Of a stretch of 64,000 nt of DNA, positions 1 through 64,000 are shown one piece after another. The stretch is from Deltaproteobacteria bacterium (GTDB taxonomy: Bacteria; Desulfobacterota; GWC2-55-46; JADFVP01). How positions within the stretch are numbered: position 1 is the first letter of the stretch; each line of letters opens with the position of its first letter. Where the stretch lies: contig JAJRZX010000036.1 of the NCBI GenBank assembly GCA_024275045.1, positions 19,615 through 83,614 of the forward strand. The letters run 5' to 3'. Both the position numbers and the translations under genes were made by a program. The notes beneath the pieces are model-generated. The model ran no database searches and had not been told where the DNA came from. It saw nothing but the letters and a program-made list of their open reading frames with translations.

Positions 1-761
1 TGAGCCTCAGCGCCTATCACGAGGGCGGTCATGTGGCCATTGAGGTAAAAGACGACGGCAGCGGCATTGACCCTGAGGCTATATGCATGAGGGCCGTGAG
101 CAAGGGGCTTGTAGATAAAGGGGCGGCGCGGTCCATGAACAGGTCCGAGAAGCTGAACCTTATTTTCCTCCCCGGTTTTACCACTTCTGATGAGATAAGC
201 GCCACCTCGGGACGCGGCGTGGGCCTTGATGTGGTGAGAGAGAATATCGCACTCCTGAACGGCCTTGTAGAGATAGAGACCGTGCAGGGCAAGGGTACAA
301 GGTTTATACTTACCATACCTGTGACTCAATCCATGATAGGCGCCCTTATCTGCGAGGAGGGCGGCAACACCATGGCCATACCCGGCAGCCGCGTAATAGA
401 GATAATGCAGCTCTCTGATGAGGTATCCATAGAAGACGGTTTTATTTGTATTGATAATCTTAGAATGCGCGCAATAAGGCCATCCACATTATTCCATCCG
501 GCTACCTCTTCCAAGGCAGGTTACAGGTACGCTATTGTGACACGCGCGGGCAGGGAGAGGCTCTGCCTTGTCGTGGACAGGGTTATGACAGAGTTTAATA
601 TTATAATCAGACCTCTTCCGCTTGGGCACAAGATTAGCGGAGTTATGGGGCTGACCGAGGCAGATAATAACGACGCCGTGCTGGTCCTTGATGTTGCCGG
701 GATACTGGAGTCTTTATCCGCCGATCAAAAGGCCGGGGCTCTCTCAAAGCGCATAGTTTAG
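1..761 (+). CDS. cheA: Chemotaxis histidine kinase CheA, C-terminal part (HATPase + CheW-like domain). The 5' end lies upstream of the window.
   Basis: The frame is open from nt 3. HEGGHVAIEVKDDGSGID (the CheA ATP-binding box) is followed by a CheW-like domain. Stop at 759-761. Confidence 0.75.
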   Translation, partial: SLSAYHEGGHVAIEVKDDGSGIDPEAICMRAVSKGLVDKGAARSMNRSEKLNLIFLPGFTTSDEISATSGRGVGLDVVRENIALLNGLVEIETVQGKGTRFILTIPVTQSMIGALICEEGGNTMAIPGSRVIEIMQLSDEVSIEDGFICIDNLRMRAIRPSTLFHPATSSKAGYRYAIVTRAGRERLCLVVDRVMTEFNIIIRPLPLGHKISGVMGLTEADNNDAVLVLDVAGILESLSADQKAGALSKRIV

Positions 762-869
762 TTCTTGAGTCATGAGGCGTTCTATGTATATATAGAATAC
801 TCTCTGGTGAGTACGTGTCTGCAGGTGAGGGGATTTTCTCTCTTGTGAGGACATTTAAATAAATTTTTT

Positions 870-1682
870 ATGGTGAATTATAATATGCAAAAAAGACAAA
901 GCGATTTTCGTTGTTCAGGTTTAATATCAGTAAGGAAGTTTCGCCGCGTATCTATTGCGGTTGTCTTTCTTTTTTTTATCTTTACTGCCGGCTGCACCTC
1001 TTTAAGGATAGTGAAAGAGAGTTACAGAAATGCGGAGGAGATGTACAAGACCGGGGTGAGCCAGTATAACTCACTGCATTATGAGGATGCGGAAGGGACT
1101 TTTGAAAAACTCATGGAAAGGTATCCCCTCAGCTCCTATGCCCTTGAGGGCGAGATAATGCTTGCCGATGTCCTGTACATGGATGAAAAGTATGATGAGG
1201 CAAGGGTTTATTATACGGATTTCGTGGCCCTTCATCCTTCACACGCAAAGGCCTCGTACGCTTTATTTCAAAAAGGTATGTGTTATTTTCGTAATGTCCT
1301 TTCTCTTGACAGGGACCAGACCACTACGAGAAAGGCCATTATCGCCTTTGAAGACCTTACCAGGCAATTTCCATTCTCTTCGTATAATGAGAGGGCAGAG
1401 GAGCTTATAGCCTTTCTTAAGAGACGTCTTTCCGAGAGGGAGCTTTATGTGGGGATGTTTTATCTCAAGAAAAAGAACTACAAAGGCGCGCTGGCAAGAT
1501 TTAATACTATCTTGAAGGAGTATCCCGAGTCTGAGGAAATAGATGAGGTGCTTTTTTACATAGTTAAGTCTTATTCCAAGCTTGGCGAGGATGACCGTGC
1601 CCGTGACGTCTTCTCAACCCTTCAGGCGGATTATCCTTCAAGCTCATATACAAAGGCCGCAGGGAAGATAATCGGCGGTTAA
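870..1682 (+). CDS. bamD: Outer-membrane assembly lipoprotein BamD-like (TPR lipoprotein)
   Basis: A signal peptide with lipobox FTAGC is followed by TPR-like repeats typical of BamD/YfiO. Sequence similarity judged by eye only. Confidence 0.55.
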   Translation: MVNYNMQKRQSDFRCSGLISVRKFRRVSIAVVFLFFIFTAGCTSLRIVKESYRNAEEMYKTGVSQYNSLHYEDAEGTFEKLMERYPLSSYALEGEIMLADVLYMDEKYDEARVYYTDFVALHPSHAKASYALFQKGMCYFRNVLSLDRDQTTTRKAIIAFEDLTRQFPFSSYNERAEELIAFLKRRLSERELYVGMFYLKKKNYKGALARFNTILKEYPESEEIDEVLFYIVKSYSKLGEDDRARDVFSTLQADYPSSSYTKAAGKIIGG

Positions 1683-1704
1683 TGCCTATTTATAACATGG
1701 TTTA

Positions 1705-1793
1705 GTGGGCGGCTAATGCGTGCTTGAGTGTGTGTAAGCTCATCCCCCTATTGGTTTTCTTTGCTTACTTTCTTTTTTCCAAAAGAAAGTAAG
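1705..1793. repeat. Copy 1 of a ~90-bp dispersed repeat ending in a perfect 13-bp-stem hairpin (CTTACTTTCTTTT-ttcc-AAAAGAAAGTAAG).
   Basis: Shares ~80% identity over ~85 bp with each unit of the tandem array at 23075-23326. The hairpin half recurs at 35521-35562. It lies between the convergent bamD and alaS 3' ends. Confidence 0.7.
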
Positions 1794-1794
1794 A

Positions 1795-4437
1795 TTATGT
1801 GGAAAGGTTTTTTATCGTCTCATAGGCTTGTTCCAGGGCCTTGTTTATCTTTGTGCCATGGGGCCCGCCTGCTTGAGCAAGCTCGGCCCTGCCCCCGCCT
1901 CTGCCGCCTATAATCGGTGCGAGGTCTTTTATTATCTCACCTGCATTATATTTTTTCGTCAGGTCTCTTGTAACCGCCACAAGTAGTACGGCCTTGTCTT
2001 CTGAGGCGGCACCGATGACTACGATGCCTGAGCCAAGTTTTTGTCTGAGGTTATCGGCCATATCGCGGAGGATTTTCGCCTCTGTATCCTCGGCCTTGTA
2101 AGCAAGCACTTTTACACCGTTTATCTCACACACCTCACTCATGGTCTGGCCGCTCGCTTCTGCCGCGGCCTTTTTCTTAAGCGCCTCAATTTCTTTTTCC
2201 ATAACGCGCTGTCGGGTGAGCATGTTTTTTATTTTTTCACCAACCTCGGTCTTTGATACTTTGAGGGCTGCCGCAGCCTCTCGCAGCGCCTCTTCTTCGC
2301 TAAAGACTGTCTCAAGGGCACCTGTGCCGGTGGTAGCCTCAATGCGTCTAATGCCTGAAGCTACGGAGCTCTCTGCCGTAAGTTTTATAAGTCCGATATC
2401 TCCGGATCTCTGCACATGCGTGCCTCCGCAGAGCTCTTTACTTACCCCGGGCAGACTTACGAGACGTACATTGGCACCGTATTTATCATCAAAAAAAGCC
2501 AGAGCACCGGCCTTGACAGCCTCGTCATAGGCCATGACGGCTGTGTTTACCTTGATGTTTTTTAAAACTCCCTCATTTGCCTTTTTCTCTATTGCCTTAA
2601 TTTCCTCATATGTAAGGGCGGAAAAGTGGCTGAAATCAAATCTAAAGCCATCTGCGCTTACAAGGGAGCCGCGCTGGCGCACGTGATCGCCAATAAGCTC
2701 ACGAAGGGCCGCGTGTACAATGTGCGTGGCCGTATGGTTTCTGCGGATAGCGGAGCGGCGCTCTTCGTCGGGGTGCAGCACAACGCTATCGTCAACTTTC
2801 AACTCGCCTTTGTTTATACGGCAGTGGTGAACGATAATATCAGGCACGGGTTTTGTAGTGTTCATAACCTCTACTTCAAGCCCCTCTGCCATTATTACTC
2901 CAGTATCACCTACCTGACCGCCTGATTCGCCGTAAAAGGGCGTTTCCTCGGTAATTATATCCACCTCATCACCGGCAGCTGCGGATTCAAGGCTTTCTTG
3001 CCCCTTAAAGATGTGCAGAATTCTTGATGATGAGGAGTTTGAATCGTATCCGGTAAAGGCGGTCTTAACCCCTGCGGCTGCAAGGGCACGGTATTTATCA
3101 CTCTCATTAGAGCCCTCTCCGCCTTTCCACGCGAGGCGCGCTTTTTTTCTCTGCTCCTCCATGGCGGTCTTGAAACCAGCATCATCAACGGTAAGGCCGT
3201 CTCTATTTATAATATCCGCGGTAAGGTCAACGGGAAAGCCGTAGGTATCGTATAATTTAAAGGCAAATGGACCCGGCAGTACGGTCTTATTGCTTTTCTT
3301 AAGGTCCCTTACCTCTGTCTCAAGGATCTCCAGACCCCGTTCAAGGGTCTGTAAAAAACTCTCTTCTTCGGCCCTTGAGGCCCGCTGAATAAGACTCTCC
3401 TCTTCTTTTATCTCAGGGTATATGGGGCTCATTAGTTCAATAACAGTGGAGATAACCGGGCCGAGAAAGGGCTCTGTAAGGCCGAGAAAGCGGCCGTGAC
3501 GAAGGGCCCGTCTTATGATGCGGCGAAGTACGTAGTTTCTCCCTGTATTACCGGGCAGCACCCCCTCTGCCATTAAAAAAGTAATAGCTCTGCTGTGGTC
3601 GGCAATGGCCTTTAGCGATATATCGGCGTCAGGGTTTGAGAGGCTGGCCTCGGGGATAAGGTCTTTGATTGTATTGAGTATGGGTACAAAGAGGTCTGTC
3701 TCGTAATTTGAGGTAACGCCCTGCATTACGGCTGATAGCCTCTCAAGGCCCATGCCCGTATCAATGGAAGGTTTGCTGAGGGGTTTGAGCGTGCCGTCGC
3801 TGAGGCGGTTGGACTCCATGAATACGAGGTTCCATATCTCAAGGTAGCGGTCACACTCACAGCCTACGCGGCAATCCGGGGCCCCGCAGCCAAGTCCTTC
3901 GCCCTGGTCTATGAGTATCTCAGAGCAGGGGCCGCATGGACCGGTGCTGCCCATTGACCAGAAGTTGTCTTTTGCGCCAAGGCGCACAACTCTATCTGCA
4001 TTTACATTGCGGTTTTTTATCCATATATCCGCGGCATCGTCATCGTCCTTATATATGGTAACCCAGAGCTTATCAACGGGCAGACCCATGACAACCGTAA
4101 GAAAATCCCAGGCAAACTCCGTGGCCTCGTCCTTAAAGTAGTCGCCAAAGGAGAAGTTTCCAAGCATCTCAAAGAATGTATGATGGCGCGCGGTCTTGCC
4201 TACGTTCTCAAGGTCGTTATGCTTGCCGCCTGCGCGCATACACTTCTGGCTTGATACCGCCCTCTTGTAATCCCTACTCTCTTCGCCGAGAAATACTCCC
4301 TTGAACTGTACCATGCCCGCGTTGGTAAAGAGCAGAGTAGGGTCCTGCGCGGGAATAAGCCCTGATGACGGGACGTGGCAGTGCTCTCTTGCGGCAAAAT
4401 AATCAATAAACGCCTTTCTTATATCCGAACTTTTCAT
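1795..4437 (-). CDS. alaS: Alanyl-tRNA synthetase
   Basis: An 880 aa protein with the class II AlaRS N-terminus (MKSSDIRKAFIDYFAAREH...), an editing domain and a C-terminal DHHA1-like region. Confidence 0.95.
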   Translation of the reverse strand: MKSSDIRKAFIDYFAAREHCHVPSSGLIPAQDPTLLFTNAGMVQFKGVFLGEESRDYKRAVSSQKCMRAGGKHNDLENVGKTARHHTFFEMLGNFSFGDYFKDEATEFAWDFLTVVMGLPVDKLWVTIYKDDDDAADIWIKNRNVNADRVVRLGAKDNFWSMGSTGPCGPCSEILIDQGEGLGCGAPDCRVGCECDRYLEIWNLVFMESNRLSDGTLKPLSKPSIDTGMGLERLSAVMQGVTSNYETDLFVPILNTIKDLIPEASLSNPDADISLKAIADHSRAITFLMAEGVLPGNTGRNYVLRRIIRRALRHGRFLGLTEPFLGPVISTVIELMSPIYPEIKEEESLIQRASRAEEESFLQTLERGLEILETEVRDLKKSNKTVLPGPFAFKLYDTYGFPVDLTADIINRDGLTVDDAGFKTAMEEQRKKARLAWKGGEGSNESDKYRALAAAGVKTAFTGYDSNSSSSRILHIFKGQESLESAAAGDEVDIITEETPFYGESGGQVGDTGVIMAEGLEVEVMNTTKPVPDIIVHHCRINKGELKVDDSVVLHPDEERRSAIRRNHTATHIVHAALRELIGDHVRQRGSLVSADGFRFDFSHFSALTYEEIKAIEKKANEGVLKNIKVNTAVMAYDEAVKAGALAFFDDKYGANVRLVSLPGVSKELCGGTHVQRSGDIGLIKLTAESSVASGIRRIEATTGTGALETVFSEEEALREAAAALKVSKTEVGEKIKNMLTRQRVMEKEIEALKKKAAAEASGQTMSEVCEINGVKVLAYKAEDTEAKILRDMADNLRQKLGSGIVVIGAASEDKAVLLVAVTRDLTKKYNAGEIIKDLAPIIGGRGGGRAELAQAGGPHGTKINKALEQAYETIKNLST

Positions 4438-4470
4438 AGATGATTACCCTTAAAACCCGGTGCGGGCCTC

Positions 4471-4965
4471 TTATTCGACTTCTGTGTTATGGCTCTCTTT
4501 TAAAGGGTAGAGGAGCTTTAGTGCCAGTCCTCCTGTGAAACCACGCGCCTCAAGGTGCCGATATGCGCTTGCAAACTCTTTTTTGTTAAGGCCGCGTTTA
4601 TCTATGCCCCTCTTAAGCATCCACTTTCTAAGGGCCTCTTTAGCGCATTTGGCCACGGTCTCATCGCTTATTTCACTGAGGACGCTCTCTACAATCTCAG
4701 CTGGTATGCCTTTACGGCGCAGATCAAGGGCGATTTTTCGCGGTCCCCAGTTCTTGTTTTTTATCCTTGAGGCCGCAAGCTCCGCTGCAAAGCGGCTGTC
4801 ATTAATAAGCCCCTCTCCCAGAAGGGTCTCTATGGCAGAGGCGATATCCTGAGAGGCAAAACCCTTTTCTTCGAGTTTATCCTCCATGGCGCTCCTGCTT
4901 CTGTCCCTGTAGTAGAGCAGCCTCAGCGCGGCGGCAAGGGCCTTTTCTTTTGTTGACTCACTCAT
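4471..4965 (-). CDS. recX: RecA regulator RecX
   Basis: A 164 aa helical-repeat protein in the conserved position between recA and alaS. Confidence 0.75.
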   Translation of the reverse strand: MSESTKEKALAAALRLLYYRDRSRSAMEDKLEEKGFASQDIASAIETLLGEGLINDSRFAAELAASRIKNKNWGPRKIALDLRRKGIPAEIVESVLSEISDETVAKCAKEALRKWMLKRGIDKRGLNKKEFASAYRHLEARGFTGGLALKLLYPLKESHNTEVE

Positions 4966-4976
4966 GCTCTACGGGC

Positions 4977-6143
4977 TTAGAATCTCTCTATGCCGTTGTC
5001 CTTTTCTTTTGCCTCTGCCTCCTCGGTACTGCTCTCAAAGTCTTCCCACTCAACATCTCCTGTGGAAGTAATGCCCTGGACCTTGAGCTCAAAGTCAGCT
5101 GGGTTGGAGGATTGTCTCAGGGCCTCTTCATAGGAGATAAAGCCTTTTTTCATAAGCGAGAGTATGGACTGGTCAAAGGTCTGCATCCCGTATGTGGAGT
5201 GCCCCTTGGAGATAGCATCGAATAGTCCTTTTGTCTTTTCCTTATCCTCAATGCATTCGCGTACCCTTGCCGTGGTTCTAAGTATCTCCATGGCCGGTAC
5301 CCGCGTGGTGCCGTCGCTTGTGGCAATAAGGCGCTGTGATATTATGCCCCGTACAACGCTTGCGAGCTGAATACGAATTTGCTTTTGCTGGTAAGGCGGG
5401 AAGGTGGTGACAATTCTGTTAATAGTCTCTACGGCGTCAATGGTATGAAGGGTGGAGAGCACAAGATGACCTGTCTCGGCGGCTGTGAGGGCCGTCTCAA
5501 TAGTCTCTTTGTCCCTCATCTCGCCAACCATTATGATATCAGGGTCCTGGCGCAGGGCCCCGCGCAGGGCCTCGGCAAAACCTATGGTATCAAAACCCAC
5601 CTCACGCTGGTTAATGAGGCAGAACTTGTCCTTATGAAGAAACTCTATGGGGTCTTCAATGGAAATTATATGGGCGGAGCGTTTGTTGTTTATGTAATCA
5701 ATGATGGAGGCGAGGGTAGTGGATTTGCCGCTCCCTGTTACGCCTGTCACAAGTATAAGTCCGCGAATCTCCTCGGCTATTGTATGGAATATGGGGGGCA
5801 GGTGAAGCTCCTCAAAGGAGAGTATCTTCATGGGGATGACCCTGAAGACTATGCCGGCGGCGCCTCTCTGGTTGAATATATTTACCCTGAATCTGCCAAG
5901 GCCGGGGACGCTGTACGCAAGGTCCACCTGATGGGTGGTCCTGAAGGTCTCCTTCTGCGTCTCGTTCATGATGGCAAGGGCGGTATTGGCCACCTCCACG
6001 GGCAGCAGACGCTCGTGGTTCTTAATAGGCGCGAGCTGGCCGTTAAGGCGCAGTATGGGAGGCATGCCCGCCTTAAGGTGTACATCAGATGCCTTTTGTT
6101 TAAGTGCAAAGGCGAGTACGCTTGAGAGATCAAGTCCGGCCAT
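4977..6143 (-). CDS. pilT: Type IV pilus retraction ATPase PilT (twitching motility)
   Basis: Walker A GVTGSGKST and the PilT/PilU family signature. 388 aa. Confidence 0.85.
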   Translation of the reverse strand: MAGLDLSSVLAFALKQKASDVHLKAGMPPILRLNGQLAPIKNHERLLPVEVANTALAIMNETQKETFRTTHQVDLAYSVPGLGRFRVNIFNQRGAAGIVFRVIPMKILSFEELHLPPIFHTIAEEIRGLILVTGVTGSGKSTTLASIIDYINNKRSAHIISIEDPIEFLHKDKFCLINQREVGFDTIGFAEALRGALRQDPDIIMVGEMRDKETIETALTAAETGHLVLSTLHTIDAVETINRIVTTFPPYQQKQIRIQLASVVRGIISQRLIATSDGTTRVPAMEILRTTARVRECIEDKEKTKGLFDAISKGHSTYGMQTFDQSILSLMKKGFISYEEALRQSSNPADFELKVQGITSTGDVEWEDFESSTEEAEAKEKDNGIERF

Positions 6144-6146
6144 GAA

Positions 6147-7187
6147 TTACACCTCTTCTGTAGTTGAGTCATCTGTTTTCAGATGGTACTGCTTGAATAC
6201 AGCTTCCTCAATCTCGTCACTAATGGAAGGGTTGTCCCTTAGAAATTTCCTTACGGCCTCTCTGCCCTGACCAAGTCTGTTGCCGTTATAAGAGAACCAG
6301 GAGCCGCTCTTGTCTACGATATCGGATTTTACGGCAAGGTCCAGCAGGTCGCCTTCGCGTGAGATACCCTCATTAAAGAGTATATCAAACTCGGCAATCT
6401 TAAAGGGAGGCGCCATCTTGTTTTTCACCACTTTTACCTTAATCCTGTTGCCTATTATGGCCTCGCCCTGCTTAATCTGCCCAATTCTTCTAATGTCCAT
6501 GCGTACTGAGGCGTAGAACTTCAGCGCGTTGCCTCCCGTGGTGGTCTCGGGGCTGCCGAAGAAGACGCCTATCTTGTGGCGTATCTGGTTGATGAATATA
6601 ACGCAGGTCTTGGATTTACTGATGGTGGATGTGAGTTTTCTAAGGGCCTGGCTCATGAGCCTGGCCTGAAGACCCATATGAGCGTCTCCCATGTCGCCTT
6701 CAAGCTCGGCGCGCGGTACAAGGGCCGCTACGGAGTCCACTACGATAAGGTCTACGCCTCCGCTTCTTATGAGGATATCCGTTATCTCAAGTGCCTGCTC
6801 CCCTGTATCGGGCTGAGAGAGCAGGAGCTCATCAGTGTCTACGCCTATGAGGCGGGCATAGTTCAGGTCAAGGGCGTGCTCTGCGTCTACAAAGGCCACG
6901 GAGCCCCCGCTCTTTTGCGCCTCTGCTGCTATGTGAAGCGATAGCGTTGTCTTGCCTGATGACTCGGGGCCGTATATCTCCACAACACGGCCTCTTGGAA
7001 CACCGCCAATGCCAAGGGCTATGTCCAGAGAGGGCGAGCCCGTGGAGATGGAGGGCGCGTTGGCAGTGGATATGTCTTTACCAAGGCGCATGATGGCGCC
7101 TTTGCCGAACTGCTTCTCTATCTGACTTATGGCAAGGTCAACGGCCTTGTCCTTGTTACTGTCTTTGCTGTTCTTACTCTCCGCCAT
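6147..7187 (-). CDS. recA: Recombinase RecA
   Basis: Walker [10 protein letters not shown], the L1/L2 loops and high overall conservation. Confidence 0.97.
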
Positions 7188-7222
7188 TGGTAACTCCTCC
7201 TGAGTATTATAAAATTCTCTTA

Positions 7223-7792
7223 TTAGGTCCCTGTAAGAGGGAATTCTCTTATCAGACTGTGCACTGCCCCTTGTGGGGCAAGAATACTCTTATATAATAC
7301 GAAGCGCTTTACAACAAAAGCAACCTTTTTTTCAACCTTTAAGCCCCTGGCTGCCTGTGAAATAGCACGTGAAGACTCTCTTGAACGTAACCTGCATAGC
7401 GTAAGGTGCGGGTTGAAGTTTTTTTTCTCTCTCTGCAGACCGATATTAAAGAGCGCTCTCTCCATCTGCGCTCTAAGCGAGTGGAGCTCTGCCGAGCTTT
7501 CCAGACCCAGCCACAGCGAGCGCGGTGCTCTCATGGATGGAAAGGCGCCGAGATTACCGGAGATTAGTCTGAACGGTGCCGCTGCTGAAGAGACCTCCTC
7601 AAGGGCTCGGCAGAGGGCCGGTATATCACTCTCATTAACCTCACCTATGAACCTCAGCGTCAGGTGCATGGTCTTTGGCCTTACCCACGAGGCGCGTATC
7701 TTAGCGCAGCTGCTCTGTAATTTTAACCTCAAATCCCCAAGAAGTACCTTTAGCTCACGGGGCAGCTCTATGGCGATAAATACTCTTATTAT
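7223..7792 (-). CDS. thpR: RNA 2',3'-cyclic phosphodiesterase (2H family, LigT/ThpR)
   Basis: Two H-x-T-x motifs (HLTLRF and HLTLCR). The ORF-track start (TTG at 7732) would cut off a conserved N-terminus ([13 protein letters not shown]), which continues in frame up to a stop at 7793-7795. The true start is therefore probably a non-ATG codon near 7780-7792. Confidence 0.7.
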
Positions 7793-7809
7793 TCACCTCA
7801 TTAGCGCTA

Positions 7810-8289
7810 TTACTTAATAGCGTCTATTAGAAGTCTCATGGCGGCCTCAACGGATTGTCTTCTTATCTCATCGCGGCTGCCCTTAAAGTGAAACTCCTCT
7901 GTAACGGTCTTTTCATCCATGACCGAGAGGGCGATAAAGACCGTTCCAAGGGGTTTATCTGCCGTACCGCCGCCGGGCCCTGCTATGCCTGTTATAGATA
8001 GCGAGACTGTGCTGAAGAGGGCCTTTCGTACTCCCTCGGCCATCTCTGCCGCTGTATTTGCGGAGACTGCCCCGAATTCTCTGAGCGTGTCCGCAGAGAC
8101 CTTGAGTACCTCTATCTTCACCTCATTGGAGTACGATACAACTGCCCCGCGGTAGTACCTTGAGGCTCCTGCCGCTGAGGTTATATGGCTTGATAGGAGC
8201 CCGCCTGTACAGGACTCTGCAAGAGCAAGGGTTAGCCCTTTCTTTGTAAGCGCCTCTCCCAGGTCTTTTGCCGCTCTTAATGTATTCAT
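7810..8289 (-). CDS. cinA: CinA C-terminal domain protein (nicotinamide-nucleotide amidohydrolase PncC-like)
   Basis: A 159 aa CinA_C fold (LALAESCTGGLL motif). Its position next to pgpA and recA is conserved. Confidence 0.8.
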   Translation of the reverse strand: MNTLRAAKDLGEALTKKGLTLALAESCTGGLLSSHITSAAGASRYYRGAVVSYSNEVKIEVLKVSADTLREFGAVSANTAAEMAEGVRKALFSTVSLSITGIAGPGGGTADKPLGTVFIALSVMDEKTVTEEFHFKGSRDEIRRQSVEAAMRLLIDAIK

Positions 8290-8741
8290 CTCAGTAAGTA
8301 CAGTATAATCTGGCCGGTTATATTGGCGTAAATTCCCGCCATAATATCGTCAAGCACCACTCCTGCGCCGCCGGGCACGGTTCTGTCTATATATGAGACG
8401 GGGTATGGTTTTACAATATCAAAAATACGGAAGAGAATAAAGACCAATATGGCGTTAAAGAGCGTGAATGGTATGAGAAAAAACGCAACAAGGTATCCCG
8501 CCACCTCGTCGCAGACCACGGCTGAGGGGTCTTTTGAGGCGAATATTTTTACGGCCTTATGGGATAGAAATATTGAGATTAAGGTGACGAGTATTATTAG
8601 CGCTGCGTGAACCCCTGTGCCTGCGGTGCGGAAGAAAAAGGCGATTATTACCCCCCAGAGCGTGCCGAATGTTCCCGGGGCAAAGGGAATAAGGCCAAGG
8701 TATGTGCCTGTTGCTAAAAAAACTATGATTTTTTTACCCAT
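8286..8741 (-). CDS. pgpA: Phosphatidylglycerophosphatase A
   Basis: A 151 aa membrane protein of the PgpA family. It overlaps cinA by 4 bp. Confidence 0.75.
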   Translation of the reverse strand: MGKKIIVFLATGTYLGLIPFAPGTFGTLWGVIIAFFFRTAGTGVHAALIILVTLISIFLSHKAVKIFASKDPSAVVCDEVAGYLVAFFLIPFTLFNAILVFILFRIFDIVKPYPVSYIDRTVPGGAGVVLDDIMAGIYANITGQIILYLLR

Positions 8742-8816
8742 TTTCTTATCTCTGTCTATACTTTAATAATGCAGGTACGGGTGAGGGGGCCTCAGGCGCA
8801 CCCCTATTAATGGTAT

Positions 8817-9920
8817 TTAAAATATAAACCTTCGCATCCGTATGTTGATAATAAGCCCCATGGAGGTCATGATTACGGCGAGAAAGGAGCCTCCGTAGCT
8901 GATAAAGGGCAGAGGTACGCCCACTACGGGCAGGAGCCCCGTTACCATGGCTATGTTTATCACCACGTGCCAGAAAAGCATGGCAGAGATGCCGAAGGCA
9001 AGTAAAAAACCGAATCTGTCTTTTGATGAGGCCGCGGCGCCAAGCCCCTTGAGTATAAGGGCAAAGAATATGAAGATAACAATAGAGGCACCGATAAAAC
9101 CCCACTCCTCGGCCAGTATGGAGAAGATAAAGTCCGTGTGGTGCTCGGGCAGGAACATGAGTTTGCCTTGCGTGCCTCCGGTGTAACCTTTACCTAAAAA
9201 GCCCCCTGAGCCAATGGCAATCTTGGACTGCAGCAAGTGATATCCTGAGCCAAATGGGTCACGCCCGGGGTTTAAGAAGCTCGTAAGTCGCGCCTTCTGG
9301 TAATCCTTGAGGCTCATCCACGCAAAGGGCATTATGGCCGATAAGGCCACCCCGATGGCTATAATGGTTCTCAGCCTTATGCCTACCACAAGGGTCATTG
9401 AGCAGAAGATGGAGAGCAGGATAATAGAGGTGCCGAGATCAGGCTGTTTCATTATAAGAAAAAAGGGTGCGATGAAGATAAGCCCCGGCACGATGAGGTC
9501 TTTTATATCAAGGCCGCGGCCTGCGAGGTTTTTAAGGCTGAAGTGCCGTGCAAGCATTATGATAAGGGCTATCTTGGCGGTCTCCGAGGGCTGAAGTGAG
9601 AGAAAACCAAGGTCAAGCCACCTCTGCGCACCGCCGCTTGATTTACCTATGGCAAATACAAGGAGCAGCAGCACAATGGAGCCTCCGTAGATAATATAGG
9701 CGTAACGCTCAAGGAAGTGATAGTTTACCACCACGGCCCCTGTAAGCAGGACCAGGCTGATAATAAACCAGTACTGGGCCCGTGTGTATGTAGCGGGGTT
9801 ATTGGAGTACGTGGCGCTGTATATGGAGATTAGTCCGATGATGGCCAGTGTTATGGTAAGGCCAAGTACGGCAAAATCTATGTGCGTAAGCAGTCTCTTG
9901 TCAATACCTGTAAATCTCAT
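8817..9920 (-). CDS. rodA: Peptidoglycan glycosyltransferase RodA (SEDS family)
   Basis: A polytopic protein of the FtsW/RodA/SpoVE family. It overlaps mrdA by 4 bp. Confidence 0.85.
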   Translation of the reverse strand: MRFTGIDKRLLTHIDFAVLGLTITLAIIGLISIYSATYSNNPATYTRAQYWFIISLVLLTGAVVVNYHFLERYAYIIYGGSIVLLLLVFAIGKSSGGAQRWLDLGFLSLQPSETAKIALIIMLARHFSLKNLAGRGLDIKDLIVPGLIFIAPFFLIMKQPDLGTSIILLSIFCSMTLVVGIRLRTIIAIGVALSAIMPFAWMSLKDYQKARLTSFLNPGRDPFGSGYHLLQSKIAIGSGGFLGKGYTGGTQGKLMFLPEHHTDFIFSILAEEWGFIGASIVIFIFFALILKGLGAAASSKDRFGFLLAFGISAMLFWHVVINIAMVTGLLPVVGVPLPFISYGGSFLAVIMTSMGLIINIRMRRFIF

Positions 9921-11824
9921 GGCCTGTCTCCGGGAAAAAGGTCTGCTCTATGCCCTGAAGGCGATGCGGCAGAGGGAGGAGGCGAGGGGGCTTTCTGCAG
10001 CCCTTCTCTGTTGGTAAGGTACGCTTTAATGACTTTTTTTGCTATAGGGGCGGCGGCCCTTGCGCCGAAACCGCCGTGCTCTACGAGCACGGCTACCACT
10101 ATCTTGGGGTCGTCATAAGGCGCAAATCCCACGAACCAGGCGTGGTCGCGGAGTTTATATTTTATCTTCTCAAGGTCGCGCTCTCTCTCAACCATATGAG
10201 CCACCTGTGCGGTGCCGGTCTTACCGGCTATTTTAAGTGTCTTGTCCCTGAGGGTACGCGCTGTACCGGCCTTGTCCGTGACAACACCTCTCATGGCGTT
10301 TCGTATCAACTTAAGAATATGTGCAGGAATATCCACTCTGCCCTTTATCTCCGGTGTAAAGCTCTTCAGTACCTCGCCATTGGAGTCGGTTATCTTTTCC
10401 ACAAAGGACGGCCTGTATACCGTGCCCCCGTTGGCAATGGCGGCAAATGCGCTTGCCATCTGAATGGGGGTTGCCAGCATAAAACCCTGTCCAACTGCTA
10501 TGGAGATGGTCTCGCCCTGATACCACCGTTCTTTTTTTACTCTTTTTTTCCAGGCCGAGCTTGGCACGAGCCCTGGTTTTTCTCCGCCGAGATTTATCCC
10601 CGTGGCACTGCCGAGGCCAAAGGACTTTGAGTGTTTTGCCAGCGTATCAACGCCAAGCAGGAGCCCGAGCTGATAGAAAAAGGTATCAGATGACTCTATT
10701 ATGGCTCTTTTGTAGTTGATAATGCCATGACCCGCTTCTTTCCAGTCTCTGTATCCTCTGCCGGCAAAGCGGAATACAGGGCCGGAGTCAATGAGGGTAT
10801 TGGTTTGAATGACTTTTTCCGTAAGCCCGGAGGCCGCCACAATGGGCTTGAAGGTGGATGCAGGTGGGTACTGGCCCTGAATCACCCTGTTGGTCATGGG
10901 GTGGAGGGGGTCTCTTATGAGGCTGTTCCAGTCTTTGTGCGTAATGCCCGCTGAGATTTTATTGGGGTCAAAGGACGGAGAGCTCAGCATGGCAAGCACT
11001 CTGCCTGTCTTTGGCTCAAGGGCTACAATGGCCCCGGCATTCGCGCCCATGGCCTGCCACGCGGCAAGCTGAGTCTTAATGTCTATTGTAAGGGTTACTT
11101 CATGACCGGGAAAAGGCGGGGTCCAGCCAAGGACGTTTATCTTACGGCCAAGAGCGTCTACCTCAAGGTCCTTAAATCCGTCCGTGCCGCGAAGGTACTC
11201 CTCGATGCTCTTTTCAAGACCGTATTTGCCAAGGTAGTCTCCCGCGTCGTAGCCGCTGGATTTGAGTTTTTTAAGCTCCTCAATATTCAGCTCTCCAAGA
11301 TACCCTATAAGGTGTGAGAGCGCTCTGCCGTAGATGTACTCTCTCTTTGGCGTTACATCAAGCATGACTCCGTTCATCTCGAAGTTAAAGGACTCTATCT
11401 TTACGGTCTCTTCCCAGGAGAGGTCTTCTTTGAGTTTTACGGCTCTAAACGGCGGCCGTCCGCTTGCCCTTTTTAGCCTCTCGTTTATGGTCTGCTCTGT
11501 AAGTCCCGTGAGTTTATTAAGCATGGACTTTGTCCCGGGCCAGTCCGTAACATCCTCGGGGATTATGTACAGATCAAAGCCGGGTCGATTTATCACGAGT
11601 TTAATGCCGTTGCGGTCATAGATAATGCCGCGCGGGGCCTGAGACTTTACTGTACGGGTTTTGTTGTGCCGTGACTGCAGGCCGTAGTACGAGCCTTTCA
11701 TTATCTGAAGGTGCCAGAGCCGTACTATGAGGACGAAGAAGAGTATGGCTGCCAGTATGGTTGCCAGATAAACTCTTTTTTTAAACTGAAGAGGTTCTTT
11801 TTCCTGAAAGTATCTCTCACCCAT
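9917..11824 (-). CDS. mrdA: Penicillin-binding protein 2 (elongasome transpeptidase)
   Basis: An N-terminal TM anchor followed by a PBP dimerisation domain and a transpeptidase domain (SxxK, SxN, KTG motifs). Confidence 0.9.
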   Translation of the reverse strand: MGERYFQEKEPLQFKKRVYLATILAAILFFVLIVRLWHLQIMKGSYYGLQSRHNKTRTVKSQAPRGIIYDRNGIKLVINRPGFDLYIIPEDVTDWPGTKSMLNKLTGLTEQTINERLKRASGRPPFRAVKLKEDLSWEETVKIESFNFEMNGVMLDVTPKREYIYGRALSHLIGYLGELNIEELKKLKSSGYDAGDYLGKYGLEKSIEEYLRGTDGFKDLEVDALGRKINVLGWTPPFPGHEVTLTIDIKTQLAAWQAMGANAGAIVALEPKTGRVLAMLSSPSFDPNKISAGITHKDWNSLIRDPLHPMTNRVIQGQYPPASTFKPIVAASGLTEKVIQTNTLIDSGPVFRFAGRGYRDWKEAGHGIINYKRAIIESSDTFFYQLGLLLGVDTLAKHSKSFGLGSATGINLGGEKPGLVPSSAWKKRVKKERWYQGETISIAVGQGFMLATPIQMASAFAAIANGGTVYRPSFVEKITDSNGEVLKSFTPEIKGRVDIPAHILKLIRNAMRGVVTDKAGTARTLRDKTLKIAGKTGTAQVAHMVERERDLEKIKYKLRDHAWFVGFAPYDDPKIVVAVLVEHGGFGARAAAPIAKKVIKAYLTNREGLQKAPSPPPSAASPSGHRADLFPGDRP

Positions 11825-11833
11825 GTATGGTTC

Positions 11834-12313
11834 TTACCTCTCGAAGGCATGGGTGGATACATGTGACTCAAGGCGCTCGAGAAGGTTCATTACAAAGGGG
11901 GCGAAGACAGCGGTAAGGACGACCTGAACAAGGGTTACGGAGCTGAGCCAGAGGTCGCTGTTAATGGAGGTCATGATGGCGTAGATAAGAAAGACCTTCA
12001 TGGAGGCAAGGCAGAGGGCCGTAAGGGCTCTGACGGCAGGGGCGTTGAAGTGGAGCCTCTTTGTCAGCAGGTATACGGCCACAAATACGGCCATAAAAGA
12101 GAAGGAGGTGGAGCCTATGACACCGCCGATTAATATGTCCTCAAGGTAGCCCATGGCAAAACACACAAACACCCCGGCTGTAGATGGTTTTTTTGCCGCT
12201 ATGTAGAATACGATGATAAGGAGCACATCAGGCAGCGGCACAGAGGGCATTATGGTGCTCTCTATAATGAGATAGAGAATAGATATGAGAAAGAGGCTGA
12301 TGTAATCCCGCAT
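11834..12313 (-). CDS. mreD: Rod shape-determining protein MreD
   Basis: A small polytopic membrane protein sitting between mreC and mrdA. Confidence 0.6.
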   Translation of the reverse strand: MRDYISLFLISILYLIIESTIMPSVPLPDVLLIIVFYIAAKKPSTAGVFVCFAMGYLEDILIGGVIGSTSFSFMAVFVAVYLLTKRLHFNAPAVRALTALCLASMKVFLIYAIMTSINSDLWLSSVTLVQVVLTAVFAPFVMNLLERLESHVSTHAFER

Positions 12314-12359
12314 AATAGTAGTTTCGCTTCTTAAAAGTCTGAGACCCCTCCGGGTGGGC

Positions 12360-13190
12360 CTATTGTTTTGTTCCCGATGGTTTCAGTACTACAAGGACGT
12401 CCTCAATGCTCTTGAAATCAACCTGAGGGGTAACCTCAATGTAGTTAAAGAAGTTGTCTCTGCCTTTTTTAACTGTTGTTACCTCGCCTATTATAAGGCC
12501 CTTTGGAAAGAGACCTGAGAAACCCGAGGTAATGACCTTGTCTCCGGCTCTCACATCATCAAGCTCGCGAACGTATTTTAAGACTATCATGCCTTTGCCG
12601 TTGCCCTCGGCTATGGCCTTTACCCTGGTGCGTTCAACCATGGACTCGATATTGGAGCGCGGATCGGTATTAAGCAGAACCGTTGCCGTTGAGGGAGTGA
12701 CCTCTATAATGCGCCCTACGATGCCCGTTGGACTCAATACTGCCATGTTAGACTCCAGCCCGTCTGCCGAGCCTTTGTTAATCACAGCCGTACTTGTCCA
12801 TTTTGCCGTGTTGTAGGCTATGATGCCGGCAGAGGTAGTCTTAAGGGCGCTCTGCTCTTTATACTGGAGCAGTTCCTTTAACCTGCCAGATAATTTAAGC
12901 TCTTCTTTCAGGCGCTGATTCTCTCCTGCCATGGCCACAAGTGCCTTACGGTACCGCTCGTTCTCTTTTTTAGTGCCAACTACTGCGACGTAATTGTCTA
13001 CCGCGCCCGAACCTGTTCTGTATATGGATAGGATAGAGTTCTGCAGAGGGGTAAGCGTAACTGCAAGAAGCCTTTTTATCACATAACCTCTCTCACCTAC
13101 GCTCGTGTCCGTAAGGGCAAGGTGAAGAGAGAAGAGGGCGAGAAGCCCGGATATGATGATAATATGATTTTTTCTTATAAAGGCGTTCAT
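12360..13190 (-). CDS. mreC: Rod shape-determining protein MreC
   Basis: An N-terminal TM segment, a coiled coil and the MreC beta domain. Confidence 0.85.
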   Translation of the reverse strand: MNAFIRKNHIIIISGLLALFSLHLALTDTSVGERGYVIKRLLAVTLTPLQNSILSIYRTGSGAVDNYVAVVGTKKENERYRKALVAMAGENQRLKEELKLSGRLKELLQYKEQSALKTTSAGIIAYNTAKWTSTAVINKGSADGLESNMAVLSPTGIVGRIIEVTPSTATVLLNTDPRSNIESMVERTRVKAIAEGNGKGMIVLKYVRELDDVRAGDKVITSGFSGLFPKGLIIGEVTTVKKGRDNFFNYIEVTPQVDFKSIEDVLVVLKPSGTKQ

Positions 13191-13486
13191 GACGTATTTT
13201 ACCTGTGAGCGGAGTAGTTGTTTAATCTCTGTCTGAGTGATGCCGCGGGCAGCGCCCGGCTGAGTGAGAGTGTGGATGAAAACCGCAAGCGTGAAGCGGT
13301 AGTTTTTTACAGCGGGCCCTGATTCTCTGTCAATGCCCAGGGGGTTTTATTTTTTGAGCCGTACCCAATATGCCTTGGCCGCCCTTTTAGTGCCTTCGTG
13401 CCCCTCTTGTGCCTTTGTGCCATCCTGCTTCCCATCTGCCCCTTAGCCGAGTATTGCCCCTTTATACCATTTTGCTTCCCACTTGC

Positions 13487-13620
13487 CCCTCTCGCCCTTT
13501 CGCCCAATTACTCTCTCTCCCACTTGCCCCCTCTCGCCCTTTCGCCCCATTACTCTCTTTCCCACACGCCCCTCGCCCTTTCGCCCCATTACTCTCTTTC
13601 CCACACGCCCCTCGCCCCTT
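13487..13620. repeat. About 3.5 tandem copies of a ~40-bp C-rich unit (G-rich on the mre coding strand) in the mreB-mreC intergenic region.
   Basis: The unit is ctcgccctttcgccccattactctctttcccacacgcccc. Copies fall at ~13491, 13533 and 13573, with degenerate copies flanking. The ORF-track ORFs 13398..13703 and 13409..13630 are translations of this repeat. Confidence 0.8.
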
Positions 13621-13626
13621 GGTGCC

Positions 13627-14658
13627 TTAGTTGGGCAGGGTTACTTCTTTTAAGAGGGTTATCTCGTCAAGGAGTCTGCCCGCGCCTTTTACAACGCATG
13701 TGAGAGGGTCCTCGGCAATGGTTACGGGGAGCATGGTCTCTTCGCGAAGTATTACATCAAGGTTTTTTATAAGCGCCCCTCCGCCGGCAAGTACAAGACC
13801 TTTGTCAACAAGGTCTGCGGCAAGCTCCGGAGGAGTGGTCTCAAGTACGTGTTTTATGGCGTCAATGAGTGCGCTGATAGGTTCGTTCATGGCCTCGCGT
13901 ATCTCCTGACCGCCTATCTCCAGTGTGGTGGGTATGCCTGTGATGAGGTTGGAACCCTTTATCTCCATTCTGGCGGTATCGTCATCAGGCAGCGGCAGCC
14001 CGAAACGCATCTTTATGTTCTCGGCGATACCTGTGCCCACGGCAAGGTTGTATTTTCTTTTAATGTACTGCGAGATTACCTGATCAAGCATGTCTCCGCC
14101 AACGCGTATTGACTTTGAGCGCACTATGCCCGCAAGTGAGATAACGGCTATCTCCGAGGTGCCGCCGCCGATGTCCACTATCATGTTGCCCGAGGGCTCT
14201 GTGATTGGAAGACCCGCTCCAATGGCCGCGGCCATTGGTTCCTCGATAAGGTAGACCTCTGAGGCCCCGGCGGAGTAGGCTGATTCTTTAACTGCTCGTT
14301 TCTCCACCTGCGTAATGCCCGAGGGTACGCCTACGATGATGCGGGGGCGCACAAAGAACTTTCTGTTGTGAACCTTGGCGATAAAATATTTCAGCATCTC
14401 TTCGGTTATCTCAAAGTCGGCTATGACGCCGTCTTTTAAGGGCCGTATGGCTGAGATATTGCCCGGGGTCTTGCCGAGCATGGCCTTGGCGTCTTTGCCT
14501 ACAGCAAGAACGCGCTGACTCCCGCCGTCGCGTTTTACGGCAACCACTGAGGGCTCGTTGGTTACTATGCCTTTGCCTTTTACGTATATAAGGGTGCTTG
14601 CCGTGCCAAGGTCTATGGCAAGGTCATTTGAGAATATATTCAGAAATTTGTTAAGCAT
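13627..14658 (-). CDS. mreB: Actin-like rod shape-determining protein MreB
   Basis: A highly conserved actin/Hsp70 fold (DLGTASTLIYV..., DIGGGTSEIAVISL). Confidence 0.95.
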   Translation of the reverse strand: MLNKFLNIFSNDLAIDLGTASTLIYVKGKGIVTNEPSVVAVKRDGGSQRVLAVGKDAKAMLGKTPGNISAIRPLKDGVIADFEITEEMLKYFIAKVHNRKFFVRPRIIVGVPSGITQVEKRAVKESAYSAGASEVYLIEEPMAAAIGAGLPITEPSGNMIVDIGGGTSEIAVISLAGIVRSKSIRVGGDMLDQVISQYIKRKYNLAVGTGIAENIKMRFGLPLPDDDTARMEIKGSNLITGIPTTLEIGGQEIREAMNEPISALIDAIKHVLETTPPELAADLVDKGLVLAGGGALIKNLDVILREETMLPVTIAEDPLTCVVKGAGRLLDEITLLKEVTLPN

Positions 14659-14734
14659 GGTCTCTCCAAGGTAAATTTTTATAACTTTATCAGAAGGATG
14701 TGTCTTTTGGCAAGGATAAAAAACAATAAAAAGG

Positions 14735-14763
14735 TTGCACTGAGAGAGAATATTCCTTAATAT
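14735..14763 (+). promoter_or_regulatory. Putative sigma70-type promoter for ppiD (-35 TTGCAC, 17 bp spacer, -10 TAATAT)
   Basis: A sequence match in the mreB/ppiD divergent intergenic region. Confidence 0.35.
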
Positions 14764-14837
14764 TTAACACTAATACAGGTGCTCAAATATGTGACACTTA
14801 TTACAAACGCCGTTGTAACTGGAGGAAAAACAACTTT

Positions 14838-16763
14838 ATGCTTGAGAGTATACGTCAAAAGACAAAATCAATCTATGTTTTGTTTGTTTTCGCCGCCATT
14901 ATTCTGGTCTTTGTCTTCTGGGGAGTTGGCCCGGGAGGCGGAGGGCGTTCGGGTAACGCCGTGGCAGTCGTTAATGGAGATTCCATAGATATGAAGGAGT
15001 ATCTGGGACTTCATAAGAGGCTAACAAATTATTACCGAAATATGCTGAAGGGTAATTTTACCCCTGAGGTTGAGAAGAGCCTTAACCTTAAGGATAGCGC
15101 CGTATCTATCCTTATAGACAGGCGTCTGGCTGTTATGGCGGCGAAGAGCGAGGGGGTGAATGTCTCCAAGCAGGAGATTCAGGACGCCATAGGTTCAATG
15201 GAGGCCTTTCAGAAGAACGGCACCTTTGATCAGGATACTTATTTTAAGGCCCTAAACGGTGAGCGTATAAAACCCGCGGAGTTTGAGGAGGATGTTCGCA
15301 GAGACATTCTCGTGGACAAGGTGAGGGCAAAGGTTGTTAAAGACGTCACTGTTACCGAGAGTGATGTGAAGAATGCCTTTATGAAGGAGAATAGAGAGAT
15401 AAACTTTTCCTATGCCCTTATAAACGCCTCGGATTTGAAGGGGGCAGTGAAGGTTACGGATGAAGAGGCCCGGCAGTACCTTATGGAACACTCCACGGAT
15501 TTTGTCCTTCCCGCCAAGGTGAAGGCTGTATACGTCTATGGCGAGTTCAAGGCATTTAAAAAGGCTGCGGCCGTAAGCGATAAAGATATAAAGGAGTATT
15601 ACGAGAAACACAAGGAGTCTTTTACGGTTCCGGAAGAGATACACGCGCGCCATATTCTGATACGCCCTGACATAAAAAAAGGTACGGACCGCGATGCCGC
15701 CCGTAAGGCCGCCAGAGAAAAGGCCGAGGGTTTACTTAAGAGAATAAAGGCAGGTGAGGACTTTATTGAGCTTGCCAAGAAGTACTCAGGGGACCCCGGT
15801 TCCGCAAAAAAAGGCGGAGATCTTGGCTGGTTTCCACGGGGTGTAATGATGAAGGAGTTTGAGAAGGCTGCTTTTGTTTTAAAGAAGGGTGAGGTGAGTG
15901 AGATTGTTGATACTCCCTTTGGCTCTCATATCATCAGGCTGGAGGGGCGAAAGCCTGCGGTTGCAAAACCCTTGAGTGCTGAGCGTGATTCAATTAAAAA
16001 GATACTTGCCGTTGATAAAGCAAAGGAAAGGGCTCATAGCGCCATAGAGTCCATTGAAGGTGCTTTTATGAAGAGCAATGACGTAAAGGTACTGGAGCAG
16101 GCCGTTAAGAAGACAAAAGGTCTGACCTTTCATGAGACAGAGCTCTTTGACGCCAGGCATTTTGAGCCTACCCTTGCAGGATTGGCGCAGGTAAAGGACT
16201 CGCTCTTTCTCATGAACATGGGTGACGTGAGCGAGACTATAAAGACCCCTGAGGGGTATTACCTTGTAAAGGTCGTTGAGAGAGTGGACGCAAGGATACC
16301 TCAGTTCGAAGAGGTGAAAGACAAGGTCACGGCTAAGCTTATTGCGATTAAATCCGTAAGCGCAGCCAGGAGAGAGGCCGAGGCAGTGCTTAAGGCATTG
16401 AAAGAGGGCAAGAAGCTCAAGGACGTGGCCGCCGAGAAGGGGCTGAAGGTGGATGAGACAGGGTTCTTTGCCATTACCAACGCAGGTATACCCGGCACAA
16501 AGCTCTCTACCGCTGCCTACAGCGGGCTCTTTGACCTTAACGCCGAGAAGCCCGTATTTGAGAAAACCCTCTCAGCCGGTGACAAATTCTATGTCATGGT
16601 CTGGAAGGCATCAAAAGAGGCGGATATAAGCAAGTTGACCGGCGACTTGAAGAAGGCTTTTACAGAGAGGCTTCAGGCGTCTAAAGAAGATGAGGCGATA
16701 AATAAGTGGATAGGTACACTTAGAAAAAAAGCAGACATACAGGTATTCCAGGACCGTATGTAG
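14838..16763 (+). CDS. ppiD: Periplasmic chaperone and peptidyl-prolyl isomerase PpiD (parvulin domain)
   Basis: An N-terminal TM anchor, a SurA-like N-domain and a parvulin PPIase motif (HILI...GGDLGWF). Confidence 0.75.
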   Translation: MLESIRQKTKSIYVLFVFAAIILVFVFWGVGPGGGGRSGNAVAVVNGDSIDMKEYLGLHKRLTNYYRNMLKGNFTPEVEKSLNLKDSAVSILIDRRLAVMAAKSEGVNVSKQEIQDAIGSMEAFQKNGTFDQDTYFKALNGERIKPAEFEEDVRRDILVDKVRAKVVKDVTVTESDVKNAFMKENREINFSYALINASDLKGAVKVTDEEARQYLMEHSTDFVLPAKVKAVYVYGEFKAFKKAAAVSDKDIKEYYEKHKESFTVPEEIHARHILIRPDIKKGTDRDAARKAAREKAEGLLKRIKAGEDFIELAKKYSGDPGSAKKGGDLGWFPRGVMMKEFEKAAFVLKKGEVSEIVDTPFGSHIIRLEGRKPAVAKPLSAERDSIKKILAVDKAKERAHSAIESIEGAFMKSNDVKVLEQAVKKTKGLTFHETELFDARHFEPTLAGLAQVKDSLFLMNMGDVSETIKTPEGYYLVKVVERVDARIPQFEEVKDKVTAKLIAIKSVSAARREAEAVLKALKEGKKLKDVAAEKGLKVDETGFFAITNAGIPGTKLSTAAYSGLFDLNAEKPVFEKTLSAGDKFYVMVWKASKEADISKLTGDLKKAFTERLQASKEDEAINKWIGTLRKKADIQVFQDRM

Positions 16764-16793
16764 CCTGCTGTTGCCGGGAGATAAAAAAAGAAT

Positions 16794-18512
16794 ATGCGTT
16801 TTTCAAGGATGCTCCTGCCCACGTTAAAGGAGTCGCCCGCTGATGCCGAGGTTATGAGCCAGCGTCTCATGGTACGTGCGGGTATGATAAAAAAAGTCGC
16901 TGCCGGGATTTACGAGATACTTCCCCTTGGTCTGCGTGTGCTTAGAAAGGTAGAGAACATCGTGCGCCAGGAGATGGACAGGGCAGGGGCCGCAGAGGTG
17001 AGCCTTCCTGTTGTCATACCCTCTGAGCTCTGGAAAGAGAGCGGCAGATGGGATAAGTACGGTCCTGAGCTGCTGCGTGTAAGAGATCGTCATAACCGTG
17101 AGTTCTGCATAGGCCCAACGCACGAGGAGGTTATCACCGATATGGTGCGCGGCTCGGTGCGTTCATACCGTCAGCTCCCTCTTAACCTCTATCAGATACA
17201 GACCAAGTTCCGTGATGAGATACGCCCGCGTTTTGGACTTATGCGCGGCAGAGAATTTGTCATGAAGGACGCCTATTCCTTTCATGCTGATGAGCGGTGC
17301 GCTGAGGCTGAGTATAAAAACATGCTCGAGGCATATACACGGATATTTCAGCGCTGCGGCCTTGAGTTTCGCGCCGTGGAGGCTGAGTCCGGGGCCATTG
17401 GCGGGAGCTTTTCACATGAGTTCATGGTCCTTACCGATACAGGCGAGGACGAGGTGGCGGCCTGCGGGTCCTGTGAGTACGCAGCAAACGTGGAGCGTGC
17501 CGAGGTGCGCCCTCCGGTTGATAAAGAGCCATCTCTATCGGAAAAAAGCATAAACCCAATAGAGTCCGTAAGCACACCGGGAAAAAAGACCGTTGAGCAA
17601 GTGAGCGCATTTCTCGGCGTAGAACCTGCGGCTCTTATAAAAACCCTTATCTACGATACCGACAAGGGCCCTGTAGCGGCCCTTGTGCGCGGAGACCTTG
17701 AGCTCAATGAGATGAAGCTCGCAAGGGTTTTTGATGTCTCTGATGTGGCGCTTGCCGATGAGGAGACTGTCAGCGATGTAACAGGCGCGCCCTCGGGTTT
17801 CGCAGGTCCCGTGGGGCTGAAGATTCCCATATATGCTGATTACAGTCTGCTGGGGATGTGCGGTGCCGTAACAGGCGGTAATGAAGCGGATACTCATATT
17901 CGGAACGTCTTGCCGGGCAGAGATTTTGAGGCTACATACTGCGACCTTGCCTTTGCGCGCACAGGTGACGGCTGTCCGCGATGTGAGGGAACTCTTACGC
18001 TTAGAAGGGGCATAGAGGTTGGCCACGTCTTTAAGCTTGGCACAAAGTACAGCGAGTCCATGGGAGCCACTATTCTTGATGCCAATGGTAAGGAGCGACC
18101 CATGATAATGGGGTGTTACGGCATTGGCATCGGCAGGACAGCGGCGGCTGCCATTGAGCAGAACCATGACGAGGCGGGTATAATATGGCCCCCGGGGCTT
18201 GCCCCCTTTGCCGTAGAGGTCCTTGTGATTAAGGTGAAGGACGAGACCTCCATGAGCGCTGCCGAGGGTATTTATAATGAGCTTACAGAGGCCGGTGTTG
18301 AGACGCTCTTTGATGAGAGGAACGTAAGGGCGGGGATAAAATTCAAGGACGCGGATCTAATCGGTATACCCGTAAGAATTACCATAGGGGAGAGAAACCT
18401 TGCCGAGGGCCTTGTTGAGGTAAAGGTGAGGGCCACGGGCGAAGAGAACAAAGTCAAGGTGGAAGATACCGTTACCGAGGTGCAGAGGCTTTTGAAGGAG
18501 CTTGGCGGGTAG
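16794..18512 (+). CDS. proS: Prolyl-tRNA synthetase (bacterial type with editing insertion)
   Basis: A 572 aa class II aaRS with motifs 1-3, an INS editing domain and a C-terminal anticodon-binding domain. Confidence 0.95.
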   Translation: MRFSRMLLPTLKESPADAEVMSQRLMVRAGMIKKVAAGIYEILPLGLRVLRKVENIVRQEMDRAGAAEVSLPVVIPSELWKESGRWDKYGPELLRVRDRHNREFCIGPTHEEVITDMVRGSVRSYRQLPLNLYQIQTKFRDEIRPRFGLMRGREFVMKDAYSFHADERCAEAEYKNMLEAYTRIFQRCGLEFRAVEAESGAIGGSFSHEFMVLTDTGEDEVAACGSCEYAANVERAEVRPPVDKEPSLSEKSINPIESVSTPGKKTVEQVSAFLGVEPAALIKTLIYDTDKGPVAALVRGDLELNEMKLARVFDVSDVALADEETVSDVTGAPSGFAGPVGLKIPIYADYSLLGMCGAVTGGNEADTHIRNVLPGRDFEATYCDLAFARTGDGCPRCEGTLTLRRGIEVGHVFKLGTKYSESMGATILDANGKERPMIMGCYGIGIGRTAAAAIEQNHDEAGIIWPPGLAPFAVEVLVIKVKDETSMSAAEGIYNELTEAGVETLFDERNVRAGIKFKDADLIGIPVRITIGERNLAEGLVEVKVRATGEENKVKVEDTVTEVQRLLKELGG

Positions 18513-18663
18513 AGGGGGCCGCGGTTTGTTGTTTTTCGCTTACGCTCTACCCAACCTCTTTTGGCTTGACAGCCAAGACTGTATCTGCAGGGCTGATCTT
18601 ATTACCTGGATTTTTAAGAGAAGAAGAAAACTCTGCGAGAAGGGGGAGGAGCTTTTAAATTAA

Positions 18664-19092
18664 TTAATCACCATAAACAGTATATCCATTACGCCTTAAC
18701 CATCCGTGTTGATCGAAGCTGAGGCGTCTCGTTGAGCTGTAGTTATTGCAACCAAAAATCCTGGCCCAACCAGTTGTTTCCAGTTTATCCACCTTAATAC
18801 CGAGCACATAGGCGGCTAACTTGTCATGATAGTAGGCCGGGCATCCGTAGAACCGGCCCTCACGTGAGAGCCATCCGGCCTTATATTCACTGTTGTAGAG
18901 CGGAGTTCTGGACCAGTCAAGATCTGTTATCTCGTCAATATCCACTTTCTTGGAGATTATATCCAAGGCATCTTTTGCGGGATATTTGCCCTTTACGAAG
19001 TTCTCCCATTTATCTCCACTGTCTCTCATCCAGAAGAACGGCCGTTGCGTCATGTCTTTGTCTTCCGCAAGCGAGACAAGATAATAGACCAT
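18664..19092 (-). CDS. Hypothetical protein (142 aa when started at MVYYLVSL... behind an AAGGGGG RBS). No recognisable domain.
   Basis: An ORF in the low-GC island, divergent from the transglutaminase-like gene. The longer ORF-track start at 19146 lacks an RBS. Confidence 0.4.
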   Translation of the reverse strand: MVYYLVSLAEDKDMTQRPFFWMRDSGDKWENFVKGKYPAKDALDIISKKVDIDEITDLDWSRTPLYNSEYKAGWLSREGRFYGCPAYYHDKLAAYVLGIKVDKLETTGWARIFGCNNYSSTRRLSFDQHGWLRRNGYTVYGD

Positions 19093-19120
19093 GACAATAC
19101 CCCCCCCCCTTAAAAGTAAT

Positions 19121-19144
19121 TTCGCAGGGTGAGCATGGCCCACC
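19121..19144 (+). repeat. 24-bp direct repeat R1 (AGGGTGAGCATGGCCCACCAATAC)
   Basis: Matches R2 at 19965-19988 at 22 of 24 positions. Together they bracket the transglutaminase-like gene. Confidence 0.7.
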
Positions 19145-19269
19145 AATACTAAATTTAGATGAGAATGGATTTATTCTACCTTAATTTTCAGAAAGATACA
19201 ATAAACCTTTTTTACTAACCTTCTTTTTCTCGTTTTTATCAGCCGCGCAGGCTTGATTGTACTCTTAAC

Positions 19270-19863
19270 TTGAAAACAATTATGGAAAAATACCTTAAAT
19301 CAACAGAGATTATTGATTGGACTAACCCTTCAATAATGGAATTAGCTGAAAAGCCGTCTCATGGCGCTGTCTCTGATGAAGTGGTTGCAAAGAGGACCTT
19401 TGAATGGGTGAGGGATAATATCAGGCATAGCCTTGATTTTAAGCTGAACCCCGTAACCTGCAAAGCTTCTGAAGTCCTATTACATAAGACAGGTTATTGT
19501 TACGCAAAGAGCCACCTTCTTGCCGCCTTGCTTCGTGCCAACGGCATTCCAGCCGGTCTATGTTATCAAAGGTTAAGTATTGACGGCCATGGAAGCCAAT
19601 ACTCACTTCACGGCCTTAATGCGGTGCATTTGAAGAATTATGGATGGTACCGTATTGACGCGCGCGGCAACAAAGCGGGTGTTGACGCCCAATTCTGCCC
19701 TCCTCAGGAACAGCTGGCCTTTACAACAGATATGAGGCTTGAGGCGGACCTGCCTGAGATATGGGATGAGCCTTTAAAGGTTGTTGTTGAGACGCTATCA
19801 AGGTGTAAGACATATCTTGAGGTATATAAAAATCTGCCTGATATGGCGGTTATAAAACCGTAG
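19270..19863 (+). CDS. Transglutaminase-like cysteine protease superfamily protein (TGc)
   Basis: A Cys-His-Asp triad in the right context: GYCYAKSHLLAALLRANGIPA ... HGLNAVHL ... YRIDARGN. Confidence 0.6.
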   Translation: MKTIMEKYLKSTEIIDWTNPSIMELAEKPSHGAVSDEVVAKRTFEWVRDNIRHSLDFKLNPVTCKASEVLLHKTGYCYAKSHLLAALLRANGIPAGLCYQRLSIDGHGSQYSLHGLNAVHLKNYGWYRIDARGNKAGVDAQFCPPQEQLAFTTDMRLEADLPEIWDEPLKVVVETLSRCKTYLEVYKNLPDMAVIKP

Positions 19864-19964
19864 TTTTGTAGGATGGGTGAAGTGAAACGTAACCCATCAA
19901 ATCATGATCTTCCAAATCAACCTCTCTTGCTCTTTCGCCCAATCGTTTTATTAATTGTTTTGTA

Positions 19965-19988
19965 TAGGGTGGGCATTGCCCACCAATA
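19965..19988 (+). repeat. 24-bp direct repeat R2 (AGGGTGGGCATTGCCCACCAATAC), containing the palindrome TGGGCA-T-TGCCCA.
   Basis: See R1. Confidence 0.7.
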
Positions 19989-20057
19989 CAAATGATTCTC
20001 CCGCCATAAATCAGTACCCGCTCCGCATGGCAAATAAAACTCTGATATAATAAAATT

Positions 20058-20615
20058 ATGACAATATCCATCCTTCACAGGGATGACCTGCCACTTGGCG
20101 GCTTTGCCGGGCTTAAAGAACATCGCCTTGTTACTGACCCTAAACTTTTTGGCGAATACGCGGCCACAGGCGCGTGGTCGGGGCTTGGCAGGTTCGTTTA
20201 TCTGGCTGACGCGCGTTTTAACCCAAAGGGTGAGACGCATATGCATGACCATAAAGAGATTGATGTTATCTCCGTAATCGTGAAGGGTCGTATCGCACAC
20301 GAGGGCACGCTGGAGCACGGGCAGGGTCTTGCCGCCAATGACGTGCAGGTTCAGCGCGCAGGCGGGGAGGGTTTTTCACATAATGAGATAAACCCCGATG
20401 ATACAAAGAACCGCATGATTCAGATATGGGTCTTGCCTGAAAAAAAGGGAGAGCTCTCAGGGTACAAGGTATATAAACCGGGCCCAGGTCTTACCCGCGT
20501 ATACGGCGGTGCGGTCGGGCAGAGTGATACCTTTGCCGCCAAAACCGTAGTGGAGGTTGCACACCTTTCCGTAGGCGAGAATGTGGCTGTAAAGGTCCTT
20601 TCATGGCCTATATGA
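20058..20615 (+). CDS. Pirin-like cupin protein
   Basis: Cupin metal-binding residues HMHDH...E and a pirin N-domain-like sequence. 185 aa. Confidence 0.55.
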   Translation: MTISILHRDDLPLGGFAGLKEHRLVTDPKLFGEYAATGAWSGLGRFVYLADARFNPKGETHMHDHKEIDVISVIVKGRIAHEGTLEHGQGLAANDVQVQRAGGEGFSHNEINPDDTKNRMIQIWVLPEKKGELSGYKVYKPGPGLTRVYGGAVGQSDTFAAKTVVEVAHLSVGENVAVKVLSWPI

Positions 20616-20845
20616 CCGTAGGCAGGGCAAAGGCAGGTGAGCTTGAGGTGAGAGACGGCGACCTTTTAAGAGGCGAAGACCTTGAACTCAGGGCACTTGA
20701 AGATGCGCAGGTAATTCTAATACATACCCTCTAAGAGAAGAACCTGGCCTAGCATATTTCCCGTAGGTCTCTTCTATAATCTCTCTATCAAGAAATAGAA
20801 TAAAATATTTTCTCGGTATTGCCGACCTGCGTGGTTATGGTTTTT

Positions 20846-22000
20846 TTAACCAACTCCTTTACTCAGGCTTTTACTGAGGATTTTGTTTCTGTAATTCATG
20901 GCCGGCCTGTCAATAACTCGATAGACAAGGGCGGAGATGAGTAATACGGCACCAAAATATACGACAAAACTTATTATGAAACCAGTGATGCTTGGTTGAA
21001 ATCCAAAATATTTATGGACCTTGATTATAATCTCTCCAACAGGGAAGATGAATATCAAGTGGTAGAGGTACATAGTATAACTCAGCCTGGCTACAAGGGT
21101 GAAAAACTTCTTAAGGTATCTGTGTATATATAAATCAAAGGAGCTGATGACTAAGGATAAGGTTAAGGCGGCAAAGCCAAAACCCGTAAAAGAAAAGAAC
21201 CAGCAGGTATTAAAGTAACCATTAGTCTCATTATCTACAGCCATGAAGACCACTATGGCAGCAAAAGAACTTAAAAAAAGCATAACTCTGACTAAAGATG
21301 AATCTTTAAGTTTTCGATTATAAAATATAAAAAGATATGCCGCCAGTACTCCAAATAAGAGGCTGTCAAATCGTGTTTGAAATGGAAACCTTATATCGTA
21401 TAACCAGTTTACACTCGGAGTATAGAGTAAGAATCTTATGGTCATGGCCAGTAGTATCAGCCCAGTTAGAATCAGGGTGAAAAAGGGCTTGAAGTATCGC
21501 CATACTATATAAAGAAGCACGGGAGCCAGTATGTAGAACTGTTCCTCAAGAGCAAGGGACCAGTAGAGACCTGCCTGCAAAATAGGTGGTTGGATATAGT
21601 TTTGCAGATAAAACACATGATATAGAAGTGCTCGCAGGATAATCGGAGTCTCTTTTGTTGACTGTATGACGTTGTTATCTGCTAAACCGATGAAGTATAT
21701 TATTATAACTATGAGAAGAGAAAAGTAGTATGGAGGGAATATGCGCCAGAAGCGTTTAATATAGAATATTTTAAAGCTGAAAGAGTCTCTCTGCAGCGCC
21801 TCTATTATCTGCCCCCCTATTAGAAAACCGCTTAAAGCAAAGAAAAGCCCAACGCCGTTCCAACCCTTGGAGACAAAAAGCTGAAAAAAACCTGTTTTAG
21901 GCAGGGGGTATAGTTTTGCGTTAAAGTGCGCGAGCATGACAAGAGTAATGGCGATTGAGCGCAGCATATCAAGGCAGGGATAGTGTTTGTTGAAGAACAT
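20846..22000 (-). CDS. Membrane O-acyltransferase, acyltransferase-3 (OafA/YrhL) family
   Basis: About 10 TM helices and an N-terminal LRSIAITLVMLAHF motif. GC is roughly 38% against ~55% for the flanking DNA. Confidence 0.75.
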   Translation of the reverse strand: MFFNKHYPCLDMLRSIAITLVMLAHFNAKLYPLPKTGFFQLFVSKGWNGVGLFFALSGFLIGGQIIEALQRDSFSFKIFYIKRFWRIFPPYYFSLLIVIIIYFIGLADNNVIQSTKETPIILRALLYHVFYLQNYIQPPILQAGLYWSLALEEQFYILAPVLLYIVWRYFKPFFTLILTGLILLAMTIRFLLYTPSVNWLYDIRFPFQTRFDSLLFGVLAAYLFIFYNRKLKDSSLVRVMLFLSSFAAIVVFMAVDNETNGYFNTCWFFSFTGFGFAALTLSLVISSFDLYIHRYLKKFFTLVARLSYTMYLYHLIFIFPVGEIIIKVHKYFGFQPSITGFIISFVVYFGAVLLISALVYRVIDRPAMNYRNKILSKSLSKGVG

Positions 22001-22318
22001 GGAATATTATCCATCTTTGTATAGAGTTATTCCCTGCATCCGGATCTCATTTGAGATAAGAGAAGGGTATATGCTTTGAGAGAGGGGGGTAGTATCCTGG
22101 CCTGTAACATTTTATTGATCCAGGCATGTCCTCTCGTGTCCCGTAGATTTTACGATGGACTTGTACTTTTTTCAAGCTTCCTACAAAAAAGTATGCGAAA
22201 GAGTATCTGTCTGTTTTTTAGCCCCAAACCAGCTTTTCTCCCGTATACAGGCTAATTGAGGCAGGCTTTATACGGCACTGTTTTTGCCTTTGTTTGCTTA
22301 AAAAAACCTAAAAACACC

Positions 22319-22347
22319 TTGACACCCCTTGATAAATGAAATAATAT
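22319..22347 (+). promoter_or_regulatory. Putative sigma70-type promoter for rplU-rpmA (-35 TTGACA, 17 bp spacer, -10 TAATAT)
   Basis: A consensus-like match 32 bp upstream of the rplU start. Confidence 0.45.
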
Positions 22348-22378
22348 ATAAAATTCCAATAATAACGGAGGCATAACA

Positions 22379-22690
22379 ATGAAAGCGGTAGTCAAGACAG
22401 GCGGCAAACAGTATACAATTACAGAGGGCGATACCTTAAGGGTAGAAAAACTTTCAGGCGAGGTTGGCGCCACCATAAATCTCGAAGAGGTTCTCTCCGT
22501 GGGAGAGGGTAAAGACTTCAAGCTTGGTTCTCCCGTAGTGGAAGGGGCCAGCGTAAAGGCCGAGATAGTGGAGCACGGCAGGGGTAAGAAAATTATAGTC
22601 TTCAAGAAAAAGAGAAGAAAAGGTTATAAGAAAAAACAGGGTCACAGGCAGGATTTTACGGGAATAAAGATAGAGGAAATAAAGTACTAA
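22379..22690 (+). CDS. rplU: 50S ribosomal protein L21
   Basis: [12 protein letters not shown]... Confidence 0.95.
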
Positions 22691-22709
22691 TACGAGGGAG
22701 GCTACAGAG

Positions 22710-22961
22710 GTGGCTCATAAAAAAGCAGGCGGAAGCTCAAGAAACGGCAGGGACAGTAACGGGCAGAGAAGAGGAGTAAAGTGCTTTTCAGGGCAGACGG
22801 TACCTGCGGGTTCCATTATAATAAGACAGCTCGGCACCAGGGTGCATCCCGGTGATAACGTGGGAATGGGCAGAGATTACACTATTTTCGCCCGTGTTAA
22901 CGGTACTGTTCAGTTTGTTGATAAGGGTAAGAGAAAGTTCGTAAACATATTACCCGTATAA
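22710..22961 (+). CDS. rpmA: 50S ribosomal protein L27
   Basis: [16 protein letters not shown]... Confidence 0.95.
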
Positions 22962-23018
22962 TATCAGGGTTTTATTAAGGTTACGGGGCGGAGTAAGGGG
23001 AGTTTAATATCAAAGCCG

Positions 23019-23070
23019 GGCGGAGTAAGAGGAGATAGTGAACCTCTTAATATTCCGCCCTTTTTTATTT
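23019..23070 (+). terminator. Rho-independent terminator after rpmA
   Basis: An imperfect GC-rich stem (GGGCGGAGTAAGAGG ... CCTCTTAATATTCCGCCC) followed by TTTTTTATTT. Confidence 0.5.
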
Positions 23071-23074
23071 GTGA

Positions 23075-23326
23075 GTCCTGTGGGCAGATAATGTATCGTT
23101 AGCCGGTTGTAAGCTTCTCCCTTTGGTTTTCTTTATCTTACTTTCTTATATAAGGTCCTGTGGGCAGATAATATATCGTTTGCCGGCTGTAAGCTTCTCC
23201 CTTTGGTTTTCTTTGTCTTACTTTCTTATATAAGGTCCTGTGGGCAGATAATGTATCGTTAGCCGGCTGTAAGCTTCTCCCTTTGGTTTTCTTTGTCTTA
23301 CTTTCTTTTTTCCAAAAGAAAGTAAG
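23075..23326. repeat. Three tandem 80-bp units (period 80: starts 23075, 23155, 23235). The last unit ends in the 13-bp-stem hairpin of the dispersed repeat family, which abuts and overlaps the obg RBS.
   Basis: The unit is gtcctgtgggcagataatgtatcgttagccggctgtaagcttctccctttggttttctttgtcttactttcttatataag. Units differ by 2-4 substitutions. The hairpin is at 23297-23326 and the AAGGAGG RBS at 23324-23330. Confidence 0.85.
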
Positions 23327-23340
23327 GAGGTTTTTAAAAG

Positions 23341-24372
23341 ATGAGATTTATAGATGAGGCTGTAATTACAATATGCTCAGGGGACGGCGGCAGCGGCTGT
23401 GTAAGTTTTCGCCGTGAAAAGTTCATTCCCAGAGGCGGTCCTGACGGCGGTGACGGCGGCCGCGGCGGCGCAGTGATTATGCGTGCCGATCCTAACCTTG
23501 CGAGTTTGTTGGATTTTCGATACAAGCGCAGTTATGCGGCGGATTCGGGAAAGAGCGGCATGGGCGGTAATAAGTCAGGTAAAAAGGGTGAGGATATAGT
23601 GCTTGGCGTCCCTTGCGGCACATTGATATTAGACGCGGCCTCAGGTGTTGTTATCGCCGATATTACGGACCTTGATGATGAGATACGTATTCTTGAGGGC
23701 GGCAGAGGCGGCAAGGGTAACGCGCACTTTAAGAGTTCAAGGCAGCAGGCCCCGAAGTTTGCCCAGCCAGGTGAAGAGGGTCAGGAGTTGGATATAAGGC
23801 TTGAGCTCAAGCTGCTTGCTGATGTGGCTATTATAGGGCTGCCAAACGCCGGTAAATCCACGTTAATATCTCGTATCTCGGCGGCCAAACCTCGCATTGC
23901 CGATTATCCCTTTACCACGCTTACGCCCATGCTGGGTGTGGTAAAAAAAGACAATTTTTCCGAGTTCATCATCGTGGATGTGCCCGGCCTTGTAGAGGGT
24001 GCCCATAGCGGCAAAGGGCTTGGCATAAGGTTTTTAAAGCATGTTGAGAGGACGAGTTTTCTGCTCCACCTTCTTGACCTATCTCCTTTTACGGGCAGGG
24101 ACCCCAAGGAAGATTTTTTCATGATAAACAAGGAGCTTGCGTCCTTTAACGAGTCGCTCTCAAAGCGGCCTCAGGTTGTTGTACTTAATAAAACCGATAT
24201 TACCGGCACAGAGGAGCTGGAGGAAGAACTCTTGAGTTTTTTCCATGCTTCAGGTATAAAGGTTTTTTCAATCTCAGCTGTAACAGGCAAGGGTGTTGAA
24301 GTGCTTGTAAAGTTCGTAGGCGCCGAGCTTGAGAGGATGAAGCAGGGAGAAGGGGGGCTGGCAGGGCGGTGA
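23341..24372 (+). CDS. obg: GTPase Obg/CgtA
   Basis: An Obg fold with a glycine-rich N-domain and G1-G5 motifs (GLPNAGKST, DVPGL, NKTD). Confidence 0.95.
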   Translation: MRFIDEAVITICSGDGGSGCVSFRREKFIPRGGPDGGDGGRGGAVIMRADPNLASLLDFRYKRSYAADSGKSGMGGNKSGKKGEDIVLGVPCGTLILDAASGVVIADITDLDDEIRILEGGRGGKGNAHFKSSRQQAPKFAQPGEEGQELDIRLELKLLADVAIIGLPNAGKSTLISRISAAKPRIADYPFTTLTPMLGVVKKDNFSEFIIVDVPGLVEGAHSGKGLGIRFLKHVERTSFLLHLLDLSPFTGRDPKEDFFMINKELASFNESLSKRPQVVVLNKTDITGTEELEEELLSFFHASGIKVFSISAVTGKGVEVLVKFVGAELERMKQGEGGLAGR

Positions 24373-24405
24373 TTCTCTGCCTTAGCCGGATAAGGGGTAT
24401 AAAGA

Positions 24406-25509
24406 GTGGAAAAGATAGTTAAGGGCGCCAGGCGCCTTGTATTAAAGATAGGCAGCGCTGTCTTGGCCGGGGACTGCGATATTTTTCGTAGAATCGCGGC
24501 TGATGTGAGAGGCCTTAAGGCCGGGGGCAGGGAAGTTGTCATTGTGTCCAGCGGAGCCGTTGCCATAGGCATGAAGGTGCTGGGCCTTGGCGCAAGACCC
24601 GCTACCATTCCGGAGACTCAGGCCGTTGCATCTGCCGGTCAGCTGAACCTCATGCTGAACTACAAAAAGGCCTTTTCCGCAGAGGGCCTTCTCATGGGGC
24701 AGATACTTCTTACTCATGATGATTTAAAAGACCGAAAGAGGTTTCTGAACGCCCGTAATACCATCAGCACGCTCCTTAAGATGGGCATTGTTCCCGTTAT
24801 AAACGAGAACGATACCGTGGCCACAGAAGAGATAAAACTTGGCGATAATGACGAGTTATCGGCCCTTGTTACAAACCTGGTTAACGCTGATCTGCTTATA
24901 ATTCTTACTGATATCAACGGGTTGTATGATAGTGACCCGAGAGCTAATCCAAGGGCCAGGAGGATAGCGGTTGTTCGTGACGTAGGGGAGACCATACCTG
25001 AGTCTGCCGGGGATGTTGCGGGCCCGTTGGGTTCCGGGGGAATGCGGAGCAAGATGCTGGCCGCGAGTATGGCCGCGCATTTTGGCGTTGCTACTATTGT
25101 GGCAAGCGGCCTTAATAGCGATGTTATCAAGAAAATTTTTAAGGGTGAGTCTATTGGCACGCTTTTTCTGCCCGCCAAACAGAGGCTTACGAGCCGCAAG
25201 CACTGGATAGCCTTTTCCACGCGCCCTACAGGCAGGGTTATTATAGACGAAGGCGGGCGCAGGGCACTGCTTGATGGTAAAAAAAGCCTTCTGCCCTCAG
25301 GTATTCTGGAGGTGGATGGTGTCTTTGAGTCAGGCGAGGTCATACACTGCGTAGATGCCGAGGGTATGGAGTTCGCCAGAGGGCTTACCAATTACAGCTC
25401 AGAGGAAATAAAACTAATCAAGGGCTTTAACAGCCGTGAGATTAAGGATAAACTCGGTTATAAGGTCTACGACGAGGTTATCCACAGGGATAATCTGGTG
25501 GTGCTGTAA
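24406..25509 (+). CDS. proB: Glutamate 5-kinase with C-terminal PUA domain
   Basis: An amino-acid-kinase fold followed by a PUA domain. Confidence 0.95.
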   Translation: MEKIVKGARRLVLKIGSAVLAGDCDIFRRIAADVRGLKAGGREVVIVSSGAVAIGMKVLGLGARPATIPETQAVASAGQLNLMLNYKKAFSAEGLLMGQILLTHDDLKDRKRFLNARNTISTLLKMGIVPVINENDTVATEEIKLGDNDELSALVTNLVNADLLIILTDINGLYDSDPRANPRARRIAVVRDVGETIPESAGDVAGPLGSGGMRSKMLAASMAAHFGVATIVASGLNSDVIKKIFKGESIGTLFLPAKQRLTSRKHWIAFSTRPTGRVIIDEGGRRALLDGKKSLLPSGILEVDGVFESGEVIHCVDAEGMEFARGLTNYSSEEIKLIKGFNSREIKDKLGYKVYDEVIHRDNLVVL

Positions 25510-25539
25510 TAACTTTAAAAGTTAGAGAGGGACAAGACA

Positions 25540-26796
25540 ATGAGCATTACTGAAGAGCTTACTGCCCTTGGCAGAAGAGCGAGAGCAGCGGGACGTATTG
25601 TGGCCAGGCTCTCTACAACGGTGAAAAACAACGCGCTTCTGGCCATGGCCGATGGCATCCTGAGTAAAACGGACTTTTTGCAGGCAGAGAACGAGAAAGA
25701 TCTTGCTGCGGGAAGGGAAAAGGGCTTAAGTGATGCCATGATAGACAGGCTGAGGCTCTCGGATAAGGTCCTGAACTCCATGGCAGTAAGTTTACGTGAG
25801 GTGGCGGCATTGGCTGACCCCATAGGCGAGGTTACGGGGATGTGGAAAAGGCCAAACGGGCTTCTTGTAGGCAAGCAGCGCATTCCTCTTGGCGTAGTGG
25901 GCATAATATACGAGAGTAGGCCCAATGTAACAAGCGATGCCGCTGCGCTATGCCTTAAATCAGGTAACGCCGTAGTACTTCGAGGCGGCTCCGAGGCCAT
26001 TCACTCAAACCTTGCCGTAGCCTCTGTGCTTCATGAGGCATGCGAGAGGGTTGGTGTGCCAAAGGCGGCAATTCAGGTTGTTGAGACAACAGATAGAGAG
26101 GCCGTGCTGGCCATGCTGCGCCTTGAGGACTATATTGATGTTATTATCCCCCGCGGCGGCGAGGGGCTTATACGTTTTGTGGTAGAGAACTCCAAGATAC
26201 CCGTAATCAAACACTACAAGGGCGTATGTCATGTATATGTAGATGAACACGCTGATATGGAGATGGCACTGGATATTGCCTTTAACGCCAAGGTCTCACG
26301 CCCAGGGGTCTGTAACGCAATGGAGACCCTTCTGGTGCATAAATCCGTTGCAGGTGAGTTTTTGCCCTTATTGTATAAAAGGCTCAGCGCCTCAGGTGTT
26401 GAGGTACGGGGCTGCACGGAGACATGCCGTATTCTGGATGGTGTAAAAGAGGCCGCTGAAGAGGACTGGGCAACCGAGTTTCTCGGCCTTGTACTGGCGG
26501 TAAAGGTAGTTGATGATTTTTCCGCTGCTGTTACGCATATAGAGGAGTACGGCTCTCTCCATACGGAGTCCATTGTTACCAAAGACTATGCCACTGCGCA
26601 GAGGTTTTTACGGGAGGTCAACTCCTCCACTGTCATGGTTAATGCATCAACAAGGTTCTCTGACGGCTTTGAGCTTGGCCTCGGCGCGGAGATAGGCATA
26701 TCCACCACCAAGATACACGCCTTTGGCCCCATGGGGTTAGAGGAGCTTACAACACGTAAATTCATTGTCTACGGCGAGGGCCAGATTAGAGAGTAG
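25540..26796 (+). CDS. proA: Gamma-glutamyl phosphate reductase
   Basis: An ALDH-like fold characteristic of ProA. 418 aa. Confidence 0.95.
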   Translation: MSITEELTALGRRARAAGRIVARLSTTVKNNALLAMADGILSKTDFLQAENEKDLAAGREKGLSDAMIDRLRLSDKVLNSMAVSLREVAALADPIGEVTGMWKRPNGLLVGKQRIPLGVVGIIYESRPNVTSDAAALCLKSGNAVVLRGGSEAIHSNLAVASVLHEACERVGVPKAAIQVVETTDREAVLAMLRLEDYIDVIIPRGGEGLIRFVVENSKIPVIKHYKGVCHVYVDEHADMEMALDIAFNAKVSRPGVCNAMETLLVHKSVAGEFLPLLYKRLSASGVEVRGCTETCRILDGVKEAAEEDWATEFLGLVLAVKVVDDFSAAVTHIEEYGSLHTESIVTKDYATAQRFLREVNSSTVMVNASTRFSDGFELGLGAEIGISTTKIHAFGPMGLEELTTRKFIVYGEGQIRE

Positions 26797-27076
26797 GCAT
26801 GAGTTCAGCGGTAATTCTTTAACCTCCACTCAACCTCCGTGGTCGTGACATTGGCCTTGGAGGTCTTGGTTTTAGTTATGTGTTTTTATGCCTCCCAAGT
26901 ACCCTCTGATATGACAAAAGTTACAGAAGTATGAAAAAAGTGCGTTTTTATTCACACCCCTCTCTCTTAAAACCCATATAAAACAAGCACTTGACTTTGG
27001 CATATCTTTTGCATCTTATACTCTCATGATTAGTTAGATGCCTGTTGTACTCCACACAAAAAAAAGATTTTAAGTA

Positions 27077-27493
27077 TTGATTCAAGAGGATGTTATGAGC
27101 GTAAAAGGCAGACTTGCCGATATAAGACCACGGGATATCCTGGAGATATTTGTGGCCGAGCACAGGACCGCGGCCGTACACCTTACCTCGCCCCTTGGTT
27201 TCGGTCATATATATATAAGCGACGGCGTAATTGTTCATACTGTTTACCGTGATAAGACCGGGCGTGAAGCGCTGCGCGAGCTTTTATCATGGAAGGACGG
27301 AGAGTTCGAGGTCGAGCCAGACGCGCCGGCACCGGAGCACTCCATTGATGAAGATGTCTCTGCCGAGATTCTTGATGAGAGTGGAAGCGGGTTTTCCGAG
27401 GGCATTGATAAGGCGGGGCTTATGGATTACGCCGATGATTCGGTAAGCCTTTTTGATAAGCTCCTTAAGCTCAATATACTGGAGAGGATTTAG
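27077..27493 (+). CDS. DUF4388 (PATAN-like) domain protein
   Basis: Matches the DUF4388 pattern: DILEIF...HRTAAVHL...GHIYISDGVIVHTVY...GREALRELLSWKDGEFE. It ends 3 bp before the next gene. Confidence 0.5.
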   Translation: MIQEDVMSVKGRLADIRPRDILEIFVAEHRTAAVHLTSPLGFGHIYISDGVIVHTVYRDKTGREALRELLSWKDGEFEVEPDAPAPEHSIDEDVSAEILDESGSGFSEGIDKAGLMDYADDSVSLFDKLLKLNILERI

Positions 27494-27495
27494 AG

Positions 27496-29805
27496 ATGGG
27501 TAAGAAACATGTAGCCATCATAGGCGCCAACAAAGAGGCTCTGCGCCTTCTGCCCATACTCCTTGCGGACAGTGATACTGATATACGCATTATCGCTGAC
27601 AGCAACAGGGATGCCATGATATTCAAGCTCAACGAGCTGGGGTACAGGTTATCGCCGCGTTTAAATATTACTACTACATACAACCTCTCGGATATTAAGG
27701 TTGATACTGAGGTCAACGCCATTATAGATACTCAGCAGGATAGCGAGAGTATTGAGTTCTTGAAGTCCCCGCATTTTGTTGAGATGGAAAAATTCGGTCC
27801 CCTTAGCGCAAGGCTCCTCTGGGAGGTGCGCGGCTCATTTGAGCAGGGCAAGGAGGGCGGCAACAAGGGCGCTATATTTACCTCTCTAAGAGAGATAGTG
27901 AACGCTCTGTATCTTATTACCGACAGAAAAGAGCTTACCTCCGTAATATTAAAGCTTGTAGTTGAGTTTACCGGTGCCCAGCGCGCCTCCATGATGCTTG
28001 TCAATGAGGCTGAGAACAACCTGCGCGTTGATTCGGCATGCGGCATGGATGAAGAAGTGATAAGAAAGATACGCGTACCCATTGGCTCCGGAGTATCCGG
28101 TTATGTGGCGGGCAGCGGCCATGCCGTTATTATATCAGGCAAGGCAGATCCCGTGCAGTACGTAAGGCCAATGGAGAGGGATGACGCCAAGAGCGCCATG
28201 AGCGTGCCTCTTAAGATTGAGAATAAGGTCATAGGGGTGATAAACGTAAGCTCCAGTGAGTCCTCGTCCCTGTATTCCAATGAGGATCTGGACTTTTTAT
28301 CTGGTTTTGCCGTACTTGCGGCAAAGGTAATATATAAATCCCTTGAGTACGAAGAGATTCGTTCAGACGCGGCCAAGTTCTCCTTCTGGAAAGAGATTGA
28401 CGGCATGATGTCCTCTGAGAGGCCCGGAGAAAAAGACCTTACAGCCATAGTTAAGAGGATAGCCCGTGAGGTTCCCGGGCTTACATGCCTGCTTTATCTC
28501 TATAATGAGAAGACAAAGAGCCTCATACTGAAGGCATCAAGCACAGGCGGTACGGGCGGGCTCGGGCTCTTTGGCGGCATCAGGCAGGGCCACGGCATTG
28601 AGGGTTTTGCCATGGATACGAAAAAAGACGTCTTTCTCGTAGACAGAACAGAGGAAGACAATCTGAAAAAACTGTATATCTCACTCCCAATGGTCTGTAA
28701 CGGCCATTTTGTAGGTACTCTCAGCGGTCAGGTTGTCTCCGCAGAGGGGTTATCCACGTATCATGAGTCTTTTCTAAAAGACATCAGAACGCTTGTGGCC
28801 GAGAGCGTGTACAGGTCCATGCATGTGGATATGGAGAATCGCCGTGAGAAGAAAGTATCAAGCATAGATGATTTCGGTCTTGAGCTTATTACGGTTACCG
28901 ATAAGGTAAAGCTCACGCGCCTTATAGCCAGAAAGGCCGCGGATGCCGTTGCAGCGGACGGCGCTCTGCTGAGACTTGAGCAAGATGACAGGCGTTATCA
29001 GACAGCCGCCTCTTACGGCCTTGATGAGTCCGGGCTGAGACAGGAGTTTCATTACATTGAGAAAGAGACCGTACTTGAGGTTCTGCGTAAAAAAGAACCT
29101 GTCTCACGCGAGTTCTCTGAGTCTGCTTCGCCTTCCATTAAATGCGTTTTTTCCGTACCCCTTTATATTGATGGTGAGATAAAAGGCGTACTGACGCTCT
29201 TTCACAAGACATATGAGGATACAATGTACTCGGGGGCCTTCTCTGATGAGGACGCCACTATACTGCAGAGATTCCTCCTCTTTGCCGAGCGCGCACTTGA
29301 TGTAACCGTATTCAGGGCCCTTGGTGAGGGCAGAGACGGGCACAAGGAGCGCGAAGTGGCGCCAATGGCCGCACTGGAGATTAAAGTTGAAGAAGAGCTT
29401 AACAGGGCAAGACGTATGGATAAGCAGTTTATCCTCTCCACTCTGCGTATTGTGGGGCCTGAGGATATATCAAAGAATAAGATGAAGGCCATATCGGCAA
29501 AGTTCTTTGAAATAGTAAAAGACGAGTCGAGAAATTTTGATTATGTAGTAAGGCTTAGTGATGATGTCTTCGGATTAATCTATCCGCAGACTGCCGGTGA
29601 TGTAAGGCGTGTTATTGAGGCCGTTGTCACCGCCATAAAAGACACACCTCTGCTCAACAAATCCTTCCTCGAAGAAAACCTTCAAGCCTACTATGGCTCC
29701 GCCCAATTCCCTACCGATGGAGATTCCTTTACCGCACTCTTTGCAAAGGCCGCGAGACGTGATATTATAAATCTTGACAGGACCTTTGACCACAAGGTGA
29801 AGTGA
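27496..29805 (+). CDS. Multi-GAF-domain regulator with a C-terminal degenerate GGDEF-like domain
   Basis: Three GAF-like segments at ~aa 140-290, 300-460 and 470-610. The C-terminus aligns to the GGDEF fold, but the signature is RLSDDVF instead of R-x-GG-D/E-EF. Confidence 0.65.
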   Translation: MGKKHVAIIGANKEALRLLPILLADSDTDIRIIADSNRDAMIFKLNELGYRLSPRLNITTTYNLSDIKVDTEVNAIIDTQQDSESIEFLKSPHFVEMEKFGPLSARLLWEVRGSFEQGKEGGNKGAIFTSLREIVNALYLITDRKELTSVILKLVVEFTGAQRASMMLVNEAENNLRVDSACGMDEEVIRKIRVPIGSGVSGYVAGSGHAVIISGKADPVQYVRPMERDDAKSAMSVPLKIENKVIGVINVSSSESSSLYSNEDLDFLSGFAVLAAKVIYKSLEYEEIRSDAAKFSFWKEIDGMMSSERPGEKDLTAIVKRIAREVPGLTCLLYLYNEKTKSLILKASSTGGTGGLGLFGGIRQGHGIEGFAMDTKKDVFLVDRTEEDNLKKLYISLPMVCNGHFVGTLSGQVVSAEGLSTYHESFLKDIRTLVAESVYRSMHVDMENRREKKVSSIDDFGLELITVTDKVKLTRLIARKAADAVAADGALLRLEQDDRRYQTAASYGLDESGLRQEFHYIEKETVLEVLRKKEPVSREFSESASPSIKCVFSVPLYIDGEIKGVLTLFHKTYEDTMYSGAFSDEDATILQRFLLFAERALDVTVFRALGEGRDGHKEREVAPMAALEIKVEEELNRARRMDKQFILSTLRIVGPEDISKNKMKAISAKFFEIVKDESRNFDYVVRLSDDVFGLIYPQTAGDVRRVIEAVVTAIKDTPLLNKSFLEENLQAYYGSAQFPTDGDSFTALFAKAARRDIINLDRTFDHKVK

Positions 29806-29920
29806 GAGGTAAAGGAATCTCTACCCTTCTTTTCTTGTTCTTTTTATCTTTGATGAAGTTGCCGCAGGTGTGCTTTTTGATACCTCATAAACCTCAGATG
29901 TTTGGAGATATTATTCTTTT

Positions 29921-30169
29921 ATGATTGAGGTACGGTTTTTTGCCATGCTGAAAAAGCTCTCCGGTACCGGCGCCAGGCAGTACGAGGTGAGTGAGCCCAT
30001 TACTGTGCTTGAGCTTAAACAGTTGCTAAAAGAAGACATGCCCGCGCTTTCAGAGGTCCTTGATTCGCGCTCTGTGCTGGTCTCGGTAAACGAGGAGTTC
30101 GCAAGAGATGATGAGCTTGTGGCAGACGGCGATGTGGTGGGGCTTTTGCCGCCTTTTTCAGGCGGTTAA
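29921..30169 (+). CDS. moaD: Molybdopterin synthase sulfur-carrier subunit MoaD
   Basis: An 82 aa ThiS/MoaD fold ending ...FSGG-stop, immediately upstream of moaE. Confidence 0.8.
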   Translation: MIEVRFFAMLKKLSGTGARQYEVSEPITVLELKQLLKEDMPALSEVLDSRSVLVSVNEEFARDDELVADGDVVGLLPPFSGG

Positions 30170-30202
30170 TATTATTTAAAAACAGATACTTAGGGTAAAA
30201 AT

Positions 30203-30628
30203 ATGAGTACGCTTATTGCGATTCAGGAAGGTCCTTTTTCAGTAGATACGCTTCAGGCCGAGGTTAAGAAAACCTCAAAAGGCATTGGCGCGCTGGTGAG
30301 TTTTACAGGCACCGGCAGAGACCTCTCAAAGGGCGTAGATATTAAGGGCCTTGATTTTGAGCACTACCCGGGCATGGCCGAGAAAAAGCTCATGGATATA
30401 AGAAAGCGTGCCCTTCTGAACTTTGACATTATAGAGATGGCCATAATTCACAGAGTGGGTCACATTGATATAGGCGAGGATATTGTGCTTATTGTAGCTG
30501 CCTCTGCCCATCGAAATGATGCCTTTATGGCCTGCGAGTGGGCTATTACGGAGTTAAAGCGCACCACCCCAATATGGAAGAGCGAGACTACTGCCACAGG
30601 TGATGTCTGGGTTACGGACACCCCTTGA
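30203..30628 (+). CDS. moaE: Molybdopterin synthase catalytic subunit MoaE
   Basis: A MoaE family protein of 141 aa. Confidence 0.85.
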   Translation: MSTLIAIQEGPFSVDTLQAEVKKTSKGIGALVSFTGTGRDLSKGVDIKGLDFEHYPGMAEKKLMDIRKRALLNFDIIEMAIIHRVGHIDIGEDIVLIVAASAHRNDAFMACEWAITELKRTTPIWKSETTATGDVWVTDTP

Positions 30629-30634
30629 TAGCGT

Positions 30635-31156
30635 GTGAATATGAGTGATGTAAGAGATAAGTCCATTATAACCGCGGCCATACTTACTGTCAGCGACAAA
30701 GGTTCCATTGGTGAGCGTGAGGATAAGAGCGGACCGGAGGTTGCGTCCCTCATAATAGATCTGCCGGCGAAGATAGTGGCTCGTGATATTGTTGCCGATG
30801 AAGTCTCTCTTATCAGTGAGAAACTCATTGATTATATAGATAATCAGGGAATAGACCTTGTGATTACCACCGGCGGTACGGGAGTTACGCCAAGGGATGT
30901 AACGCCTGAGGCCACAAGGGCGGTCCTTGAGAGGGAGCTGCCGGGCATGAGCGAGGCCATGCGCGCCGAGAGCCTTAAAAAAACCCCTTATGCCATGGTA
31001 TCACGGGCGCTCTGCGGTGTACGCGGCACTTCTCTTATCATAAACCTGCCGGGCAGCCCCCGCGCGGTGCGGGAAAACCTGGCAGTGGTTATACCTGCCA
31101 TATGGCACACTGTGCTGAAGATAAAAGGCTCGTCTGAGGACTGCGGCGCAAATTAA
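30635..31156 (+). CDS. mog: Molybdenum cofactor biosynthesis protein MogA/MoaB
   Basis: A MoCF_biosynth fold with the GGTG motif. Confidence 0.8.
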   Translation: MNMSDVRDKSIITAAILTVSDKGSIGEREDKSGPEVASLIIDLPAKIVARDIVADEVSLISEKLIDYIDNQGIDLVITTGGTGVTPRDVTPEATRAVLERELPGMSEAMRAESLKKTPYAMVSRALCGVRGTSLIINLPGSPRAVRENLAVVIPAIWHTVLKIKGSSEDCGAN

Positions 31157-31214
31157 AGCGCTGTTTCGCCACTCTGATAAGCTCTTTTTTTAAAACCTCT
31201 TTTAAGTGCCGCAC

Positions 31215-32063
31215 TCAGTCCAGCAGGTTTCTTACCACAAAGTAAATATTCTCTTTTCTCTCCCTTAGACGGCGCAGTACATAGGCGAACCAGTCTTTGC
31301 CGTAGGGCACATATATCCGCACCTTATAACCCTCATCTGCCAGGGTTTTTTGCTGTCTGCGTTTTATGCCGAGAAGCATCTGAAACTCAAAACTCTCTCT
31401 GCTGATATTGTGTTTCTGCGTAAAGTCTTTGGCCGCCTCTATCATGGCCTCATCGTGTGTTGCCACTGCCGTGTTTTTGCCTTCAAGAAGCAGACGTTCC
31501 ATGAGGGAGATATAATTTACGTCAACGAGTTTTTTCTCCTGAAAACCAATACCCGGGGGCTCCATGTATGCGCCCTTTACAAGGCGAACGCCTGCGCCGG
31601 CCTTGATAAGTCTTTTTACATCCTCACTGCTTCGTACAAGGGCGCTCTGGATGGCAATGCCGGAGTCTGGAAAATCCTCATGCACTTTAAGAAAGAGATT
31701 TATCGTATCCTCTGTGTACTTCGAGCGCTCCATATCAAGGCGAGTAAAAATATTCAGTACATAGGCTTTTTTAAGGATTTTTCTAAGGTTGCTCTCAGTA
31801 AGCTCACGGGAGATATCAAGGCCAAGGTGAGTTAGTTTTAAGGAAATGGAGGCCTCTATGCCGGTACTGCGTATATCATCAAGAAGTGCAAGGTACTCTT
31901 GTACTGCCTCTGATGCGTGCTCTTCATCAGTAACGCCTTCGCCAAGTACGTCAATGGTAGCCAGGAGCCCGAGTTTATTAAGTTCGCGGCAGACCTTGAC
32001 GGCATGCTCTCGTTCTGTTCCCGCAATGTATCTGTGTGCAAGGTATTCGGTAAAACCTCTCAT
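31215..32063 (-). CDS. Proline dehydrogenase (monofunctional PutB-like)
   Basis: Aligns with bacterial ProDH: RLVKGAY, FEFQML.G, Y.PYG.DW..Y..RRL.ER. 282 aa. Confidence 0.8.
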   Translation of the reverse strand: MRGFTEYLAHRYIAGTEREHAVKVCRELNKLGLLATIDVLGEGVTDEEHASEAVQEYLALLDDIRSTGIEASISLKLTHLGLDISRELTESNLRKILKKAYVLNIFTRLDMERSKYTEDTINLFLKVHEDFPDSGIAIQSALVRSSEDVKRLIKAGAGVRLVKGAYMEPPGIGFQEKKLVDVNYISLMERLLLEGKNTAVATHDEAMIEAAKDFTQKHNISRESFEFQMLLGIKRRQQKTLADEGYKVRIYVPYGKDWFAYVLRRLRERKENIYFVVRNLLD

Positions 32064-33391
32064 GATGGTCTCTTTGCCGTGGTTTTTAGAAACTCATTAA
32101 TACGCTCCTTTAGGCCGTGTTCCTGAAAATCGTCTATCTCATAAGTGATTCTTAAACACGGTTTTTTTATCTCTATAATCTTTGTCAGGTCTATGGGGGT
32201 GGCGATAAGCACGGCATCACATGGCGTGGCGTTTATGGTCTCACGAAGGTCTCTTACCTGTGAGGCGGAGTATCCGATGGCAGGGAGCAGGTTTTTTATA
32301 TGCGGGTATTTTGTAAAAGTATCCTTGATGGTGCCGCAGGCATAGGCGCGCGCATCAACAGGAACCCATCCGTGTTTTTTTGCGGCCGCCCCACCAGCGC
32401 CAAAGGCCATGCCCCCGTGCGTCAGCGTTGGGCCGTCCTCAATTACAAGTACTCTTTTGCCCTCTGCCAGGTCTCCGTCTACATGAAGGGCAAAGGCCGT
32501 TTCTATTATGGGGGCCTCAGGGTTAAGCTCTCTGAGACTTGCTGTAAGGGTCTTAAGGGTACTCGCATCTGCGGAGCGGGCCTTGTTTATTATTATAAGA
32601 CCGGCGCGTCTTATATTTGTCTCTCCCGGATAGTAGGAACGCTCGTCTCCCGGACGCAGGGGGTCGGCTATGGCTATCTCAAGGTCTGCTTTATAAAAAG
32701 GCGTATCATTATTCCCGCCGTCCCATATTATAATATCAGCCTCTTCCTCGGCTTTTTTTAGTATGTTTTCGTAGTCCGTGCCTGCGTAAACTACGAAACC
32801 CTCGGCCACAATAGGCTCGTACTCCTCCATCTCTTCTATGGTGCATTTTTCACGTTTAATATCATCAAGGCTTGCGAACCTCTGAACGCTTCTTGCGCTG
32901 TTAAGGACACCGTATGGCATGGGGTGGCGTATGGCAACGGGACGTAAGCCTGCTTTTTTTATAATGCGTGCCGTAAAACGTGTCAGCGCGCTCTTGCCGC
33001 ACCCTGTTCTTACGGCGCATATGGAGATTAGGGGGAGGCTTGAGGGCAGCATTGTTTTCTCGCTTCCAGGGAGTATGAAGTCGGCTCCAAGTGAGTTCAC
33101 AAGGGCGGCCATACTCATAAGCGCCTTATATGAGATATCGCTGTATGAGAATATGACCTCGTCTATGGAATGTTTTTTTATAAGTTCAGGCAGCCGATCT
33201 TCAAGGTATATGGGTATGCCGTGAGGGTAGAGAGTGCCGGCAAGCTCGGCCGAGTAAGACCTTGAATCTATAAAAGGTATCTGCGTTGCCGTAAAGGCCG
33301 CCACCTCATACTCGGGGTTATCCCTGAAGAGCACGTTGAAATTATGAAAATCTCTTCCCGCTGCGCCCATGATTATTATTTTTTTCTTCAT
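32060..33391 (-). CDS. P-loop NTPase family protein (Walker A RTGCGKS). Possibly related to cyclic 2,3-diphosphoglycerate synthetase/DUF1611-type proteins.
   Basis: 443 aa, overlapping the ProDH gene by 4 bp. The product name is a tentative recollection of an architecture, not an alignment. Confidence 0.35.
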   Translation of the reverse strand: MKKKIIIMGAAGRDFHNFNVLFRDNPEYEVAAFTATQIPFIDSRSYSAELAGTLYPHGIPIYLEDRLPELIKKHSIDEVIFSYSDISYKALMSMAALVNSLGADFILPGSEKTMLPSSLPLISICAVRTGCGKSALTRFTARIIKKAGLRPVAIRHPMPYGVLNSARSVQRFASLDDIKREKCTIEEMEEYEPIVAEGFVVYAGTDYENILKKAEEEADIIIWDGGNNDTPFYKADLEIAIADPLRPGDERSYYPGETNIRRAGLIIINKARSADASTLKTLTASLRELNPEAPIIETAFALHVDGDLAEGKRVLVIEDGPTLTHGGMAFGAGGAAAKKHGWVPVDARAYACGTIKDTFTKYPHIKNLLPAIGYSASQVRDLRETINATPCDAVLIATPIDLTKIIEIKKPCLRITYEIDDFQEHGLKERINEFLKTTAKRPS

Positions 33392-33733
33392 AAAAAGAGG
33401 ATAGCCCTATTAAGGGTGAAAATCAAGCATGAGTACAGGCAGGCAAGGGCAGGGGGAGGCCGAGCGGCCTGTGATTTGACAATTTTTATGATTGGATGTA
33501 ATATATTTATACGCAATACAAAAACATAGAGACTCTTCATTAAAGATCATCAGCACCTGATATGAGTAGTCTTTTTGTCTAAGCAGTCTCGCTGCGAGCG
33601 CATGCCTTAGCCAGGTGATGCAGGTATTTGTCTGCGCTCCGTACTCTTTAAACACCTAACACCCCTGTCTTCTGAGGGGTTGGAGTACATGTATATCTTT
33701 TCATCAAGCAACTCTCAACCGGAGGTTATCGTC

Positions 33734-35458
33734 ATGAATCGATTATCAAACTTCTTGAAGTTCTCAGCGGTATTCTTATTTACGGTTTTTGTATTTGCCT
33801 CCCTCAGCACGGCGGCGGTCTTTCCCGTGCCGGGACTTGAGTGGAGGTGGAACAGCACCCTTGCGGAACCAACATACATTCAGGTAATGATGTCTCCCGA
33901 GTCCGCTGACCTTGACGGTGATGGAATACCGGAGGTAATTTTTATTTCATATCAGCATCGCGCCTGGCAGGCCGATGGTATACTGCGTGCCCTTCACGGC
34001 GCCGACGGCACGGAGTACTTTAACGTACTTGACCCGGCGTTAAGAGCGGCTCCTGGTTCCGACCTTGCCGTAGGGGATATTGATAATGACGGCCTGCCCG
34101 AGATACTGGCCATTAAACAGACGGGCGAGGTGATGTGTTTTGATAATGACGGCACTTGGAAGTGGACGAGCAAGGTGATAGTGGGCATCAGAAAGGCCGT
34201 GGCAATAGCCGATATTGACAACGACGGCGTGCCCGAGGTTATAGCAGGCCGCACTGTACTTAATAACGACGGAAGCATGCGCTGGGTGGGAACGGCAGGC
34301 TCAGGATACGACTCTGTTGTAGCGGACCTTGATCTTGACGGAGTACCGGAGATTGTATCCAGTAATGCGGCATACAGAAACGACGGGACTATCTACTGGT
34401 CCGCTGTAATGGGTACGCGTCACGCAGTGGCAAATTTCAATAAAGACCCTTTTCCAGAGGTGGTTGGAGTTGGTTCACAGGGTGTATATATGGTAGCTCA
34501 TGACGGCACGCCCATCTGGGGCCCCATCGCCTTACCCTCGGCCGCAGGCGGCATAGGCCCTCCTCTGGTAGCTGATTTTGACGGAGATGGTCTGCTTGAT
34601 ATAGGCGTTGCAGGGTACGATTTATACACTGTATTTAACCAAGACGGAACCTACAAGTGGAAGGCCCAAATTCATGACCTCAGCTCCGGTGGCGCCGGCG
34701 CAACGGCCTTTGATTTTGACGGCGACGGGGCCTCTGAGATTGTGTACAGCGATGAGCAGTTTCTGCGCATATTCAGCGGTGTGGACGGCTCGGTGCTCTT
34801 TCAGACCGAAGGCCCCTCGGCTACGCTCTTGGAGCAACCCATAGTACTTGACGTGGACAACGATGGTTTTGCCGAGATAGTAACCGCGCTTAACAACTCA
34901 GACAGGCCCAACCTTAACACGGGCATCGAGGTCTATGGGACTATCCAGCGCTGGCCTCCCTCCAGAACCATCTGGAACCAGTACACATATCACGTCACTA
35001 ACATCAACGACAACGCCACGATACCCATTGCTGAGAAGAATAACTGGGGGGTTTTCAATGACTTCAGGGCCCAGACCTATCAGGGCATTGACCCTGTGCC
35101 GGATCTAAAGGCAAACGGCTCTGATGTCCCTGTTACCGTAACCGCGGGTAACCTTGTCTCTGTAGACGGGGGCATGATACCGAGTATTTATTTTGGTGAT
35201 AATGCTGACTGGTGGGTATGGGCGGATTCTATATTTGGCTCATACTGGTATACGCTGAGTTCAGGGTGGGTGCCTTCGGTTACGCCTGTAATTACCTATG
35301 CCGGGCCGCTCGTGCCTCTTGCTACACGTAATATATTCTCCAGCTCCACTCTTCCCGTAGGCGCTTATGCTGTTCACTTTGATTTAGACATGAACATGAA
35401 CGGGGTTATGGATTTCCCCATGTTCTCTGATAGCGTCCTTATCGATGTTACGCCATGA
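33734..35458 (+). CDS. Secreted FG-GAP/VCBS-repeat beta-propeller protein
   Basis: A signal peptide and at least 7 D-x-D-x-DG-x-x-E calcium-binding FG-GAP motifs (DLDGDGIPE, DIDNDGLPE, DIDNDGVPE, DLDLDGVPE, DFDGDGLLD, DFDGDGASE, DVDNDGFAE). The start is placed at the ATG 7 nt after GGAGG; the ORF-track start at 33680 is upstream and lacks an RBS. Confidence 0.75.
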   Translation: MNRLSNFLKFSAVFLFTVFVFASLSTAAVFPVPGLEWRWNSTLAEPTYIQVMMSPESADLDGDGIPEVIFISYQHRAWQADGILRALHGADGTEYFNVLDPALRAAPGSDLAVGDIDNDGLPEILAIKQTGEVMCFDNDGTWKWTSKVIVGIRKAVAIADIDNDGVPEVIAGRTVLNNDGSMRWVGTAGSGYDSVVADLDLDGVPEIVSSNAAYRNDGTIYWSAVMGTRHAVANFNKDPFPEVVGVGSQGVYMVAHDGTPIWGPIALPSAAGGIGPPLVADFDGDGLLDIGVAGYDLYTVFNQDGTYKWKAQIHDLSSGGAGATAFDFDGDGASEIVYSDEQFLRIFSGVDGSVLFQTEGPSATLLEQPIVLDVDNDGFAEIVTALNNSDRPNLNTGIEVYGTIQRWPPSRTIWNQYTYHVTNINDNATIPIAEKNNWGVFNDFRAQTYQGIDPVPDLKANGSDVPVTVTAGNLVSVDGGMIPSIYFGDNADWWVWADSIFGSYWYTLSSGWVPSVTPVITYAGPLVPLATRNIFSSSTLPVGAYAVHFDLDMNMNGVMDFPMFSDSVLIDVTP

Positions 35459-35489
35459 GTTGCAGCATTAACCTGTACATGTGAAAAAA

Positions 35490-35526
35490 GGGGCGGCCAT
35501 GTAAGAGAGGCCGCCCCTTTTTGATT
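35490..35526. terminator. Bidirectional Rho-independent terminator between the convergent FG-GAP and PAP2-GT genes
   Basis: A 9-bp GC stem (GGGGCGGCC / GGCCGCCCC) with an A6 tract upstream and T5GATTTT downstream. Confidence 0.6.
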
Positions 35527-35562
35527 TTCTTTGCTAACTTTCTTTTTTCCAAAAGAAAGTGG
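35521..35562. repeat. Partial copy (distal ~42 bp) of the dispersed hairpin repeat family
   Basis: ttgattttctttgctaactttcttttttccaaaagaaagtgg aligns with 1751-1793 and 23283-23326. Confidence 0.6.
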
Positions 35563-35566
35563 AGGT

Positions 35567-37726
35567 TTATTCTTTCCTCAGCAGCGCGAAGTCATGCCCT
35601 TTATCTATAAGAGTAAAATCAGGCAGCTGTGTTATGCGTTCTGTTTTTGTAATGAGAAGTAAGGTTTTATTCTTATCCACGTGCAGTTTTTCAAGTGTAC
35701 TGCCTTCGAGTTTTAGTATCTTTTCTCCCGCGTAATAAAAAGCAATAGAGGGCTGGTTTATCTCGTATGTAGCAAGGGCTGCTCCCGTGTTTTTCGCGTA
35801 TGTTGCGAATTCATAGAGGTCTCGCTGCATAAAGGAGTTTACAGGAGGGATGGCGTTGAGGCGCAAGAACACAAGAAGCGCTACAGAGGCGGCTGCGATA
35901 AGAGGGGCGAACCTGCGTGGATTTTTAATGGAGAGCGCGGAAAAAACACCTGTTAGGAGAAAGATTACTCCAAGGCCCGTAAAGAGAGTTGAGGGAAGGG
36001 GTATCTCCATTTTTACGCCAAGGTGCGGTGTTAAAAAGGCGGCGGCAGAGAGTATAAAAGCAAGAATCGCAGCACCTGTAAAAGCAAAACCCCTGCCATT
36101 GCCGCGCTCTAAGGCCCTTGCCACGAGCAGACCTGCAAGTACGGAGCAGGCAGGTATGGCAGGGAAGATGTAGTTTGGTAGTTTTGTTTTTGAGATTGAG
36201 AAGAAGATAAATATGAATAAAAACCATATCGCTGTAAATAGAAAAATATCTTTATTCTCACGCCCTTTGCGTGCCCCTTTAATTCCTTTTATTACGGCAC
36301 CGGGAAGAAACGTAACCCATGGAAAAAATCCGATGAGCAGTATAAGCACGTAAAAATACGGGGGCCCTCCGTGGCTTGAGATAACTCCGGTAAAGCGGTG
36401 AATATGGTGTTTTATAATAAAGGCGTCTATGAATTCCCAGCCCCGCGCGTTGTACTCAAGGAGAAACCAGGGCATGGAGATAAGGAGAAATAATAGTATG
36501 TACAGTGGGTTGCAGAAGCGTTTTATAGAGGAAAAATCTCTTATTACAAGGAGGTAAATAAATGTTATGGAGACGGGAAATAGCAGTCCTATGGCCCCTT
36601 TTGTAAGCATGGCAAGGGCCGAAGAGGCCCAGAACCCCATGTAGAGCCACTTGTTCCCTGTTTTTATCGCACCGTAGGCTGAAAATAAAGCCCCTGAGAT
36701 AAAAAAGGCCAGCGTCATGTCTGTTACCGCGGAGTGTGAGTATACAAAGAACTCAAGGTTCAGCAATAGCACGAGGCTGCTCCAGAGCGCCGCGTTAAAA
36801 CCCTTGAAGCGTCTCACAAATACAAAGGTTAAGAGGACAAGCAATGCTACAAAGGCGGCAGAAGGAAACCTTGCCGAGAACTCCGAGGTACCAAAGAGTT
36901 TAAAGGCCCCGGACATGGCCCAGTAAAAGAGTATGGGTTTGTCATATCGAGGCTCGAAGTTATATGAGGGGGTAATGAGGTCGCCTGTTACCACCATCTC
37001 ACGCGAGGCCTCGGAGAATACGGCCTCGTCCACGTCAAATACAAGGTAGCCCCCGAGCTTGAAAAAGCATATTGAGATGACAAGGAGCGCAAGGGCAGCC
37101 TTAACCCACTTTTTTTTATCAAAATCAGCACCCCTCCCTCTGGTTAGCAGCCAGCCCACGGCCAGGCCCAGCACCGCGCCGCCAACTACGTCTGAGGCGT
37201 AGTGAGAGCCCAGCGCGATTCTGCTCAGCCCGATGAGTACGGCCGTAAGGTACAGAGGAGGGCGAAGGCGCGGGTATCGCCTGCCAAGCACCACGGAGAT
37301 GGCAAAGGCCGTTGCGGTGTGTCCTGATGGAAAGGAGTTGAACCTGCCGGTAAGATCAAAAAAAGACGGGTGCGAGAGGGCGTGAAGTATGTACTCTGAA
37401 ACATGCGCTAAACGGGGCCTCTCAAATACTGCCTTTAGCAGCTGCGCAATAACCCCGGAGAGCAGTATGGCGTAGAGGGCCTCTTTTCCTGCGGCGGCAA
37501 GATGAGTGTTTTTAAGCTTTCGGCCAATACCCATTAGTATGAGACTTACGGGTATTAAGACTCCGCCGTTACCAAGGAGGCTGAAGAACTCGGCAACAGA
37601 GGATGTAAGGGTGCCCGGGTTAAGGGAGGCGAGTCTTGAGTCAAATGCGGCCGATATCAGAAGGACCGTAAGCGCACCGGTAAGGGCTAAAAAGACCTGC
37701 CTTGAAGAAGGCTTTTCGGCTATCAA
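35567..37726 (-). CDS. Fusion membrane protein: an N-terminal PAP2 (acid phosphatase/undecaprenyl-PP phosphatase-like) domain plus a GT-C glycosyltransferase of the ArnT/PMT (GT39/GT83) type
   Basis: PAP2 motifs are PSGH and SR-x5-H-x3-D (SFPSGHTATAFAI...SRIALGSHYASDV). The GT-C module has the DE-x-x-F/Y signature (DEAVFSEASREMV...KPILFYW). 719 aa with ~14 TM helices. Confidence 0.65.
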   Translation of the reverse strand: MIAEKPSSRQVFLALTGALTVLLISAAFDSRLASLNPGTLTSSVAEFFSLLGNGGVLIPVSLILMGIGRKLKNTHLAAAGKEALYAILLSGVIAQLLKAVFERPRLAHVSEYILHALSHPSFFDLTGRFNSFPSGHTATAFAISVVLGRRYPRLRPPLYLTAVLIGLSRIALGSHYASDVVGGAVLGLAVGWLLTRGRGADFDKKKWVKAALALLVISICFFKLGGYLVFDVDEAVFSEASREMVVTGDLITPSYNFEPRYDKPILFYWAMSGAFKLFGTSEFSARFPSAAFVALLVLLTFVFVRRFKGFNAALWSSLVLLLNLEFFVYSHSAVTDMTLAFFISGALFSAYGAIKTGNKWLYMGFWASSALAMLTKGAIGLLFPVSITFIYLLVIRDFSSIKRFCNPLYILLFLLISMPWFLLEYNARGWEFIDAFIIKHHIHRFTGVISSHGGPPYFYVLILLIGFFPWVTFLPGAVIKGIKGARKGRENKDIFLFTAIWFLFIFIFFSISKTKLPNYIFPAIPACSVLAGLLVARALERGNGRGFAFTGAAILAFILSAAAFLTPHLGVKMEIPLPSTLFTGLGVIFLLTGVFSALSIKNPRRFAPLIAAASVALLVFLRLNAIPPVNSFMQRDLYEFATYAKNTGAALATYEINQPSIAFYYAGEKILKLEGSTLEKLHVDKNKTLLLITKTERITQLPDFTLIDKGHDFALLRKE

Positions 37727-39000
37727 GTGAGGGCCTCTTTGAATATCTCGATAGCAAGCAGGAGCTCGGCCTTTGTTATATTAAGTGGAGGGATAAGGCG
37801 GGCTACGTTTTTATTTACCCCGCAGTCAATAATTATAAGCCCTTTATCAAGGCATTTGGCCATGACCTCCTGAAGGAGAGGCGCATCGGCTGTGCCGTCT
37901 TTCCTTATAAACTCAACGCCTATCATCAGCCCCATGCCGCGCACGTCGCCAATGCATGGGTGTGAGCGGGCTATTTTTCTCAGCTCTCTAAGAGCGACTT
38001 TGCCGAGTTTTTGCGTGTTTTGTAAGAGCCCCTCGCTCTCAATGACGTTAATGGTGGCAAGTGAGGCGGCGCAGGAAATGGGGTTGCCGCCAAAGGTGGT
38101 GCCGTGGGCGCCGGGGGGCCATTTGGACATGATTTTTTTTGATGCGCCAATGGCTGAGAGGGGCAAACCCGAGGCTATGCCCTTTGCCATGGTGAGAATG
38201 TCCGGGTTTACGTCGTAGCTTTGTGCGGCAAACCACTCTCCGGTTCTGCCAAAACCGCTCTGCACCTCATCGAATATGAGCATGATGCCGTGTCTTGTAC
38301 AGAGCTCTCTTAACTTTACGAGAAACTCTTTTGGGGCAGGGCAGTATCCGCCCTCTCCCAGCACAGGCTCGATTATCATGCAGGCCACCTCTTCGGGGGT
38401 AATCTCACGAGTGAGCATGGTCTCAAGGTAGGTAAAGCACTGCACGCTGCATTTTTTCGGGGTATCGCCAAGGGGACAGCGGTAGCAGTAAGGATAGGGG
38501 GCATGATAAACGCCCGGCAGCAGAGGGTGGCAGCCTCTGCTGTATCTCGCGCTTGAGGTGGTAAGTGTTATGGCCCCGAAGGTGCGGCCATGAAAACCTC
38601 CGAGAAAGGATATGATCCCCTGTCGTCCGGTGGTGATTCTCGCAAGTTTTATGGCCCCCTCAACAGCCTCTGCACCGCTGTTTGAGAAGAAAAACTTGTC
38701 AATACCCTTCGGGGTTATGGAGGCAAGCCTCTCTGCAAGGTCCACGATGCTATCGTAGTGGAAGATACAGCCCGAGTGGATAAGGTTCTGCGCCTGCTCT
38801 GTAATGGCGCGGACGACCTCGGGGTGCGCGTGTCCGATATTGGAAACAGCAAGCCCTGAGGCAAGGTCCATGTAAGTACGTCCGTCCGATGCCTCCACAT
38901 AAAGGCCGTGGGCTGATAGGGCCTTAACCGGTGTGTGAAAGACAAGGGCGGAGGTTAGAAAATTTTTGGCTTTTTTGAGATGCGATTTGGAGTTGGCCAC
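37723..39000 (-). CDS. Class III PLP aminotransferase (ornithine/acetylornithine/GABA aminotransferase family)
   Basis: The AT-III fold with the PLP lysine in the TMAKG context. It overlaps the PAP2-GT gene by 4 bp. Confidence 0.8.
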   Translation of the reverse strand: MANSKSHLKKAKNFLTSALVFHTPVKALSAHGLYVEASDGRTYMDLASGLAVSNIGHAHPEVVRAITEQAQNLIHSGCIFHYDSIVDLAERLASITPKGIDKFFFSNSGAEAVEGAIKLARITTGRQGIISFLGGFHGRTFGAITLTTSSARYSRGCHPLLPGVYHAPYPYCYRCPLGDTPKKCSVQCFTYLETMLTREITPEEVACMIIEPVLGEGGYCPAPKEFLVKLRELCTRHGIMLIFDEVQSGFGRTGEWFAAQSYDVNPDILTMAKGIASGLPLSAIGASKKIMSKWPPGAHGTTFGGNPISCAASLATINVIESEGLLQNTQKLGKVALRELRKIARSHPCIGDVRGMGLMIGVEFIRKDGTADAPLLQEVMAKCLDKGLIIIDCGVNKNVARLIPPLNITKAELLLAIEIFKEALT

Positions 39001-39107
39001 TTTAACTCAGTTAGATGGGGGGTTATATGAGTAAGGAGGTCAGGTATAACTTCCCCTCTGTCTTTATCTCTGTTGAGTAAACATAAGAATAACAGGTATG
39101 AAAAAGC

Positions 39108-39356
39108 TCAGTCCGCGTCAACAGGCACAGGCTCGCAGAGCATGGTATCGTATATGGCAAGCCTTCCGCATTTTTTGCAGATATACTCTATCTTGTCCAG
39201 CATGGCGCCGCAGACATGGCGCGCATCATCTATGGTCTTATCGCAGAACTCGCAGGTAAAGGGCATGGCCTCGGTCCTGGGGTGGCAAAGGTGTCCACGG
39301 CCGCTGGCAAGTCCGTCGCATGTAGGACAGTGGTATGTCTTGACGTATTCGGTCAT
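39108..39356 (-). CDS. Small Cys-rich metal-binding protein (9 Cys, several CxxC pairs). Possibly a rubredoxin/zinc-ribbon-like partner of the adjacent ferritin-like protein.
   Basis: 82 aa containing CPTC, CEFC and CKKC pairs. It is well placed between same-strand genes. Confidence 0.4.
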   Translation of the reverse strand: MTEYVKTYHCPTCDGLASGRGHLCHPRTEAMPFTCEFCDKTIDDARHVCGAMLDKIEYICKKCGRLAIYDTMLCEPVPVDAD

Positions 39357-39393
39357 GATATATCAACTCCTGGGTTATTGAAGCGCGCCGGCC

Positions 39394-39885
39394 TCAGCTG
39401 TACTCTTTTCTGAGCTCAATGAGTGTCTCAAGGTGCTCTTCTTCCTGCTTTATAAGGGCCGCGAGCACGGGTCTGTCTTTTTCCACTATTACCTTCTCGT
39501 ACTCGCCGTAAAAAACAAGAGAATCCTTTTCCATGCCTATGGCAAAGTCAAGCACCTCGGCGGGGTTAGCTATCTCACCGGCAAACTTTCCGCCGTCTTC
39601 GGGGCTCTTAAAGACCTCGCTGTCTGCCATGGAGCGAAGGTACTCAGAGGCCTCGGTGATGTAAGGGTCAAAACCCTGGGATACGTACTCATCGGATACG
39701 AGTTCTTTCATATCAGCGAATATTTTTATATGGTGCCCTTCTTCTATGGCAAGTCTCTTAAAGAGGGCTTTTGTAGTCTCGTCTTTAGCGGCCTTAAAGG
39801 CGTCCGTGTAGAATTTCAGACCGTTTTCTTCTATTTTTAAGGCCATTTCTATGACCTCGCTACCAGTGAACTTTACAGAGCTCAT
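39394..39885 (-). CDS. Rubrerythrin-family ferritin-like diiron protein
   Basis: Two E-x-x-H-containing helical halves (EEGHH and EEEH). 163 aa. It has no rubredoxin domain of its own. Confidence 0.5.
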   Translation of the reverse strand: MSSVKFTGSEVIEMALKIEENGLKFYTDAFKAAKDETTKALFKRLAIEEGHHIKIFADMKELVSDEYVSQGFDPYITEASEYLRSMADSEVFKSPEDGGKFAGEIANPAEVLDFAIGMEKDSLVFYGEYEKVIVEKDRPVLAALIKQEEEHLETLIELRKEYS

Positions 39886-40032
39886 GGCGACCTCCTATGT
39901 GATTTTGTGGCGATTATATCATCGGCCAAATCCTTTTGCAAATATCTTTGCCTTTTATATTACTTATTTCCCTTTGTTTTCATCTTACTGGCTGTGCGGG
40001 GCAGCAGGGCCGAGGGCTTATTACATAACCCC

Positions 40033-41529
40033 TTAATCAATCTGAGCCTTCTGCAGCGCTCCGCTGTAGTCTCTGTATACCACCTTCATTCGGGTAAACA
40101 TATCAATGGCCCCGCAGCGGCCACCGGCCTCTTTGCGTCCAAGTCCGCTCCTGCCGGTGCCGCCAAAGGGCAGGTGTATCTCAGCTCCGATAGTGGGGGC
40201 GTTGATGTAGACAATGCCTGCCGTAAGGTCCCGTTCGGCTACGGCAGAGGAGTTTACGTTATTAGTGTATATGGCCGAGGATAACCCGTACTCCACGTTA
40301 TTGGCGATATTAATGGCATGTGTGAGTGAATCTGCCTTGATTACGGATACAAAGGGGCCGAATATCTCTTCTCTGGCTATGCGCATCTCAGGGGTGACGT
40401 CGCCAAATATTGTTGGCTCCATGAAGAATCCGTCTTTAAGATCCCCATCAGTAAGGGCGCGGCCTCCAAGCACAAGGGTTGCCCCCTCGTCCAGCCCCAC
40501 CTTGACGTAGGAGAGGGCCTTGTTGAGCTGGTCTTTATTTATAAGGGGGCCTACATCTACGGCGGGGGTGAGGCCGTTGCCAATGGTCAGTTTTTGCGTG
40601 GCCGCTTTGAGCATACCGAGAAACTCATCATAGACCTTTTCATGGACAATGAGCCTGCTTGCAGCCGTGCAGCGCTGACCCGTAGTGCCGAACCCCCCCC
40701 AGAGCGCCCCTTCCAGTGCAAGGTCAAGGTTGGCGTCCTCCATGATGATTATGGGGTTCTTGCCGCCCATCTCGCAGGAGACTTGTTTCTTTGGCCCGGC
40801 GCAGAGCCGCGCGAGTTTCTCTCCAACGGCAGATGAGCCTGTAAAGGAGAGACCGTTTACACCCCGGTGAGTGGCAAGGTACTCTCCAACGGTACGCCCG
40901 TTACCGTGCACAAGGTTAAGCACCCCCGGCGGAAGCCCGGCCTCAACAAGTATCTCCGCAAGGCGCGCCGCTGCCGCCGGGGTATAACTTGAGGGTTTAA
41001 ATACCACGGTGTTGCCTGCGATAAGGGCGGGAAATATCTTCCACGCGGGTATGGCCGTTGGAAAGTTCCATGGCGTAATAAGGGCGAATACCCCTATGGG
41101 TTCTCGAAAGGTCTTGCAGTCCTTTGACGGCAGCTCCGAGGGCATGGTCTCGCCGGTGAGGCGTCGGCCTTCGCCTGCCATGTAAAAGGCCATGTCAATG
41201 GCCTCCTGCACATCTCCAAGACCCTCGGCGAGAATCTTGCCCATCTCACGGGTAACAAGGGCGCCAAGGGTTTTTTTGTTTTCCTGCAGTAACTCGGCTG
41301 CGCGAAAGAGTATCTCTCCCCTTACTGGAGCAGGGGTGAGGCGCCACCCCTCATATGCCTCCTCAGCGGCATGTACCGCCTCATCCACCTCTGCCTCTGT
41401 GGAGACAGGTACGTGCGCCACAACATCTGAGGTATCCGCGGGGTTAAGGTCCTTGATAAAAGAGCCTCTGCTCTCCAGCCATTTTCCATTTATGTGATTT
41501 CTGAGTTTTTTCGTGCTCGCCGGAGTCAT
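40033..41529 (-). CDS. NAD(P)-dependent aldehyde dehydrogenase, plausibly 1-pyrroline-5-carboxylate/semialdehyde dehydrogenase given the neighbours
   Basis: An ALDH fold with a catalytic Cys and a Glu in ELGGKNP-like contexts. 498 aa. Confidence 0.8.
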
Positions 41530-41681
41530 CTTTGGCCTCCTCTTAGAGGTAAGCAGCCCGTGGAAATGGGCCTTATAACGGATTTCGAGTATATAGAAAA
41601 TATACCATTATTCCCGTTAATTGCAAGGACGGCTTATGCGCATGCGTTGGGGCGGAAGATTGTATTCTTGGAAAAAGTCAG

Positions 41682-41755
41682 TGGAGCGGGCGATGGGAAT
41701 CGAACCCACGTGTGCAGCTTGGGAAGCTGCCATTCTACCATTGAATCACGCCCGC
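41682..41755 (-). tRNA. tRNA-Gly (anticodon CCC) with encoded CCA
   Basis: The reverse complement folds as a cloverleaf: acceptor GCGGGCG/CGCCCGC, D-arm ATTC..GAAT, anticodon stem GCAGC/GCTGC with loop TTCCCAA, T-arm GTGGG-TTCGATT-CCCAT. Confidence 0.85.
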
Positions 41756-42034
41756 ACGGGATAACCTCTGTAACTGCCGCCTGTAGAAAAGGCGGTGACC
41801 TGTGAAGAGTACCTTATACTATATTTGCCTTACCTCAGTCAAGGGCTCGTGAGGGTGCCGGTTATAAGATGCGCGACAGGAGGCGGCGCGGGGCAGGGCT
41901 CTGCGGTAAAAGAAAAAATTTTGGAGGCTTACCGGTTTTTCTGTTATTCTATAAAGATATGATTTTAACATCTTAACTTTAATTATGTTTAATCCGCGTC
42001 TTGATTTTGTAAGTGCACGGAAAGAGGTGGTTTA

Positions 42035-43087
42035 TTGAAGGTCCTTAAAAAAGTCTTACCCATTATTGCAATACTTGTCATCCTTGGCCTTGTATTTCTT
42101 TATCTTGGAAGGAGTAAAGACAGTGGCACGGCCAATGCCATGAGCGGCACCGGGACTATAGAGGCCACGGAAGTGGCCCTCTCGCCAAAGATAGCCGAGA
42201 CCATAGACTGGCTCTGCTGTAATGTAGGCGAGAGGGTTACCGCTAATCAGGTTGTGGCGCGTCTTGACAAGAGAGAGCTGGAGGCCCTTGCGGCAGAGGC
42301 CCATGCCACTGTTGCGGCCTCTGCCGTTGGCGTAAGAGAGGCCCGTGTGGCACTTGAGAGCAGGCGCGTGGCCGTAGAGACCGTGGGTTTTGAACTTGAG
42401 TCCGCACGCGCCGAGGTGGAGAGAGTAAGGTCTCTTGCCGCAGACGCAGAGAAGGAGTATAAACGCATCTCCGTTCTTGTAAAAAAAGGCTTTGTATCAA
42501 GCAGCGAGTTTGACAGCGCAAAGGCCGCGTATGAGTCTGCAGCGGCCTCTTTAAATTCGGCAGTCGCACGGGTAAAGGCAGAGGAGGCGCAGCTTAGAAG
42601 CGCCCGTGTGGCCGTAAAGAGTGCGGCAGCTGCCATTAGCGCGGCAGAGGCGGGGCGCGCCAAGGACGAGGCCACGGAGCAGGTCTTGCTGACAAGGCTC
42701 ACTTACGCCGTGCTTAAGAGCCCAATAAACGGAGTGGTTGCGTATAAGGCATTCGAGGCCGGTGAGATGAGTGTGCCCGGCAAGGCCATATATACCGTAT
42801 ATGACTTTCAGGATATGTGGGCAAGGGTGGATGTAGGGGAGACTGAGCTTGCGCGTGTAAGACTTGGTACCCGCGCGGAGGTAAGCGTGCCGGGTCTGCC
42901 CGATCGTGTCTTTAAGGGAGAGGTAAGCGAGATAGGGCAGATGGGAGAGTTTGCAACGCATAAAGACGTCATCAGGGTGAGCCACGATATTAAGACCTTC
43001 AGGATAAAGGTACGCCTCCTTGAGTCCAATGGTTTGTTAAAACCCGGCATGACGTGCAGGGTGAGGATTTTTTTTGGTGATAAGTAG
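42035..43087 (+). CDS. HlyD-family periplasmic adaptor (membrane fusion protein)
   Basis: An N-terminal TM segment, a long coiled coil and a beta-barrel domain. A TTG start is assumed. Confidence 0.75.
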   Translation: MKVLKKVLPIIAILVILGLVFLYLGRSKDSGTANAMSGTGTIEATEVALSPKIAETIDWLCCNVGERVTANQVVARLDKRELEALAAEAHATVAASAVGVREARVALESRRVAVETVGFELESARAEVERVRSLAADAEKEYKRISVLVKKGFVSSSEFDSAKAAYESAAASLNSAVARVKAEEAQLRSARVAVKSAAAAISAAEAGRAKDEATEQVLLTRLTYAVLKSPINGVVAYKAFEAGEMSVPGKAIYTVYDFQDMWARVDVGETELARVRLGTRAEVSVPGLPDRVFKGEVSEIGQMGEFATHKDVIRVSHDIKTFRIKVRLLESNGLLKPGMTCRVRIFFGDK

Positions 43088-43117
43088 AGCGGCTCTGCCT
43101 CTTAGTGGGGCTTTTAT

Positions 43118-44119
43118 ATGAGCCTTGCCATAGAGACGCGAAGTCTTAAAAGAGTGTATGGAAAGAAAACCGCCCTTGACGGCGTGGATTTATCCGTGCC
43201 AATGGGTGATTTTTTTGGCCTCTTAGGGCCTAACGGTGCAGGCAAGACCACGCTTATAAGGATACTCTCCACGCTTATTAAACCCTCAAGCGGCAGCGCC
43301 GCTGTAGCGGGTTTTGATGTAGTCAAGTCCTGTAATGACGTGCGCAGGCAGATAGGCGTGGTGCCTCAGGCCATGACCACGGATCTTGACCTTACGGCGC
43401 GTGAGGTCCTTGATATATACGCAAGGTTCTACGGTTTATCGGGTAAAAAAAGACGCGCGCGTATTGATGAGCTCCTTGAGCTCGTGGGGCTCACGCAGCG
43501 ATCCGCTGACCTTGTGGCTACTTTCTCAGGAGGCATGCGTCGCCGTCTTGAGATAGCCCGCGGTCTTGTTCATATGCCCACGCTCCTTATCCTTGACGAG
43601 CCCACTCTGGGCCTTGACCCTCAGACACGCCATGTTGTATGGGATATCCTCCGTAAATTCAGAGAGGAGTCCGGCCTTACCGTGCTCCTTACCACTCATT
43701 ACATGGAAGAGGCCGAGTCGCTCTGCGACCATGTGGCTATTATTGATAACGGCAATATCGTGGCCCTTGATACCGTAGCCGGGCTTAAGGCCATGATACC
43801 CAGTGAGGATGTTATTGAGTTAAGCCTCTCGGGTATAACTCCGGGTGAGGCAGAGTCCTGGATAACCTCCATAGAGATGGTGCATTCATGCACAGCGCGC
43901 GGAGACGACTTCGTAGTATCCGTGGCAGACGCCGTAAGTGTTCTGCCCGTGCTTCTCGAGGGCCTCAAGACCCGCGGGGCCACGGTATCGAGGATGGTGC
44001 TTAAAGAGCAGACCCTTGAGGATGTATTTATCCACTTTACGGGGCGTTCCATCAGGGAGGAAGGGGCAAAGAAGGTGAGCTTTTTTATCGGCGCAGGTGT
44101 TCCAAGAAAAATGTCATAA
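43118..44119 (+). CDS. ABC transporter ATP-binding protein (ABC-2/DrrA-like)
   Basis: Walker A GPNGAGKTT, the signature SGGMRRRL, and Walker B ILDEPT. Confidence 0.9.
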   Translation: MSLAIETRSLKRVYGKKTALDGVDLSVPMGDFFGLLGPNGAGKTTLIRILSTLIKPSSGSAAVAGFDVVKSCNDVRRQIGVVPQAMTTDLDLTAREVLDIYARFYGLSGKKRRARIDELLELVGLTQRSADLVATFSGGMRRRLEIARGLVHMPTLLILDEPTLGLDPQTRHVVWDILRKFREESGLTVLLTTHYMEEAESLCDHVAIIDNGNIVALDTVAGLKAMIPSEDVIELSLSGITPGEAESWITSIEMVHSCTARGDDFVVSVADAVSVLPVLLEGLKTRGATVSRMVLKEQTLEDVFIHFTGRSIREEGAKKVSFFIGAGVPRKMS

Positions 44120-44172
44120 GTCTAAACCTCTGTTCTTTATAAAAGCAGGGCAGGGGATTAAGAGGCCGTCTC

Positions 44173-45294
44173 ATGCATCGTATATACGCCTTAATAGAGA
44201 GAGATCTCAGGAAATTTATCCGCAACCCCTTTGTGGTTGGCGTATCCATAGCCATGCCCATAGTGTATCTCATTATCATGGGTTCGAGCTTTCAGGGAGA
44301 GCTGAAGAGTCTCTCCGTAGCAGTGGTGGATCAGGATAACGGCGAGTACGGGCGCAGTATCCTCAGTAACCTTCGCGCCGTGCAGCATGGCCCCGCCACT
44401 ATACGCGTTCTTACCGTAACAGACAAGTCCTCTGCCATGGAGGCCCTTGCCGACGGCACCTTCAAGGCCGTGCTTATCATCCCCCGTGATTTTTCAAAGA
44501 AGGTCATACGCGGCGAGACCGCTGATGTGGGGTTATTTCTTGATAACGTGGAGACTATATCCTCGGCTACCATTGAAAAAGCCGTAAGAGGGGCCGTGGG
44601 AGAGGTCTCCGTGGACTTTATTCCCGTTAGAGAGGGCCGTGGTCATGTCTTTGTACGGGCCATAAACACCTACGGCAAGATTGACTACGACCAGGGCCTT
44701 ATACCCGGCGTTGTGATTATGGCCATCTTCATAGGGGCCATGACAACAGGGGTCTTTAACGTGGTGATGGACAGATTTCTGGGTATTGACGAGAGTTATT
44801 TTCTAACCCCCTTATCCAAACTCGATATAGTCGTGGCCCTTGTTATAAGCGGGCTTATGGTCACTACCGTCCTTGCCGTTATCGTGCTCTTTTTAAGCAC
44901 ATTGACGGCAGGCATGTATCTCTGGGAGCTGCTGAGCCTTACGGGTTTTTTCTCTGTTCTTGCCGTATTCATCCTCTCGGCCTTATCGCTTCAGGGCTTG
45001 ATGTTCCTTGTCATGGGACGGGCCACTCACCCGAGGATTCTTGGCATTATGGGAGGGTTTCTTAACGTCATATTTTTCTTTCCAAGCGGGGCCATTTATC
45101 CGGTGGAGAGCTTTCCTCTGTGGCTGCAGTACTTTGCCGCCGTAAACCCCGAGACCTACTCCGTGCACGCCCTTAAGGCCGTAATATTCAAGGGCGCCGG
45201 GCTTGCCACCATTACCGGGGACCTGCTCTTTCTTGCTGGTTTTTCTTTTGTCGCCCTCACGGTAAGTATTATTTCATTTAAGCGAACGCTCTAA
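44173..45294 (+). CDS. ABC-2 type transporter permease
   Basis: Six TM segments and the ABC-2 membrane family pattern. It lies downstream of the ATPase. Confidence 0.8.
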   Translation: MHRIYALIERDLRKFIRNPFVVGVSIAMPIVYLIIMGSSFQGELKSLSVAVVDQDNGEYGRSILSNLRAVQHGPATIRVLTVTDKSSAMEALADGTFKAVLIIPRDFSKKVIRGETADVGLFLDNVETISSATIEKAVRGAVGEVSVDFIPVREGRGHVFVRAINTYGKIDYDQGLIPGVVIMAIFIGAMTTGVFNVVMDRFLGIDESYFLTPLSKLDIVVALVISGLMVTTVLAVIVLFLSTLTAGMYLWELLSLTGFFSVLAVFILSALSLQGLMFLVMGRATHPRILGIMGGFLNVIFFFPSGAIYPVESFPLWLQYFAAVNPETYSVHALKAVIFKGAGLATITGDLLFLAGFSFVALTVSIISFKRTL

Positions 45295-45420
45295 TGCGGC
45301 AGCATCTGAGAGAACCCTTCGGTATTTTTTACAGTAATAATTTTGAGAGGGCAAAGAAAAGTATACTCTGAGACAACGGTGCCTGAGGCGGTCTCTATTG
45401 AGATCTATTTAATAATAGTG

Positions 45421-45449
45421 TTGACAGGGTTATAAAAATATATTAGAGT
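45421..45449 (+). promoter_or_regulatory. Putative promoter (-35 TTGACA, 17 bp spacer, -10 TAGAGT) driving the S-box leader
   Basis: Sequence match about 25 nt upstream of riboswitch P1. Confidence 0.35.
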
Positions 45450-45473
45450 TATCAATACAATTGAATAATGGAT

Positions 45474-45632
45474 ATCTTATCCAGAGTGGCGGAGGGACTG
45501 GCCCGATGAAACCACAGCAACCGGTACCGTAAAAGGTATGACAGGTGCTAAATCCAGCAGAGACGGTTAAACGTCTCTGGAAGATAAGAAGAATTACTGG
45601 ACACTCTTCTTATTAAAGAAGGGTTTTTTTTT
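45474..45632 (+). ncRNA. SAM-I (S-box) riboswitch with intrinsic terminator
   Basis: P1 runs 5' ATCTTATCCAGAG to 3' CTCTGGAAGATAAGA. Conserved cores present are GGCGGAGGGACTGGCCCGATGAAACC, GCAACC and AGGTGCTAAATCCAGCAGAG. An 8-bp terminator stem with a T9 tract follows. The antiterminator is GATAAGAAG pairing with CTTCTTAT. Confidence 0.85.
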
Positions 45633-45733
45633 GCCCAAGACCGCTCTCTCAATGTGTGAACAGGGGGCGTGGATACAGGTGGTTTTGTAACTTTAAATAT
45701 TTAACGTAAAGTCATTCTACAGGAGATGTTTAT

Positions 45734-46987
45734 ATGAAGTACATGAAAGGATTAAAGTGCAGGGAGTGCGCAAAGACATATCCCCTGGACCCCATCCATG
45801 TCTGCGAGCTCTGTTTCGGCCCACTTGAGGTGGATTATGATTATGATAATATTGCCAAGGTGCTTACAAAAGACCTTATTACAGGCAGGGCGCCCAATAT
45901 GTGGAGATACAGAGAGCTTCTTCCCATAGACGCCGAGCCCTCGGTTGGCCTTAACTCGGGTTTTACGCCTCTTATACGGGCCTATAACCTCGGCGAGGCA
46001 CTTGGTGTAAAGGAGCTTTACATTAAGAACGACGCCGTGAACTTTCCCACGCTCTCCTTTAAGGACCGCGTGGTCTCCGTTGCCATTTCGCGTGCCATAG
46101 AGATGGGGTTTGACGTAATAGCCTGCGCCTCCACGGGCAACCTTGCCAACTCCGTTGCCGCAAATTCCGCTGCCTGCGGCCTTGACAGTTACGTCTTTGT
46201 GCCCTACGACCTTGAGCAGACCAAGATTACGGGCACCATTGTCTACGGCACCAACCTTGTTGGCATAAAAGGCACCTATGACGAGGTGAACAGGCTCTGC
46301 AGCGAGATAGGCGGTAAATACGGCTGGGCCTTTGTAAATATTAACATCAGGCCATTTTACGCAGAGGGTTCAAAGACCTTTGGTTACGAGATAGCCGAGC
46401 AGCTTGGGTGGAAGCTGCCGCAGCACGTTATCGTGCCAATGGCCGGGGGCTCTCTTATTACAAAGATATGGAAGGCATTTAAAGAGTTCAAGGCCCTGGG
46501 TTTTGTTGACAGCGCTCCTGCCAGGATATACGGAGCGCAGGCCACGGGCTGCGCCCCCATAGTAACTGCCGTAAAGGAAAAGAGCGAGCTTATACGTCCG
46601 GTAAAACCCGATACCATCGCAAAGTCTCTTGCTATCGGCAACCCCGCGGACGGCTTTTATTCAGCCCGTACCATTCGCGATAGCGGCGGCTGGGCAGAGG
46701 ACGTATCTGATGATGAGATAATCGAGGCAATGAAGCTCCTGGCCGAGACAGAGGGCATATTCGCCGAGACAGCAGGCGGCGTGACGGTAGGGGTGACAAA
46801 GAAACTCATTGAGCAGGGACGCATTGCCCGTGACGAGTCCATTGTTATCTCTGTTACGGGTAACGGCCTTAAGACTCAGGAGTGCCTTGCGGGCAAGATC
46901 TCAGAGCCTCCTGTAATAGAGGCGAAGCTGGCCGAGTTCGACGCACTTGTGGATGGCGGCAAGATGAAAAAAGCCGCTATCAAATAA
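45734..46987 (+). CDS. Threonine-synthase-family PLP enzyme with an N-terminal zinc ribbon. It may be a genuine threonine synthase or an O-phosphohomoserine-dependent homocysteine synthase (MetM-like).
   Basis: PLP lysine in the SFKDR context, a Trp-synthase-beta fold, and an N-terminal C-x2-C...C-x2-C. It sits directly behind the S-box. Confidence 0.75.
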   Translation: MKYMKGLKCRECAKTYPLDPIHVCELCFGPLEVDYDYDNIAKVLTKDLITGRAPNMWRYRELLPIDAEPSVGLNSGFTPLIRAYNLGEALGVKELYIKNDAVNFPTLSFKDRVVSVAISRAIEMGFDVIACASTGNLANSVAANSAACGLDSYVFVPYDLEQTKITGTIVYGTNLVGIKGTYDEVNRLCSEIGGKYGWAFVNINIRPFYAEGSKTFGYEIAEQLGWKLPQHVIVPMAGGSLITKIWKAFKEFKALGFVDSAPARIYGAQATGCAPIVTAVKEKSELIRPVKPDTIAKSLAIGNPADGFYSARTIRDSGGWAEDVSDDEIIEAMKLLAETEGIFAETAGGVTVGVTKKLIEQGRIARDESIVISVTGNGLKTQECLAGKISEPPVIEAKLAEFDALVDGGKMKKAAIK

Positions 46988-47207
46988 GACGGGCTCTTAA
47001 GCGGCGGCGGTAAAGTACAGCGGGGATTATTAAGTGAAGTCCTGAGGCGGCGGTTCTTTCTTGTCCTGTTATAGAGGGGCGAAGTTCTCTTTTACCGCTG
47101 CTTTTGTTGTAATCAAAGGCCCTACTCTGTTATAATAAAAAAATTAACCTCATAATGCTACTTCTTCCCCTTTAAGTACGAGGGGCTTATTCAAGGAGGC
47201 CACTTAG

Positions 47208-48194
47208 ATGACGGACCATTACATAGAGGATAAGACTAACAGGGTTGACCTTGACCTTGAGAAACTCAAAGGAAAGGTTAACTTCAATGACCTTAAATCC
47301 GGGGGGTTTATAAAGCAGAAGCAGAAAGACCTCTTTACCGTGAGGCTGCGCTGTCCGGGCGGCATGATGACCACGGATAAGCTTATTGAGATTTCAAAGC
47401 TTGCCAAAAAATACAGCAAAGAAGGCATGGTGCATTTCAGCTACCGTCAATCCTTTGAGATACTCTATGTGGATTACAGGGACTTTCACGCACTGGTTTC
47501 GGAGCTTGAGGCGCTGGGGCAGAAGGTTGCCTCTTGCGGCCCCCGTGTCAGGGTGCCTACTGCCTGCGGTGGATGCGAGTACAACCCCAACGGACTTATA
47601 GACGCGCAGGCCATGGCCCGTATGGTGGACAAAGAATTCTTCGGCACAAATACGCCCCATAAGTTCAAGACCTCTTTCTCGGGCTGTCCCATTGATTGCT
47701 CAAGAACCGTTGAGATGGACCTTGGTTTTCAGGGCGTTGTAGACCCCGAGTGGGTGCAGGACCTCTGCACGGGCTGCACCATCTGCTCTGAAGCATGTAA
47801 GGAAGGCGCCATTGAGGCCCATCCCGATACAGGTGAACCAATATTCGATGTTAATAAATGCCTCTACTGCGCTGACTGCATTCGCGCCTGCCCAACAGAG
47901 GCTTGGAAGCCCAGGCGTCACGGATTTATCGTACGCATAGGCGGTAAACACGGCCGTCACCCCCTCGAGGGCGTTGAGGTATGCCGCTTTCTCCCTGAAG
48001 ACAAGGTAAGTCATGCCATTGATATGACCGTAAAGTGGTACAAGGCAAACGGCAAGAGTTTCGAGAGGATAGGAAGCACGCTTCAGAGGCTTGGCATGGA
48101 TAGTTATGTTAAGCACATGGCCCCGGTATTTGGAGACATGGCCGTGGTTCCAGAGCATCCGCCTACTGACAGGCCCCTTATAGACCAGGGCTGA
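47208..48194 (+). CDS. Small dissimilatory-type sulfite-reductase-like protein (Dsr-LP/alSir-like) with an inserted 2x[4Fe-4S] ferredoxin domain
   Basis: Putative siroheme/Fe-S Cys cluster ...TACGGCEY...SGCPIDC, followed by two ferredoxin motifs CTGCTICSEAC and CLYCADCIRACP. 328 aa. Confidence 0.55.
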   Translation: MTDHYIEDKTNRVDLDLEKLKGKVNFNDLKSGGFIKQKQKDLFTVRLRCPGGMMTTDKLIEISKLAKKYSKEGMVHFSYRQSFEILYVDYRDFHALVSELEALGQKVASCGPRVRVPTACGGCEYNPNGLIDAQAMARMVDKEFFGTNTPHKFKTSFSGCPIDCSRTVEMDLGFQGVVDPEWVQDLCTGCTICSEACKEGAIEAHPDTGEPIFDVNKCLYCADCIRACPTEAWKPRRHGFIVRIGGKHGRHPLEGVEVCRFLPEDKVSHAIDMTVKWYKANGKSFERIGSTLQRLGMDSYVKHMAPVFGDMAVVPEHPPTDRPLIDQG

Positions 48195-48359
48195 TATTAG
48201 TAGGGGCCGGTCTGGTAAAGACAGCTTATAAGCAGGTGGTACTTAAGAGAAACGTTAAAAGAATCAAGAGCGCCAAGACCGCGGTCGGCTTTATGTACCG
48301 CTTAGCGAGATGATATAACCTCCCTCAGGGATAACGATTAAGAAGAGCAGTGATAAAAG

Positions 48360-48605
48360 GTGGATATGGACGATATAACGGCAAAAGAGAGCATTGATCT
48401 ACGGGGCGTAATGTGCCCCACCAACTTTGTAAAGACAAAGCTTAAGCTTGAGGCCATGGACCCCGGGGATATTCTTGAGGTGGTTCTTGATGCAGGCGAA
48501 CCCATTGCCAACGTGCCAAAGAGCGTCAAGGAAGAGGGACATAAGATTGTCAAGGTAATTAAAGACGACGGCTCATTCAGGATTATGATAGAAGTCTCTG
48601 AGTAG
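48360..48605 (+). CDS. TusA/SirA-like sulfurtransferase (two-layered alpha/beta sandwich)
   Basis: 81 aa with the conserved Cys in LRGVMCPTNFVKTK (TusA CPxP-like position) and a DILEVV-type pattern. Confidence 0.55.
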   Translation: MDMDDITAKESIDLRGVMCPTNFVKTKLKLEAMDPGDILEVVLDAGEPIANVPKSVKEEGHKIVKVIKDDGSFRIMIEVSE

Positions 48606-48634
48606 CCTGTAATTCAACTTTTAAGGAGGCCGAA

Positions 48635-48919
48635 ATGCCAGTAAAGGTAAGGATACCAACACCGCTCAGAAAGATAACAAAGGACAACGATGAGGTTCTG
48701 GCCGAGGGGACTACTGTTACCGAGGTTATAGAGGACCTTGAGAAGAACTACCCCGGCCTCAAAGAGAGGATCTGCGAGGACGACGGCAACCTCCGCCGTT
48801 TTGTAAATCTTTATCTCAATGACGAGGACATACGTTTTAAGGATAACCTCAATACCAGCGTCTCTGATAATGACGAGTTATCCATTATCCCGGCCATAGC
48901 CGGCGGAGGTGCGGGTTGA
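48635..48919 (+). CDS. ThiS/MoaD-family sulfur-carrier protein with the C-terminal extension ...AGGG-AG
   Basis: 94 aa with a beta-grasp pattern. A Gly-Gly is followed by two extra residues (AG) before the stop. The stop overlaps the TTG start of the next gene (GTTGA). Confidence 0.6.
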   Translation: MPVKVRIPTPLRKITKDNDEVLAEGTTVTEVIEDLEKNYPGLKERICEDDGNLRRFVNLYLNDEDIRFKDNLNTSVSDNDELSIIPAIAGGGAG

Positions 48920-49152
48920 AAAAAAAGGTCTATCTTACTTATCCCTCCGATAAGGTTAAGGAGCCTCTTCTTTGCCTGTGTTCGCGCAAATTCAAGGTCT
49001 TAACCAATATCAGGCAGGCTTCTGTAACGGATAAGATTGGAATAGTTGCCCTTGAGCTTGAGGGCGAGGCCTCTGAGATAGAGAAGGCCATGGACTTTTT
49101 TACGGAAAACGGTGTAATGGTCGAGCCTATTGAGATGGATATTATAGTTTAG
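48916..49152 (+). CDS. NIL-domain (MetN C-terminal-like, ACT-fold) small protein
   Basis: 78 aa. RKFKVLTNIRQASVTDKIGIVALELEGE...GVMVEPI parallels E. coli MetN C2 ([30 protein letters not shown]...VKVEVLGYV). It is translationally coupled to the carrier gene. Confidence 0.5.
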   Translation: MKKKVYLTYPSDKVKEPLLCLCSRKFKVLTNIRQASVTDKIGIVALELEGEASEIEKAMDFFTENGVMVEPIEMDIIV

Positions 49153-49178
49153 CTCCGTTCTGGTCTGTATGTTTTCTG

Positions 49179-49230
49179 CCCGCTCTTGAGACCATCTGAA
49201 CACATGGCCGAGAGCGGGTATTTTGTATTC
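49179..49230 (+). terminator. Putative terminator after the NIL gene (stem CCCGCTCT...AGAGCGGG followed by TATTTTGTATT)
   Basis: An 8-bp GC-rich stem with a large loop and a U-rich tail. A promoter-like TTGACA follows at 49271. Confidence 0.35.
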
Positions 49231-49402
49231 ATCAGCCTTCTTTTTTCCCGTAAATTCGCTGAAATTATTCTTGACAAATGCGGTAGGGTATTATAAATTT
49301 ATATACTTGATATTTTTACTAAGGTAATAGAAATACCTTATAAAAAAAGGGGTTTTACATGGACTCTCTATTATTGGTCCAATACCGCGGAAGAGGTCTT
49401 GA

Positions 49403-50362
49403 ATGAGAAAAAACAATACACTGGAGAGTTTTGAGGCAGAGAAAGGACCCTCGGCAGGCAAGGCACGGTTCTCGGCCCTTGAGCTTGTTGGTAATACGCC
49501 TCTTGTGAGGATAAACAGGATTACAAAAGACCTGCCGAGCGGTGTTGAGGTATACGCCAAGCTTGAGTCCGCCAACCACGGCGGCTCTGTAAAAGACAGA
49601 CCCGCGCTGCGCATGATTGAAGACGCGGAGAAGAGCGGGCGGCTTACAAAGGAAAAGATAATACTGGACTCCACATCAGGCAACACGGGCATTGCCTATG
49701 CCTGGATAGGCGCCGTAAAGCAACACCGCGTGGAGCTTGTGGTGCCGGAGAACGTAAGCTCAGAGCGAAAAAAGATACTTGACGCATTTGGGGCGAGGGT
49801 GATTTTCTCAAGCCCTTTTGAGGGCTCTGACGGGGCCATACGCCTTGCGTGGAAGCTATACGTGGCTAACCCCGAAAAGTACTGCAAGCTTGACCAGTAC
49901 AACAACCCCTCAAACCCCCTGGCCCATTACTACGGCACAGGGCTTGAGATTATAGAGCAGACAGGCGGGGCCATTACCCACTTTGTCACTACCATCGGCA
50001 CAGGGGGAACCATAATGGGCACCATGCGCAGGCTAAAGGAATTTAACAGCAATATTCAGGTCATCGCTGTAGAGCCTGATAACCCCATGCACGGCCTTGA
50101 GGGTCTTAAACACATGGCCTCATCAATAGTGCCGGGCATATATCACGAGGACTCTCTTGACGGCAAGGTCCCTGCCTCAACAGAGGAGTCTTATGAGATG
50201 ACCAAGAGGCTCGCGAGAGAAGAGGGGCTTCTTGTGGGCCAGTCTTCAGGGGCGGCCATGCTTGGAGCCCTTAAGGTGGCAAGCGGCCTTACCGAGGGAG
50301 TGGTGGTAACCATCTTTCCCGATGGCGGAGACAAATACCTCTCCACACGTCTCTGGGAGTAG
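49403..50362 (+). CDS. Cysteine synthase (CysK/CysM family; possibly thiocarboxylate-dependent, CysM-like)
   Basis: PLP lysine in the SVKDR context, and GNTGIA, GTGGT motifs. 319 aa. Confidence 0.85.
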   Translation: MRKNNTLESFEAEKGPSAGKARFSALELVGNTPLVRINRITKDLPSGVEVYAKLESANHGGSVKDRPALRMIEDAEKSGRLTKEKIILDSTSGNTGIAYAWIGAVKQHRVELVVPENVSSERKKILDAFGARVIFSSPFEGSDGAIRLAWKLYVANPEKYCKLDQYNNPSNPLAHYYGTGLEIIEQTGGAITHFVTTIGTGGTIMGTMRRLKEFNSNIQVIAVEPDNPMHGLEGLKHMASSIVPGIYHEDSLDGKVPASTEESYEMTKRLAREEGLLVGQSSGAAMLGALKVASGLTEGVVVTIFPDGGDKYLSTRLWE

Positions 50363-50695
50363 GGTACATAGGGCGGCAGGGGGGACGTGCGCAGGGGCAA
50401 GTGGGTGCCGGGGTGAGATAACCGGGGTAGTGCGGAGTTTATATGTAGTGGTGCTTTGGGTCCAATAGGAAGTAAGTACCCCATGACGCACGATTTAATT
50501 GTTTTCATTACGTATTGATTTACAAGACCTTCTTAACTTTAAAATTTAAAATCTGAGATTTTTTTAAAGGGCCTTTGCGAGACCCTTTTAGAGTTTTTGC
50601 AGGTAAGAGCATTTTTTTCTACAGACAGATACGCGTAAGAAGAATATGGGGGCAAAGAGCCCTCTTAACTTAAAAATAAACTTAAGGGGTAAGTC

Positions 50696-51163
50696 ATGGG
50701 TCTGCTCTCAAAGTTCAGGAAAAAAGAAAAATTGTATGTTCCAAAGGAATTTTATGACGATATGATTGAGCACGCCAAGCTGGAGTATCCGCATGAGTGC
50801 TGCGGCGTTCTTATAGGCAACTCCATGATGGGGGACAGGAAGATATTTCACACCGAGAGGTGCACTAACCTCAATAAAGAGCGCGCCCATGACAGGTATC
50901 TCATGGACCCCAGAGAGATAAACCTCGCTGATAAGGGTGCACGCGCGCAGTCCCTTGAGATTATGGGGTTTTACCACTCGCACCCGGATCATCCCGACAG
51001 GCCCTCGGAGTACGACCGTGAGGTGGCCCACCCCGGGTACTCGTACATAATACTCTCGGTAAAGGACGGCAAAGAGGTTACGGCAAAGTCCTGGACATTT
51101 GCCGAGCTTGATGAGCCCTTTGTGGAAGAGGCCATTGAGGTAACAGTATCAAAGTGGAAGTAA
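50696..51163 (+). CDS. JAMM/MPN+ zinc metalloprotease (Mec+/HcyD/QbsD-like)
   Basis: The complete JAMM motif E...HSH-x7-S-x2-D (HECCG ... HSHPDHPDRPSEYD). Confidence 0.75.
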   Translation: MGLLSKFRKKEKLYVPKEFYDDMIEHAKLEYPHECCGVLIGNSMMGDRKIFHTERCTNLNKERAHDRYLMDPREINLADKGARAQSLEIMGFYHSHPDHPDRPSEYDREVAHPGYSYIILSVKDGKEVTAKSWTFAELDEPFVEEAIEVTVSKWK

Positions 51164-51286
51164 GAGTTTCTTTTAAGGTATAAATAAAGGTTGTATTTAT
51201 CTTATCATAAAGCTTTTTTGCGGTAGGGTTACATCTATAACCGTGAAATAACTTTTTCTCTTTTTTTTAAGGGGGTAGTTCATAAG

Positions 51287-52096
51287 ATGGACTTTACAGA
51301 TGAGCAGATAGAGCGTTACTCAAGACACATTATACTGCCCGAGGTAGGGGGAAAAGGTCAGACAAAACTCCTTGAGTCCAAGGTCTTTGTCCTTGGAGCA
51401 GGAGGGCTTGGCTCACCGGCGCTTCTGTACCTTGCAGCCGCGGGTGTTGGCACAATAGGCATCGCAGACGGCGATGTGGTGGATGTAAGTAACCTGCAGC
51501 GTCAGATAATCCATGACAACAATACAGTGGGCATGGCAAAGGTGGAGAGCGCTCGTAAATCCATCGAGGCCCTTAACCCCGATGTGGTGGTTAATACCTT
51601 TAACAGCCGTCTTGGTATAGAGAATATCCGCGAGGTGCTCCGTGACTACGATGTTGTGCTTGACGGCTCTGATAACTTTCCAACGCGTTACCTTATGAAC
51701 GACGCCTCCTTTTTTGAGGGCAAGACCCTTATCTCGGGCAGCATGTTCAGGTTTGACGGACAGGTCTCTGTCTTTAAGCCGGCTGATGGGTACCCCTGCT
51801 ACAGGTGCCTCTATCCCGAGCCGCCGCCAAAGGGCATGGTACCGTCCTGTCAGGAGGCCGGTGTGCTTGGCGCTCTTGCCGGTGTTATCGGTGTGCTGCA
51901 GGCTGTTGAGGCAATTAAAGAGATACTCTCCATAGGCAAGGTCCTTGCAGGAGAGCTCTTGATATTTGACGCCCTTGGTATGAGCTTTCGTAAAGTCAAG
52001 GTGCGGCGCGACCCTGATTGCGCGCTCTGCGGCGAAAATGCCACTATAAAGGAACTCTCGCTCTATGAGCAGGCACCCTGTGAGCTGCGTACCTGA
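51287..52096 (+). CDS. ThiF/MoeB-family E1-like adenylyltransferase (no rhodanese domain)
   Basis: Nucleotide loop GAGGLGSP, an RQ motif, and Zn-binding C-x2-C...C-x2-C (PCYRC, DCALCG). Confidence 0.85.
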   Translation: MDFTDEQIERYSRHIILPEVGGKGQTKLLESKVFVLGAGGLGSPALLYLAAAGVGTIGIADGDVVDVSNLQRQIIHDNNTVGMAKVESARKSIEALNPDVVVNTFNSRLGIENIREVLRDYDVVLDGSDNFPTRYLMNDASFFEGKTLISGSMFRFDGQVSVFKPADGYPCYRCLYPEPPPKGMVPSCQEAGVLGALAGVIGVLQAVEAIKEILSIGKVLAGELLIFDALGMSFRKVKVRRDPDCALCGENATIKELSLYEQAPCELRT

Positions 52097-52235
52097 TACG
52101 TTCTGACGGGTCTTTTCCGGTGATAGAAAAGAGGCGTAAAGAGGTCTTACTTTAAAGGCAGGTCATCTTGCCTCTTAAGGTAAACCCTTAACTCCGCTGA
52201 GGGGAGCCGCACCTGCAAGAGGCAGTTGAACTGTT

Positions 52236-53462
52236 GTGATAAGAAAAAATTACTTTAAGAACCCCGGTGCGTTGAAGATAGACCTTATGCTGAGGGGGGC
52301 GGCCATTGAAGACCCTGTTGCCAAGGCGCGGGCCTGCGGGGCCACCGGCATAGACATACTCCTGCCTAAAAAAATACTTGTAAACATACCCTGCGAAGAC
52401 TGGTTTACCGTGCGCTCGCCTTACGTGATTAAAAAATCCGCCGGTAAAAAGGGGTATATCCTTACCAACGGCAGTGACAGCGTACCTGTAAGCATACTTG
52501 ATAGACCGGAGTTTTACAGCCGCAAGACCGCTACCGGGGTGCCTTTTGGTGATATTGCCGTAACGCACGGCAGTTACACCGTTATAACGCCTGATAAGAG
52601 GTGCGGTTTTTTTAAATCCAGCGCCCAGTGCAGGTACTGCGCCGGGAACTTCAGCACCGATGCCGCTGAGAATGGCGGACGCGTCTATACCGTAGAAGAG
52701 GTCCTTGAGACAGTTAAGGCCGTGCTCAAGGAAAAGGCGTCAGGCATAATATACCTCTCCATAGGTTTTAGCGATGGCGATGACGGGGGCATTAAGTTTC
52801 TCGAACCCTATGTAAAGGCGATTAAGTCCCATTTTAACTGCCTTGTCGCGGTAGAGGCCCTGCCCCCTGCCAGTAACGAGTGGATAGACAGGGCATACGC
52901 CTTTGGCGTTGACTCAATACTTTATAATCTGGATATCTTTGATAAGGAGCTTTTTTCTGTAATATGCCCGGGCAGGGCCGGCCTTATAGGAAGACAGCGT
53001 ACTCTTGATGCCCTTAAATACGCCGCTGGTATCTTTGCAAACGGCACAGTGGCCTCGCACCTCATAGTTGGCCTTGAACCCCCGGGCTCTACGATTATGG
53101 GCATTGATTTTCTTACGGACTCAGGTGTTGTGCCTATACTGCCCATATTCCGCCCCTCAAAGGACAGGCCCCTTGATGTGACGGACCTTGATGCAGAGGT
53201 GATAATACCGGTGTACCGGCACCTGTACAAGACGCTTAAGAAAAAAGGCATCAACTTCAACTGGGTCCGTGATATAAGCATGGTTACTACCCCTGTTGAG
53301 GGCAGATATCTTTTAAATGACGAGAAGAGCTCATCGCCGTTTCTTGATAATTTTTACGAGTCCAGGCTTGGCATGAAAACAGCCTGGGGGCTAAGCGCAA
53401 TCAGAAGACGGCTAAGGGTTAAAAAAATTAAAAAAGAGGACCCCCCCGAGGGTTCTCCGTAG
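52236..53462 (+). CDS. Hypothetical protein with a C-x9-C-x2-C cysteine cluster followed by a TIM-barrel-like region. Possibly a non-canonical radical-SAM/Fe-S enzyme.
   Basis: 408 aa containing CGFFKSSAQCRYCAGNF. No canonical C-x3-C-x2-C is present. Glycine-rich (GGG-like) segments follow. Confidence 0.35.
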   Translation: MIRKNYFKNPGALKIDLMLRGAAIEDPVAKARACGATGIDILLPKKILVNIPCEDWFTVRSPYVIKKSAGKKGYILTNGSDSVPVSILDRPEFYSRKTATGVPFGDIAVTHGSYTVITPDKRCGFFKSSAQCRYCAGNFSTDAAENGGRVYTVEEVLETVKAVLKEKASGIIYLSIGFSDGDDGGIKFLEPYVKAIKSHFNCLVAVEALPPASNEWIDRAYAFGVDSILYNLDIFDKELFSVICPGRAGLIGRQRTLDALKYAAGIFANGTVASHLIVGLEPPGSTIMGIDFLTDSGVVPILPIFRPSKDRPLDVTDLDAEVIIPVYRHLYKTLKKKGINFNWVRDISMVTTPVEGRYLLNDEKSSSPFLDNFYESRLGMKTAWGLSAIRRRLRVKKIKKEDPPEGSP

Positions 53463-53480
53463 CAGCAGTGGAGTTGTCCC

Positions 53481-54905
53481 GTGAGAGTAGAGATTGACAG
53501 AAGACCGATATGGGTAATTCTCGCCGGCAAGGCGCTGAGACCTGTTTTCTTTCTCTTGCTTGCACTGGGGTTTATCCTCTTTCTTCAGCTTCCCGTGCCT
53601 GAGGGCCTTGGGACAGGGGGGATGAGGGCAATAGCTGTTTTTTTGCTATGCCTCGTGCTCTGGGTCTCAAACGCAGTGCCCGTGGCTATTACCGGGCTCT
53701 TTGCCATAGTGCTTGTCCCGCTCCTCGGGGTGCTGCCGCGCGGGGCCACGTACTCGCTATTTGGCAATGAGGCAGTGTTTTTTATACTGGGGGCCTTTAT
53801 ACTCTCAGGCGCGGTCATGCAGTCAGGGCTCTCGAACAGAGTGGCCCTGCGCCTCATGGAGAAGCACGGCGGGTCTCCGAAACGCCTTATAATAAGCATT
53901 TTTTTGCTTGCAGCGGCCCTCTCGTTTGTTATGAGCGAGCATGCCGTTGCGGCCATGCTCTTTCCCATTGTGCTTGAGATATCAAAGAGTCTGAAACTCA
54001 GGCCCGGCGAGTCCAATTACGGAAAGCTCCTCTTCTTCGCCCTTGCCTGGGGTTCTGTCATAGGCGGGGTTGGGACTTTTCTTGGCGGAGCGCGTGTGCC
54101 GCTGGCAATGGGAATACTCAAAGAAACAACGGGCTCTACCATAGGTTTTTTGGATTATACCGTGGCCGTGGCGCCCCTTGTGGTGGTCCTCTTAATCGTG
54201 GGGTATATCGTGCTGACGAGGTTTTTTCCCGTTGATATCGATGGTGTGGAGAACGCCCACAAGGTAATCGTGAGGCGCGCGCGGGCCCTTGGAAAGGTAC
54301 GCCCAAGAGAGTACGCCGTTGGTTTAATACTTGGCATTACCATATTGCTCTGGATAACAATCGGCAAGACCGTAGGGCTTGCCGCCATTGCCATGTTATC
54401 TGTTATGGCCCTATTTGTCCTTAAACTCGTAAAATGGCGCGAGATTGAGGAGTACGTGAACTGGGGCATAATACTCATGTACGGCGGCGCCATTATACTC
54501 GGCACTGCCCTTGACAGGAGCGGCGCCGCAAAGTGGATGGTAGACGCCATTATGACGCAGTGGGCTCAGACGCCCATAACGGTTATAGCCCTCTTCTCGC
54601 TCCTGGCAATACTGCTAACAGAGTCCATGAGCAACGCCGCGGTTATCGCTGTTCTGCTGCCCGTGAGCATTGGCATGGCGGGCCGTACCAATATGAGCCC
54701 CGAGGTCCTTACCTATGTGGTGGCCATTCCCGCGGGGCTGGCCTTTATGCTGCCCATGAGTACCCCGGCTAACGCCATTGCCGTATCAAGCGATTACATA
54801 TCGGTTCGTGATATGGCAAAGGGCGGGGTGATAATGTTTTTAACCTCCTGGGTTACATTTAACCTCATGGCGCACTTTTATTGGCCCCTCATAGGGCTGA
54901 GATAG
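53481..54905 (+). CDS. DASS/SLC13-family (ArsB/NhaD-fold) anion transporter, plausibly a sulfate permease
   Basis: 474 aa with about 12-14 TM helices and an internal-repeat architecture typical of CitT/SLC13. It sits in the sulfate-assimilation context. Confidence 0.7.
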   Translation: MRVEIDRRPIWVILAGKALRPVFFLLLALGFILFLQLPVPEGLGTGGMRAIAVFLLCLVLWVSNAVPVAITGLFAIVLVPLLGVLPRGATYSLFGNEAVFFILGAFILSGAVMQSGLSNRVALRLMEKHGGSPKRLIISIFLLAAALSFVMSEHAVAAMLFPIVLEISKSLKLRPGESNYGKLLFFALAWGSVIGGVGTFLGGARVPLAMGILKETTGSTIGFLDYTVAVAPLVVVLLIVGYIVLTRFFPVDIDGVENAHKVIVRRARALGKVRPREYAVGLILGITILLWITIGKTVGLAAIAMLSVMALFVLKLVKWREIEEYVNWGIILMYGGAIILGTALDRSGAAKWMVDAIMTQWAQTPITVIALFSLLAILLTESMSNAAVIAVLLPVSIGMAGRTNMSPEVLTYVVAIPAGLAFMLPMSTPANAIAVSSDYISVRDMAKGGVIMFLTSWVTFNLMAHFYWPLIGLR

Positions 54906-54988
54906 GTCTGTACTTTAAATAGGCGGGTTTATGCAAAATAATGGTAATAAACCCGCCATTTTGGTTTACGAACTCATTTAATTAGGTT

Positions 54989-55459
54989 ATGATGACCAAT
55001 ACTAAGATACTGCTTGTTTTATCCACTCATGTGTACTCTGATAAGGCCATTGAGTACGCCGTCAGGCGGGCCAGGGAGGAAGAGAGGCAGCTTGTAGCTT
55101 TTTTTCTTCTTGAGTCTGAGCTTGCCGAGGAGGCGTCTGAGAGGTTCTCGGACATTGGTTTTACAGGCGACAGGCCCTCGGCCACATTATCTGAGTCTCT
55201 TATGCGCGAGTACCGGCAGAGGGGGTATGAGGCCCTTGGCAGGGCGCAGATAAAGGCCATGGAGGATGGTGTGGACTTTGAGCCTCTGTTAAAAGAGGGG
55301 CCTTATGTATCTACCATACTTGAGGTAATAAGGGCACACGGTATAGGTCTTACCGTTATACAGAGGCGAAAGGAGAGGTCCTTTCTGCATTACTTTAAAA
55401 AAGGTTTATCCGTAAAGGTTAAAGAGGCGGCTTCATGCGAGGTCGTTATCATCGAGTAA
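54989..55459 (+). CDS. UspA-like alpha/beta domain protein (ATP-motif-less)
   Basis: 156 aa with weak USP-like periodicity. No glycine-rich ATP loop. Confidence 0.3.
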   Translation: MMTNTKILLVLSTHVYSDKAIEYAVRRAREEERQLVAFFLLESELAEEASERFSDIGFTGDRPSATLSESLMREYRQRGYEALGRAQIKAMEDGVDFEPLLKEGPYVSTILEVIRAHGIGLTVIQRRKERSFLHYFKKGLSVKVKEAASCEVVIIE

Positions 55460-55486
55460 ATACAAGCTGAATAAAGGGAGGTAGAG

Positions 55487-56191
55487 ATGGCAGGAAAGCA
55501 GTGGAGTGAAGAAGAACTTAAGGCAGTATCCGATGAGCTTGAAGATAAGGGACCCCAGGCCGCCATTCAATGGGCTGTGGATAATTTCGATACACAGGAC
55601 TTATCTCTTGCCTGTAGTTTCGGCGCCGAGGACGTTGCTCTTGTGGATATGCTTGTGAAGATAAAACCTGATGCAAGGATTTTTTATCTTGATACAAATA
55701 AGCTCTTCAAGGAGACCATTGATGTAATGGAGCGCCTTAAAGAGAGGTACAATATTAACCCTGAGAAGTATACCTCAAAGATGAGCCTTGCCGAGCAGGC
55801 CGCCGAGTTCGGCGATGAGCTCTGGGCAAAGGATCCGAAGAAGTGCTGCGACATAAGAAAGATAACACCTCTTAAAGAAGCTCTCTCAGGGCTTAGTGCC
55901 TGGATTACCGGTATAAGAAGGGATCAGGCACCGGCAAGGGCCAACGCCCCTGTAGTTGGCTGGGACGCCATGTTCAACCTTGTGAAGATAAACCCGCTGG
56001 TAAAGTGGACGAGCGAGGATGTGTGGGATTATATCCGCGCCAATAACGTGCCTTACAATGAGCTTCATGACAAGAATTACCCCTCAATAGGCTGTGAGCC
56101 ATGCACCAATGAGGTGAAGCCAGGCGAGGACCCAAGGGCCGGAAGATGGGCCGGATTTAAGAAGACAGAGTGCGGACTTCACGACAAGTAA
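55487..56191 (+). CDS. cysH: Assimilatory adenylyl-sulfate (APS) reductase, Fe-S type (CysH family)
   Basis: The PAPS_reduct fold plus a Cys-Cys pair (KKCCDIRK) and C-x2-C (GCEPCT) for the [4Fe-4S] cluster. The C-terminal ECGLH carries the catalytic Cys. Confidence 0.85.
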   Translation: MAGKQWSEEELKAVSDELEDKGPQAAIQWAVDNFDTQDLSLACSFGAEDVALVDMLVKIKPDARIFYLDTNKLFKETIDVMERLKERYNINPEKYTSKMSLAEQAAEFGDELWAKDPKKCCDIRKITPLKEALSGLSAWITGIRRDQAPARANAPVVGWDAMFNLVKINPLVKWTSEDVWDYIRANNVPYNELHDKNYPSIGCEPCTNEVKPGEDPRAGRWAGFKKTECGLHDK

Positions 56192-56284
56192 TCGTAAGAA
56201 CGCCTGTGAGGTAATTGCGGAAGCATAGTGATTAATATAACTTTATCTCTTGCAACTAAACAGTCTTAGGGAGGATTTTCAAAG

Positions 56285-57448
56285 GTGGATACATTAATCG
56301 CCCCTCATGGCGGGGTGCTTATAAACAGGGTCGTAGAGGGTAAGGCCCGTCTTGATCTGGAAAAAGCCTCGATAAATATGAACACCCTTGTTCTTAATGA
56401 GAGGGAGATCTCAGACCTTGAGATGATAGCAACAGGCGGTTTCAGCCCTCTTGCCGGTTTTATGTGTCACGATGATTATCACTCTGTGATGGATACCATG
56501 ACGCTCACTAATGGTCTGCCCTGGACCATACCTGTTACTCTCTCTGCCACAGAGGCAGAGGCGGCTGAGCTGAGAGAGGGTACGGACGTGGCCCTTAATA
56601 ACGAGAACGGCGAGCTTCTGGCCATCCTTCATCTTGAGCAGATATTCAAGCACGACCCTGAGAAAGAGGCCCTTCGCGTTTACGGAACCCCTGATGAGGC
56701 ACACCCAGGTGTGAAAAACGTCTATGCAATGGGCTCCCAACTCCTTGGCGGCAAGATATCTCTGCTTGAGCGTACCGAGTATGACCAGTTTAACGAGTAC
56801 CGCAGAGACCCCATTGAGACAAGGCAGCTCTTTAAGAAGAACGGCTGGCGCCGCGTTGTGGGTTTTCAGACCAGAAACCCCATACACAGGGCCCATGAGT
56901 ACATTCAAAAATGCGCGCTTGAGACAGTTGACGGTCTGATGATACATCCTCTTGTAGGCGAGACAAAGTCCGATGATATACCCGCGGATGTGCGTATGAA
57001 CTGCTACGAGACGCTTATGGCCAAGTACTATCCAGCCGACAGGGTGGTGCTCTCCGTATATCCCGCGGCCATGCGCTACGCAGGGCCCCGCGAGGCTGTC
57101 TTTCACGCACTTATACGCAAGAACTACGGATGCACCCACTTTATCGTTGGCAGAGACCATGCTGGCGTAGGCGGCTACTACGGAACCTTTGACGCTCATC
57201 TTATATTTAACAAGTTTGAGCCCGAGGCCATAGGCATAGCCCCCATGTTCTTTGATTATACCTTTCACTGCAAGAGTTGCGGCGGCATGGCCTCGTACAA
57301 GACATGCCCCCATGATTCGTCTGAGCACATTACCTTATCAGGCACAAAGGTGCGGGAGATGCTGAGGGCCGGCACGTGTCCGCCGCCCGAGTTCTCAAGG
57401 CCCGAGGTTGCAGAGGTCCTTATTAAGGCCATGAAATCCGGCGCATAA
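56285..57448 (+). CDS. sat: Sulfate adenylyltransferase (ATP sulfurylase)
   Basis: QTRN...H motif ([13 protein letters not shown]), a PUA-like N-domain and GRDHAG. A GTG start is assumed. Confidence 0.9.
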
Positions 57449-57608
57449 GGGAGTTCATGCCGTGGTACCCGGCAGCTCCCCCGTGGGGCTGCCAGTGGTA
57501 TTGCACAAGCTGAGAGAATACCTGCAGGCAAGCGGTGCCGAGAGGCAAATAAAGTGATTGCCTGCTCCGTTACCGGCAGTTCAGCGAGCACAATTCAATA
57601 TATGTGAG

Positions 57609-57643
57609 AGGAGGGGGGTGATTAGCCCCCTTCCTTTTTTTTT
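57609..57643 (+). terminator. Rho-independent terminator downstream of sat
   Basis: A G/C stem (GGAGGGGGG...GCCCCCTTCC) followed by T9. Confidence 0.6.
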
Positions 57644-57987
57644 ACCCTTTTAAACTCATCCCTGGGGTTTTTTTGTGGATTTTCTCTCTCATCTATTACC
57701 CTCAGATGAGCCGCTCCCGCGTAAAAACCTTCTTTTTTCTTTAACTTATTGTTTTCCTCTTAATTTTGCTGTTAATATTACTCTTATGTTATATGATAAG
57801 TTATATTTGTTCTTCTATCTGAAGGCGGAACCTTATTTATATGGTTTTAAGGCTCTATGGGACCTCATGGGAAGAGGGGGGGAAGCAGGCAGGCAGAGAA
57901 TTTTTGTATATGATTCAGAGAGAGCAGAGGGGGGCATATGGCGGCAGTGCGCTCACATTTTTATAAGTCAGGGGCATATTATCTCTT

Positions 57988-58761
57988 ATGATTCGAGATG
58001 GTCTCCGCCTCCTTGGGCTTATACTCATTTCACTGCTTTTGTTCACGGGCTGCGGCGCTACACACGGGGCATATTATATCTCTCCAAACCCCTACTCACC
58101 GATTCGTACTGTTGCCGTATTGCCCATATATAATGCCACTAATGACGTAGGCGGCGCAGAGCTGATACGAAAACAGGTATACGGCGAGTTTGTTTACAGG
58201 CATTACACTGTTATGCCCTTAGAGGACTCTGACCGCTTGCTTCGAGAGAAGATGGGCATTACGCTTGGCGGTCAATTAGGGTACACCACACCTCAGGCCG
58301 TGGCAAAAGCCCTTGGCGTAGATGGGCTTGTGTACGGGTATCTGCTGAATTTTGATGACATTATCACAGGTGTATATAATGTCAAAGAGGTGAGGGCGGG
58401 TTTTAAACTGATTGAGGGTACTACGGGAGATGTGCTCTGGGCCAGAGGGGCCGGTGTTAAGAGCTTTTATGTGGGCGGCAAAGCAGGTACGGCCCTTACC
58501 TTACTTAAGGAGATTGGTTCAGGGTCTGAAGTGCCATCGGGCATGAAGGGGATTTCAGATATACCCGGCCTTGACCGCTGGTATATAATCAGGGTAATAC
58601 CGCTTAGAAAGCTGGAGGAGGCCGCTGTACTCTCCATTGGAGAGGAAATTATAACAAGTATATTCCGCGCTCATCTGAAGTTTGAGACTAACGCCTTACT
58701 GCGGAGAATTTTAAGAGCTCTGCCCGCAGGGCCGGGTAACCGTCCACGGGCCAGCGGCTGA
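57988..58761 (+). CDS. Lipoprotein of the CsgG/LpoB/DUF799 (TolB-N-like) superfamily
   Basis: Lipobox LFTGC, then VAVLPIYNATND...VDGLVYGYL...TGDVLW, the pattern of this superfamily. Confidence 0.45.
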   Translation: MIRDGLRLLGLILISLLLFTGCGATHGAYYISPNPYSPIRTVAVLPIYNATNDVGGAELIRKQVYGEFVYRHYTVMPLEDSDRLLREKMGITLGGQLGYTTPQAVAKALGVDGLVYGYLLNFDDIITGVYNVKEVRAGFKLIEGTTGDVLWARGAGVKSFYVGGKAGTALTLLKEIGSGSEVPSGMKGISDIPGLDRWYIIRVIPLRKLEEAAVLSIGEEIITSIFRAHLKFETNALLRRILRALPAGPGNRPRASG

Positions 58762-58803
58762 GAGTAGAGAGAGACGCAGTTTTATTAAAAAGGAGATTCC
58801 GCC

Positions 58804-59790
58804 ATGACTAATAGAAGATTAGGGACTTTTAAGGGGGCAGCCGTACCGGCGCTGCTCATCTTTGCCTTGTTTTTTATCCTTTCCGGGTGCAGCCCCAGTA
58901 TAAAGGGTTCAGTAAAGGACGATATCAGCCGTACAGGAGAGAGCGGGAGGCTTGAAAAAGAGGGTATTGATTACAGAGGCCCTGCGTATAACGTGGCTAT
59001 TATCGCTTTTAGGGACAAGACCCCGGGTAAGGCCCTTGGTGTTGCCAAGGCTGCCACGGAGATTCTGAGGACGCTTGTTAAACACGCTGGTCTTGAGCCT
59101 GTTGTGCTGCTGAAAGAAGACCTCCGTGAGCAAAAGGCTCTCACGCGTCTTCAGGACAAGGGACTGCTGAAAAAAGGCAAAAAAGACGTACGCGCGGGCT
59201 TTGAGGATGTGGATTTTAGAATCTCCGGCGCTGTTACCTCTTACTCCGAGGTTGAGGAGTCAAGCAACGTGCTGCTTACGCAGTCCAAGACCGTTATCTC
59301 AAGGGTTCAGGTGGATTACGCGCTTATAGACGTTGAGACAGGTAAAAGCCTTGTGGCTGATTCAGGGGCAGGGGAGTACAGAAAAAAAACAGGGGGCTTT
59401 CTTGGTCTTGGCTCAAAGTCTACCTTTGATATGAGCCTTCGTGACGGTGCGCTTCGAGATGCACTTACAAAGGCAATGACAAATATAGTGGCAAAGTTAA
59501 ACTCTCTGCCCTTTAGAGGCAGAGTGCTTGCCGTAGAGGGCGATACCCTCTATGTACGGGCAGGGACAAAGAGCAGGTTAAGCAAGGGTACGGTTCTGTC
59601 CGTATACAGCAGCGGTAAAGAGCTTGTAGACCCGGACACAGGCAGGGTTATCGGTCACGCGGAGTCTAAGATAGGCGAGGTCGTACTCGCATCGCATCAG
59701 GATGAGTCAATATCGCGCGCCACCATAAAAACAGGGAGCGGATTTAAGGTTGGTGATATTATCAGGACCGCTGATAAGGGCTCACGTTGA
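58804..59790 (+). CDS. CsgG-like outer-membrane lipoprotein (curli-type secretion channel family)
   Basis: Lipobox LSGC, then VAIIAFRDKT...DFRISGAVTSY...IDVETGKSLVA and a Gly-rich TM-hairpin-like segment (KTGGFLGLGSK). Confidence 0.55.
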   Translation: MTNRRLGTFKGAAVPALLIFALFFILSGCSPSIKGSVKDDISRTGESGRLEKEGIDYRGPAYNVAIIAFRDKTPGKALGVAKAATEILRTLVKHAGLEPVVLLKEDLREQKALTRLQDKGLLKKGKKDVRAGFEDVDFRISGAVTSYSEVEESSNVLLTQSKTVISRVQVDYALIDVETGKSLVADSGAGEYRKKTGGFLGLGSKSTFDMSLRDGALRDALTKAMTNIVAKLNSLPFRGRVLAVEGDTLYVRAGTKSRLSKGTVLSVYSSGKELVDPDTGRVIGHAESKIGEVVLASHQDESISRATIKTGSGFKVGDIIRTADKGSR

Positions 59791-59818
59791 GACCAAAAAA
59801 CGCGAAAAAGGGTAACTT

Positions 59819-61024
59819 ATGAACCTTATTAAGCCGGGGAGATATTTTTTTGTGCCTGCTCTGCTTCTTATAGCGGTACTTGTTTTTGCGGGCTGCGGGG
59901 GGCCGTCAAGGAAGTGCCTCTTGAAAGAGAGTAATATAAGCACAGAGTATTTTAACGGCATGGTTCATCTGGAGGAAAACAAGCCCGGTCTCGCAACAGG
60001 TATCTTCAATGGCATACTTGCCTGCGATAACCATTATTCCCCTGCCTATAGCGGACTTGCGGTTGCTTACGCGCAGGTAGCCGCCGCCGGGTTTAACCTA
60101 AACAACAAGTCCATTAACGCCTCATTAAGGGCACTTTATTACGCCAAAAAATATGCCTCAGGCAATGAGGATGATTTTAGGCGCAGCATTGCTGCTATTC
60201 GTGCCTATACAACTTATAAATCACCGGGCTGGTTCAGGAAGGTTGAGAACGAGTTCAGGCATGCCATGAAGACACGGGTTGAGCAGAGCAAGCTTGTCTA
60301 TTACGAGAGCAGCGATGCGGCATCGTACTTTATCGGTAATGCCTACTTTGATTCAGGGCGTATAGAGAACGCAATGGCAGAGTATAAGTCCCTGATTGAG
60401 GTGGATAAAGACGGCAGGTGGGGGCGCCTTGCACAGATCGCCTATAACAGGAGCGCTCTGATTTTAAGCAACATAGAACGGGCCGAGGGAGAGCCAAAGG
60501 TAGTGGTCCTTGCCTTTCGCAGTCGTCTTACAAGGGCCGAGGTTGCCGCTATACTCATCGGTGAGTTAAGGGTAGACAGGCTCCTGCAGTCCCATGAGGT
60601 GCAGCTGGGTGTGAGAGGTACGCCTGTGCCTGTTGATATACTTAAGAGCCCTTACAGGGCCGAGATAATGAAGATATTGAAATTAGGTATAAAGGGCCTT
60701 ACCTCCACCTATTCACGCCCCTCGTCTTCGTATCTTTTCAGACCCTTAAAGGTGGTCACCAGAAAAGACTATGCAATTATAATCGATGACATACAGCGCA
60801 GGCTCGCTGCCGGGCCTTCGGCCTTTTCCTTAATGGAGCGCAAGAAGCGGACCTTTGCCGATGTGCCACCAAAGGCGCCGTGGTATGAGGCGGTTATGAA
60901 TATTACAAGCCTTAATATTCTGGTCCCCCTTGACGGCAGAGAGTTCAGACCTTATGACAATCTTGACGGCCCTGATGCATTTAGCGCTGTAATGGGCCTG
61001 AAAGATGGTCTTGAGCCGCAGTAA
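59819..61024 (+). CDS. Lipoprotein with an N-terminal TPR-like region and C-terminal S-layer-homology (SLH) domains
   Basis: Lipobox FAGC. SLH signatures are ...LTRAEVAAIL..., ...F.P...VTRKDYA... and FADVPPKAPWYEAVMNITSLNILVPLDGREFRP. Confidence 0.5.
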   Translation: MNLIKPGRYFFVPALLLIAVLVFAGCGGPSRKCLLKESNISTEYFNGMVHLEENKPGLATGIFNGILACDNHYSPAYSGLAVAYAQVAAAGFNLNNKSINASLRALYYAKKYASGNEDDFRRSIAAIRAYTTYKSPGWFRKVENEFRHAMKTRVEQSKLVYYESSDAASYFIGNAYFDSGRIENAMAEYKSLIEVDKDGRWGRLAQIAYNRSALILSNIERAEGEPKVVVLAFRSRLTRAEVAAILIGELRVDRLLQSHEVQLGVRGTPVPVDILKSPYRAEIMKILKLGIKGLTSTYSRPSSSYLFRPLKVVTRKDYAIIIDDIQRRLAAGPSAFSLMERKKRTFADVPPKAPWYEAVMNITSLNILVPLDGREFRPYDNLDGPDAFSAVMGLKDGLEPQ

Positions 61025-61240
61025 AACCTGTTTTTCACCTCTATAACGGACTTTTTTCCTCTAAAACTCACTTACACCGTGTTTTTCTTCAGGTTTTTTA
61101 CAACCTCATGAAAAAAACAGTCTTTTCATGCCCTTATGGTGACCGTGGTCACACCGTGACTCTGTGCTTTTCAGTATACTTAGGCTGTCCGTTAGAGTAA
61201 GAGTTGTTCGTATTGAACTCACTACAGGAGGCAGGGAAGA

Positions 61241-61996
61241 ATGCGCAGACTTTTTACGGCAATCTTTGTCTTGGCAGCCACGTTTTTTATCAGTTCACAG
61301 GCTTACGCCCTTGTTGACATTGAGGCGAGATACTGGTTTACAAACCTTGACTCAAACGTAACTGCAACGAGCGGCACCGTAGTTGGAACGGACCTTAACC
61401 TTGTGAGCGACCTTGGTTTAGACGACCATGAGAGCTTCCCGGAGGCGCGCATAACCCTTGAACTTGGCAATCACAGCTTTCGTTACGCCTACCTTCCGCT
61501 CTCATGGAGCGGTGAGACCGTTACAGATACCACTATAACCTTTGCAGGCAAGACCTATCCCGTCTTCTCAGCCGTCTCCACTGACGTGCAGGTAGATTAT
61601 CACCGCTTCAGCTACAGGTACGATCTTATCAACAAACTCAATAACCGCCTTGGCATTATCGTTGAGGTAAAATACCTTGACGGCAGGGTGAACCTTAAGG
61701 ACGCTGCCTTTGGTCTTGATGAGTCCACGCGTTTACAGATACCCATACCTGCCGTTGGCATCGGCGGACAGCTGGCCATACCTTTTCTTGCCAATATCAG
61801 GGCTGAGATTACAGGTATGAGCCTTGGGTCAATGGCCTATGTTGTTGACGGTGAGGCTAATGTGGGCTTTCACCCGCTGCCATTTATAAACGTCTCAGCA
61901 GGGTACAGGTACTTGAAGTTTCATGTTGAGCAGAATGATGATACAGGAAGCGTAGCCTTAAGAGGCCCCTTTGTTACTGTATCCGCCAATTTTTAA
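61241..61996 (+). CDS. Outer-membrane beta-barrel protein (OmpW/OmpA-like small barrel)
   Basis: A signal peptide with AYA cleavage site, alternating amphipathic beta strands, and a C-terminal Phe. Confidence 0.5.
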   Translation: MRRLFTAIFVLAATFFISSQAYALVDIEARYWFTNLDSNVTATSGTVVGTDLNLVSDLGLDDHESFPEARITLELGNHSFRYAYLPLSWSGETVTDTTITFAGKTYPVFSAVSTDVQVDYHRFSYRYDLINKLNNRLGIIVEVKYLDGRVNLKDAAFGLDESTRLQIPIPAVGIGGQLAIPFLANIRAEITGMSLGSMAYVVDGEANVGFHPLPFINVSAGYRYLKFHVEQNDDTGSVALRGPFVTVSANF

Positions 61997-62115
61997 TCCC
62001 TTAACGCGGTTAATCTCGTCTTTACTTTTTACTTTCCCCCTCCTTCCATCACACACGGCACAGATTAATTCTCATAATTCTAAGACTCCAATAAGCGCCC
62101 CTCTTATTTTGCTTT

Positions 62116-63240
62116 ATGAGAGCGCATTGTTATGTTAAGTTTTTTTATAGTTTATCTTTCCTCATCCGGCGGATTTACGGTGAGGATTTTTTTCATAAGC
62201 ACAAAGGCGGTCTTGTCACGGCTTTGAAGGTGGTAAAAATTTTTAGGTTAAGAAAATGTTTTATACGTATTAAGTTTATACTTATTAAAAAGCCCTCTCG
62301 CTTTGGCAGGGTATTAACACTCTTTGTTCTTGTTCTTGTGCCCATGTTTTTTAACGGGTGTACGGTTTCAGAAAAAACTTCGGTAATAGAGGACTCTTTT
62401 TTTATAAAAAGAGCTGCTACAATAAGAGAGAGCGGTCATCTGGCCTATCTTGAGGGTGATTATCTAAGGTCTCTTTTAATGTACCGTGATGCATATGTGA
62501 TTGACAGCTCTTCCGGTACTCCGGGTGTACAGGTGGCAGACCTTATTGGCATGGGCAGGGCTTATACCGGTCTTGGCCGCATGAGTGAGGCGGAGCGTTT
62601 TATTACGAGATCCGTACAACTTGCTTTTGCCTCAAGAGATGAGAATAAGCTTGCAGATGCCTATGGTGCTCTTGCGGATTTTTACCTTAAAAAGGGTAAT
62701 ATCTCTCTTGCCGCTCTGAATATCAATGACGCGATACGTCTTCATGATTCACACTCAGCAGGGTACGCAGAGCTGTTAAACCTTGGGGGGCTTATTTATA
62801 TTAAAGCGGAGAGGATTGATGAGGCTGAGGCTGCTGTGCAGAAGGCCATTACCATAATCGGAAGAGCCGAAGGTAAACCATCTCATGTGCTGGCGGATTC
62901 CTACAGGGCCATGGGCAAGGTGCTTGCGGCAAAAGGTGAGAACAGAGAGGCCGGGCTTTATTTTACCAGGGCTTATGATATGGACACGTGGCTGGGTAAT
63001 GATAGAAAAAGGGCCCTTGACCTCTTTGGTCACGCAGTGATGCTCTTTGATTCGCAGCGTTACGGAGAGGCCGCTGAGAAGCTGAAGCTTTCATACAGGC
63101 TTAATATGAAGAGCGCTTTTATTGAGGGAGCAATCAGGGATATTGATAAACTTGTTGAAGTTTACATCGCCATGGGTGATAAAAGAAGTGAGTCTTATTA
63201 CCGCACCATGAGAGAGGCGGTACTCCGAGACAGCAGATGA
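62116..63240 (+). CDS. TPR-repeat protein, probably a lipoprotein. The true start is likely downstream of the ORF-track start, near ...LVLVPMFFNGC.
   Basis: Multiple TPR-like helical repeats (AYTGLGRMSEAERF, LADFYLKKGNISLA, etc.). Confidence 0.45.
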   Translation: MRAHCYVKFFYSLSFLIRRIYGEDFFHKHKGGLVTALKVVKIFRLRKCFIRIKFILIKKPSRFGRVLTLFVLVLVPMFFNGCTVSEKTSVIEDSFFIKRAATIRESGHLAYLEGDYLRSLLMYRDAYVIDSSSGTPGVQVADLIGMGRAYTGLGRMSEAERFITRSVQLAFASRDENKLADAYGALADFYLKKGNISLAALNINDAIRLHDSHSAGYAELLNLGGLIYIKAERIDEAEAAVQKAITIIGRAEGKPSHVLADSYRAMGKVLAAKGENREAGLYFTRAYDMDTWLGNDRKRALDLFGHAVMLFDSQRYGEAAEKLKLSYRLNMKSAFIEGAIRDIDKLVEVYIAMGDKRSESYYRTMREAVLRDSR

Positions 63241-63255
63241 GGTTACGTGTAGAGT

Positions 63256-64000
63256 GAAACCAACTATACTTATCGTAGATGATGATGACAGGAATGTAGT
63301 CCTTCTTACCGTGAAGATGGAGCGGGAGGGGTACATTGTGGAGAGCGCCTCTAACGGCGTCGACGCACTGGAGCGTGTTGCAGCTCTAAATCCAGATGTC
63401 ATACTCATGGACGTGATGATGCCGCGTATGAACGGGTACGAGGTCTTAAAGGTCTTGAAGGCCGATGAGAAGACGCGTTATATACCTGTAATCATGCTCA
63501 CGGGCCTTGGCGAGGTGGAGAACAAGGTGCAGGGTTTTGATGTTGGGGCCGAGGACTATATTACAAAACCATTTAGTCTGCGTGAGGTCTCGGCCAGGGT
63601 GCGCTCCCTGCTGCGCATGCGCGCACTGCAGAAACGTATCAGGGAGAGCGATAAGATGGCTGCCCTTGGCGGCATGGCCGATGGCATCGCACATGAGATA
63701 CGCAACCCTCTTATGGTCATAGGGGGGCTGGCAAGGCGTCTCTGTGACGGCGCGGATGAGGAGAAGTGCAAAAAATACGCCTCTGCAATCTTGAAGTGCG
63801 TGAACAGGCTTGAGAAGATGATAGAGAGGGTTGATGATTATAAAGGCATACTCCTCTCTACATTAAGGCCGGGGGAGATTAACAGAGTAGTAGAGGATGC
63901 GCTGAGGGATGCCGCCTTTCTCTTTGAAAAAAAGGACATAGAGGTAAAGGTATCCTGTATGAAACCATCGCCTGTTGTTAATATGGATTACATTAACTTA
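63256..64000 (+). CDS. Hybrid response regulator/histidine kinase (REC domain then HisKA). The 3' end lies beyond the window.
   Basis: A GTG start gives REC motifs (ILIVDDDD, D...LMDVMMP, T, K) followed by an H-box (ADGIAHEIRNPL). Confidence 0.75.

Follow-up and report, generated by a model that had tools for sequence, protein, structure and literature searches.

A SAM-I riboswitch upstream of a putative MetM-type homocysteine synthase gene in a conserved sulfur cluster

The window, a 64,000-nucleotide (64-kb) stretch of DNA from a Thermodesulfobacteriota MAG, contains a gene of the threonine synthase (ThrC) family that is directly preceded by a SAM-I riboswitch with its expression platform and that heads a conserved 13-gene same-strand cluster. 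The encoded protein belongs to a clade distinct from the characterized threonine synthases and carries a motif signature of its own. The best explanation, and one that we hold to be probable, is that riboswitch attenuation governs a MetM-type enzyme making homocysteine with a carrier thiocarboxylate; its substrate, its product and its use of the carrier are what we infer. The MetM/MetO homocysteine pathway was first described in Streptomyces albulus in 2024 (Hasebe et al., Appl Environ Microbiol 90:e01247-24, via PMC12172450 and 10.1101/2024.10.14.618325). In the description given by one of these sources, MetM is a ThrC homolog that forms homocysteine from O-phosphohomoserine and MetO-thiocarboxylate, working with Mec and MoeZ, and it is "often misannotated" as threonine synthase (GapMind 2026, 10.1101/2024.10.14.618325). 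The system is thus a known one and, as set out below, it is widespread; the window provides an example of it rather than a new pathway.

The SAM-I riboswitch and its expression platform

The leader and the gene that it precedes comprise the following features.

45421..45449, + strand: sigma-70-like promoter TTGACA-17 nt-TAGAGT (10/12 consensus matches, consensus match only)
45474..45590, + strand: SAM-I (S-box) aptamer, helices P1-P4 (RF00162 covariance model)
45583..45614, + strand: antiterminator helix, 3' P1 strand plus 5' terminator strand (-8.8 kcal/mol)
45603..45632, + strand: intrinsic terminator, 9-bp hairpin at 45603-45624 (-9.2 kcal/mol) with T9 at 45624-45632
45734..46987, + strand: ThrC-family PLP enzyme, 417 aa, putative MetM-type homocysteine synthase (PF00291, TIGR00260)

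The Rfam model RF00162 matches 45474-45590 on the forward strand over its full length (model positions 1-108) with a score of 85.6 bits (E 7.5e-19), almost twice the SAM-I gathering score of 44.4, and so bears out the original prediction of a SAM-I leader; a covariance model of our own scores the same aptamer at 119 bits. No second riboswitch was found in the window, and a rescan of 45000-58000 at a permissive E-value still returned only the RF00162 match. In the Rfam alignment, P1 is a helix of 8 bp in which AUCUUAUC (45474-45481) pairs with GAUAAGAA (45583-45590). The core strings quoted in the original prediction are all present, but CUCUG, which had been counted as part of P1, is actually the 3' arm of P4. 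Across 44 orthologous leaders, in an alignment that was fitted to the model itself, 95.5% of the cells of the P1-P4 junction are paired, compared with about 42% when the partners are slid, compensatory changes are seen in 23 of the 33 aptamer pairs, and none of 500 shuffles reaches this level of pairing. The unconstrained MFE fold missed the aptamer, as expected for a ligand-stabilized junction, and covariance-model alignment and local folds were used instead. A genuine SAM-I riboswitch precedes the gene, and its response to SAM is predicted from the sequence.

The promoter-like site lies 25 nt 5' of the aptamer. Local folds located both the terminator with its T9 tract and the antiterminator that had been claimed earlier, and their pairings are mutually exclusive: in the antiterminator GAUAAGAAGA (45583-45592) pairs with UCUUCUUAUU (45605-45614), using strands common to P1 and to the terminator, and by computation it excludes both. 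Among the 44 orthologous SAM-I leaders, a hairpin accompanied by a stretch of five or more U residues is found in 26. With SAM bound, P1 would form and the terminator at 45603-45632 would halt transcription; with SAM scarce, the 3' P1 strand would pair with the 5' terminator arm and RNA polymerase would enter 45734-46987, which has an AGGAG Shine-Dalgarno sequence at 45721-45725. Read-through may carry beyond this first gene.

The original prediction had considered a ThrC-family gene to be an unusual S-box target, and this view has to be given up. In a scan of genome contigs that covered the 80 closest species-level loci from many phyla, SAM-I lies directly upstream of the ThrC-like gene at 41 loci (40 of 75 if loci with 350 nt or less of sequence ahead of the gene are set aside), and the pairing occurs in all four of four close relatives. 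Moreover, a SAM riboswitch upstream of S. albulus metM, together with a metM-metO layout, had already been published according to PMC12172450 (after Hasebe 2024). There is no Streptomyces locus among the 80 closest, and SAM-I also precedes the ThrC-like gene in the actinomycetes Micromonospora and Nonomuraea. The Nonomuraea locus, found by tblastn against plasmids, consists of SAM-I, then a ThrC-like gene whose product is 55% identical to the query, and then a carrier ending in GG. The range of the module of SAM-I, ThrC-like gene and ThiS-like gene extends far past Streptomyces and cyanobacteria and takes in Thermodesulfobacteriota, Nitrospinota, Nitrospirota, Verrucomicrobiota, Planctomycetota, Acidobacteriota, Chloroflexota, Aquificaceae and others. 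When high-GC representatives were used to search for homologs, Micromonosporaceae (P0128) and Gemmatimonadota (P0123) were reached.

A clade apart from characterized threonine synthases

The product of 45734-46987 has the PALP fold (Pfam PF00291, 231 bits), and its Schiff-base lysine, K110 in SFKDRV, aligns with K61 of Thermus thermophilus ThrC. With canonical ThrC it has in common a fold-type II PLP scaffold, the SFKDR Schiff-base lysine and, presumably, O-phosphohomoserine as the substrate; it differs in its tie to a sulfur carrier, its predicted repression by SAM, a Cys4 ribbon, its separate clade and the replacement of four motifs. The protein passes the NCBIfam threonine synthase cut-offs (NF006050, 312.7 versus 303; TIGR00260, 290.4 versus 167.1), and every source that names this family, all databases included, says "threonine synthase." Automated reconstructions would therefore miss the methionine route and overcount threonine synthases.

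These annotations are in keeping with an alternative in which the protein is a true threonine synthase, possibly with a moonlighting deaminase activity, that lies in a sulfur cluster by chance and whose riboswitch keeps the threonine and methionine branches in balance, and a Microcystis member of the clade did show in vitro both threonine deaminase activity and a threonine synthase activity that follows Michaelis-Menten kinetics (PMC12172450). We nevertheless regard this alternative as improbable. Identity between the window protein and five solved ThrCs (T. thermophilus 1UIM, A. aeolicus 2ZSJ, B. subtilis 6CGQ, M. tuberculosis 2D1F and A. thaliana 1E5X) is 35 to 39%, or 29% for the A. thaliana enzyme, compared with 50 to 91% within the clade, which we define as the query, the 80 named genome loci and the actinomycete orthologs. 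The doubt cast on a canonical ThrC assignment by the original prediction is borne out both by phylogeny and by the active site. An NJ tree places the enzyme outside canonical ThrC, the clade excluding all five solved threonine synthases in 100 of 100 bootstraps, and residues conserved in characterized ThrC are replaced at four motifs in the query and at all 80 loci. KDRG becomes KDRV, STGNT becomes STGNL-A-N, VNSVNPxR(I/L)EGQK becomes VN(I/V)N(I/L/M/V)RP(F/Y)YxEG(S/A)K with a one-residue insertion, and PVGNAGN becomes PxA(G/S)GSL. From work on T. thermophilus ThrC, we take the altered residues to be those that bind the substrate phosphate. By this four-motif signature the clade can be told from real threonine synthases, a distinction between MetM and ThrC that NF006050 and TIGR00260 evidently do not make. 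A sequence search of solved structures found none for any member of the clade.

Regulation and gene content also speak against a true threonine synthase. SAM activates plant threonine synthase; repression by SAM would starve the cell of threonine when methionine is plentiful, is the opposite of what the plant enzyme shows, and fits an enzyme of the methionine branch. The sulfur carrier co-occurs at 73 of 84 loci, and in cyanobacteria the clade paralog exists alongside a canonical thrC2, which is also retained. The Microcystis (cyanobacterial) homolog is itself 51.6% identical to MetM and has a metO-like neighbor, and the study that reported its activities, which saw no rise in methionine in vivo, was conducted without a carrier-thiocarboxylate test (PMC12172450). 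Whether members of the clade are MetM enzymes or moonlighting threonine synthases is a published dispute that the window cluster could help to settle.

The amino terminus of the window protein carries a further feature.

45758..45814, + strand: N-terminal Cys4 zinc-ribbon codons, C9-x2-C12 ... C24-x2-C27 (translation; NinF-type ribbon match, residues 8-32)

All of 11 diverse relatives retain C9, C12, C24 and C27. The original prediction had pointed out that this ribbon is not universal in ThrC, and it is indeed without a counterpart in any of the five solved ThrCs. As a marker of MetM, however, it was rejected and is not diagnostic, because two representatives with the full canonical ThrC signature (P0245 and P0251) also carry CxxC...CxxC.

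Cysteate synthase is a member of the ThrC family, and the window protein gives a weak match to the cysteate synthase model TIGR03844, so that another reaction of the family (cysteate-synthase-like or phosphoserine-based), with a sulfur product other than homocysteine, might be imagined. We consider this highly improbable: the protein scores 69.8 bits with TIGR03844, whose cut-off is 324.9, regulation by SAM-I is indicative of the methionine/SAM branch, and actinomycete and cyanobacterial homologs that the literature ties to MetM fall within the clade.

The sulfur cluster and the proposed source of the sulfur

The ThrC-like gene is followed by twelve further genes on the same strand and by a terminator.

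47208..48194, + strand: small sulfite/nitrite-reductase-like protein, 328 aa (NIR_SIR, NIR_SIR_ferr, Fer4)
48360..48605, + strand: TusA-family sulfurtransferase, 81 aa (PF01206, 75.8 bits)
48635..48919, + strand: ThiS/MoaD/CysO-like sulfur carrier, 94 aa (ThiS, 67 bits)
48916..49152, + strand: stand-alone NIL-domain protein, 78 aa (PF09383, 49.7 bits)
49403..50362, + strand: CysM-like cysteine synthase, 319 aa (TIGR01138, 367.6 bits, below the cut-off of 394.2)
50696..51163, + strand: JAB/JAMM metalloprotease, 155 aa, putative Mec/HcyD-type role (Prok-JAB, 89 bits)
51287..52096, + strand: ThiF/MoeB-type E1 adenylyltransferase, 269 aa, no rhodanese domain (PF00899, 264 bits)
52236..53462, + strand: variant radical-SAM protein, 408 aa, conserved within the cluster (NF045502, 169.7 bits)
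53481..54905, + strand: DASS-family anion symporter, 474 aa (TIGR00785, 260 bits; Na_sulph_symp)
54989..55459, + strand: Usp-like protein, 156 aa (Pfam Usp in orthologous genes)
55487..56191, + strand: CysH, APS/PAPS reductase (NF002537, 282 bits)
56285..57448, + strand: Sat, sulfate adenylyltransferase (NF003166, 570 bits)
57606..57638, + strand: strong intrinsic terminator closing the same-strand cluster (14-bp stem, 7 GC pairs, T-run)

The cluster is syntenic, with identities of 77 to 91%, though the upstream neighbors differ. The sulfite-reductase-like protein has an inserted 2x[4Fe-4S] ferredoxin domain and scores below every NCBIfam equivalog cut-off, the matches of the E1 to MoeB (NF006444) and MoeZ (NF005902) span the adenylation domain only, the DASS symporter is likely an importer of sulfur oxyanions, and the Usp-like protein has no NCBIfam match. 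Among solved structures, the CysM-like protein matches E. coli CysM (2v03, 1e-67) and M. tuberculosis CysM (3dki, 6e-59). A search of the window turned up no further genes of the threonine or methionine pathways and no second ThrC paralog, and the remainder of the window is housekeeping.

The carrier ends ...PAIAGG-GAG, three residues past GG. Among solved structures it is closest to M. tuberculosis CysO (3dwg_C, E 2e-22), with an alignment that ends at G90-G91, and it is 48% identical to the Nonomuraea carrier. The original prediction had placed the sulfur-carrier genes immediately downstream of the ThrC-like gene. The carrier gene is downstream and on the same strand, but 1.6 kb away rather than adjacent, beyond the sulfite-reductase-like and TusA genes and a 220-nt gap, which directly follows the ThrC-like gene and holds a promoter-like site. 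At other loci the linkage is tighter, with a ThiS/CysO-like carrier gene directly downstream at the 73 of 84 loci mentioned above, as against a CysM gene at 25 of 84. At most loci, those of cyanobacteria and Nonomuraea included, the carrier gene directly follows the ThrC-like gene and no CysM is nearby. Of the carriers at the surveyed loci, 42 end in GG and 23 have 1 to 6 extra residues. This adjacency, the presence of JAB and E1 genes in the cluster and the Nonomuraea layout lend strong support to the MetM-type reading advanced in the original prediction, the chemistry of which is deduced.

In a MetM-type pathway, the product of 45734-46987, as a threonine synthase paralog, would take O-phospho-L-homoserine into a gamma-replacement, with the thiocarboxylate at the C-terminus of the carrier encoded at 48635-48919 acting as the sulfur nucleophile, and the product would be homocysteine, the precursor of methionine and SAM. 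The JAB protease would trim the three residues after the carrier GG and may also cleave the carrier adduct to liberate the amino acid; the E1 encoded at 51287-52096 would adenylate the carrier. Sulfur would come from a sulfate route comprising the DASS importer, Sat, CysH and the sulfite-reductase-like protein, possibly via TusA, and cysteine synthesis by the CysM-like enzyme probably draws on this carrier as well.

The next gene in the window, being sulfite-reductase-like, is also a would-be source of sulfide, and the enzyme could instead be an O-phosphohomoserine sulfhydrylase that acts on free sulfide, the carrier, E1 and JAB protease serving the neighboring CysM only. In the window, the carrier gene is indeed nearer to cysM than to the ThrC-like gene, and about 11 of 84 loci, as well as Micromonospora, have no adjacent carrier. 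We judge this arrangement unlikely, as ThrC-like genes are accompanied by ThiS far more often than by CysM, the carrier occurs without CysM in cyanobacteria and Nonomuraea, and the characterized MetM is described as dependent on MetO-thiocarboxylate (10.1101/2024.10.14.618325).

Synthesis of homocysteine by a MetM-type enzyme has its closest counterpart in S. albulus MetM/MetO, which, like the window locus, has a ThrC-homologous PLP enzyme after a SAM riboswitch and annotated as threonine synthase, a ThiS-like GG carrier in the cluster, and JAB (Mec) and E1 (MoeZ) partners. This likeness to S. albulus MetM is drawn from its description, the nearest actinomycete sequence that we compared being the Nonomuraea ortholog (55% identical). 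The window differs in its Thermodesulfobacteriota host, in the non-adjacent carrier with its three-residue tail after GG, in an E1 that, unlike MoeZ, has no rhodanese domain, and in the addition of genes for the sulfite-reductase-like protein, TusA, the NIL protein that overlaps the carrier, CysM, the radical-SAM protein, DASS, CysH and Sat. A CysO-like carrier, a CysM-like enzyme, a JAB protease and an E1 are likewise encoded together in the M. tuberculosis CysO/CysM/Mec/MoeZ system, whereas the window cluster also contains the ThrC-like enzyme and has the single carrier gene found in the 64 kb; its CysM-like protein scores slightly under the CysM equivalog cut-off, as listed above. Because a single carrier, a ThrC-like enzyme and a CysM-like enzyme are encoded in one cluster, one carrier may feed both cysteine and homocysteine synthesis. 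In the lineage of the window, the cluster would thus run from sulfate uptake to cysteine and homocysteine, apparently via that carrier, and it is suited to reconstitution of the whole pathway.

Wolinella succinogenes has the HcyS/HcyD/HcyF/MetY protein-thiocarboxylate pathway to methionine (Krishnamoorthy and Begley 2011, cited in PMC5764234). A ThiS-like thiocarboxylate reportedly supplies the sulfur of homocysteine in that pathway; the C-terminal extension of the carrier is reportedly trimmed by a JAB-type protease, and a sulfite reductase is said to be encoded nearby. The condensing enzyme there, MetY, is a fold-type I O-acetylhomoserine sulfhydrylase, in contrast to the ThrC fold and presumed O-phosphohomoserine substrate of the window enzyme.

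A NIL-domain protein coupled to the carrier

The start of the NIL gene overlaps the carrier stop codon by 4 nt in the window, and a NIL gene follows the carrier at 44 of 84 loci. In-frame ThiS-NIL fusions, with NIL placed after the carrier GG, occur at six loci, all six of which have a JAB protease gene nearby; the fusion at L006, the sole one compared (by eye), is without the two cysteines of the window NIL protein. The only solved relatives of the latter are MetN regulatory C2 domains, and the matches are weak (E 0.07 to 0.47). In MetN, a methionine importer, the C2 domains bind methionine. Given the linkage to the carrier and the likeness to MetN C2, the NIL protein could be a methionine-sensing cap or adaptor. 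It could hold the carrier inactive until cleavage by the JAB protease, or control the access of the carrier to MetM or CysM, and, if so, NIL would add feedback at the protein level on top of the SAM riboswitch. Coupling or fusion of NIL to the carrier is possibly the one new feature of the system, and we put forward only tentatively the idea that the MetM/carrier pathway has a third, as yet undescribed component in the NIL protein. A NIL-domain protein is also genetically tied to homocysteine formation in anaerobes by the DUF39/NIL-ferredoxin/COG2122 pathway of methanogens and Desulfovibrio, which starts from aspartate semialdehyde (PMC5764234). In that pathway, NIL is fused to ferredoxin and there is no ThrC-like enzyme or ThiS carrier (PMC5764234), whereas at the loci described here NIL is either a separate protein or a fusion partner of the carrier.

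The SAM-I leader and the sulfur gene cluster

The original prediction placed a SAM-I riboswitch ahead of a threonine synthase (ThrC)-like gene, and an Rfam covariance-model scan confirmed it: RF00162 matched positions 45474-45590 on the forward strand over its full model length, scoring 85.6 bits (gathering threshold 44.4; E 7.5e-19). The Rfam scan showed no second riboswitch elsewhere in the 64-kb window, and at a permissive threshold no credible RNA-family match other than SAM-I was found between 45000 and 58000. All of the core S-box strings quoted in the prediction are present in the sequence. The P1 helix exists too, but the CUCUG assigned to it belongs to the 3′ arm of P4 in the Rfam model alignment, in which P1 comprises 8 bp, with AUCUUAUC (45474-45481) paired with GAUAAGAA (45583-45590). 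The proposed T9 terminator and antiterminator were likewise recovered; the antiterminator takes one strand from P1 (the 3′ one) and the other from the 5′ side of the terminator hairpin, and the layout is that of the classic S-box attenuation design.

Expression signals of the leader and cluster
45421-45449, sigma-70-like promoter (TTGACA, 17 nt, TAGAGT)
45583-45592 with 45605-45614, antiterminator helix (GAUAAGAAGA with UCUUCUUAUU, -8.8 kcal/mol)
45603-45624, terminator 3′ of the aptamer, a 9-bp hairpin (-9.2 kcal/mol) whose 3′ end leads into a T9 tract (45624-45632)
57606-57638, strong intrinsic terminator, the sole strong one found for the forward-strand gene run

Bound SAM would stabilise P1 and free the terminator, and in its absence the antiterminator would form, such that low SAM would let transcription read through into the gene, which has an AGGAG Shine-Dalgarno sequence. 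Every gene from 45734 to 57448 lies on the forward strand.

Genes of the cluster, in order
Gene 1, 45734-46987 (+), ThrC-like enzyme
Gene 2 (+), small protein resembling sulfite/nitrite reductase, with an inserted ferredoxin domain
Gene 3 (+), TusA
Gene 4 (+), ThiS/MoaD-family carrier
Gene 5 (+), stand-alone NIL-domain protein
Gene 6 (+), CysM-like cysteine synthase
Gene 7 (+), JAB metalloprotease
Gene 8, 51287-52096 (+), ThiF/MoeB E1
Gene 9, 52236-53462 (+), variant radical-SAM protein
Gene 10 (+), DASS anion symporter
Gene 11 (+), Usp-like protein
Gene 12 (+), CysH
Gene 13 (+), Sat

The locus sits in an unusually complete sulfate-to-cysteine-and-homocysteine cluster. Intergenic gaps of 220 and 250 nt hold promoter-like sites (47107-47136 and 49271-49299), and so the cysteine and sulfate-assimilation genes should not be assumed to be SAM controlled. 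The identical 13-gene order is also seen in relatives at 91% and 77% identity to the window in the ThrC-like protein; SAM-I precedes the ThrC-like gene in each, and the genes upstream are unrelated. Because these upstream neighbours differ, the genes for an HlyD-like protein, an ABC ATPase and an ABC-2 permease that lie directly 5′ of the riboswitch in the same orientation (42035-45294) probably have nothing to do with the sulfur cluster. Between an aldehyde dehydrogenase gene and these transporter genes lies a tRNA gene (41685-41755, reverse strand; Rfam, 66.4 bits), probably tRNA-Gly, with an anticodon loop reading CCC. Housekeeping genes (alaS, recA, mreBCD, proS, obg and proBA) fill the remainder of the window, and neither a second ThrC paralog nor classical methionine or threonine genes were found in the 64 kb.

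Separation from characterised threonine synthases

The 417-aa product of gene 1 belongs to the ThrC family (PF00291, 231 bits; TIGR00260, 290 bits) and is a fold-type II PLP enzyme. Its nearest homologs come from Thermodesulfobacteriota/‘Deltaproteobacteria’ metagenome-assembled genomes, and wherever a source gives these homologs a name, it is ‘threonine synthase’. The closest solved structures are threonine synthases, first those of A. aeolicus, T. thermophilus, B. subtilis and M. tuberculosis (E 1e-60 to 1e-49) and then that of A. thaliana, and no solved structure closer than the characterised threonine synthases was found. A cysteate-synthase-like role is unlikely, since the corresponding model, TIGR03844, scores 69.8 bits, below its cut-off of 324.9. 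The protein does pass the NCBIfam threonine synthase cut-offs (NF006050, 312.7 bits against 303), which would favour threonine synthesis, but these models evidently fail to separate ThrC from the clade described below.

We aligned the protein with orthologs from 80 named loci, 50%-identity representatives from an exhaustive homolog search and five characterised ThrC sequences, and confirmed the T. thermophilus numbering by the position of K61 in SFKDRG. All five characterised enzymes share KDRG, STGNT(S/A)A, VNSVNPxR(I/L)EGQK and PVGNAGN, with the variants KDLG and STGDT in A. thaliana. The window protein, like the actinomycete orthologs and those of all 80 loci, has other residues at these four motifs: KDRV, STGNLAN, VN(I/V)N(I/L/M/V)RP(F/Y)YxEG(S/A)K, which has a one-residue insertion relative to characterised ThrC, and PxA(G/S)GSL. 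In the T. thermophilus structures, T88, N154, S155 and R160 presumably bind the phosphate of the substrate, which directs the addition of water when threonine is made, and GNAGN presumably holds the PLP phosphate; through these roles the substitutions may be read mechanistically. In the phylogeny, the window protein fell outside all five characterised sequences: a clade of this protein, all loci and Micromonospora excluded every characterised ThrC in 100 of 100 neighbour-joining bootstraps. Identity is 50-91% within the clade, 35-39% to the four bacterial ThrCs and 29% to A. thaliana. The N-terminal CxxC...CxxC ribbon, whose four cysteines are all invariant among diverse relatives, was rejected as a MetM marker, since two representatives from the homolog search (P0245 and P0251) carry it with a complete canonical ThrC signature.

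Relation to MetM and breadth of the arrangement

According to GapMind 2026 (10.1101/2024.10.14.618325), which summarises Hasebe et al. 2024, MetM of Streptomyces albulus forms homocysteine from O-phosphohomoserine and the thiocarboxylate of the ThiS-like carrier MetO, together with Mec and MoeZ; it is homologous to ThrC and ‘often misannotated’ as a threonine synthase. PMC12172450 places a SAM riboswitch upstream of S. albulus metM. The published metM-metO layout is matched by an actinomycete proxy, Nonomuraea gerenzanensis, in which SAM-I (68.7 bits) is followed by a ThrC-like gene 55% identical to ours and, 24 nt later, by a 91-aa carrier that ends in ...PAVAGG and is 48% identical to the window carrier. 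In Micromonospora coriariae, SAM-I (69.2 bits) ends 11 nt 5′ of the ThrC-like gene. The system, including its SAM riboswitch, was already published in 2024, and our locus adds a different phylum.

A Microcystis homolog, 51.6% identical to MetM, has an adjoining metO-like gene but no riboswitch (PMC12172450), in agreement with the cyanobacterial loci in our set (57-58% identical to the window protein; carrier adjacent, no riboswitch). This clade member was read as a moonlighting threonine synthase/deaminase. In vitro, PMC12172450 reports kinetics for threonine synthesis as well as deamination of threonine, and in vivo it saw no methionine increase; these experimental data are the main counter-evidence to a MetM-type function. 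However, the study used Na2S rather than carrier thiocarboxylate, and cyanobacteria retain a canonical thrC2 (PMC12172450). The published assignments conflict between Microcystis and Streptomyces, and the motif signature and carrier linkage apply to both lineages. Overall, the separate clade, changed motifs, carrier linkage and Nonomuraea layout argue for the MetM-type role suspected in the original prediction.

The 80 named loci (55-78% identity) are the closest ones listed by a profile-guided scan in which each species was represented by one genome. They span Thermodesulfobacteriota, Nitrospinota, Nitrospirota, Verrucomicrobiota, Planctomycetota, Acidobacteriota, Chloroflexota, Cyanobacteria, Aquificaceae and others. 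When 11 loci spread over the phylogeny were scanned with Rfam, five had SAM-I ahead of the gene, and the remaining six showed no riboswitch of another class. With our own covariance model, built from eight of the SAM-I leaders, SAM-I lay directly 5′ of the gene at 41 of the 80 loci, or at 40 of 75 when only those with >350 nt of upstream sequence are counted. Among 44 leaders, 26 have a hairpin and U-tract, base-pair cells are paired in 95.5% of cases against ~42% with slid partners, and 23 of 33 pairs show compensatory changes. The frequency and the covariation make SAM-I with a ThrC-like gene a conserved, common arrangement, and not the unusual S-box target it had been thought to be.

Probing with the window’s own proteins detected a ThiS-like gene directly 3′ on the same strand, ~1.2-1.4 kb past the ThrC-like start, in 73 of 84 loci, with E1 (29), CysM (25) and JAB (17) nearby. 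Since some loci lack an adjacent carrier, a sulfhydrylase using sulfide directly is possible. In the window, the sulfite-reductase-like and TusA genes (47208-48605) separate the ThrC-like gene from the carrier, as in a few close lineages only (7/84 and 10/84 loci have these genes, respectively). The reductase-like protein (328 aa) has an inserted 2x[4Fe-4S] ferredoxin domain and falls under every NCBIfam equivalog cut-off.

The sulfur carrier and a proposed route to homocysteine

In the MetM-type route, E1 would adenylate the carrier, and sulfide from Sat, CysH and the sulfite-reductase-like protein, possibly relayed by TusA, would turn it into a thiocarboxylate. With only 269 aa, the E1 has no C-terminal rhodanese domain like that of MoeZ-type enzymes, and TusA may supply sulfur in its place. 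The ThrC-like enzyme would eliminate phosphate from O-phosphohomoserine and add the thiocarboxylate at C-gamma, and an acyl shift and JAB hydrolysis would release homocysteine. The same carrier, the only one encoded in the window, probably serves the CysM-like enzyme too. SAM repression makes sense for a methionine-branch enzyme; plant threonine synthase is, in reverse, SAM activated. The radical-SAM protein encoded between E1 and the DASS transporter, a relative of the MSMEG_0568 family (NF045502, 169.7 bits), has no obvious role in the pathway; its gene is detected in the cluster at six loci (L001-L004, L006 and L009).

The closest solved relative of the carrier is M. tuberculosis CysO (3dwg_C, E 2e-22), and the alignment stops at G90-G91, leaving a GAG tail (48908-48919) that implies processing by the JAB protease. 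Among the loci, 42 carriers finish exactly at GG and 23 have 1-6 additional residues; a JAB gene is not always near the extended ones.

The NIL-domain protein is the most interesting loose end of the locus. Its gene and that of the carrier, together 48635-49152, overlap by 4 nt, and NIL follows the carrier in 44 of 84 loci. In six (L006 7275-7790, L020 7276-7791, L007, L008, L009 and L019) the two form an in-frame fusion of 171-175 aa, with ThiS at residues 5-91, an internal GG and, joined after it, NIL at 98-163; a JAB gene lies close by in each of them. C20 and C22 of the window NIL protein are not present in the one fusion compared by eye (L006). Its only solved relatives are MetN C2 regulatory domains (weak matches, E 0.07-0.47), which bind methionine.

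An uncultured Actinomycetota metagenome-assembled genome encodes a 355-aa in-frame carrier-E1 fusion (L023 7235-8302; ThiS 4-90, ThiF 100-335), in which exposing the carrier GG would have to involve proteolysis. Tandem ThiS-like carrier genes follow the ThrC-like gene in three Verrucomicrobiota loci (L041 4440-5041, L042 7272-7871 and L043 7247-7813); no other locus among the 84 gave more than one carrier match.

Follow-up and report, generated by a model that had tools for sequence, protein, structure and literature searches.

Free-standing Dsr-like proteins (Dsr-LPs) of group IIId are known from methanogens as proteins of about 300 aa with a siroheme-[4Fe-4S] centre, four sulfite-binding Arg/Lys residues, and an inserted two-cluster ferredoxin (PMC3448663). 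One of them, MMP0078/MMP_RS00450 of M. maripaludis, was shown in 2024 to reduce sulfite in vivo to usable sulfur (bioRxiv 10.1101/2024.03.05.583561). Bacterial homologues of group III were noted in Geobacter and Syntrophus as early as 2012 (PMC3448663). [quoted passage not shown]

A gene neighbourhood that combines ThiS, JAB, E1, SirA (= TusA), sulfite reductase, Sat, and PAPS reductase was listed by Iyer, Burroughs & Aravind (2006) in row 4e of their Table 1, the ThiS-like protein being the predicted end point of the sulfur; that E1 is devoid of a rhodanese domain in this neighbourhood type was already noted there (PMC1779556). The description is purely comparative and also lists an O-acetylhomoserine sulfhydrylase. 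Described thiocarboxylate pathways are those of Wolinella (HcyS/HcyD/HcyF/MetY, plus Sir), M. tuberculosis (CysO/Mec/MoeZ/CysM), and Streptomyces (MetO/Mec/MoeZ/MetM). Of their enzymes, MetM is a threonine synthase homologue that is often misannotated as threonine synthase (GapMind preprint).

The window analysed here, a stretch of 64,000 nucleotides from a Deltaproteobacteria bacterium, carries an operon of about 12 kb with a single riboswitch at its head and one strong terminator at its end. The second of its genes codes for a predicted bacterial relative of the methanogen proteins. The features of the operon, all on the plus strand, are as follows.

45421..45449, plus strand: match to a sigma-70-like promoter, TTGACA-17-TAGAGT (consensus scan, 10/12 matches; pattern only)
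45474..45590, plus strand: SAM (S-box) riboswitch aptamer at the operon head (RF00162, 85.6 bits vs. gathering threshold 44.4)
45603..45624, plus strand: hairpin with T-run, 9 pairs followed by TTTTTTTT, a terminator-like site right after the aptamer
45734..46987, plus strand: threonine-synthase-like PLP enzyme with an N-terminal Cys4 ribbon (PALP E 2.1e-68; NF006050 312.7 bits)
47208..48194, plus strand: predicted group IIId Dsr-like sulfite reductase (ORF of 328 aa, ATG start)
48360..48605, plus strand: TusA-family sulfur carrier with a single Cys, C19, in C-P-T-N-F-V-K-T-K-L (PF01206 E 2.4e-21)
48635..48919, plus strand: ThiS/MoaD-type sulfur carrier ending in ...AIAGG-GAG (PF02597 E 1.6e-18)
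48916..49152, plus strand: NIL-domain protein (PF09383 E 3.3e-13), with a 4-nt overlap with the ThiS stop codon
49403..50362, plus strand: CysM/CysK-like PLP enzyme (TIGR01138 367.6 bits, under the cut-off of 394; PALP)
50696..51163, plus strand: JAB/JAMM metallopeptidase with an HSHP...S..D motif (PF14464 E 2.2e-25)
51287..52096, plus strand: E1-like ThiF/MoeB adenylyltransferase of 269 aa (PF00899 at residues 11-246; NF004281 318.9 bits)
52236..53462, plus strand: variant radical-SAM protein (NF045502 169.7 bits), its position kept in related loci
53481..54905, plus strand: SLC13/CitMHS-type anion permease, a probable sulfate importer (PF00939 E 2.3e-60)
54989..55459, plus strand: gene of the universal stress protein (USP) family (PF00582 E 4.4e-08)
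55487..56191, plus strand: APS reductase, CysH of the Fe-S type, with CC and C-x2-C pairs (TIGR02055 249 bits vs. cut-off 235.3)
56285..57448, plus strand: ATP sulfurylase Sat, PUA_2 plus ATP-sulfurylase (PF01747 E 1.9e-98, PF14306)
57606..57638, plus strand: hairpin resembling an intrinsic terminator and closing the operon (14-pair stem, 7 GC, then a T-run)

The RF00162 match covers the full-length model and lies 143 nt 5' of the first gene on the same strand; a SAM riboswitch is found at the same place in seven related loci (L001, L004, L007, L009, L010, L013, and L019). The hairpin at 45603..45624 is likely the riboswitch terminator (expression platform). The order of the 13 genes is kept in L001-L007 and L009. 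Within the operon, sites resembling promoters and gaps of 220-333 nt make its reading as a single transcript less certain; no further RNA element or second riboswitch was detected in the large intergenic gaps at E <= 0.1. The first-pass annotation, made from the sequence of the window, had placed the reductase gene in an S-box operon beside TusA and had noticed sat and an Fe-S-type APS reductase, all of which agrees with the present assignments.

The operon holds a full thiocarboxylate set, namely the ThiS-like carrier with its GG, E1, JAB peptidase, and the CysM-like and threonine-synthase-like PLP enzymes. It resembles the pathways named above, which likewise have a carrier with GG plus extra residues, a JAB peptidase, and an E1; the PLP enzymes of the operon would use the thiocarboxylate as those of the described pathways do. 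The carrier ends in GG plus 2-5 further residues in all loci, and in L010, L013, and L019 carrier and NIL domain form one fusion gene. The first PLP enzyme (45734..46987) is probably a MetM-type, thiocarboxylate-dependent homocysteine synthase; its gene is linked to those for the reductase, TusA, and ThiS in 14 related loci and sits between TusA and ThiS in those of Omnitrophota. The second (49403..50362) is a probable thiocarboxylate-using cysteine synthase. In contrast to the described pathways, a single carrier appears to be shared by the MetM-like and the CysM-like enzyme. A further difference is that E1, unlike MoeZ, has no rhodanese domain (Pfam), while the sulfur source would be a mini Dsr-LP paired with TusA.

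Among the closest described systems is the neighbourhood of the GSU1351 type (PMC1779556; Geobacter KN400 paper), which shares with the operon the carrier, JAB, the rhodanese-less E1, an invariably present SirA/TusA, the sulfite reductase, Sat, and a PAPS/APS reductase. One protein named "Putative sulfite reductase, GSU1351 type" (P0044) belongs to the same family and is 69% identical to the window reductase; GSU1351 is an orthologue in Geobacter sulfurreducens. Beyond the neighbourhood as described in 2006, the operon has the threonine-synthase-like, CysM-like, NIL, variant radical-SAM, and USP genes as well as the SAM riboswitch.

The reductase gene is preceded by AAGGAGG 8 nt 5' of its ATG, and 1413 database proteins match its product at E <= 1e-10. 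The ORF is a real gene and no chance pattern. Both sulfite/nitrite reductase domains are present, NIR_SIR_ferr at residues 35-102 (E 1.9e-15) and NIR_SIR at residues 111-302 (E 6e-23), and two Fer4 motifs are inserted at residues ~180-235, which is the domain content expected from the first reading. That reading had described two C-x2-C-x2-C-x3-C-P motifs. Both clusters are indeed there, but the first motif (C187-x2-C190-x2-C193-x3-C197) is followed by K, and only the second (C218-x2-C221-x2-C224-x3-C228-P) by P.

The catalytic residues were assigned by alignment to Fsr, with residue roles taken from the Fsr preprint. The sulfite-binding residues R46, R115, K152, and K154 are all present and match Arg355, Arg423, Lys460, and Lys462 of Fsr; R80 is the equivalent of Fsr Arg388, a hallmark of the aSir type. 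As read from the sequence, the cysteines of the siroheme-coupled [4Fe-4S] cluster are C120-x2-C123 ... C160-x3-C164, with C120, C160, and C164 aligned to Fsr Cys428, Cys468, and Cys472. Among 121 family members, R46, R115, K152, K154, R80, the aligned cluster cysteines, and C123 are invariant. All eight cysteines of the inserted ferredoxin align with Fsr.

The cluster spacing in the window protein is C-x2-C-x36-C-x3-C and not the canonical C-x5-C-xn-C-x3-C: the invariant N126 stands opposite Fsr Cys434 in the alignment, and the second cluster cysteine is displaced to C123. This C-x2-C spacing is confined to the close clade, while other representatives have C-x5-C or C-x4-C. Going by the alignment, we interpret it as a changed ligand spacing with the number of ligands unchanged. 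A further invariant cysteine of the family, C110, takes the place of a Glu in Fsr.

For membership in group IIId, the definition of Susanti & Mukhopadhyay (2012) was followed. The window protein has the four cluster Cys, the four Arg/Lys, and a peripheral as well as an additional [4Fe-4S] cluster. The complete set of four sulfite-binding residues places it in subgroup IIId, as a bacterial Dsr-LP and predicted sulfite reductase. The earlier description as a small Dsr-like sulfite reductase of group III with an embedded two-cluster ferredoxin is thereby made more precise. Two other parts of that description have to be given up: the likeness to alSir, given that this is a ferredoxin-less group I protein, and the view that the class occurs mostly in methanogens and sulfate reducers, given its occurrence in Geobacter and Syntrophus. 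From the methanogen IIId proteins, the window protein differs in being bacterial (~30-35% identity to archaeal-type representatives), in having C-x2-C for C-x5-C plus the extra Cys110, and in being encoded in a sulfate-assimilation/thiocarboxylate operon with TusA; one archaeal-type representative, P0152, has an FrhB-like neighbour and no TusA.

The AlphaFold model, which is confident (pLDDT 82.4), has a Dsr-like sulfite reductase fold, in line with the first-pass annotation. Its best match is Fsr (TM 0.70, E 1e-23), followed by DsrB/DsrA (E 1e-18) and SiRHP (E 1e-11). The sole low-confidence loop inside the fold comprises residues 124-128, just after C-x2-C. [quoted passage not shown]

Several named enzymes were considered and rejected as identities. 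Fsr itself does not apply, as the match spans only Fsr residues 315-611 and no FrhB domain (the F420H2-oxidase half) was found. A CysI or Sir hemoprotein has two duplicated halves in ~550 aa, while the window protein is a single half of 328 aa, with 27.5 bits vs. 756 on TIGR02041 and 34.6 bits vs. 457 on NF010029. An identity as alSir or another group I Dsr-LP is at odds with the ferredoxin insertion, which adds eight cluster cysteines to the window protein. DsrA and DsrB are excluded by 68 and 69 bits on TIGR02064/TIGR02066 (cut-offs 393 and 342). The window protein is 19-23% identical to DsrAB and is encoded by one gene, probably forming a homodimer rather than an alpha/beta pair; its context is assimilatory, it lacks the C-xn-CC-x3-C of DsrB (its SGCPIDC contains no CC pair), and it has an Arg, R80, where DsrA has Thr.

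AsrC (TIGR02912) is the best NCBIfam model for the protein, and relatives carry the JGI label of a dissimilatory sulfite reductase or of AsrC. The Fsr preprint reports that Fsr reduces nitrite too. These points would fit a dissimilatory or detoxifying enzyme, be it an anaerobic sulfite reductase resembling AsrC, a protein against sulfite stress like that of methanogens, or a nitrite reductase. We nevertheless consider such a non-assimilatory role highly improbable: the AsrC score is 110.1 bits vs. a cut-off of 324.1, identity to annotated AsrC is 24%, and neither the window nor any of 20 related loci has asrA or asrB, with a true asrABC operon seen in L037. Furthermore, dsrC and dsrMK are absent from the window, and the gene belongs to an operon headed by a SAM riboswitch, together with Sat, CysH, and PLP enzymes that would form amino acids. 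A family HMM built from more than 100 diverse relatives and run over all frames of the window detected no other ORF resembling a sulfite reductase (next best E 4.2). The earlier statement that this protein is the only sulfite reductase candidate therefore holds for the window, whereas a genome-wide claim reaches beyond it.

We think it rather likely that assimilatory sulfite reduction is the task of the 328-aa protein, within a SAM-repressed operon which leads from sulfate to methionine and cysteine via a protein thiocarboxylate. Sulfate would be brought in by the SLC13-type permease, converted to APS by Sat, and reduced to sulfite by the Fe-S CysH. Sulfite would then bind at the siroheme coupled to the [4Fe-4S] cluster of the Dsr-like protein, probably a homodimer by analogy with Fsr. 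Electrons from a soluble donor of the ferredoxin type would enter this protein through its pair of inserted [4Fe-4S] clusters and reduce the sulfur as far as the sulfide level. The ThiS-like carrier may be trimmed by the JAB peptidase and then adenylated by the rhodanese-less E1, and the final form of the sulfur would be a thiocarboxylate on its C-terminal Gly-Gly. From this, the MetM-like and CysM-like enzymes would make homocysteine and cysteine adducts, to be freed from the carrier by the JAB peptidase. TusA appears as the dedicated partner of the reductase and would most probably serve as a sulfur relay that replaces the missing rhodanese domain. Genes for siroheme synthesis adjoin distant relatives of the reductase in L021, L032, and L035. 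Against the assimilatory pathway speak the departure of the siroheme-cluster motif from the canonical pattern, with the low-confidence loop adjoining it, and the fact that no electron donor or reductase partner is encoded in the operon.

Both the class of enzyme and the type of operon were known before. What goes beyond the first-pass annotation is the near-constant occurrence of this pair together with the C-x2-C spacing of the close clade. The two genes are adjacent in 19/19 related loci, frequently with a 4-nt overlap, and in 8/9 distant representatives that keep Cys110, mostly with overlaps of 4-17 nt. Adjacency extends from 91% down to 34% sequence identity and occurs in either gene order. 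The pair is kept without ThiS/ThiF in L011, L017, L018, L020, L028, and L030. The Cys and motif of TusA are conserved across related loci. A literature search returned nothing that joins TusA, thiocarboxylate, and sulfite reductase.

A direct hand-off of sulfur from reductase to TusA, as suggested by the first reading, would make the pair an assimilatory counterpart of DsrAB-DsrC, which has the same fold, a ferredoxin inserted at the same place, and a gene for a small Cys-bearing carrier beside that for the reductase, although DsrC has two Cys and TusA only one. Reduction would proceed by four electrons only, and TusA Cys19 would take the siroheme-bound zero-valent sulfur as a persulfide. Persulfide and ThiS-AMP would form an acyl disulfide, which two more electrons would convert to ThiS-COSH without any free sulfide; Cys110 could act as relay or resolving thiol. 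The adjacency and translational coupling of the two genes, persisting without ThiS/ThiF, support this reading, as do the Dsr-like fold of the reductase and the thioredoxin gene located between TusA and ThiS in L032/L033. A rhodanese-less E1 would need a persulfide donor if the chemistry is as in MoeZ/ThiI systems, and a pathway for de novo cysteine synthesis could hardly draw that persulfide from cysteine.

Cys110 is present in 9/9 TusA-linked groups examined and absent from two unlinked ones (P0152, P0157) and from Fsr. It does not qualify as a novelty of the clade, as x-C-G-P-R-V-R is widespread in bacterial representatives and is found even in the alignment of true AsrC; only its co-occurrence with TusA remains of interest, and this is suggestive at the sequence level. 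Against the hand-off, a Cys110 without a TusA gene downstream is seen in P0163, and true AsrC apparently has this cysteine too, so that the link between Cys110 and TusA comes down to about a dozen cases. In addition, R80 and the lack of a DsrB-type CC motif argue for complete six-electron reduction, to which the Fsr authors tied these hallmarks, and the siroheme of Fsr is buried with a solvent channel as the sole access (Fsr preprint). CysE or CysDN beside the pair (L028, L030) point to consumers of free sulfide. Very strong synteny supports a direct hand-off and the assimilatory-type hallmarks partly oppose it; it seems plausible but, on balance, doubtful.

The same hallmarks favour a six-electron assimilatory reductase which releases HS-, to react with ThiS-AMP or, where CysK/CysE are partners, with O-acetylserine. 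TusA could then serve in loading from another source, in regulation, or in protection of the sulfide/sulfite pool. Work by Krishnamoorthy and Begley from 2011 on the HcyS system of Wolinella reportedly found free bisulfide to be enough in vitro for thiocarboxylate formation; if so, TusA may be dispensable for the thiocarboxylate step. Fsr yields sulfide alone (Fsr preprint), and the IIId protein of M. maripaludis supports growth on sulfite (bioRxiv 10.1101/2024.03.05.583561). Such a route via free sulfide is possible but less likely than not; it leaves unexplained the near-universal and often overlapping reductase-TusA pair, which persists even without E1 or carrier.

TusA might also act on the substrate side, either carrying a Cys-bound sulfonate/thiosulfonate from CysH or splitting thiosulfate into persulfide and sulfite, the pair then being a thiosulfate/sulfite module. 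The minimal loci L017, L018, L020, and L028 keep CysH as a third gene with the pair, anion permeases of the TauE type lie on either side of it or next to it in L017 and L024, and Dsr-LP mutants of M. maripaludis are also sensitive to thiosulfate (bioRxiv 10.1101/2024.03.05.583561). The window TusA scores best on the YedF model and weakly on those of TsuB/YeeD. We consider a role on the substrate side unlikely, as the window has no YeeE/TsuA transporter and its operon is geared to sulfate with permease, Sat, and CysH. Passing on an S-sulfonate from CysH to a second thiol is not known as APS reductase chemistry, which also counts against it.

Annotation pipelines call relatives of the reductase "4Fe-4S binding protein" or "dissimilatory sulfite reductase", so that sulfate assimilation appears incomplete in genome surveys. 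A MAG of Nitrospinota was reported to be without Sir (PMC10839748); the same MAG (L017) carries a gene of the reductase family beside TusA and CysH. Recognition of the family closes an annotation gap in Thermodesulfobacteriota, Desulfuromonadales, Omnitrophota, Nitrospinota, and others. In the C-x2-C clade, siroheme-cluster ligation is available for study in a naturally varied form, and the reductase-TusA pair is a two-protein system for the route of sulfate sulfur to a carrier when E1 is devoid of a rhodanese domain. It is conceivable, if rather unlikely, that ferredoxin-containing Dsr-like reductases and TusA constitute a widespread assimilatory analogue of DsrAB-DsrC, in which TusA would take a persulfide off the siroheme, possibly via Cys110, and pass it straight to the thiocarboxylate without free sulfide, the C-x2-C clade having an active site adapted to this. 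If true, anaerobes would make cysteine and methionine from sulfate with free sulfide never being released.

The ORF at 47208-48194 (+) starts with an ATG located 8 nt downstream of AAGGAGG and codes for a protein of 328 aa (Dsr-LP). The first-pass annotation had described a siroheme-type Cys cluster followed by two ferredoxin motifs, and the cysteines indeed read C120-x2-C123 ... C160-x3-C164, then C-x2-C-x2-C-x3-C twice. Each ferredoxin motif was said to end in Pro, which is correct for the second; the first has Lys at this position. The HMM scan proposed at that stage (Pfam) assigned residues 35-102 to NIR_SIR_ferr and 111-302 to NIR_SIR, with the two 4Fe-4S ferredoxin motifs inserted at residues ~180-235.

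By sequence, the nearest solved structure is the sulfite reductase half of Fsr, the F420-dependent sulfite reductase (7npa/7np8; E about 1e-39). An AlphaFold model built with 25 homologues (mean pLDDT 82.4) also has Fsr as its top match (TM 0.70, E 1e-23). DsrB/DsrA, with which a comparison had initially been suggested, are matched second to Fsr (about 1e-18), followed by E. coli SiRHP and plant nitrite/sulfite reductases. Functional residues reported for Fsr were transferred to the window protein via a HMMER alignment.

Functional residues of Fsr and their equivalents in the window protein
Sulfite binding: Arg355, Arg423, Lys460, Lys462 of Fsr; R46, R115, K152, K154
Cluster ligands: Cys428, Cys468, Cys472 of Fsr; C120, C160, C164
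Assimilatory hallmark: Arg388 of Fsr; R80

All eight residues are invariant across 121 family members. The second cluster cysteine is shifted: an invariant Asn126 aligns with Fsr Cys434, and the family uses C123 instead, so that the spacing is C-x2-C rather than the canonical C-x5-C. In a set of representatives at 50% identity, only the close clade and a few neighbouring sequences have C-x2-C; in all others, the spacing is C-x5-C or C-x4-C. Within the modelled fold, confidence is low solely in the loop directly after C123 (residues 124-128). An additional cysteine, C110, is found in S-C-G-P-R-V-R, five residues N-terminal of the sulfite-binding R115; it is invariant in the family, whereas Fsr has Glu at this position. 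C110 is widespread in bacterial relatives and thus was ruled out as a clade marker.

The predicted site for siroheme coupled to a [4Fe-4S] cluster, the complete set of four Arg/Lys residues, and the peripheral and additional clusters recognized in the sequence place the window protein in group IIId of the Dsr-like proteins (Susanti & Mukhopadhyay, 2012; PMC3448663). Other classes were ruled out: AsrC (110 bits, cut-off 324; 24% identical to a true AsrC; asrAB genes absent), DsrA or DsrB (about 68 bits vs. cut-offs above 340), CysI (family-model scores), and Fsr itself (the F420 half is lacking). An initially noted likeness to alSir could not be upheld, as alSir has no ferredoxin insert (PMC3448663), unlike the window protein. 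The 2012 definition of the enzyme class already mentioned bacterial members in Geobacter and Syntrophus (PMC3448663). [quoted passage not shown]

The gene for Dsr-LP is the second of 13 co-directional genes.

Genes and elements of the operon region
45474-45590: SAM riboswitch (85.6 bits)
Gene 1: threonine-synthase-like PLP enzyme
Gene 2, 47208-48194 (+): Dsr-LP
Gene 3, 48360-48605: TusA
Gene 4: ThiS/MoaD-like carrier, C-terminal end AIAGG-GAG
Gene 5: NIL domain protein
Gene 6: CysM-like PLP enzyme
Gene 7: JAB peptidase
Gene 8: ThiF/MoeB E1 without rhodanese domain
Gene 9, 52236-53462: variant radical-SAM protein
Gene 10: SLC13-type permease
Gene 11, 54989-55459: USP
Gene 12, 55487-56191: CysH, Fe-S-type APS reductase
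Gene 13, 56285-57448: Sat
57606-57638: strong terminator-like hairpin, 3' of Sat

Upstream of the gene string are a promoter-like site, the riboswitch (the sole Rfam element of the operon region, even when hits up to E 0.1 are considered), and a hairpin followed by a T-run. With some intergenic gaps as long as 220-333 nt, transcription as one unit is likely, but no more than likely. The first-pass annotation is thus borne out with respect to Sat, the Fe-S-type APS reductase, and the S-box operon with TusA next to the ORF. It had also considered the ORF the sole sulfite reductase candidate, and when all frames of the window were searched with a profile made from more than 100 diverse relatives, no other sulfite-reductase-like ORF was detected.

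The closest genomes are uncultured Thermodesulfobacteriota MAGs (87-91% identity). The complete gene order is retained in eight of the numbered related loci (L001-L007 and L009), and seven related loci have a SAM riboswitch at the operon head. The riboswitch goes with MetM-containing operons and not with the reductase-TusA pair. In L001-L007, L009, L010, L013, and L019, the USP gene likewise lies between the sulfate permease and cysH, and the radical-SAM gene is kept between E1 and the sulfate permease. The radical-SAM protein (408 aa; NF045502, 169.7 bits) is related to the MSMEG_0568 family and has an apparent C-x9-C-x2-C motif (CGFFKSSAQCRYC). A tRNA gene (41685-41755 (-), 66.4 bits) lies some 4 kb ahead of the operon; the same tRNA occurs in the corresponding position in both L001 and L004. 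An 82 aa cysteine-rich ORF with several C-x2-C pairs (39108-39356 (-)) adjoins a 163 aa helical ORF (39394-39885 (-)), upstream of an aldehyde-dehydrogenase-like gene.

Wherever the sequence extends far enough on that side (19 of 19 related loci), TusA is immediately adjacent to Dsr-LP, in both gene orders and across Deltaproteobacteria, Omnitrophota, and Nitrospinota. When contigs of distant representatives (only 34-42% identical) were examined, TusA was the directly downstream gene for eight of them (P0126, P0128, P0130, P0133, P0137, P0143, P0146, P0150), in most cases with an overlap of 4-17 nt.

Gene contexts of the pair
ThiF-DsrLP-TusA-ThiS-PLP enzyme
DsrLP-TusA-CysH-CysD-CysNC
DsrLP-TusA-CysE
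DsrLP-TusA-thioredoxin-ThiS-ThiF-JAB, then siroheme genes
TauE-DsrLP-TusA
The pair by itself (L011)

As the gene company varies, it is the Dsr-LP/TusA pair rather than the thiocarboxylate set that forms the conserved core. Both Cys110-less representatives examined (P0152, beside an FrhB-like gene, and P0157) also lack TusA; P0163 has Cys110 but is followed by a siroheme methyltransferase gene. A link between Cys110 and TusA is tentative, based on about a dozen cases. The reductase-linked TusA proteins from the window and loci L001-L032 form a sub-type with a single Cys in C-P-x-[NT]-[FW]-V-K-T-K-L and a second motif, GEP-x2-NVP[KR]S-x-K-x-EGH. Classical TusA has C-P-x-P instead; L022 contains a second TusA gene of this classical type. 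The top curated model for the window TusA is the YedF N-domain (54 bits, under the cut-off of 79).

Locus L020 (8382-10954) has an Rrf2-family regulator gene upstream of CysH-TusA-DsrLP and no SAM riboswitch. In locus L021 (392-5785), where the relative is 42% identical and has a motif of the C-x2-C type (CQGCTINPYG), the gene order is DsrLP-TusA-JAB-radical SAM-radical SAM(SPASM)-NirD/L-like-siroheme synthase; this connects the pair with genes for the biosynthesis of siroheme (or an alternative haem). At a distant locus of Firmicutes-like type (L032 1806-7077, L033), Dsr-LP has an N-terminal fragment of a Cys/Met-metabolism PLP enzyme (PF01053). Downstream are genes for TusA, thioredoxin, ThiS, ThiF, JAB, BioY, a precorrin-2 dehydrogenase-like protein, and HemC. 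Encoded between TusA and ThiS, thioredoxin would be suited to releasing a thiocarboxylate reductively from an acyl disulfide.

Dsr-LP is most likely the assimilatory sulfite reductase of the operon, the best-supported reading, for which siroheme-synthesis genes adjoining distant relatives are part of the support. Electrons from a ferredoxin-type donor would reach it through the two extra clusters. The synteny argues strongly that TusA works together with the reductase. The pairing would be accounted for by direct hand-off, with partly reduced sulfur captured as a TusA persulfide in a DsrC-like manner. While chemically coherent, this seems rather unlikely to us: free bisulfide is reportedly enough in vitro in the Wolinella system, and the authors of the Fsr study associate a buried haem and full six-electron reduction with Arg388 and the lack of a DsrB CC motif, two sequence features (the Arg388 equivalent, no DsrB CC motif) that the window protein shares with Fsr. 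As an assimilatory reductase, Dsr-LP would provide sulfur that ends up as a thiocarboxylate on the ThiS-like carrier and may then be consumed by MetM-type and CysM-type enzymes. The lack of a rhodanese domain in E1 argues for TusA passing sulfur to the adenylated carrier, a relay role predicted for "SirA" (Iyer et al., 2006; PMC1779556). Cys and Hcy biosynthesis via thiocarboxylates is established, and the GapMind preprint provides a precedent for thiocarboxylate use by a MetM-type enzyme.

The ORFs for the carrier and the NIL domain protein overlap by 4 nt (48635-49152). NIL is the methionine-binding regulatory domain of MetN and also occurs in the homocysteine pathway of methanogens. In three related loci (L010 11333-11857; L013 8068-8679; L019 8976-9575), both are parts of one in-frame ORF (…AIAGG-APIKKK…NIL), fused right after GG. 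As NIL follows GG in frame, such a carrier needs to be released by proteolysis after GG, and the JAB peptidase fits this role.

The locus adds to an enzyme class and a neighbourhood already described, the ThiS/JAB/E1/SirA-type neighbourhood having been catalogued in 2006 (PMC1779556). In the searchable literature, we found no earlier account of how deep and tight the pairing of sulfite reductase and TusA is, of the tentative link between this pairing and Cys110, or of the C-x2-C clade. According to a survey of Nitrospinota (PMC10839748), most non-Nitrospinia MAGs lack assimilatory sulfite reductase, from which a dependence on sulfide from outside was inferred; for MAG NC_59_45, Sir was scored as absent. 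This MAG (NC_groundwater_1756_..._59_45; L017 9938-12863) carries DsrLP-TusA-CysH-TauE. As Sir was scored absent in a MAG that holds Dsr-LP beside TusA and CysH, the family has been overlooked and is seemingly invisible to standard pathway annotation.

Follow-up and report, generated by a model that had tools for sequence, protein, structure and literature searches.

The question raised by this locus is why a sulfur-carrier protein ends in extra residues beyond its Gly-Gly, and what the JAMM metallopeptidase encoded nearby does for it. A sequence-only reading held that the carrier ends in GGGAG rather than GG, that its last two residues (AG) must be removed by the JAMM protein before adenylation, and that HcyS/HcyD and QbsE/QbsD are the systems to compare. 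In the window, the whole 64,000-nucleotide stretch of DNA that was analysed, the carrier and the genes that follow it are these:

48635..48919, + strand: sulfur-carrier protein (ThiS/MoaD beta-grasp, CysO/MetO-like) with a blocked C-terminus, 94 aa (Pfam ThiS PF02597, E=1.6e-18)
48902..48907, + strand: conserved Gly90-Gly91 codons GGC GGA, the presumed activation site (profile ends and CysO alignment)
48905..48909, + strand: GGAGG Shine-Dalgarno for NIL, lying in the codons of Gly91-Gly92 with 6 nt between its end and the TTG (sequence)
48908..48916, + strand: tail Gly92-Ala93-Gly94, codons GGT GCG GGT, putatively removed before adenylation (variable across homologues)
48916..49152, + strand: stand-alone NIL-domain protein, 78 aa, TTG start (Pfam NIL PF09383, E=3.3e-13; NCBI-called gene)
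49403..50362, + strand: CysM-like cysteine synthase (NCBIfam cysM TIGR01138, 367.6 bits, below the cutoff of 394.2)
50696..51163, + strand: JAMM/MPN+ metallopeptidase, a candidate for trimming the tail as well as for hydrolysing the adducts carrier-Cys and carrier-Hcy (Pfam Prok-JAB, E=2.2e-25)
51287..52096, + strand: MoeB/ThiF-type E1 adenylyltransferase, 269 aa, without rhodanese (Pfam ThiF as sole domain, E=1.2e-78)

The open reading frame does end as first read, with the C-terminus IIPAIAGGGAG immediately before the stop. The closest solved structure is M. tuberculosis CysO (3dwg_C, E=2e-22), the terminal GG of which aligns to G90-G91 of the carrier. The Pfam ThiS and NCBIfam SAMP1 profile matches both end at residue 91, and Gly90-Gly91 is invariant in 30 aligned carrier homologues. 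Sister carriers of the same length have arginine or lysine at position 92 (tails RGL, KGL, REL, and RRI), leaving 90-91 as their only GG. Because the profile ends and the CysO terminus fall on G90-G91 and the sisters diverge at 92, the most likely tail is a tripeptide, GAG, and not the dipeptide AG.

A cut one residue later, in an otherwise identical system, would release Ala-Gly, and the carrier would then end in ...AIAGGG, still a Gly-Gly terminus. In favour of this, G91 and G92 form a Gly-Gly pair too, tails of 2 aa are the usual ones in the family (68 of the nearest 120 clusters), and 'last GG plus 2 aa' also fits the Shine-Dalgarno spacing described below. However, E1 enzymes bind a C-terminus of fixed length relative to the beta-grasp fold, and this, together with the profile ends, the CysO alignment, and the same-length sisters, makes a cut after Gly92 unlikely.

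Among the best 120 matching carrier protein clusters, a tail follows the invariant IIPAIAGG in 115, is 3 aa long in 26, and takes 69 distinct sequences; across carrier homologues its length ranges from 0 to 35 aa. None of the short tails ends in K, E, Q, or M, residues that have no NNT codon. The TTG start of the NIL gene (48916) overlaps the carrier stop TGA (48917..48919) as GTTGA, and no other start codon lies in the NIL frame after the upstream stop at 48871. This overlap, already noted in the first reading, is a conserved feature, as the identical 4-nt stop/start arrangement recurs in 24 other loci (25 in total). All 25 overlap loci have a tail, and their NIL genes start with TTG (20), ATG (3), or GTG (2). 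In 21/25 overlap loci, 6 nt separate the end of GGAGG from the NIL start, and in 19/25 GGAGG coincides with the GG codons, compared with 3/59 loci without NIL; these co-occurrence statistics are uncorrected for phylogeny, with a single clade contributing most of the overlap loci.

In the overlap lineage, the Gly91-Gly92 codons GGA GGT would supply the Shine-Dalgarno for NIL and the six tail nucleotides its spacer, while a last tail codon ending in T would let xxT-TGA make the TTG start. Judged from the sequence, requirements of the DNA, a Shine-Dalgarno spacer and a TTGA overlap for NIL, best account for how long the tail is and which codon ends it. The overlap does not explain all tails, because tails are also present in lineages without NIL downstream of the carrier.

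The gene geometry suggests 1:1 translational coupling of carrier and NIL, with indirect support from in-frame fusions elsewhere. ThiS-GG-linker-NIL fusions occur in at least 120 protein clusters; each of the best 120 matches to a fusion query joins ThiS to NIL and retains the GG, and a JAMM gene is near 9/11 fusion loci. The GAG tail corresponds in position to the start of the fusion linker, and a single reading-frame step at the junction separates the split pair from the fusion.

The carrier and NIL frames lie one nucleotide apart with an A8 run after the junction, and this, with the existence of genuine fusions, raises the possibility of a mis-called stop or frameshift in which the real product is a free-GG carrier or a ThiS-NIL fusion. 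Such an artefact is extremely unlikely. The identical overlap is found in those 24 independently assembled loci with different tails and a correctly spaced Shine-Dalgarno, and gene callers give the same 94-aa and 78-aa products. With the tail in 115/120 clusters as well, the sequencing error that the first reading had named as its own refutation can be set aside, as can chance.

The proteins expected to act on the carrier are as first described, a JAMM protein with a perfect motif and a rhodanese-less E1 with a Cys4 site, 1.8-2.4 kb downstream. The JAMM gene starts 1.78 kb after the carrier stop and encodes the complete motif H94-S-H-x7-S-x2-D with E34 upstream. The E1 gene starts at 2.37 kb; its product scores 318.9 bits against the NCBIfam MoeB subfamily PRK05690 (cutoff 266) and has a Cys4 site made of the CxxC pairs C171/C174 and C245/C248. 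The CysM-like gene has a promoter-like site of its own at 49271..49299. Its product matches the PDB CysM structures of E. coli (E=1e-67) and M. tuberculosis (E=1e-58), E. coli scoring as well, and we infer carrier dependence of this enzyme from gene context.

We considered whether the tail could be a purpose-built mask, making the carrier a pro-protein and the JAMM a dedicated maturation protease that removes Ala-Gly and so gates carrier activation. The presence of a tail in nearly all of the nearest clusters is consistent with this, and there are precedents in QbsE (GG-CF; thioquinolobactin, with QbsD) and CxnE (GG plus 10 aa; chuangxinmycin, with CxnF), for which JAMM trimming is the proposed model (PMC5925218). 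The analogy is apt in that these carriers also have extra residues after GG and a JAMM proposed to expose it, but they belong to secondary-metabolite clusters without sulfate-assimilation, CysM, ThrC-like, or NIL genes. JAMM genes are also commoner where the carrier tail exceeds 1 aa (21/35 vs 9/39, Fisher p=0.002, uncorrected). However, across the 74 well-flanked loci the JAMM association is stronger with CysM (27/41) than with the tail, a JAMM gene being present at 3/33 loci without CysM; neither comparison is corrected for phylogeny. The tails are hypervariable, which gives no hint that they serve for recognition or regulation, both how long they are and which codon ends them go with the DNA overlap with NIL, and homology places the GG at 90-91, giving a tail of GAG. 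Nothing was found pointing to the tail as a regulatory mask, and we regard this role as improbable.

Relatives with free-GG carriers further separate the JAMM from the tail. Carriers 77-84% identical to this one (L081, L082-84) end in a free GG, and their loci have the same gene order with the JAMM gene still between CysM and E1. Because these relatives keep it, the JAMM is not there solely for the tail and is probably also a hydrolase releasing Cys or Hcy from the carrier, like Mec+, which hydrolyses the CysO-cysteine adduct in M. tuberculosis (PMC3227635). The proposal that the carrier needs JAMM trimming therefore stands in part, with a blocked GG and both JAMM and E1 nearby; it does not stand as the whole reason for the JAMM. 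Some tail-bearing or fused loci (L167, L168, Zetaproteobacteria) have no JAMM gene within 8-10 kb. At such loci the gene may lie elsewhere in the genome, or another peptidase may act.

The upstream part of the carrier operon points to the metabolic output. It comprises the following features:

45474..45590, + strand: SAM (S-box) riboswitch aptamer, operon leader (Rfam RF00162, 85.6 bits against a gathering score of 44.4, E=7.5e-19)
45603..45634, + strand: terminator-like hairpin and T-run, a 9-bp stem then TTTTTTTTGC (consensus scan)
45734..46987, + strand: ThrC-like PLP enzyme with N-terminal zinc ribbon, a proposed MetM-like carrier-thiocarboxylate-dependent homocysteine synthase (Pfam PALP, E=2e-68; NCBIfam PRK08197, 312.7 bits)
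47208..48194, + strand: small sulfite reductase-like protein, NIR_SIR with a 2x[4Fe-4S] ferredoxin insert (Pfam NIR_SIR, E=6e-23; NIR_SIR_ferr, E=2e-15; Fer4)
48360..48605, + strand: TusA/SirA-like sulfurtransferase (Pfam TusA, E=2.4e-21)

The hairpin is likely the expression platform of the riboswitch. By cmscan, a SAM riboswitch lies 5' of the ThrC-like gene in 7/8 related loci, including an actinomycete, and blastn finds the riboswitch core in about 70 loci. ThrC structures align to the ThrC-like product from residue 52-58 onward (E=8e-60). In 56/73 well-flanked loci a homologue of this gene is found no more than 4.5 kb from the carrier, and in 43/73 it ends at most 400 nt upstream of the carrier; the actinomycete locus L037 has the same ThrC-like/carrier pair (51% and 59% identity) with the riboswitch. 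The small sulfite reductase gene is kept in close relatives. The first reading did not mention this commonest partner of the carrier, the ThrC-like gene under the SAM riboswitch, nor the sulfite reductase and TusA genes of the same operon.

Beyond the E1 gene, the cluster continues with:

52236..53462, + strand: variant radical-SAM protein, conserved in the cluster (NCBIfam variant_rSAM, 169.7 bits, above the cutoff of 125)
53481..54905, + strand: Na+/sulfate symporter-family permease (Pfam Na_sulph_symp, E=2.3e-60)
55487..56191, + strand: CysH, APS/PAPS reductase (Pfam PAPS_reduct, E=4.7e-55; NCBIfam PRK02090, 282 bits)
56285..57448, + strand: ATP sulfurylase, Sat (Pfam ATP-sulfurylase, E=1.9e-98, and PUA_2)

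The variant radical-SAM gene is syntenic in close relatives. The cluster order is SAM riboswitch, ThrC-like, sulfite reductase, TusA, carrier, and NIL, then CysM, JAMM, E1, sulfate permease, CysH, and ATP sulfurylase.

From the domains, synteny, riboswitch, overlap statistics, and fusions, we infer catalytic steps, a cleavage site, and substrates. Sulfate would be taken up by the permease, activated by Sat, and reduced by CysH and then by the small sulfite reductase. The E1 would adenylate the Gly-Gly carboxylate of the carrier, and the acyl-adenylate would be converted to a thiocarboxylate by sulfide or a TusA-borne persulfide. The ThrC-like, MetM-like enzyme (probably acting on O-phosphohomoserine) and CysM would use the thiocarboxylate as nucleophile to give carrier-amino-acid adducts, which the JAMM would hydrolyse, freeing homocysteine or cysteine and regenerating the carrier. 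The same GG-specific JAMM activity would trim the tail of the newly made carrier, most likely Gly92-Ala93-Gly94 with a cut after G91. Taken as a whole, it is probable that the carrier is of the CysO/MetO type and brings assimilatory sulfur into both homocysteine and cysteine, that the JAMM is both adduct hydrolase and tail trimmer, and that in this lineage the overlap with NIL determines how long the tail is and which codon ends it.

The carrier, E1, and JAMM could alternatively form a ubiquitin-like protein conjugation system of the SAMP/TtuB type, with the JAMM as deconjugase and the metabolic neighbours incidental. NCBIfam SAMP1 scores 71.1 bits on the carrier, above its cutoff of 60, and NCBI labels homologues 'ubiquitin-like small modifier protein 1'. 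The E1 and JAMM matches to UbaA (337 vs a cutoff of 450) and desampylase (78.9 vs 130), however, are both below threshold, and the closest solved relative, CysO, is a metabolic carrier. The operon also has a SAM riboswitch, ThrC-like, sulfite reductase, and TusA genes, beside CysM and a full sulfate-assimilation set, in an arrangement conserved across phyla. We therefore consider conjugation highly unlikely.

The metabolic assignment places the cluster within an already described type, matching the CysO/CysM/Mec+, HcyS/HcyD, and MetM/MetO routes and a neighbourhood catalogued in 2006. The CysO-CysM-Mec+-MoeZ pathway of M. tuberculosis shares the CysO-like carrier and a gene order with a CysM-like enzyme adjoining the JAMM, and it keeps its JAMM (Mec+) though CysO is a free-GG carrier. 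It differs in that MoeZ has a rhodanese and in lacking NIL, the ThrC-like gene, and the riboswitch; here CysM falls below the NCBIfam cysM cutoff, and the E1 is ThiF only with TusA separate. The HcyS-Ala/HcyD/HcyF/Sir/MetY system of Wolinella succinogenes, which Krishnamoorthy and Begley are said to have described in 2011, reportedly has a single-Ala tail and homocysteine as output. The first reading's comparison with it holds, as HcyS/type 4e loci share with the present cluster a masked carrier, JAMM, rhodanese-less E1, SirA/TusA, sulfite reductase, PAPS/APS reductase, ATP sulfurylase, and sulfate transporter in one neighbourhood. Type 4e refers to row 4e of Iyer, Burroughs & Aravind 2006, a neighbourhood of ThiS, JAB, rhodanese-less E1, SirA, and sulfate-assimilation genes (PMC1779556). 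All of its components are present here between 47208 and 57448 (ThiS/MoaD, JAB, rhodanese-less E1, SirA, transporter, PAPS reductase, ATP sulfurylase, and sulfite reductase). In HcyS/type 4e, MetY is the condensing enzyme, and NIL is not described; no MetY-type O-acetylhomoserine sulfhydrylase was found in the present cluster, which has the ThrC-like enzyme and CysM instead.

The S. albulus gene metM is described in PMC12172450 and in a GapMind preprint (Appendix 4), both citing Hasebe et al. 2024 (Appl Environ Microbiol 90:e01247-24), as a ThrC homologue preceded by a SAM riboswitch. By these accounts, MetM/MetO shares with the present locus a ThrC-homologous PLP enzyme upstream in the carrier operon, the riboswitch before the ThrC-like gene, a carrier needing JAMM (Mec) maturation, and a MoeZ/MoeB-type E1. 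The present locus differs in its E1 without rhodanese, with TusA instead, and in having sulfite reductase, NIL, and all the sulfate-assimilation genes in the same cluster.

Of all this, only the pairing of NIL with the carrier may be new. PF09383 is the methionine-binding regulatory C2 domain of the methionine importer MetN and also occurs in the NIL-ferredoxin MA1822 of the DUF39 homocysteine pathway (PMC5764234), again in a methionine or homocysteine context. Unlike in MetN and MA1822, NIL here stands alone (78 aa), without ferredoxin or ATPase, and its partner by coupling or fusion is a ThiS-type carrier; no description of this pairing was found in the literature searched. We propose that NIL partners the carrier in equimolar amount or acts as its ligand sensor; by analogy with the MetN domain, methionine or homocysteine might be what it senses, or it might serve as an escort for the carrier. 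We put at somewhat short of an even chance that thiocarboxylate-dependent methionine/cysteine synthesis has in NIL an equimolar component not recognised before, made by termination-reinitiation coupling with the carrier Gly-Gly codons as ribosome-binding site, or as a ThiS-GG-linker-NIL precursor needing a JAMM cut at Gly-Gly. In that case, JAMM cleavage of the ThiS-NIL precursor would parallel, in bacterial metabolism, the processing of ubiquitin-fusion precursors by deubiquitinases.

A second ThiS/MoaD-type carrier is encoded elsewhere in the window:

29921..30628, + strand: comparator, canonical MoaD with a free ...FSGG end, then MoaE (Pfam ThiS, E=6.6e-15; MoaE, E=3.4e-33)

MoaD (29921..30169) is followed by its own MoaE (30203..30628) and a MoCF_biosynth-domain gene (MoaB/Mog-like), which agrees with the initial view that the two carrier systems are separate.

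The carrier, JAMM and E1 genes singled out in the sequence-only reading are part of a larger unit, and that reading had missed its ThrC-like gene and SAM riboswitch. The features considered here are the following.

29921..30169 (+), MoaD with a free ...SGG end, followed by MoaE and then a MoCF_biosynth-domain (MoaB/Mog-like) gene
41685..41755 (-), tRNA gene (Rfam tRNA, 66.4 bits), upstream of the cluster, between an aldehyde dehydrogenase gene and an HlyD/ABC-2 transporter set
45474..45590 (+), SAM riboswitch (RF00162, 85.6 bits)
45603..45634 (+), terminator-like hairpin and T-run after the riboswitch
45734..46987 (+), ThrC-like PLP enzyme with an N-terminal zinc ribbon
47208..48194 (+), small sulfite reductase-like protein
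48360..48605 (+), TusA, in the same operon, ahead of the carrier and NIL
48635..48919 (+), sulfur carrier of the ThiS/MoaD family, 94 aa (Pfam PF02597, E=1.6e-18)
48905..48909 (+), GGAGG formed by the G91-G92 codons (GGA GGT), then spacer TGCGGG, then TTG
48916..49152 (+), NIL-domain ORF, 78 aa (Pfam NIL, E=3.3e-13), also an NCBI-called gene
49153..49402, NIL-CysM spacer, 250 nt, with a promoter-like site TTGACA-17-TAAATT at 49271..49299
49403..50362 (+), CysM-like gene
50696..51163 (+), JAMM peptidase (Prok-JAB, E=2e-25) with E34 and H94-S-H-x7-S-x2-D
51287..52096 (+), E1, 269 aa, ThiF domain, no rhodanese domain, CxxC pairs C171/C174 and C245/C248
52236..53462 (+), variant radical SAM protein (NCBIfam NF045502, 169.7 bits; weaker MSMEG_0568 family match), between E1 and the sulfate permease
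54989..55459 (+), universal stress protein gene, between the sulfate permease and cysH

The JAMM motif with its upstream glutamate, the rhodanese-less E1 with a Cys4 site and the separate MoaD with a free GG beside MoaE were all present as first described. E1 is followed by the variant radical SAM gene, a Na+/sulfate symporter-family permease, the universal stress protein, CysH and ATP sulfurylase, and related metagenome-assembled genomes under the names Thermodesulfobacteriota or Deltaproteobacteria show the complete 13-gene order again. The window matches the neighbourhood type in Table 1, row 4e, of Iyer, Burroughs and Aravind (2006; PMC1779556), in which ThiS/MoaD and JAB occur with an E1 said to be one that 'always lacks' a rhodanese domain, alongside SirA, ATP sulfurylase, PAPS reductase, sulfite reductase and sulfate transporters. 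In M. tuberculosis, CysM joins O-phosphoserine with the CysO thiocarboxylate, giving a CysO-cysteine adduct that is in turn hydrolysed by the JAMM protease Mec+ (PMC3227635). As described in papers citing Hasebe et al. (2024), MetM is a ThrC-homologous homocysteine synthase that uses O-phosphohomoserine and the MetO thiocarboxylate, Mec matures MetO, and metM is preceded by a SAM riboswitch. The window joins these known modules, with MetM-like and CysM-like consumers, one carrier, one JAMM, a rhodanese-less E1 with TusA, and a sulfite reductase. It is a further member of the well-described thiocarboxylate amino-acid pathways, and from the gene content we infer a route under SAM control that would lead from sulfate by way of a protein thiocarboxylate to homocysteine and cysteine.

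The carrier ends in ...SIIPAIAGGGAG, confirming the GGGAG terminus first noted. The Pfam ThiS and NCBIfam SAMP1 profile matches both stop at residue 91, the C-terminal GG of M. tuberculosis CysO, the closest solved relative (3dwg_C, E=2e-22), aligns with G90-G91, and relatives with the tails RGL, KGL, REL and RRI have their sole GG at residues 90-91. Because of these three observations the tail is most likely the tripeptide GAG. The sequence-only reading had proposed a blocked carrier acting with JAMM and E1, and this core idea is reasonable, but its assignment of the tail as AG is not favored. A cut after G92 would release AG and still leave a Gly-Gly end, an option that we consider rather improbable. 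IIPAIAGG does not vary across the 120 nearest protein clusters, whereas what follows does: tails of 0, 1, 2 and 3 aa occur in 5, 9, 68 and 26 clusters, with longer tails in 12, and there are 69 different tails, those of 3 aa including GAG, GAA, GAV, GGV, GKP, GCF, RGL, KGL, REL and RRI. The tail is a family trait and not an error. A sequencing error or mis-called stop, named earlier as a way in which the masked end could be refuted, was ruled out by the same overlap with NIL in 24 other loci with different tails. A single lineage (loci L006, from position 2578, and L099; also protein P0028) has a 35-aa tail after AIAGG that is Gly-rich and then basic (AGGAGGPGGAGGRGFLGHERARVNKRRHKRE...). It keeps the TTGA overlap with NIL and has a second GGGAGGA ahead of the start; either a repeat expansion or an artefact of assembly could account for the extension.

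The carrier stop (TGA, 48917..48919) overlaps the NIL start (TTG, 48916..48918), as previously reported, and TTG is the only start codon in the NIL frame after the upstream stop at 48871. A survey of 166 loci and the window identified 25 loci (19 non-redundant) with a 4-nt stop/start overlap with NIL. All 25 carriers are tailed (1 aa in 1, 2 aa in 16, 3 aa in 4, 8 aa in 2, 35 aa in 2) and none ends in a free GG; NIL starts with TTG in 20, ATG in 3 and GTG in 2. GGAGG ends exactly 6 nt ahead of the NIL start in 21/25, and it is made of Gly-Gly codons in 19/25 compared with 3/59 loci without NIL. In the window this spacing is that of the carrier's own AAGGAGG-N6-ATG. Of 53 loci in which NIL follows the carrier at a gap of 0-200 nt, with no overlap, 31 have a free-GG carrier, and in two free-GG close relatives the carrier-NIL gaps are 190 and 76 nt. 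K, E, Q and M, which have no NNT codon, never close a short tail in the 120 nearest clusters; a need for T at the end of the last codon, to make TTGA, would have this effect. The tail here would therefore originate at the DNA level, with the Gly-Gly codons also serving as a Shine-Dalgarno sequence, and NIL would be translationally coupled to the carrier through the carrier's own Gly codons. To attribute every tail to the NIL overlap is too strong, since carriers can also be tailed when an E1 or JAMM gene starts within a few nt downstream, and sometimes when no gene follows closely; the overlap accounts for the tail in this lineage. Gene packing, instead of a regulatory device, can thus give rise to a 'masked' carrier end. 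A programmed -1 frameshift at G-GGT-TGA that would yield a fusion was rejected, as relatives carry non-slippery codons before the stop (ATA TCT TGA, GCG CTT TGA).

Genuine fusions do occur. The carrier and NIL are joined in frame in 7 of 80 genome loci (...AIAGG, a short linker, KKVYLTYP...), and a database search with one fusion as the query returned at least 120 clusters of 167-189 aa, all with both Pfam domains. The listed fusion clusters all retain the junction Gly-Gly, then a short linker and the conserved (K/R)-x-Y-L that opens NIL. Since the window NIL begins MKKKVYLTYP, the split pair and the fusions are one frame step apart at the junction, and the tail sits where the first linker residues of the fusions sit. 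An AlphaFold2 model of a natural ThiS-NIL fusion (pLDDT 90, pTM 0.53) has a confidence dip at the junction, which indicates two independent domains with a flexible Gly-Gly joint; a fixed ThiS-NIL interface was rejected, as the model offers no sign of docking. Among solved structures NIL has relatives only in the methionine-binding C-terminal domains of MetN, with a weak match (E=0.07). In five Dehalococcoidia/Chloroflexota loci (L027, L048, L061, L073 and L078) the order is reversed, NIL lying just upstream of the carrier and after a ThrC-like gene, so the NIL-carrier association outlasts rearrangement. No report linking NIL with ThiS-type carriers was found in the literature searched, and the NIL partner, coupled here and fused elsewhere, is possibly a new element; we flag it as a candidate component of thiocarboxylate pathways.

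A JAMM gene was found near 9 of the 11 fusion loci examined. That JAMM always accompanies fusions was rejected, as L167 lacks one within 8 kb and in L168 a ClpP-like gene takes its place. The L168 locus (8001..10719) consists of a ThiS-NIL fusion, two ThiF-like genes and then a ClpP-family protease, and no JAB gene lies within 8 kb; processing there may fall to the ClpP-like protein, or a JAMM may lie elsewhere in the genome.

JAMM had been read as the tail trimmer, and the chemistry makes this possible, but trimming as its sole purpose does not fit the free-GG close relatives P0080 (77% identical, L081) and P0024 (84% identical, L082-84), whose loci keep the gene order of the window with JAMM between CysM and E1. 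In 74 well-flanked loci, counted with kinship ignored, JAMM is nearby in 27/41 with CysM versus 3/33 without. JAMM is near 21/35 carriers with tails >1 aa versus 9/39 whose tail is shorter or absent (Fisher p=0.002, kinship ignored). The free-GG relatives and these counts argue that JAMM is not there merely for the tail; its core role is likely to hydrolyse the adducts carrier-Cys and carrier-Hcy. Cleavage of a peptide bond after GG would be the same chemistry, so the same JAMM could take off tails and leave them free to drift, and a dual role in tail removal and adduct hydrolysis is probable. In the Wolinella HcyS-Ala/HcyD/HcyF/Sir/MetY system, reportedly described by Krishnamoorthy and Begley in 2011, one JAMM is said both to remove the terminal Ala and to free homocysteine. 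JAMM proteins QbsD and CxnF have been proposed to trim QbsE (GG-CF) and CxnE (GG + 10 aa), respectively (PMC5925218).

At least 595 species representatives from many phyla were confirmed to encode a relative of the carrier (595 of 600 pattern-matched stretches, among the matches listed). Within 4.5 kb of the carrier, in the 73 loci with ≥4.5 kb on both sides, a ThrC-like gene occurs in 56 (directly upstream in 43), NIL in 50, CysM in 39, and JAMM and E1 in 25 each. The SAM riboswitch was detected ahead of the ThrC-like gene in 7/8 loci by cmscan, one an actinomycete, and the riboswitch core in ~70 loci by blastn. Six Candidatus Poribacteria loci (L008, L009, L012, L015, L029 and L052) show another wiring of the same parts: carrier tails are 4-7 aa (SSDDERD, VSVC, ISLS...), JAMM abuts or overlaps the carrier directly 3', NIL follows JAMM, CysM and a CysH-like gene lie upstream, and none has a ThrC-like gene.

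Both 'ubiquitin-like small modifier protein 1' and 'molybdopterin synthase sulfur carrier subunit' are used as names for carrier homologues at NCBI and JGI, the ThrC-like gene is a 'threonine synthase' by its score with NCBIfam PRK08197, and JAMM is named 'Mov34/MPN/PAD-1 family protein'. MetM homologues are often misannotated as threonine synthase (GapMind). Gene context indicates that the carrier and 'threonine synthase' labels are functionally misleading. This fixes the annotation of a widespread, easily misread gene set and bears on predictions of methionine and cysteine prototrophy for uncultured bacteria.

No Rfam match to a regulatory RNA upstream of CysM, JAMM or E1 was found in 49100..52300, even at E<=1. 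The NIL-CysM spacer is the only conserved spacer among the closest relatives, ~110 nt of it being 88% identical in L085/L086 and 76% in L082-84. The variant radical SAM gene holds the same place in close relatives, with 29-46% identity in Binatia, Zetaproteobacteria and other loci, and every close relative (L081-L086), as well as L170, keeps the universal stress protein gene in its place.
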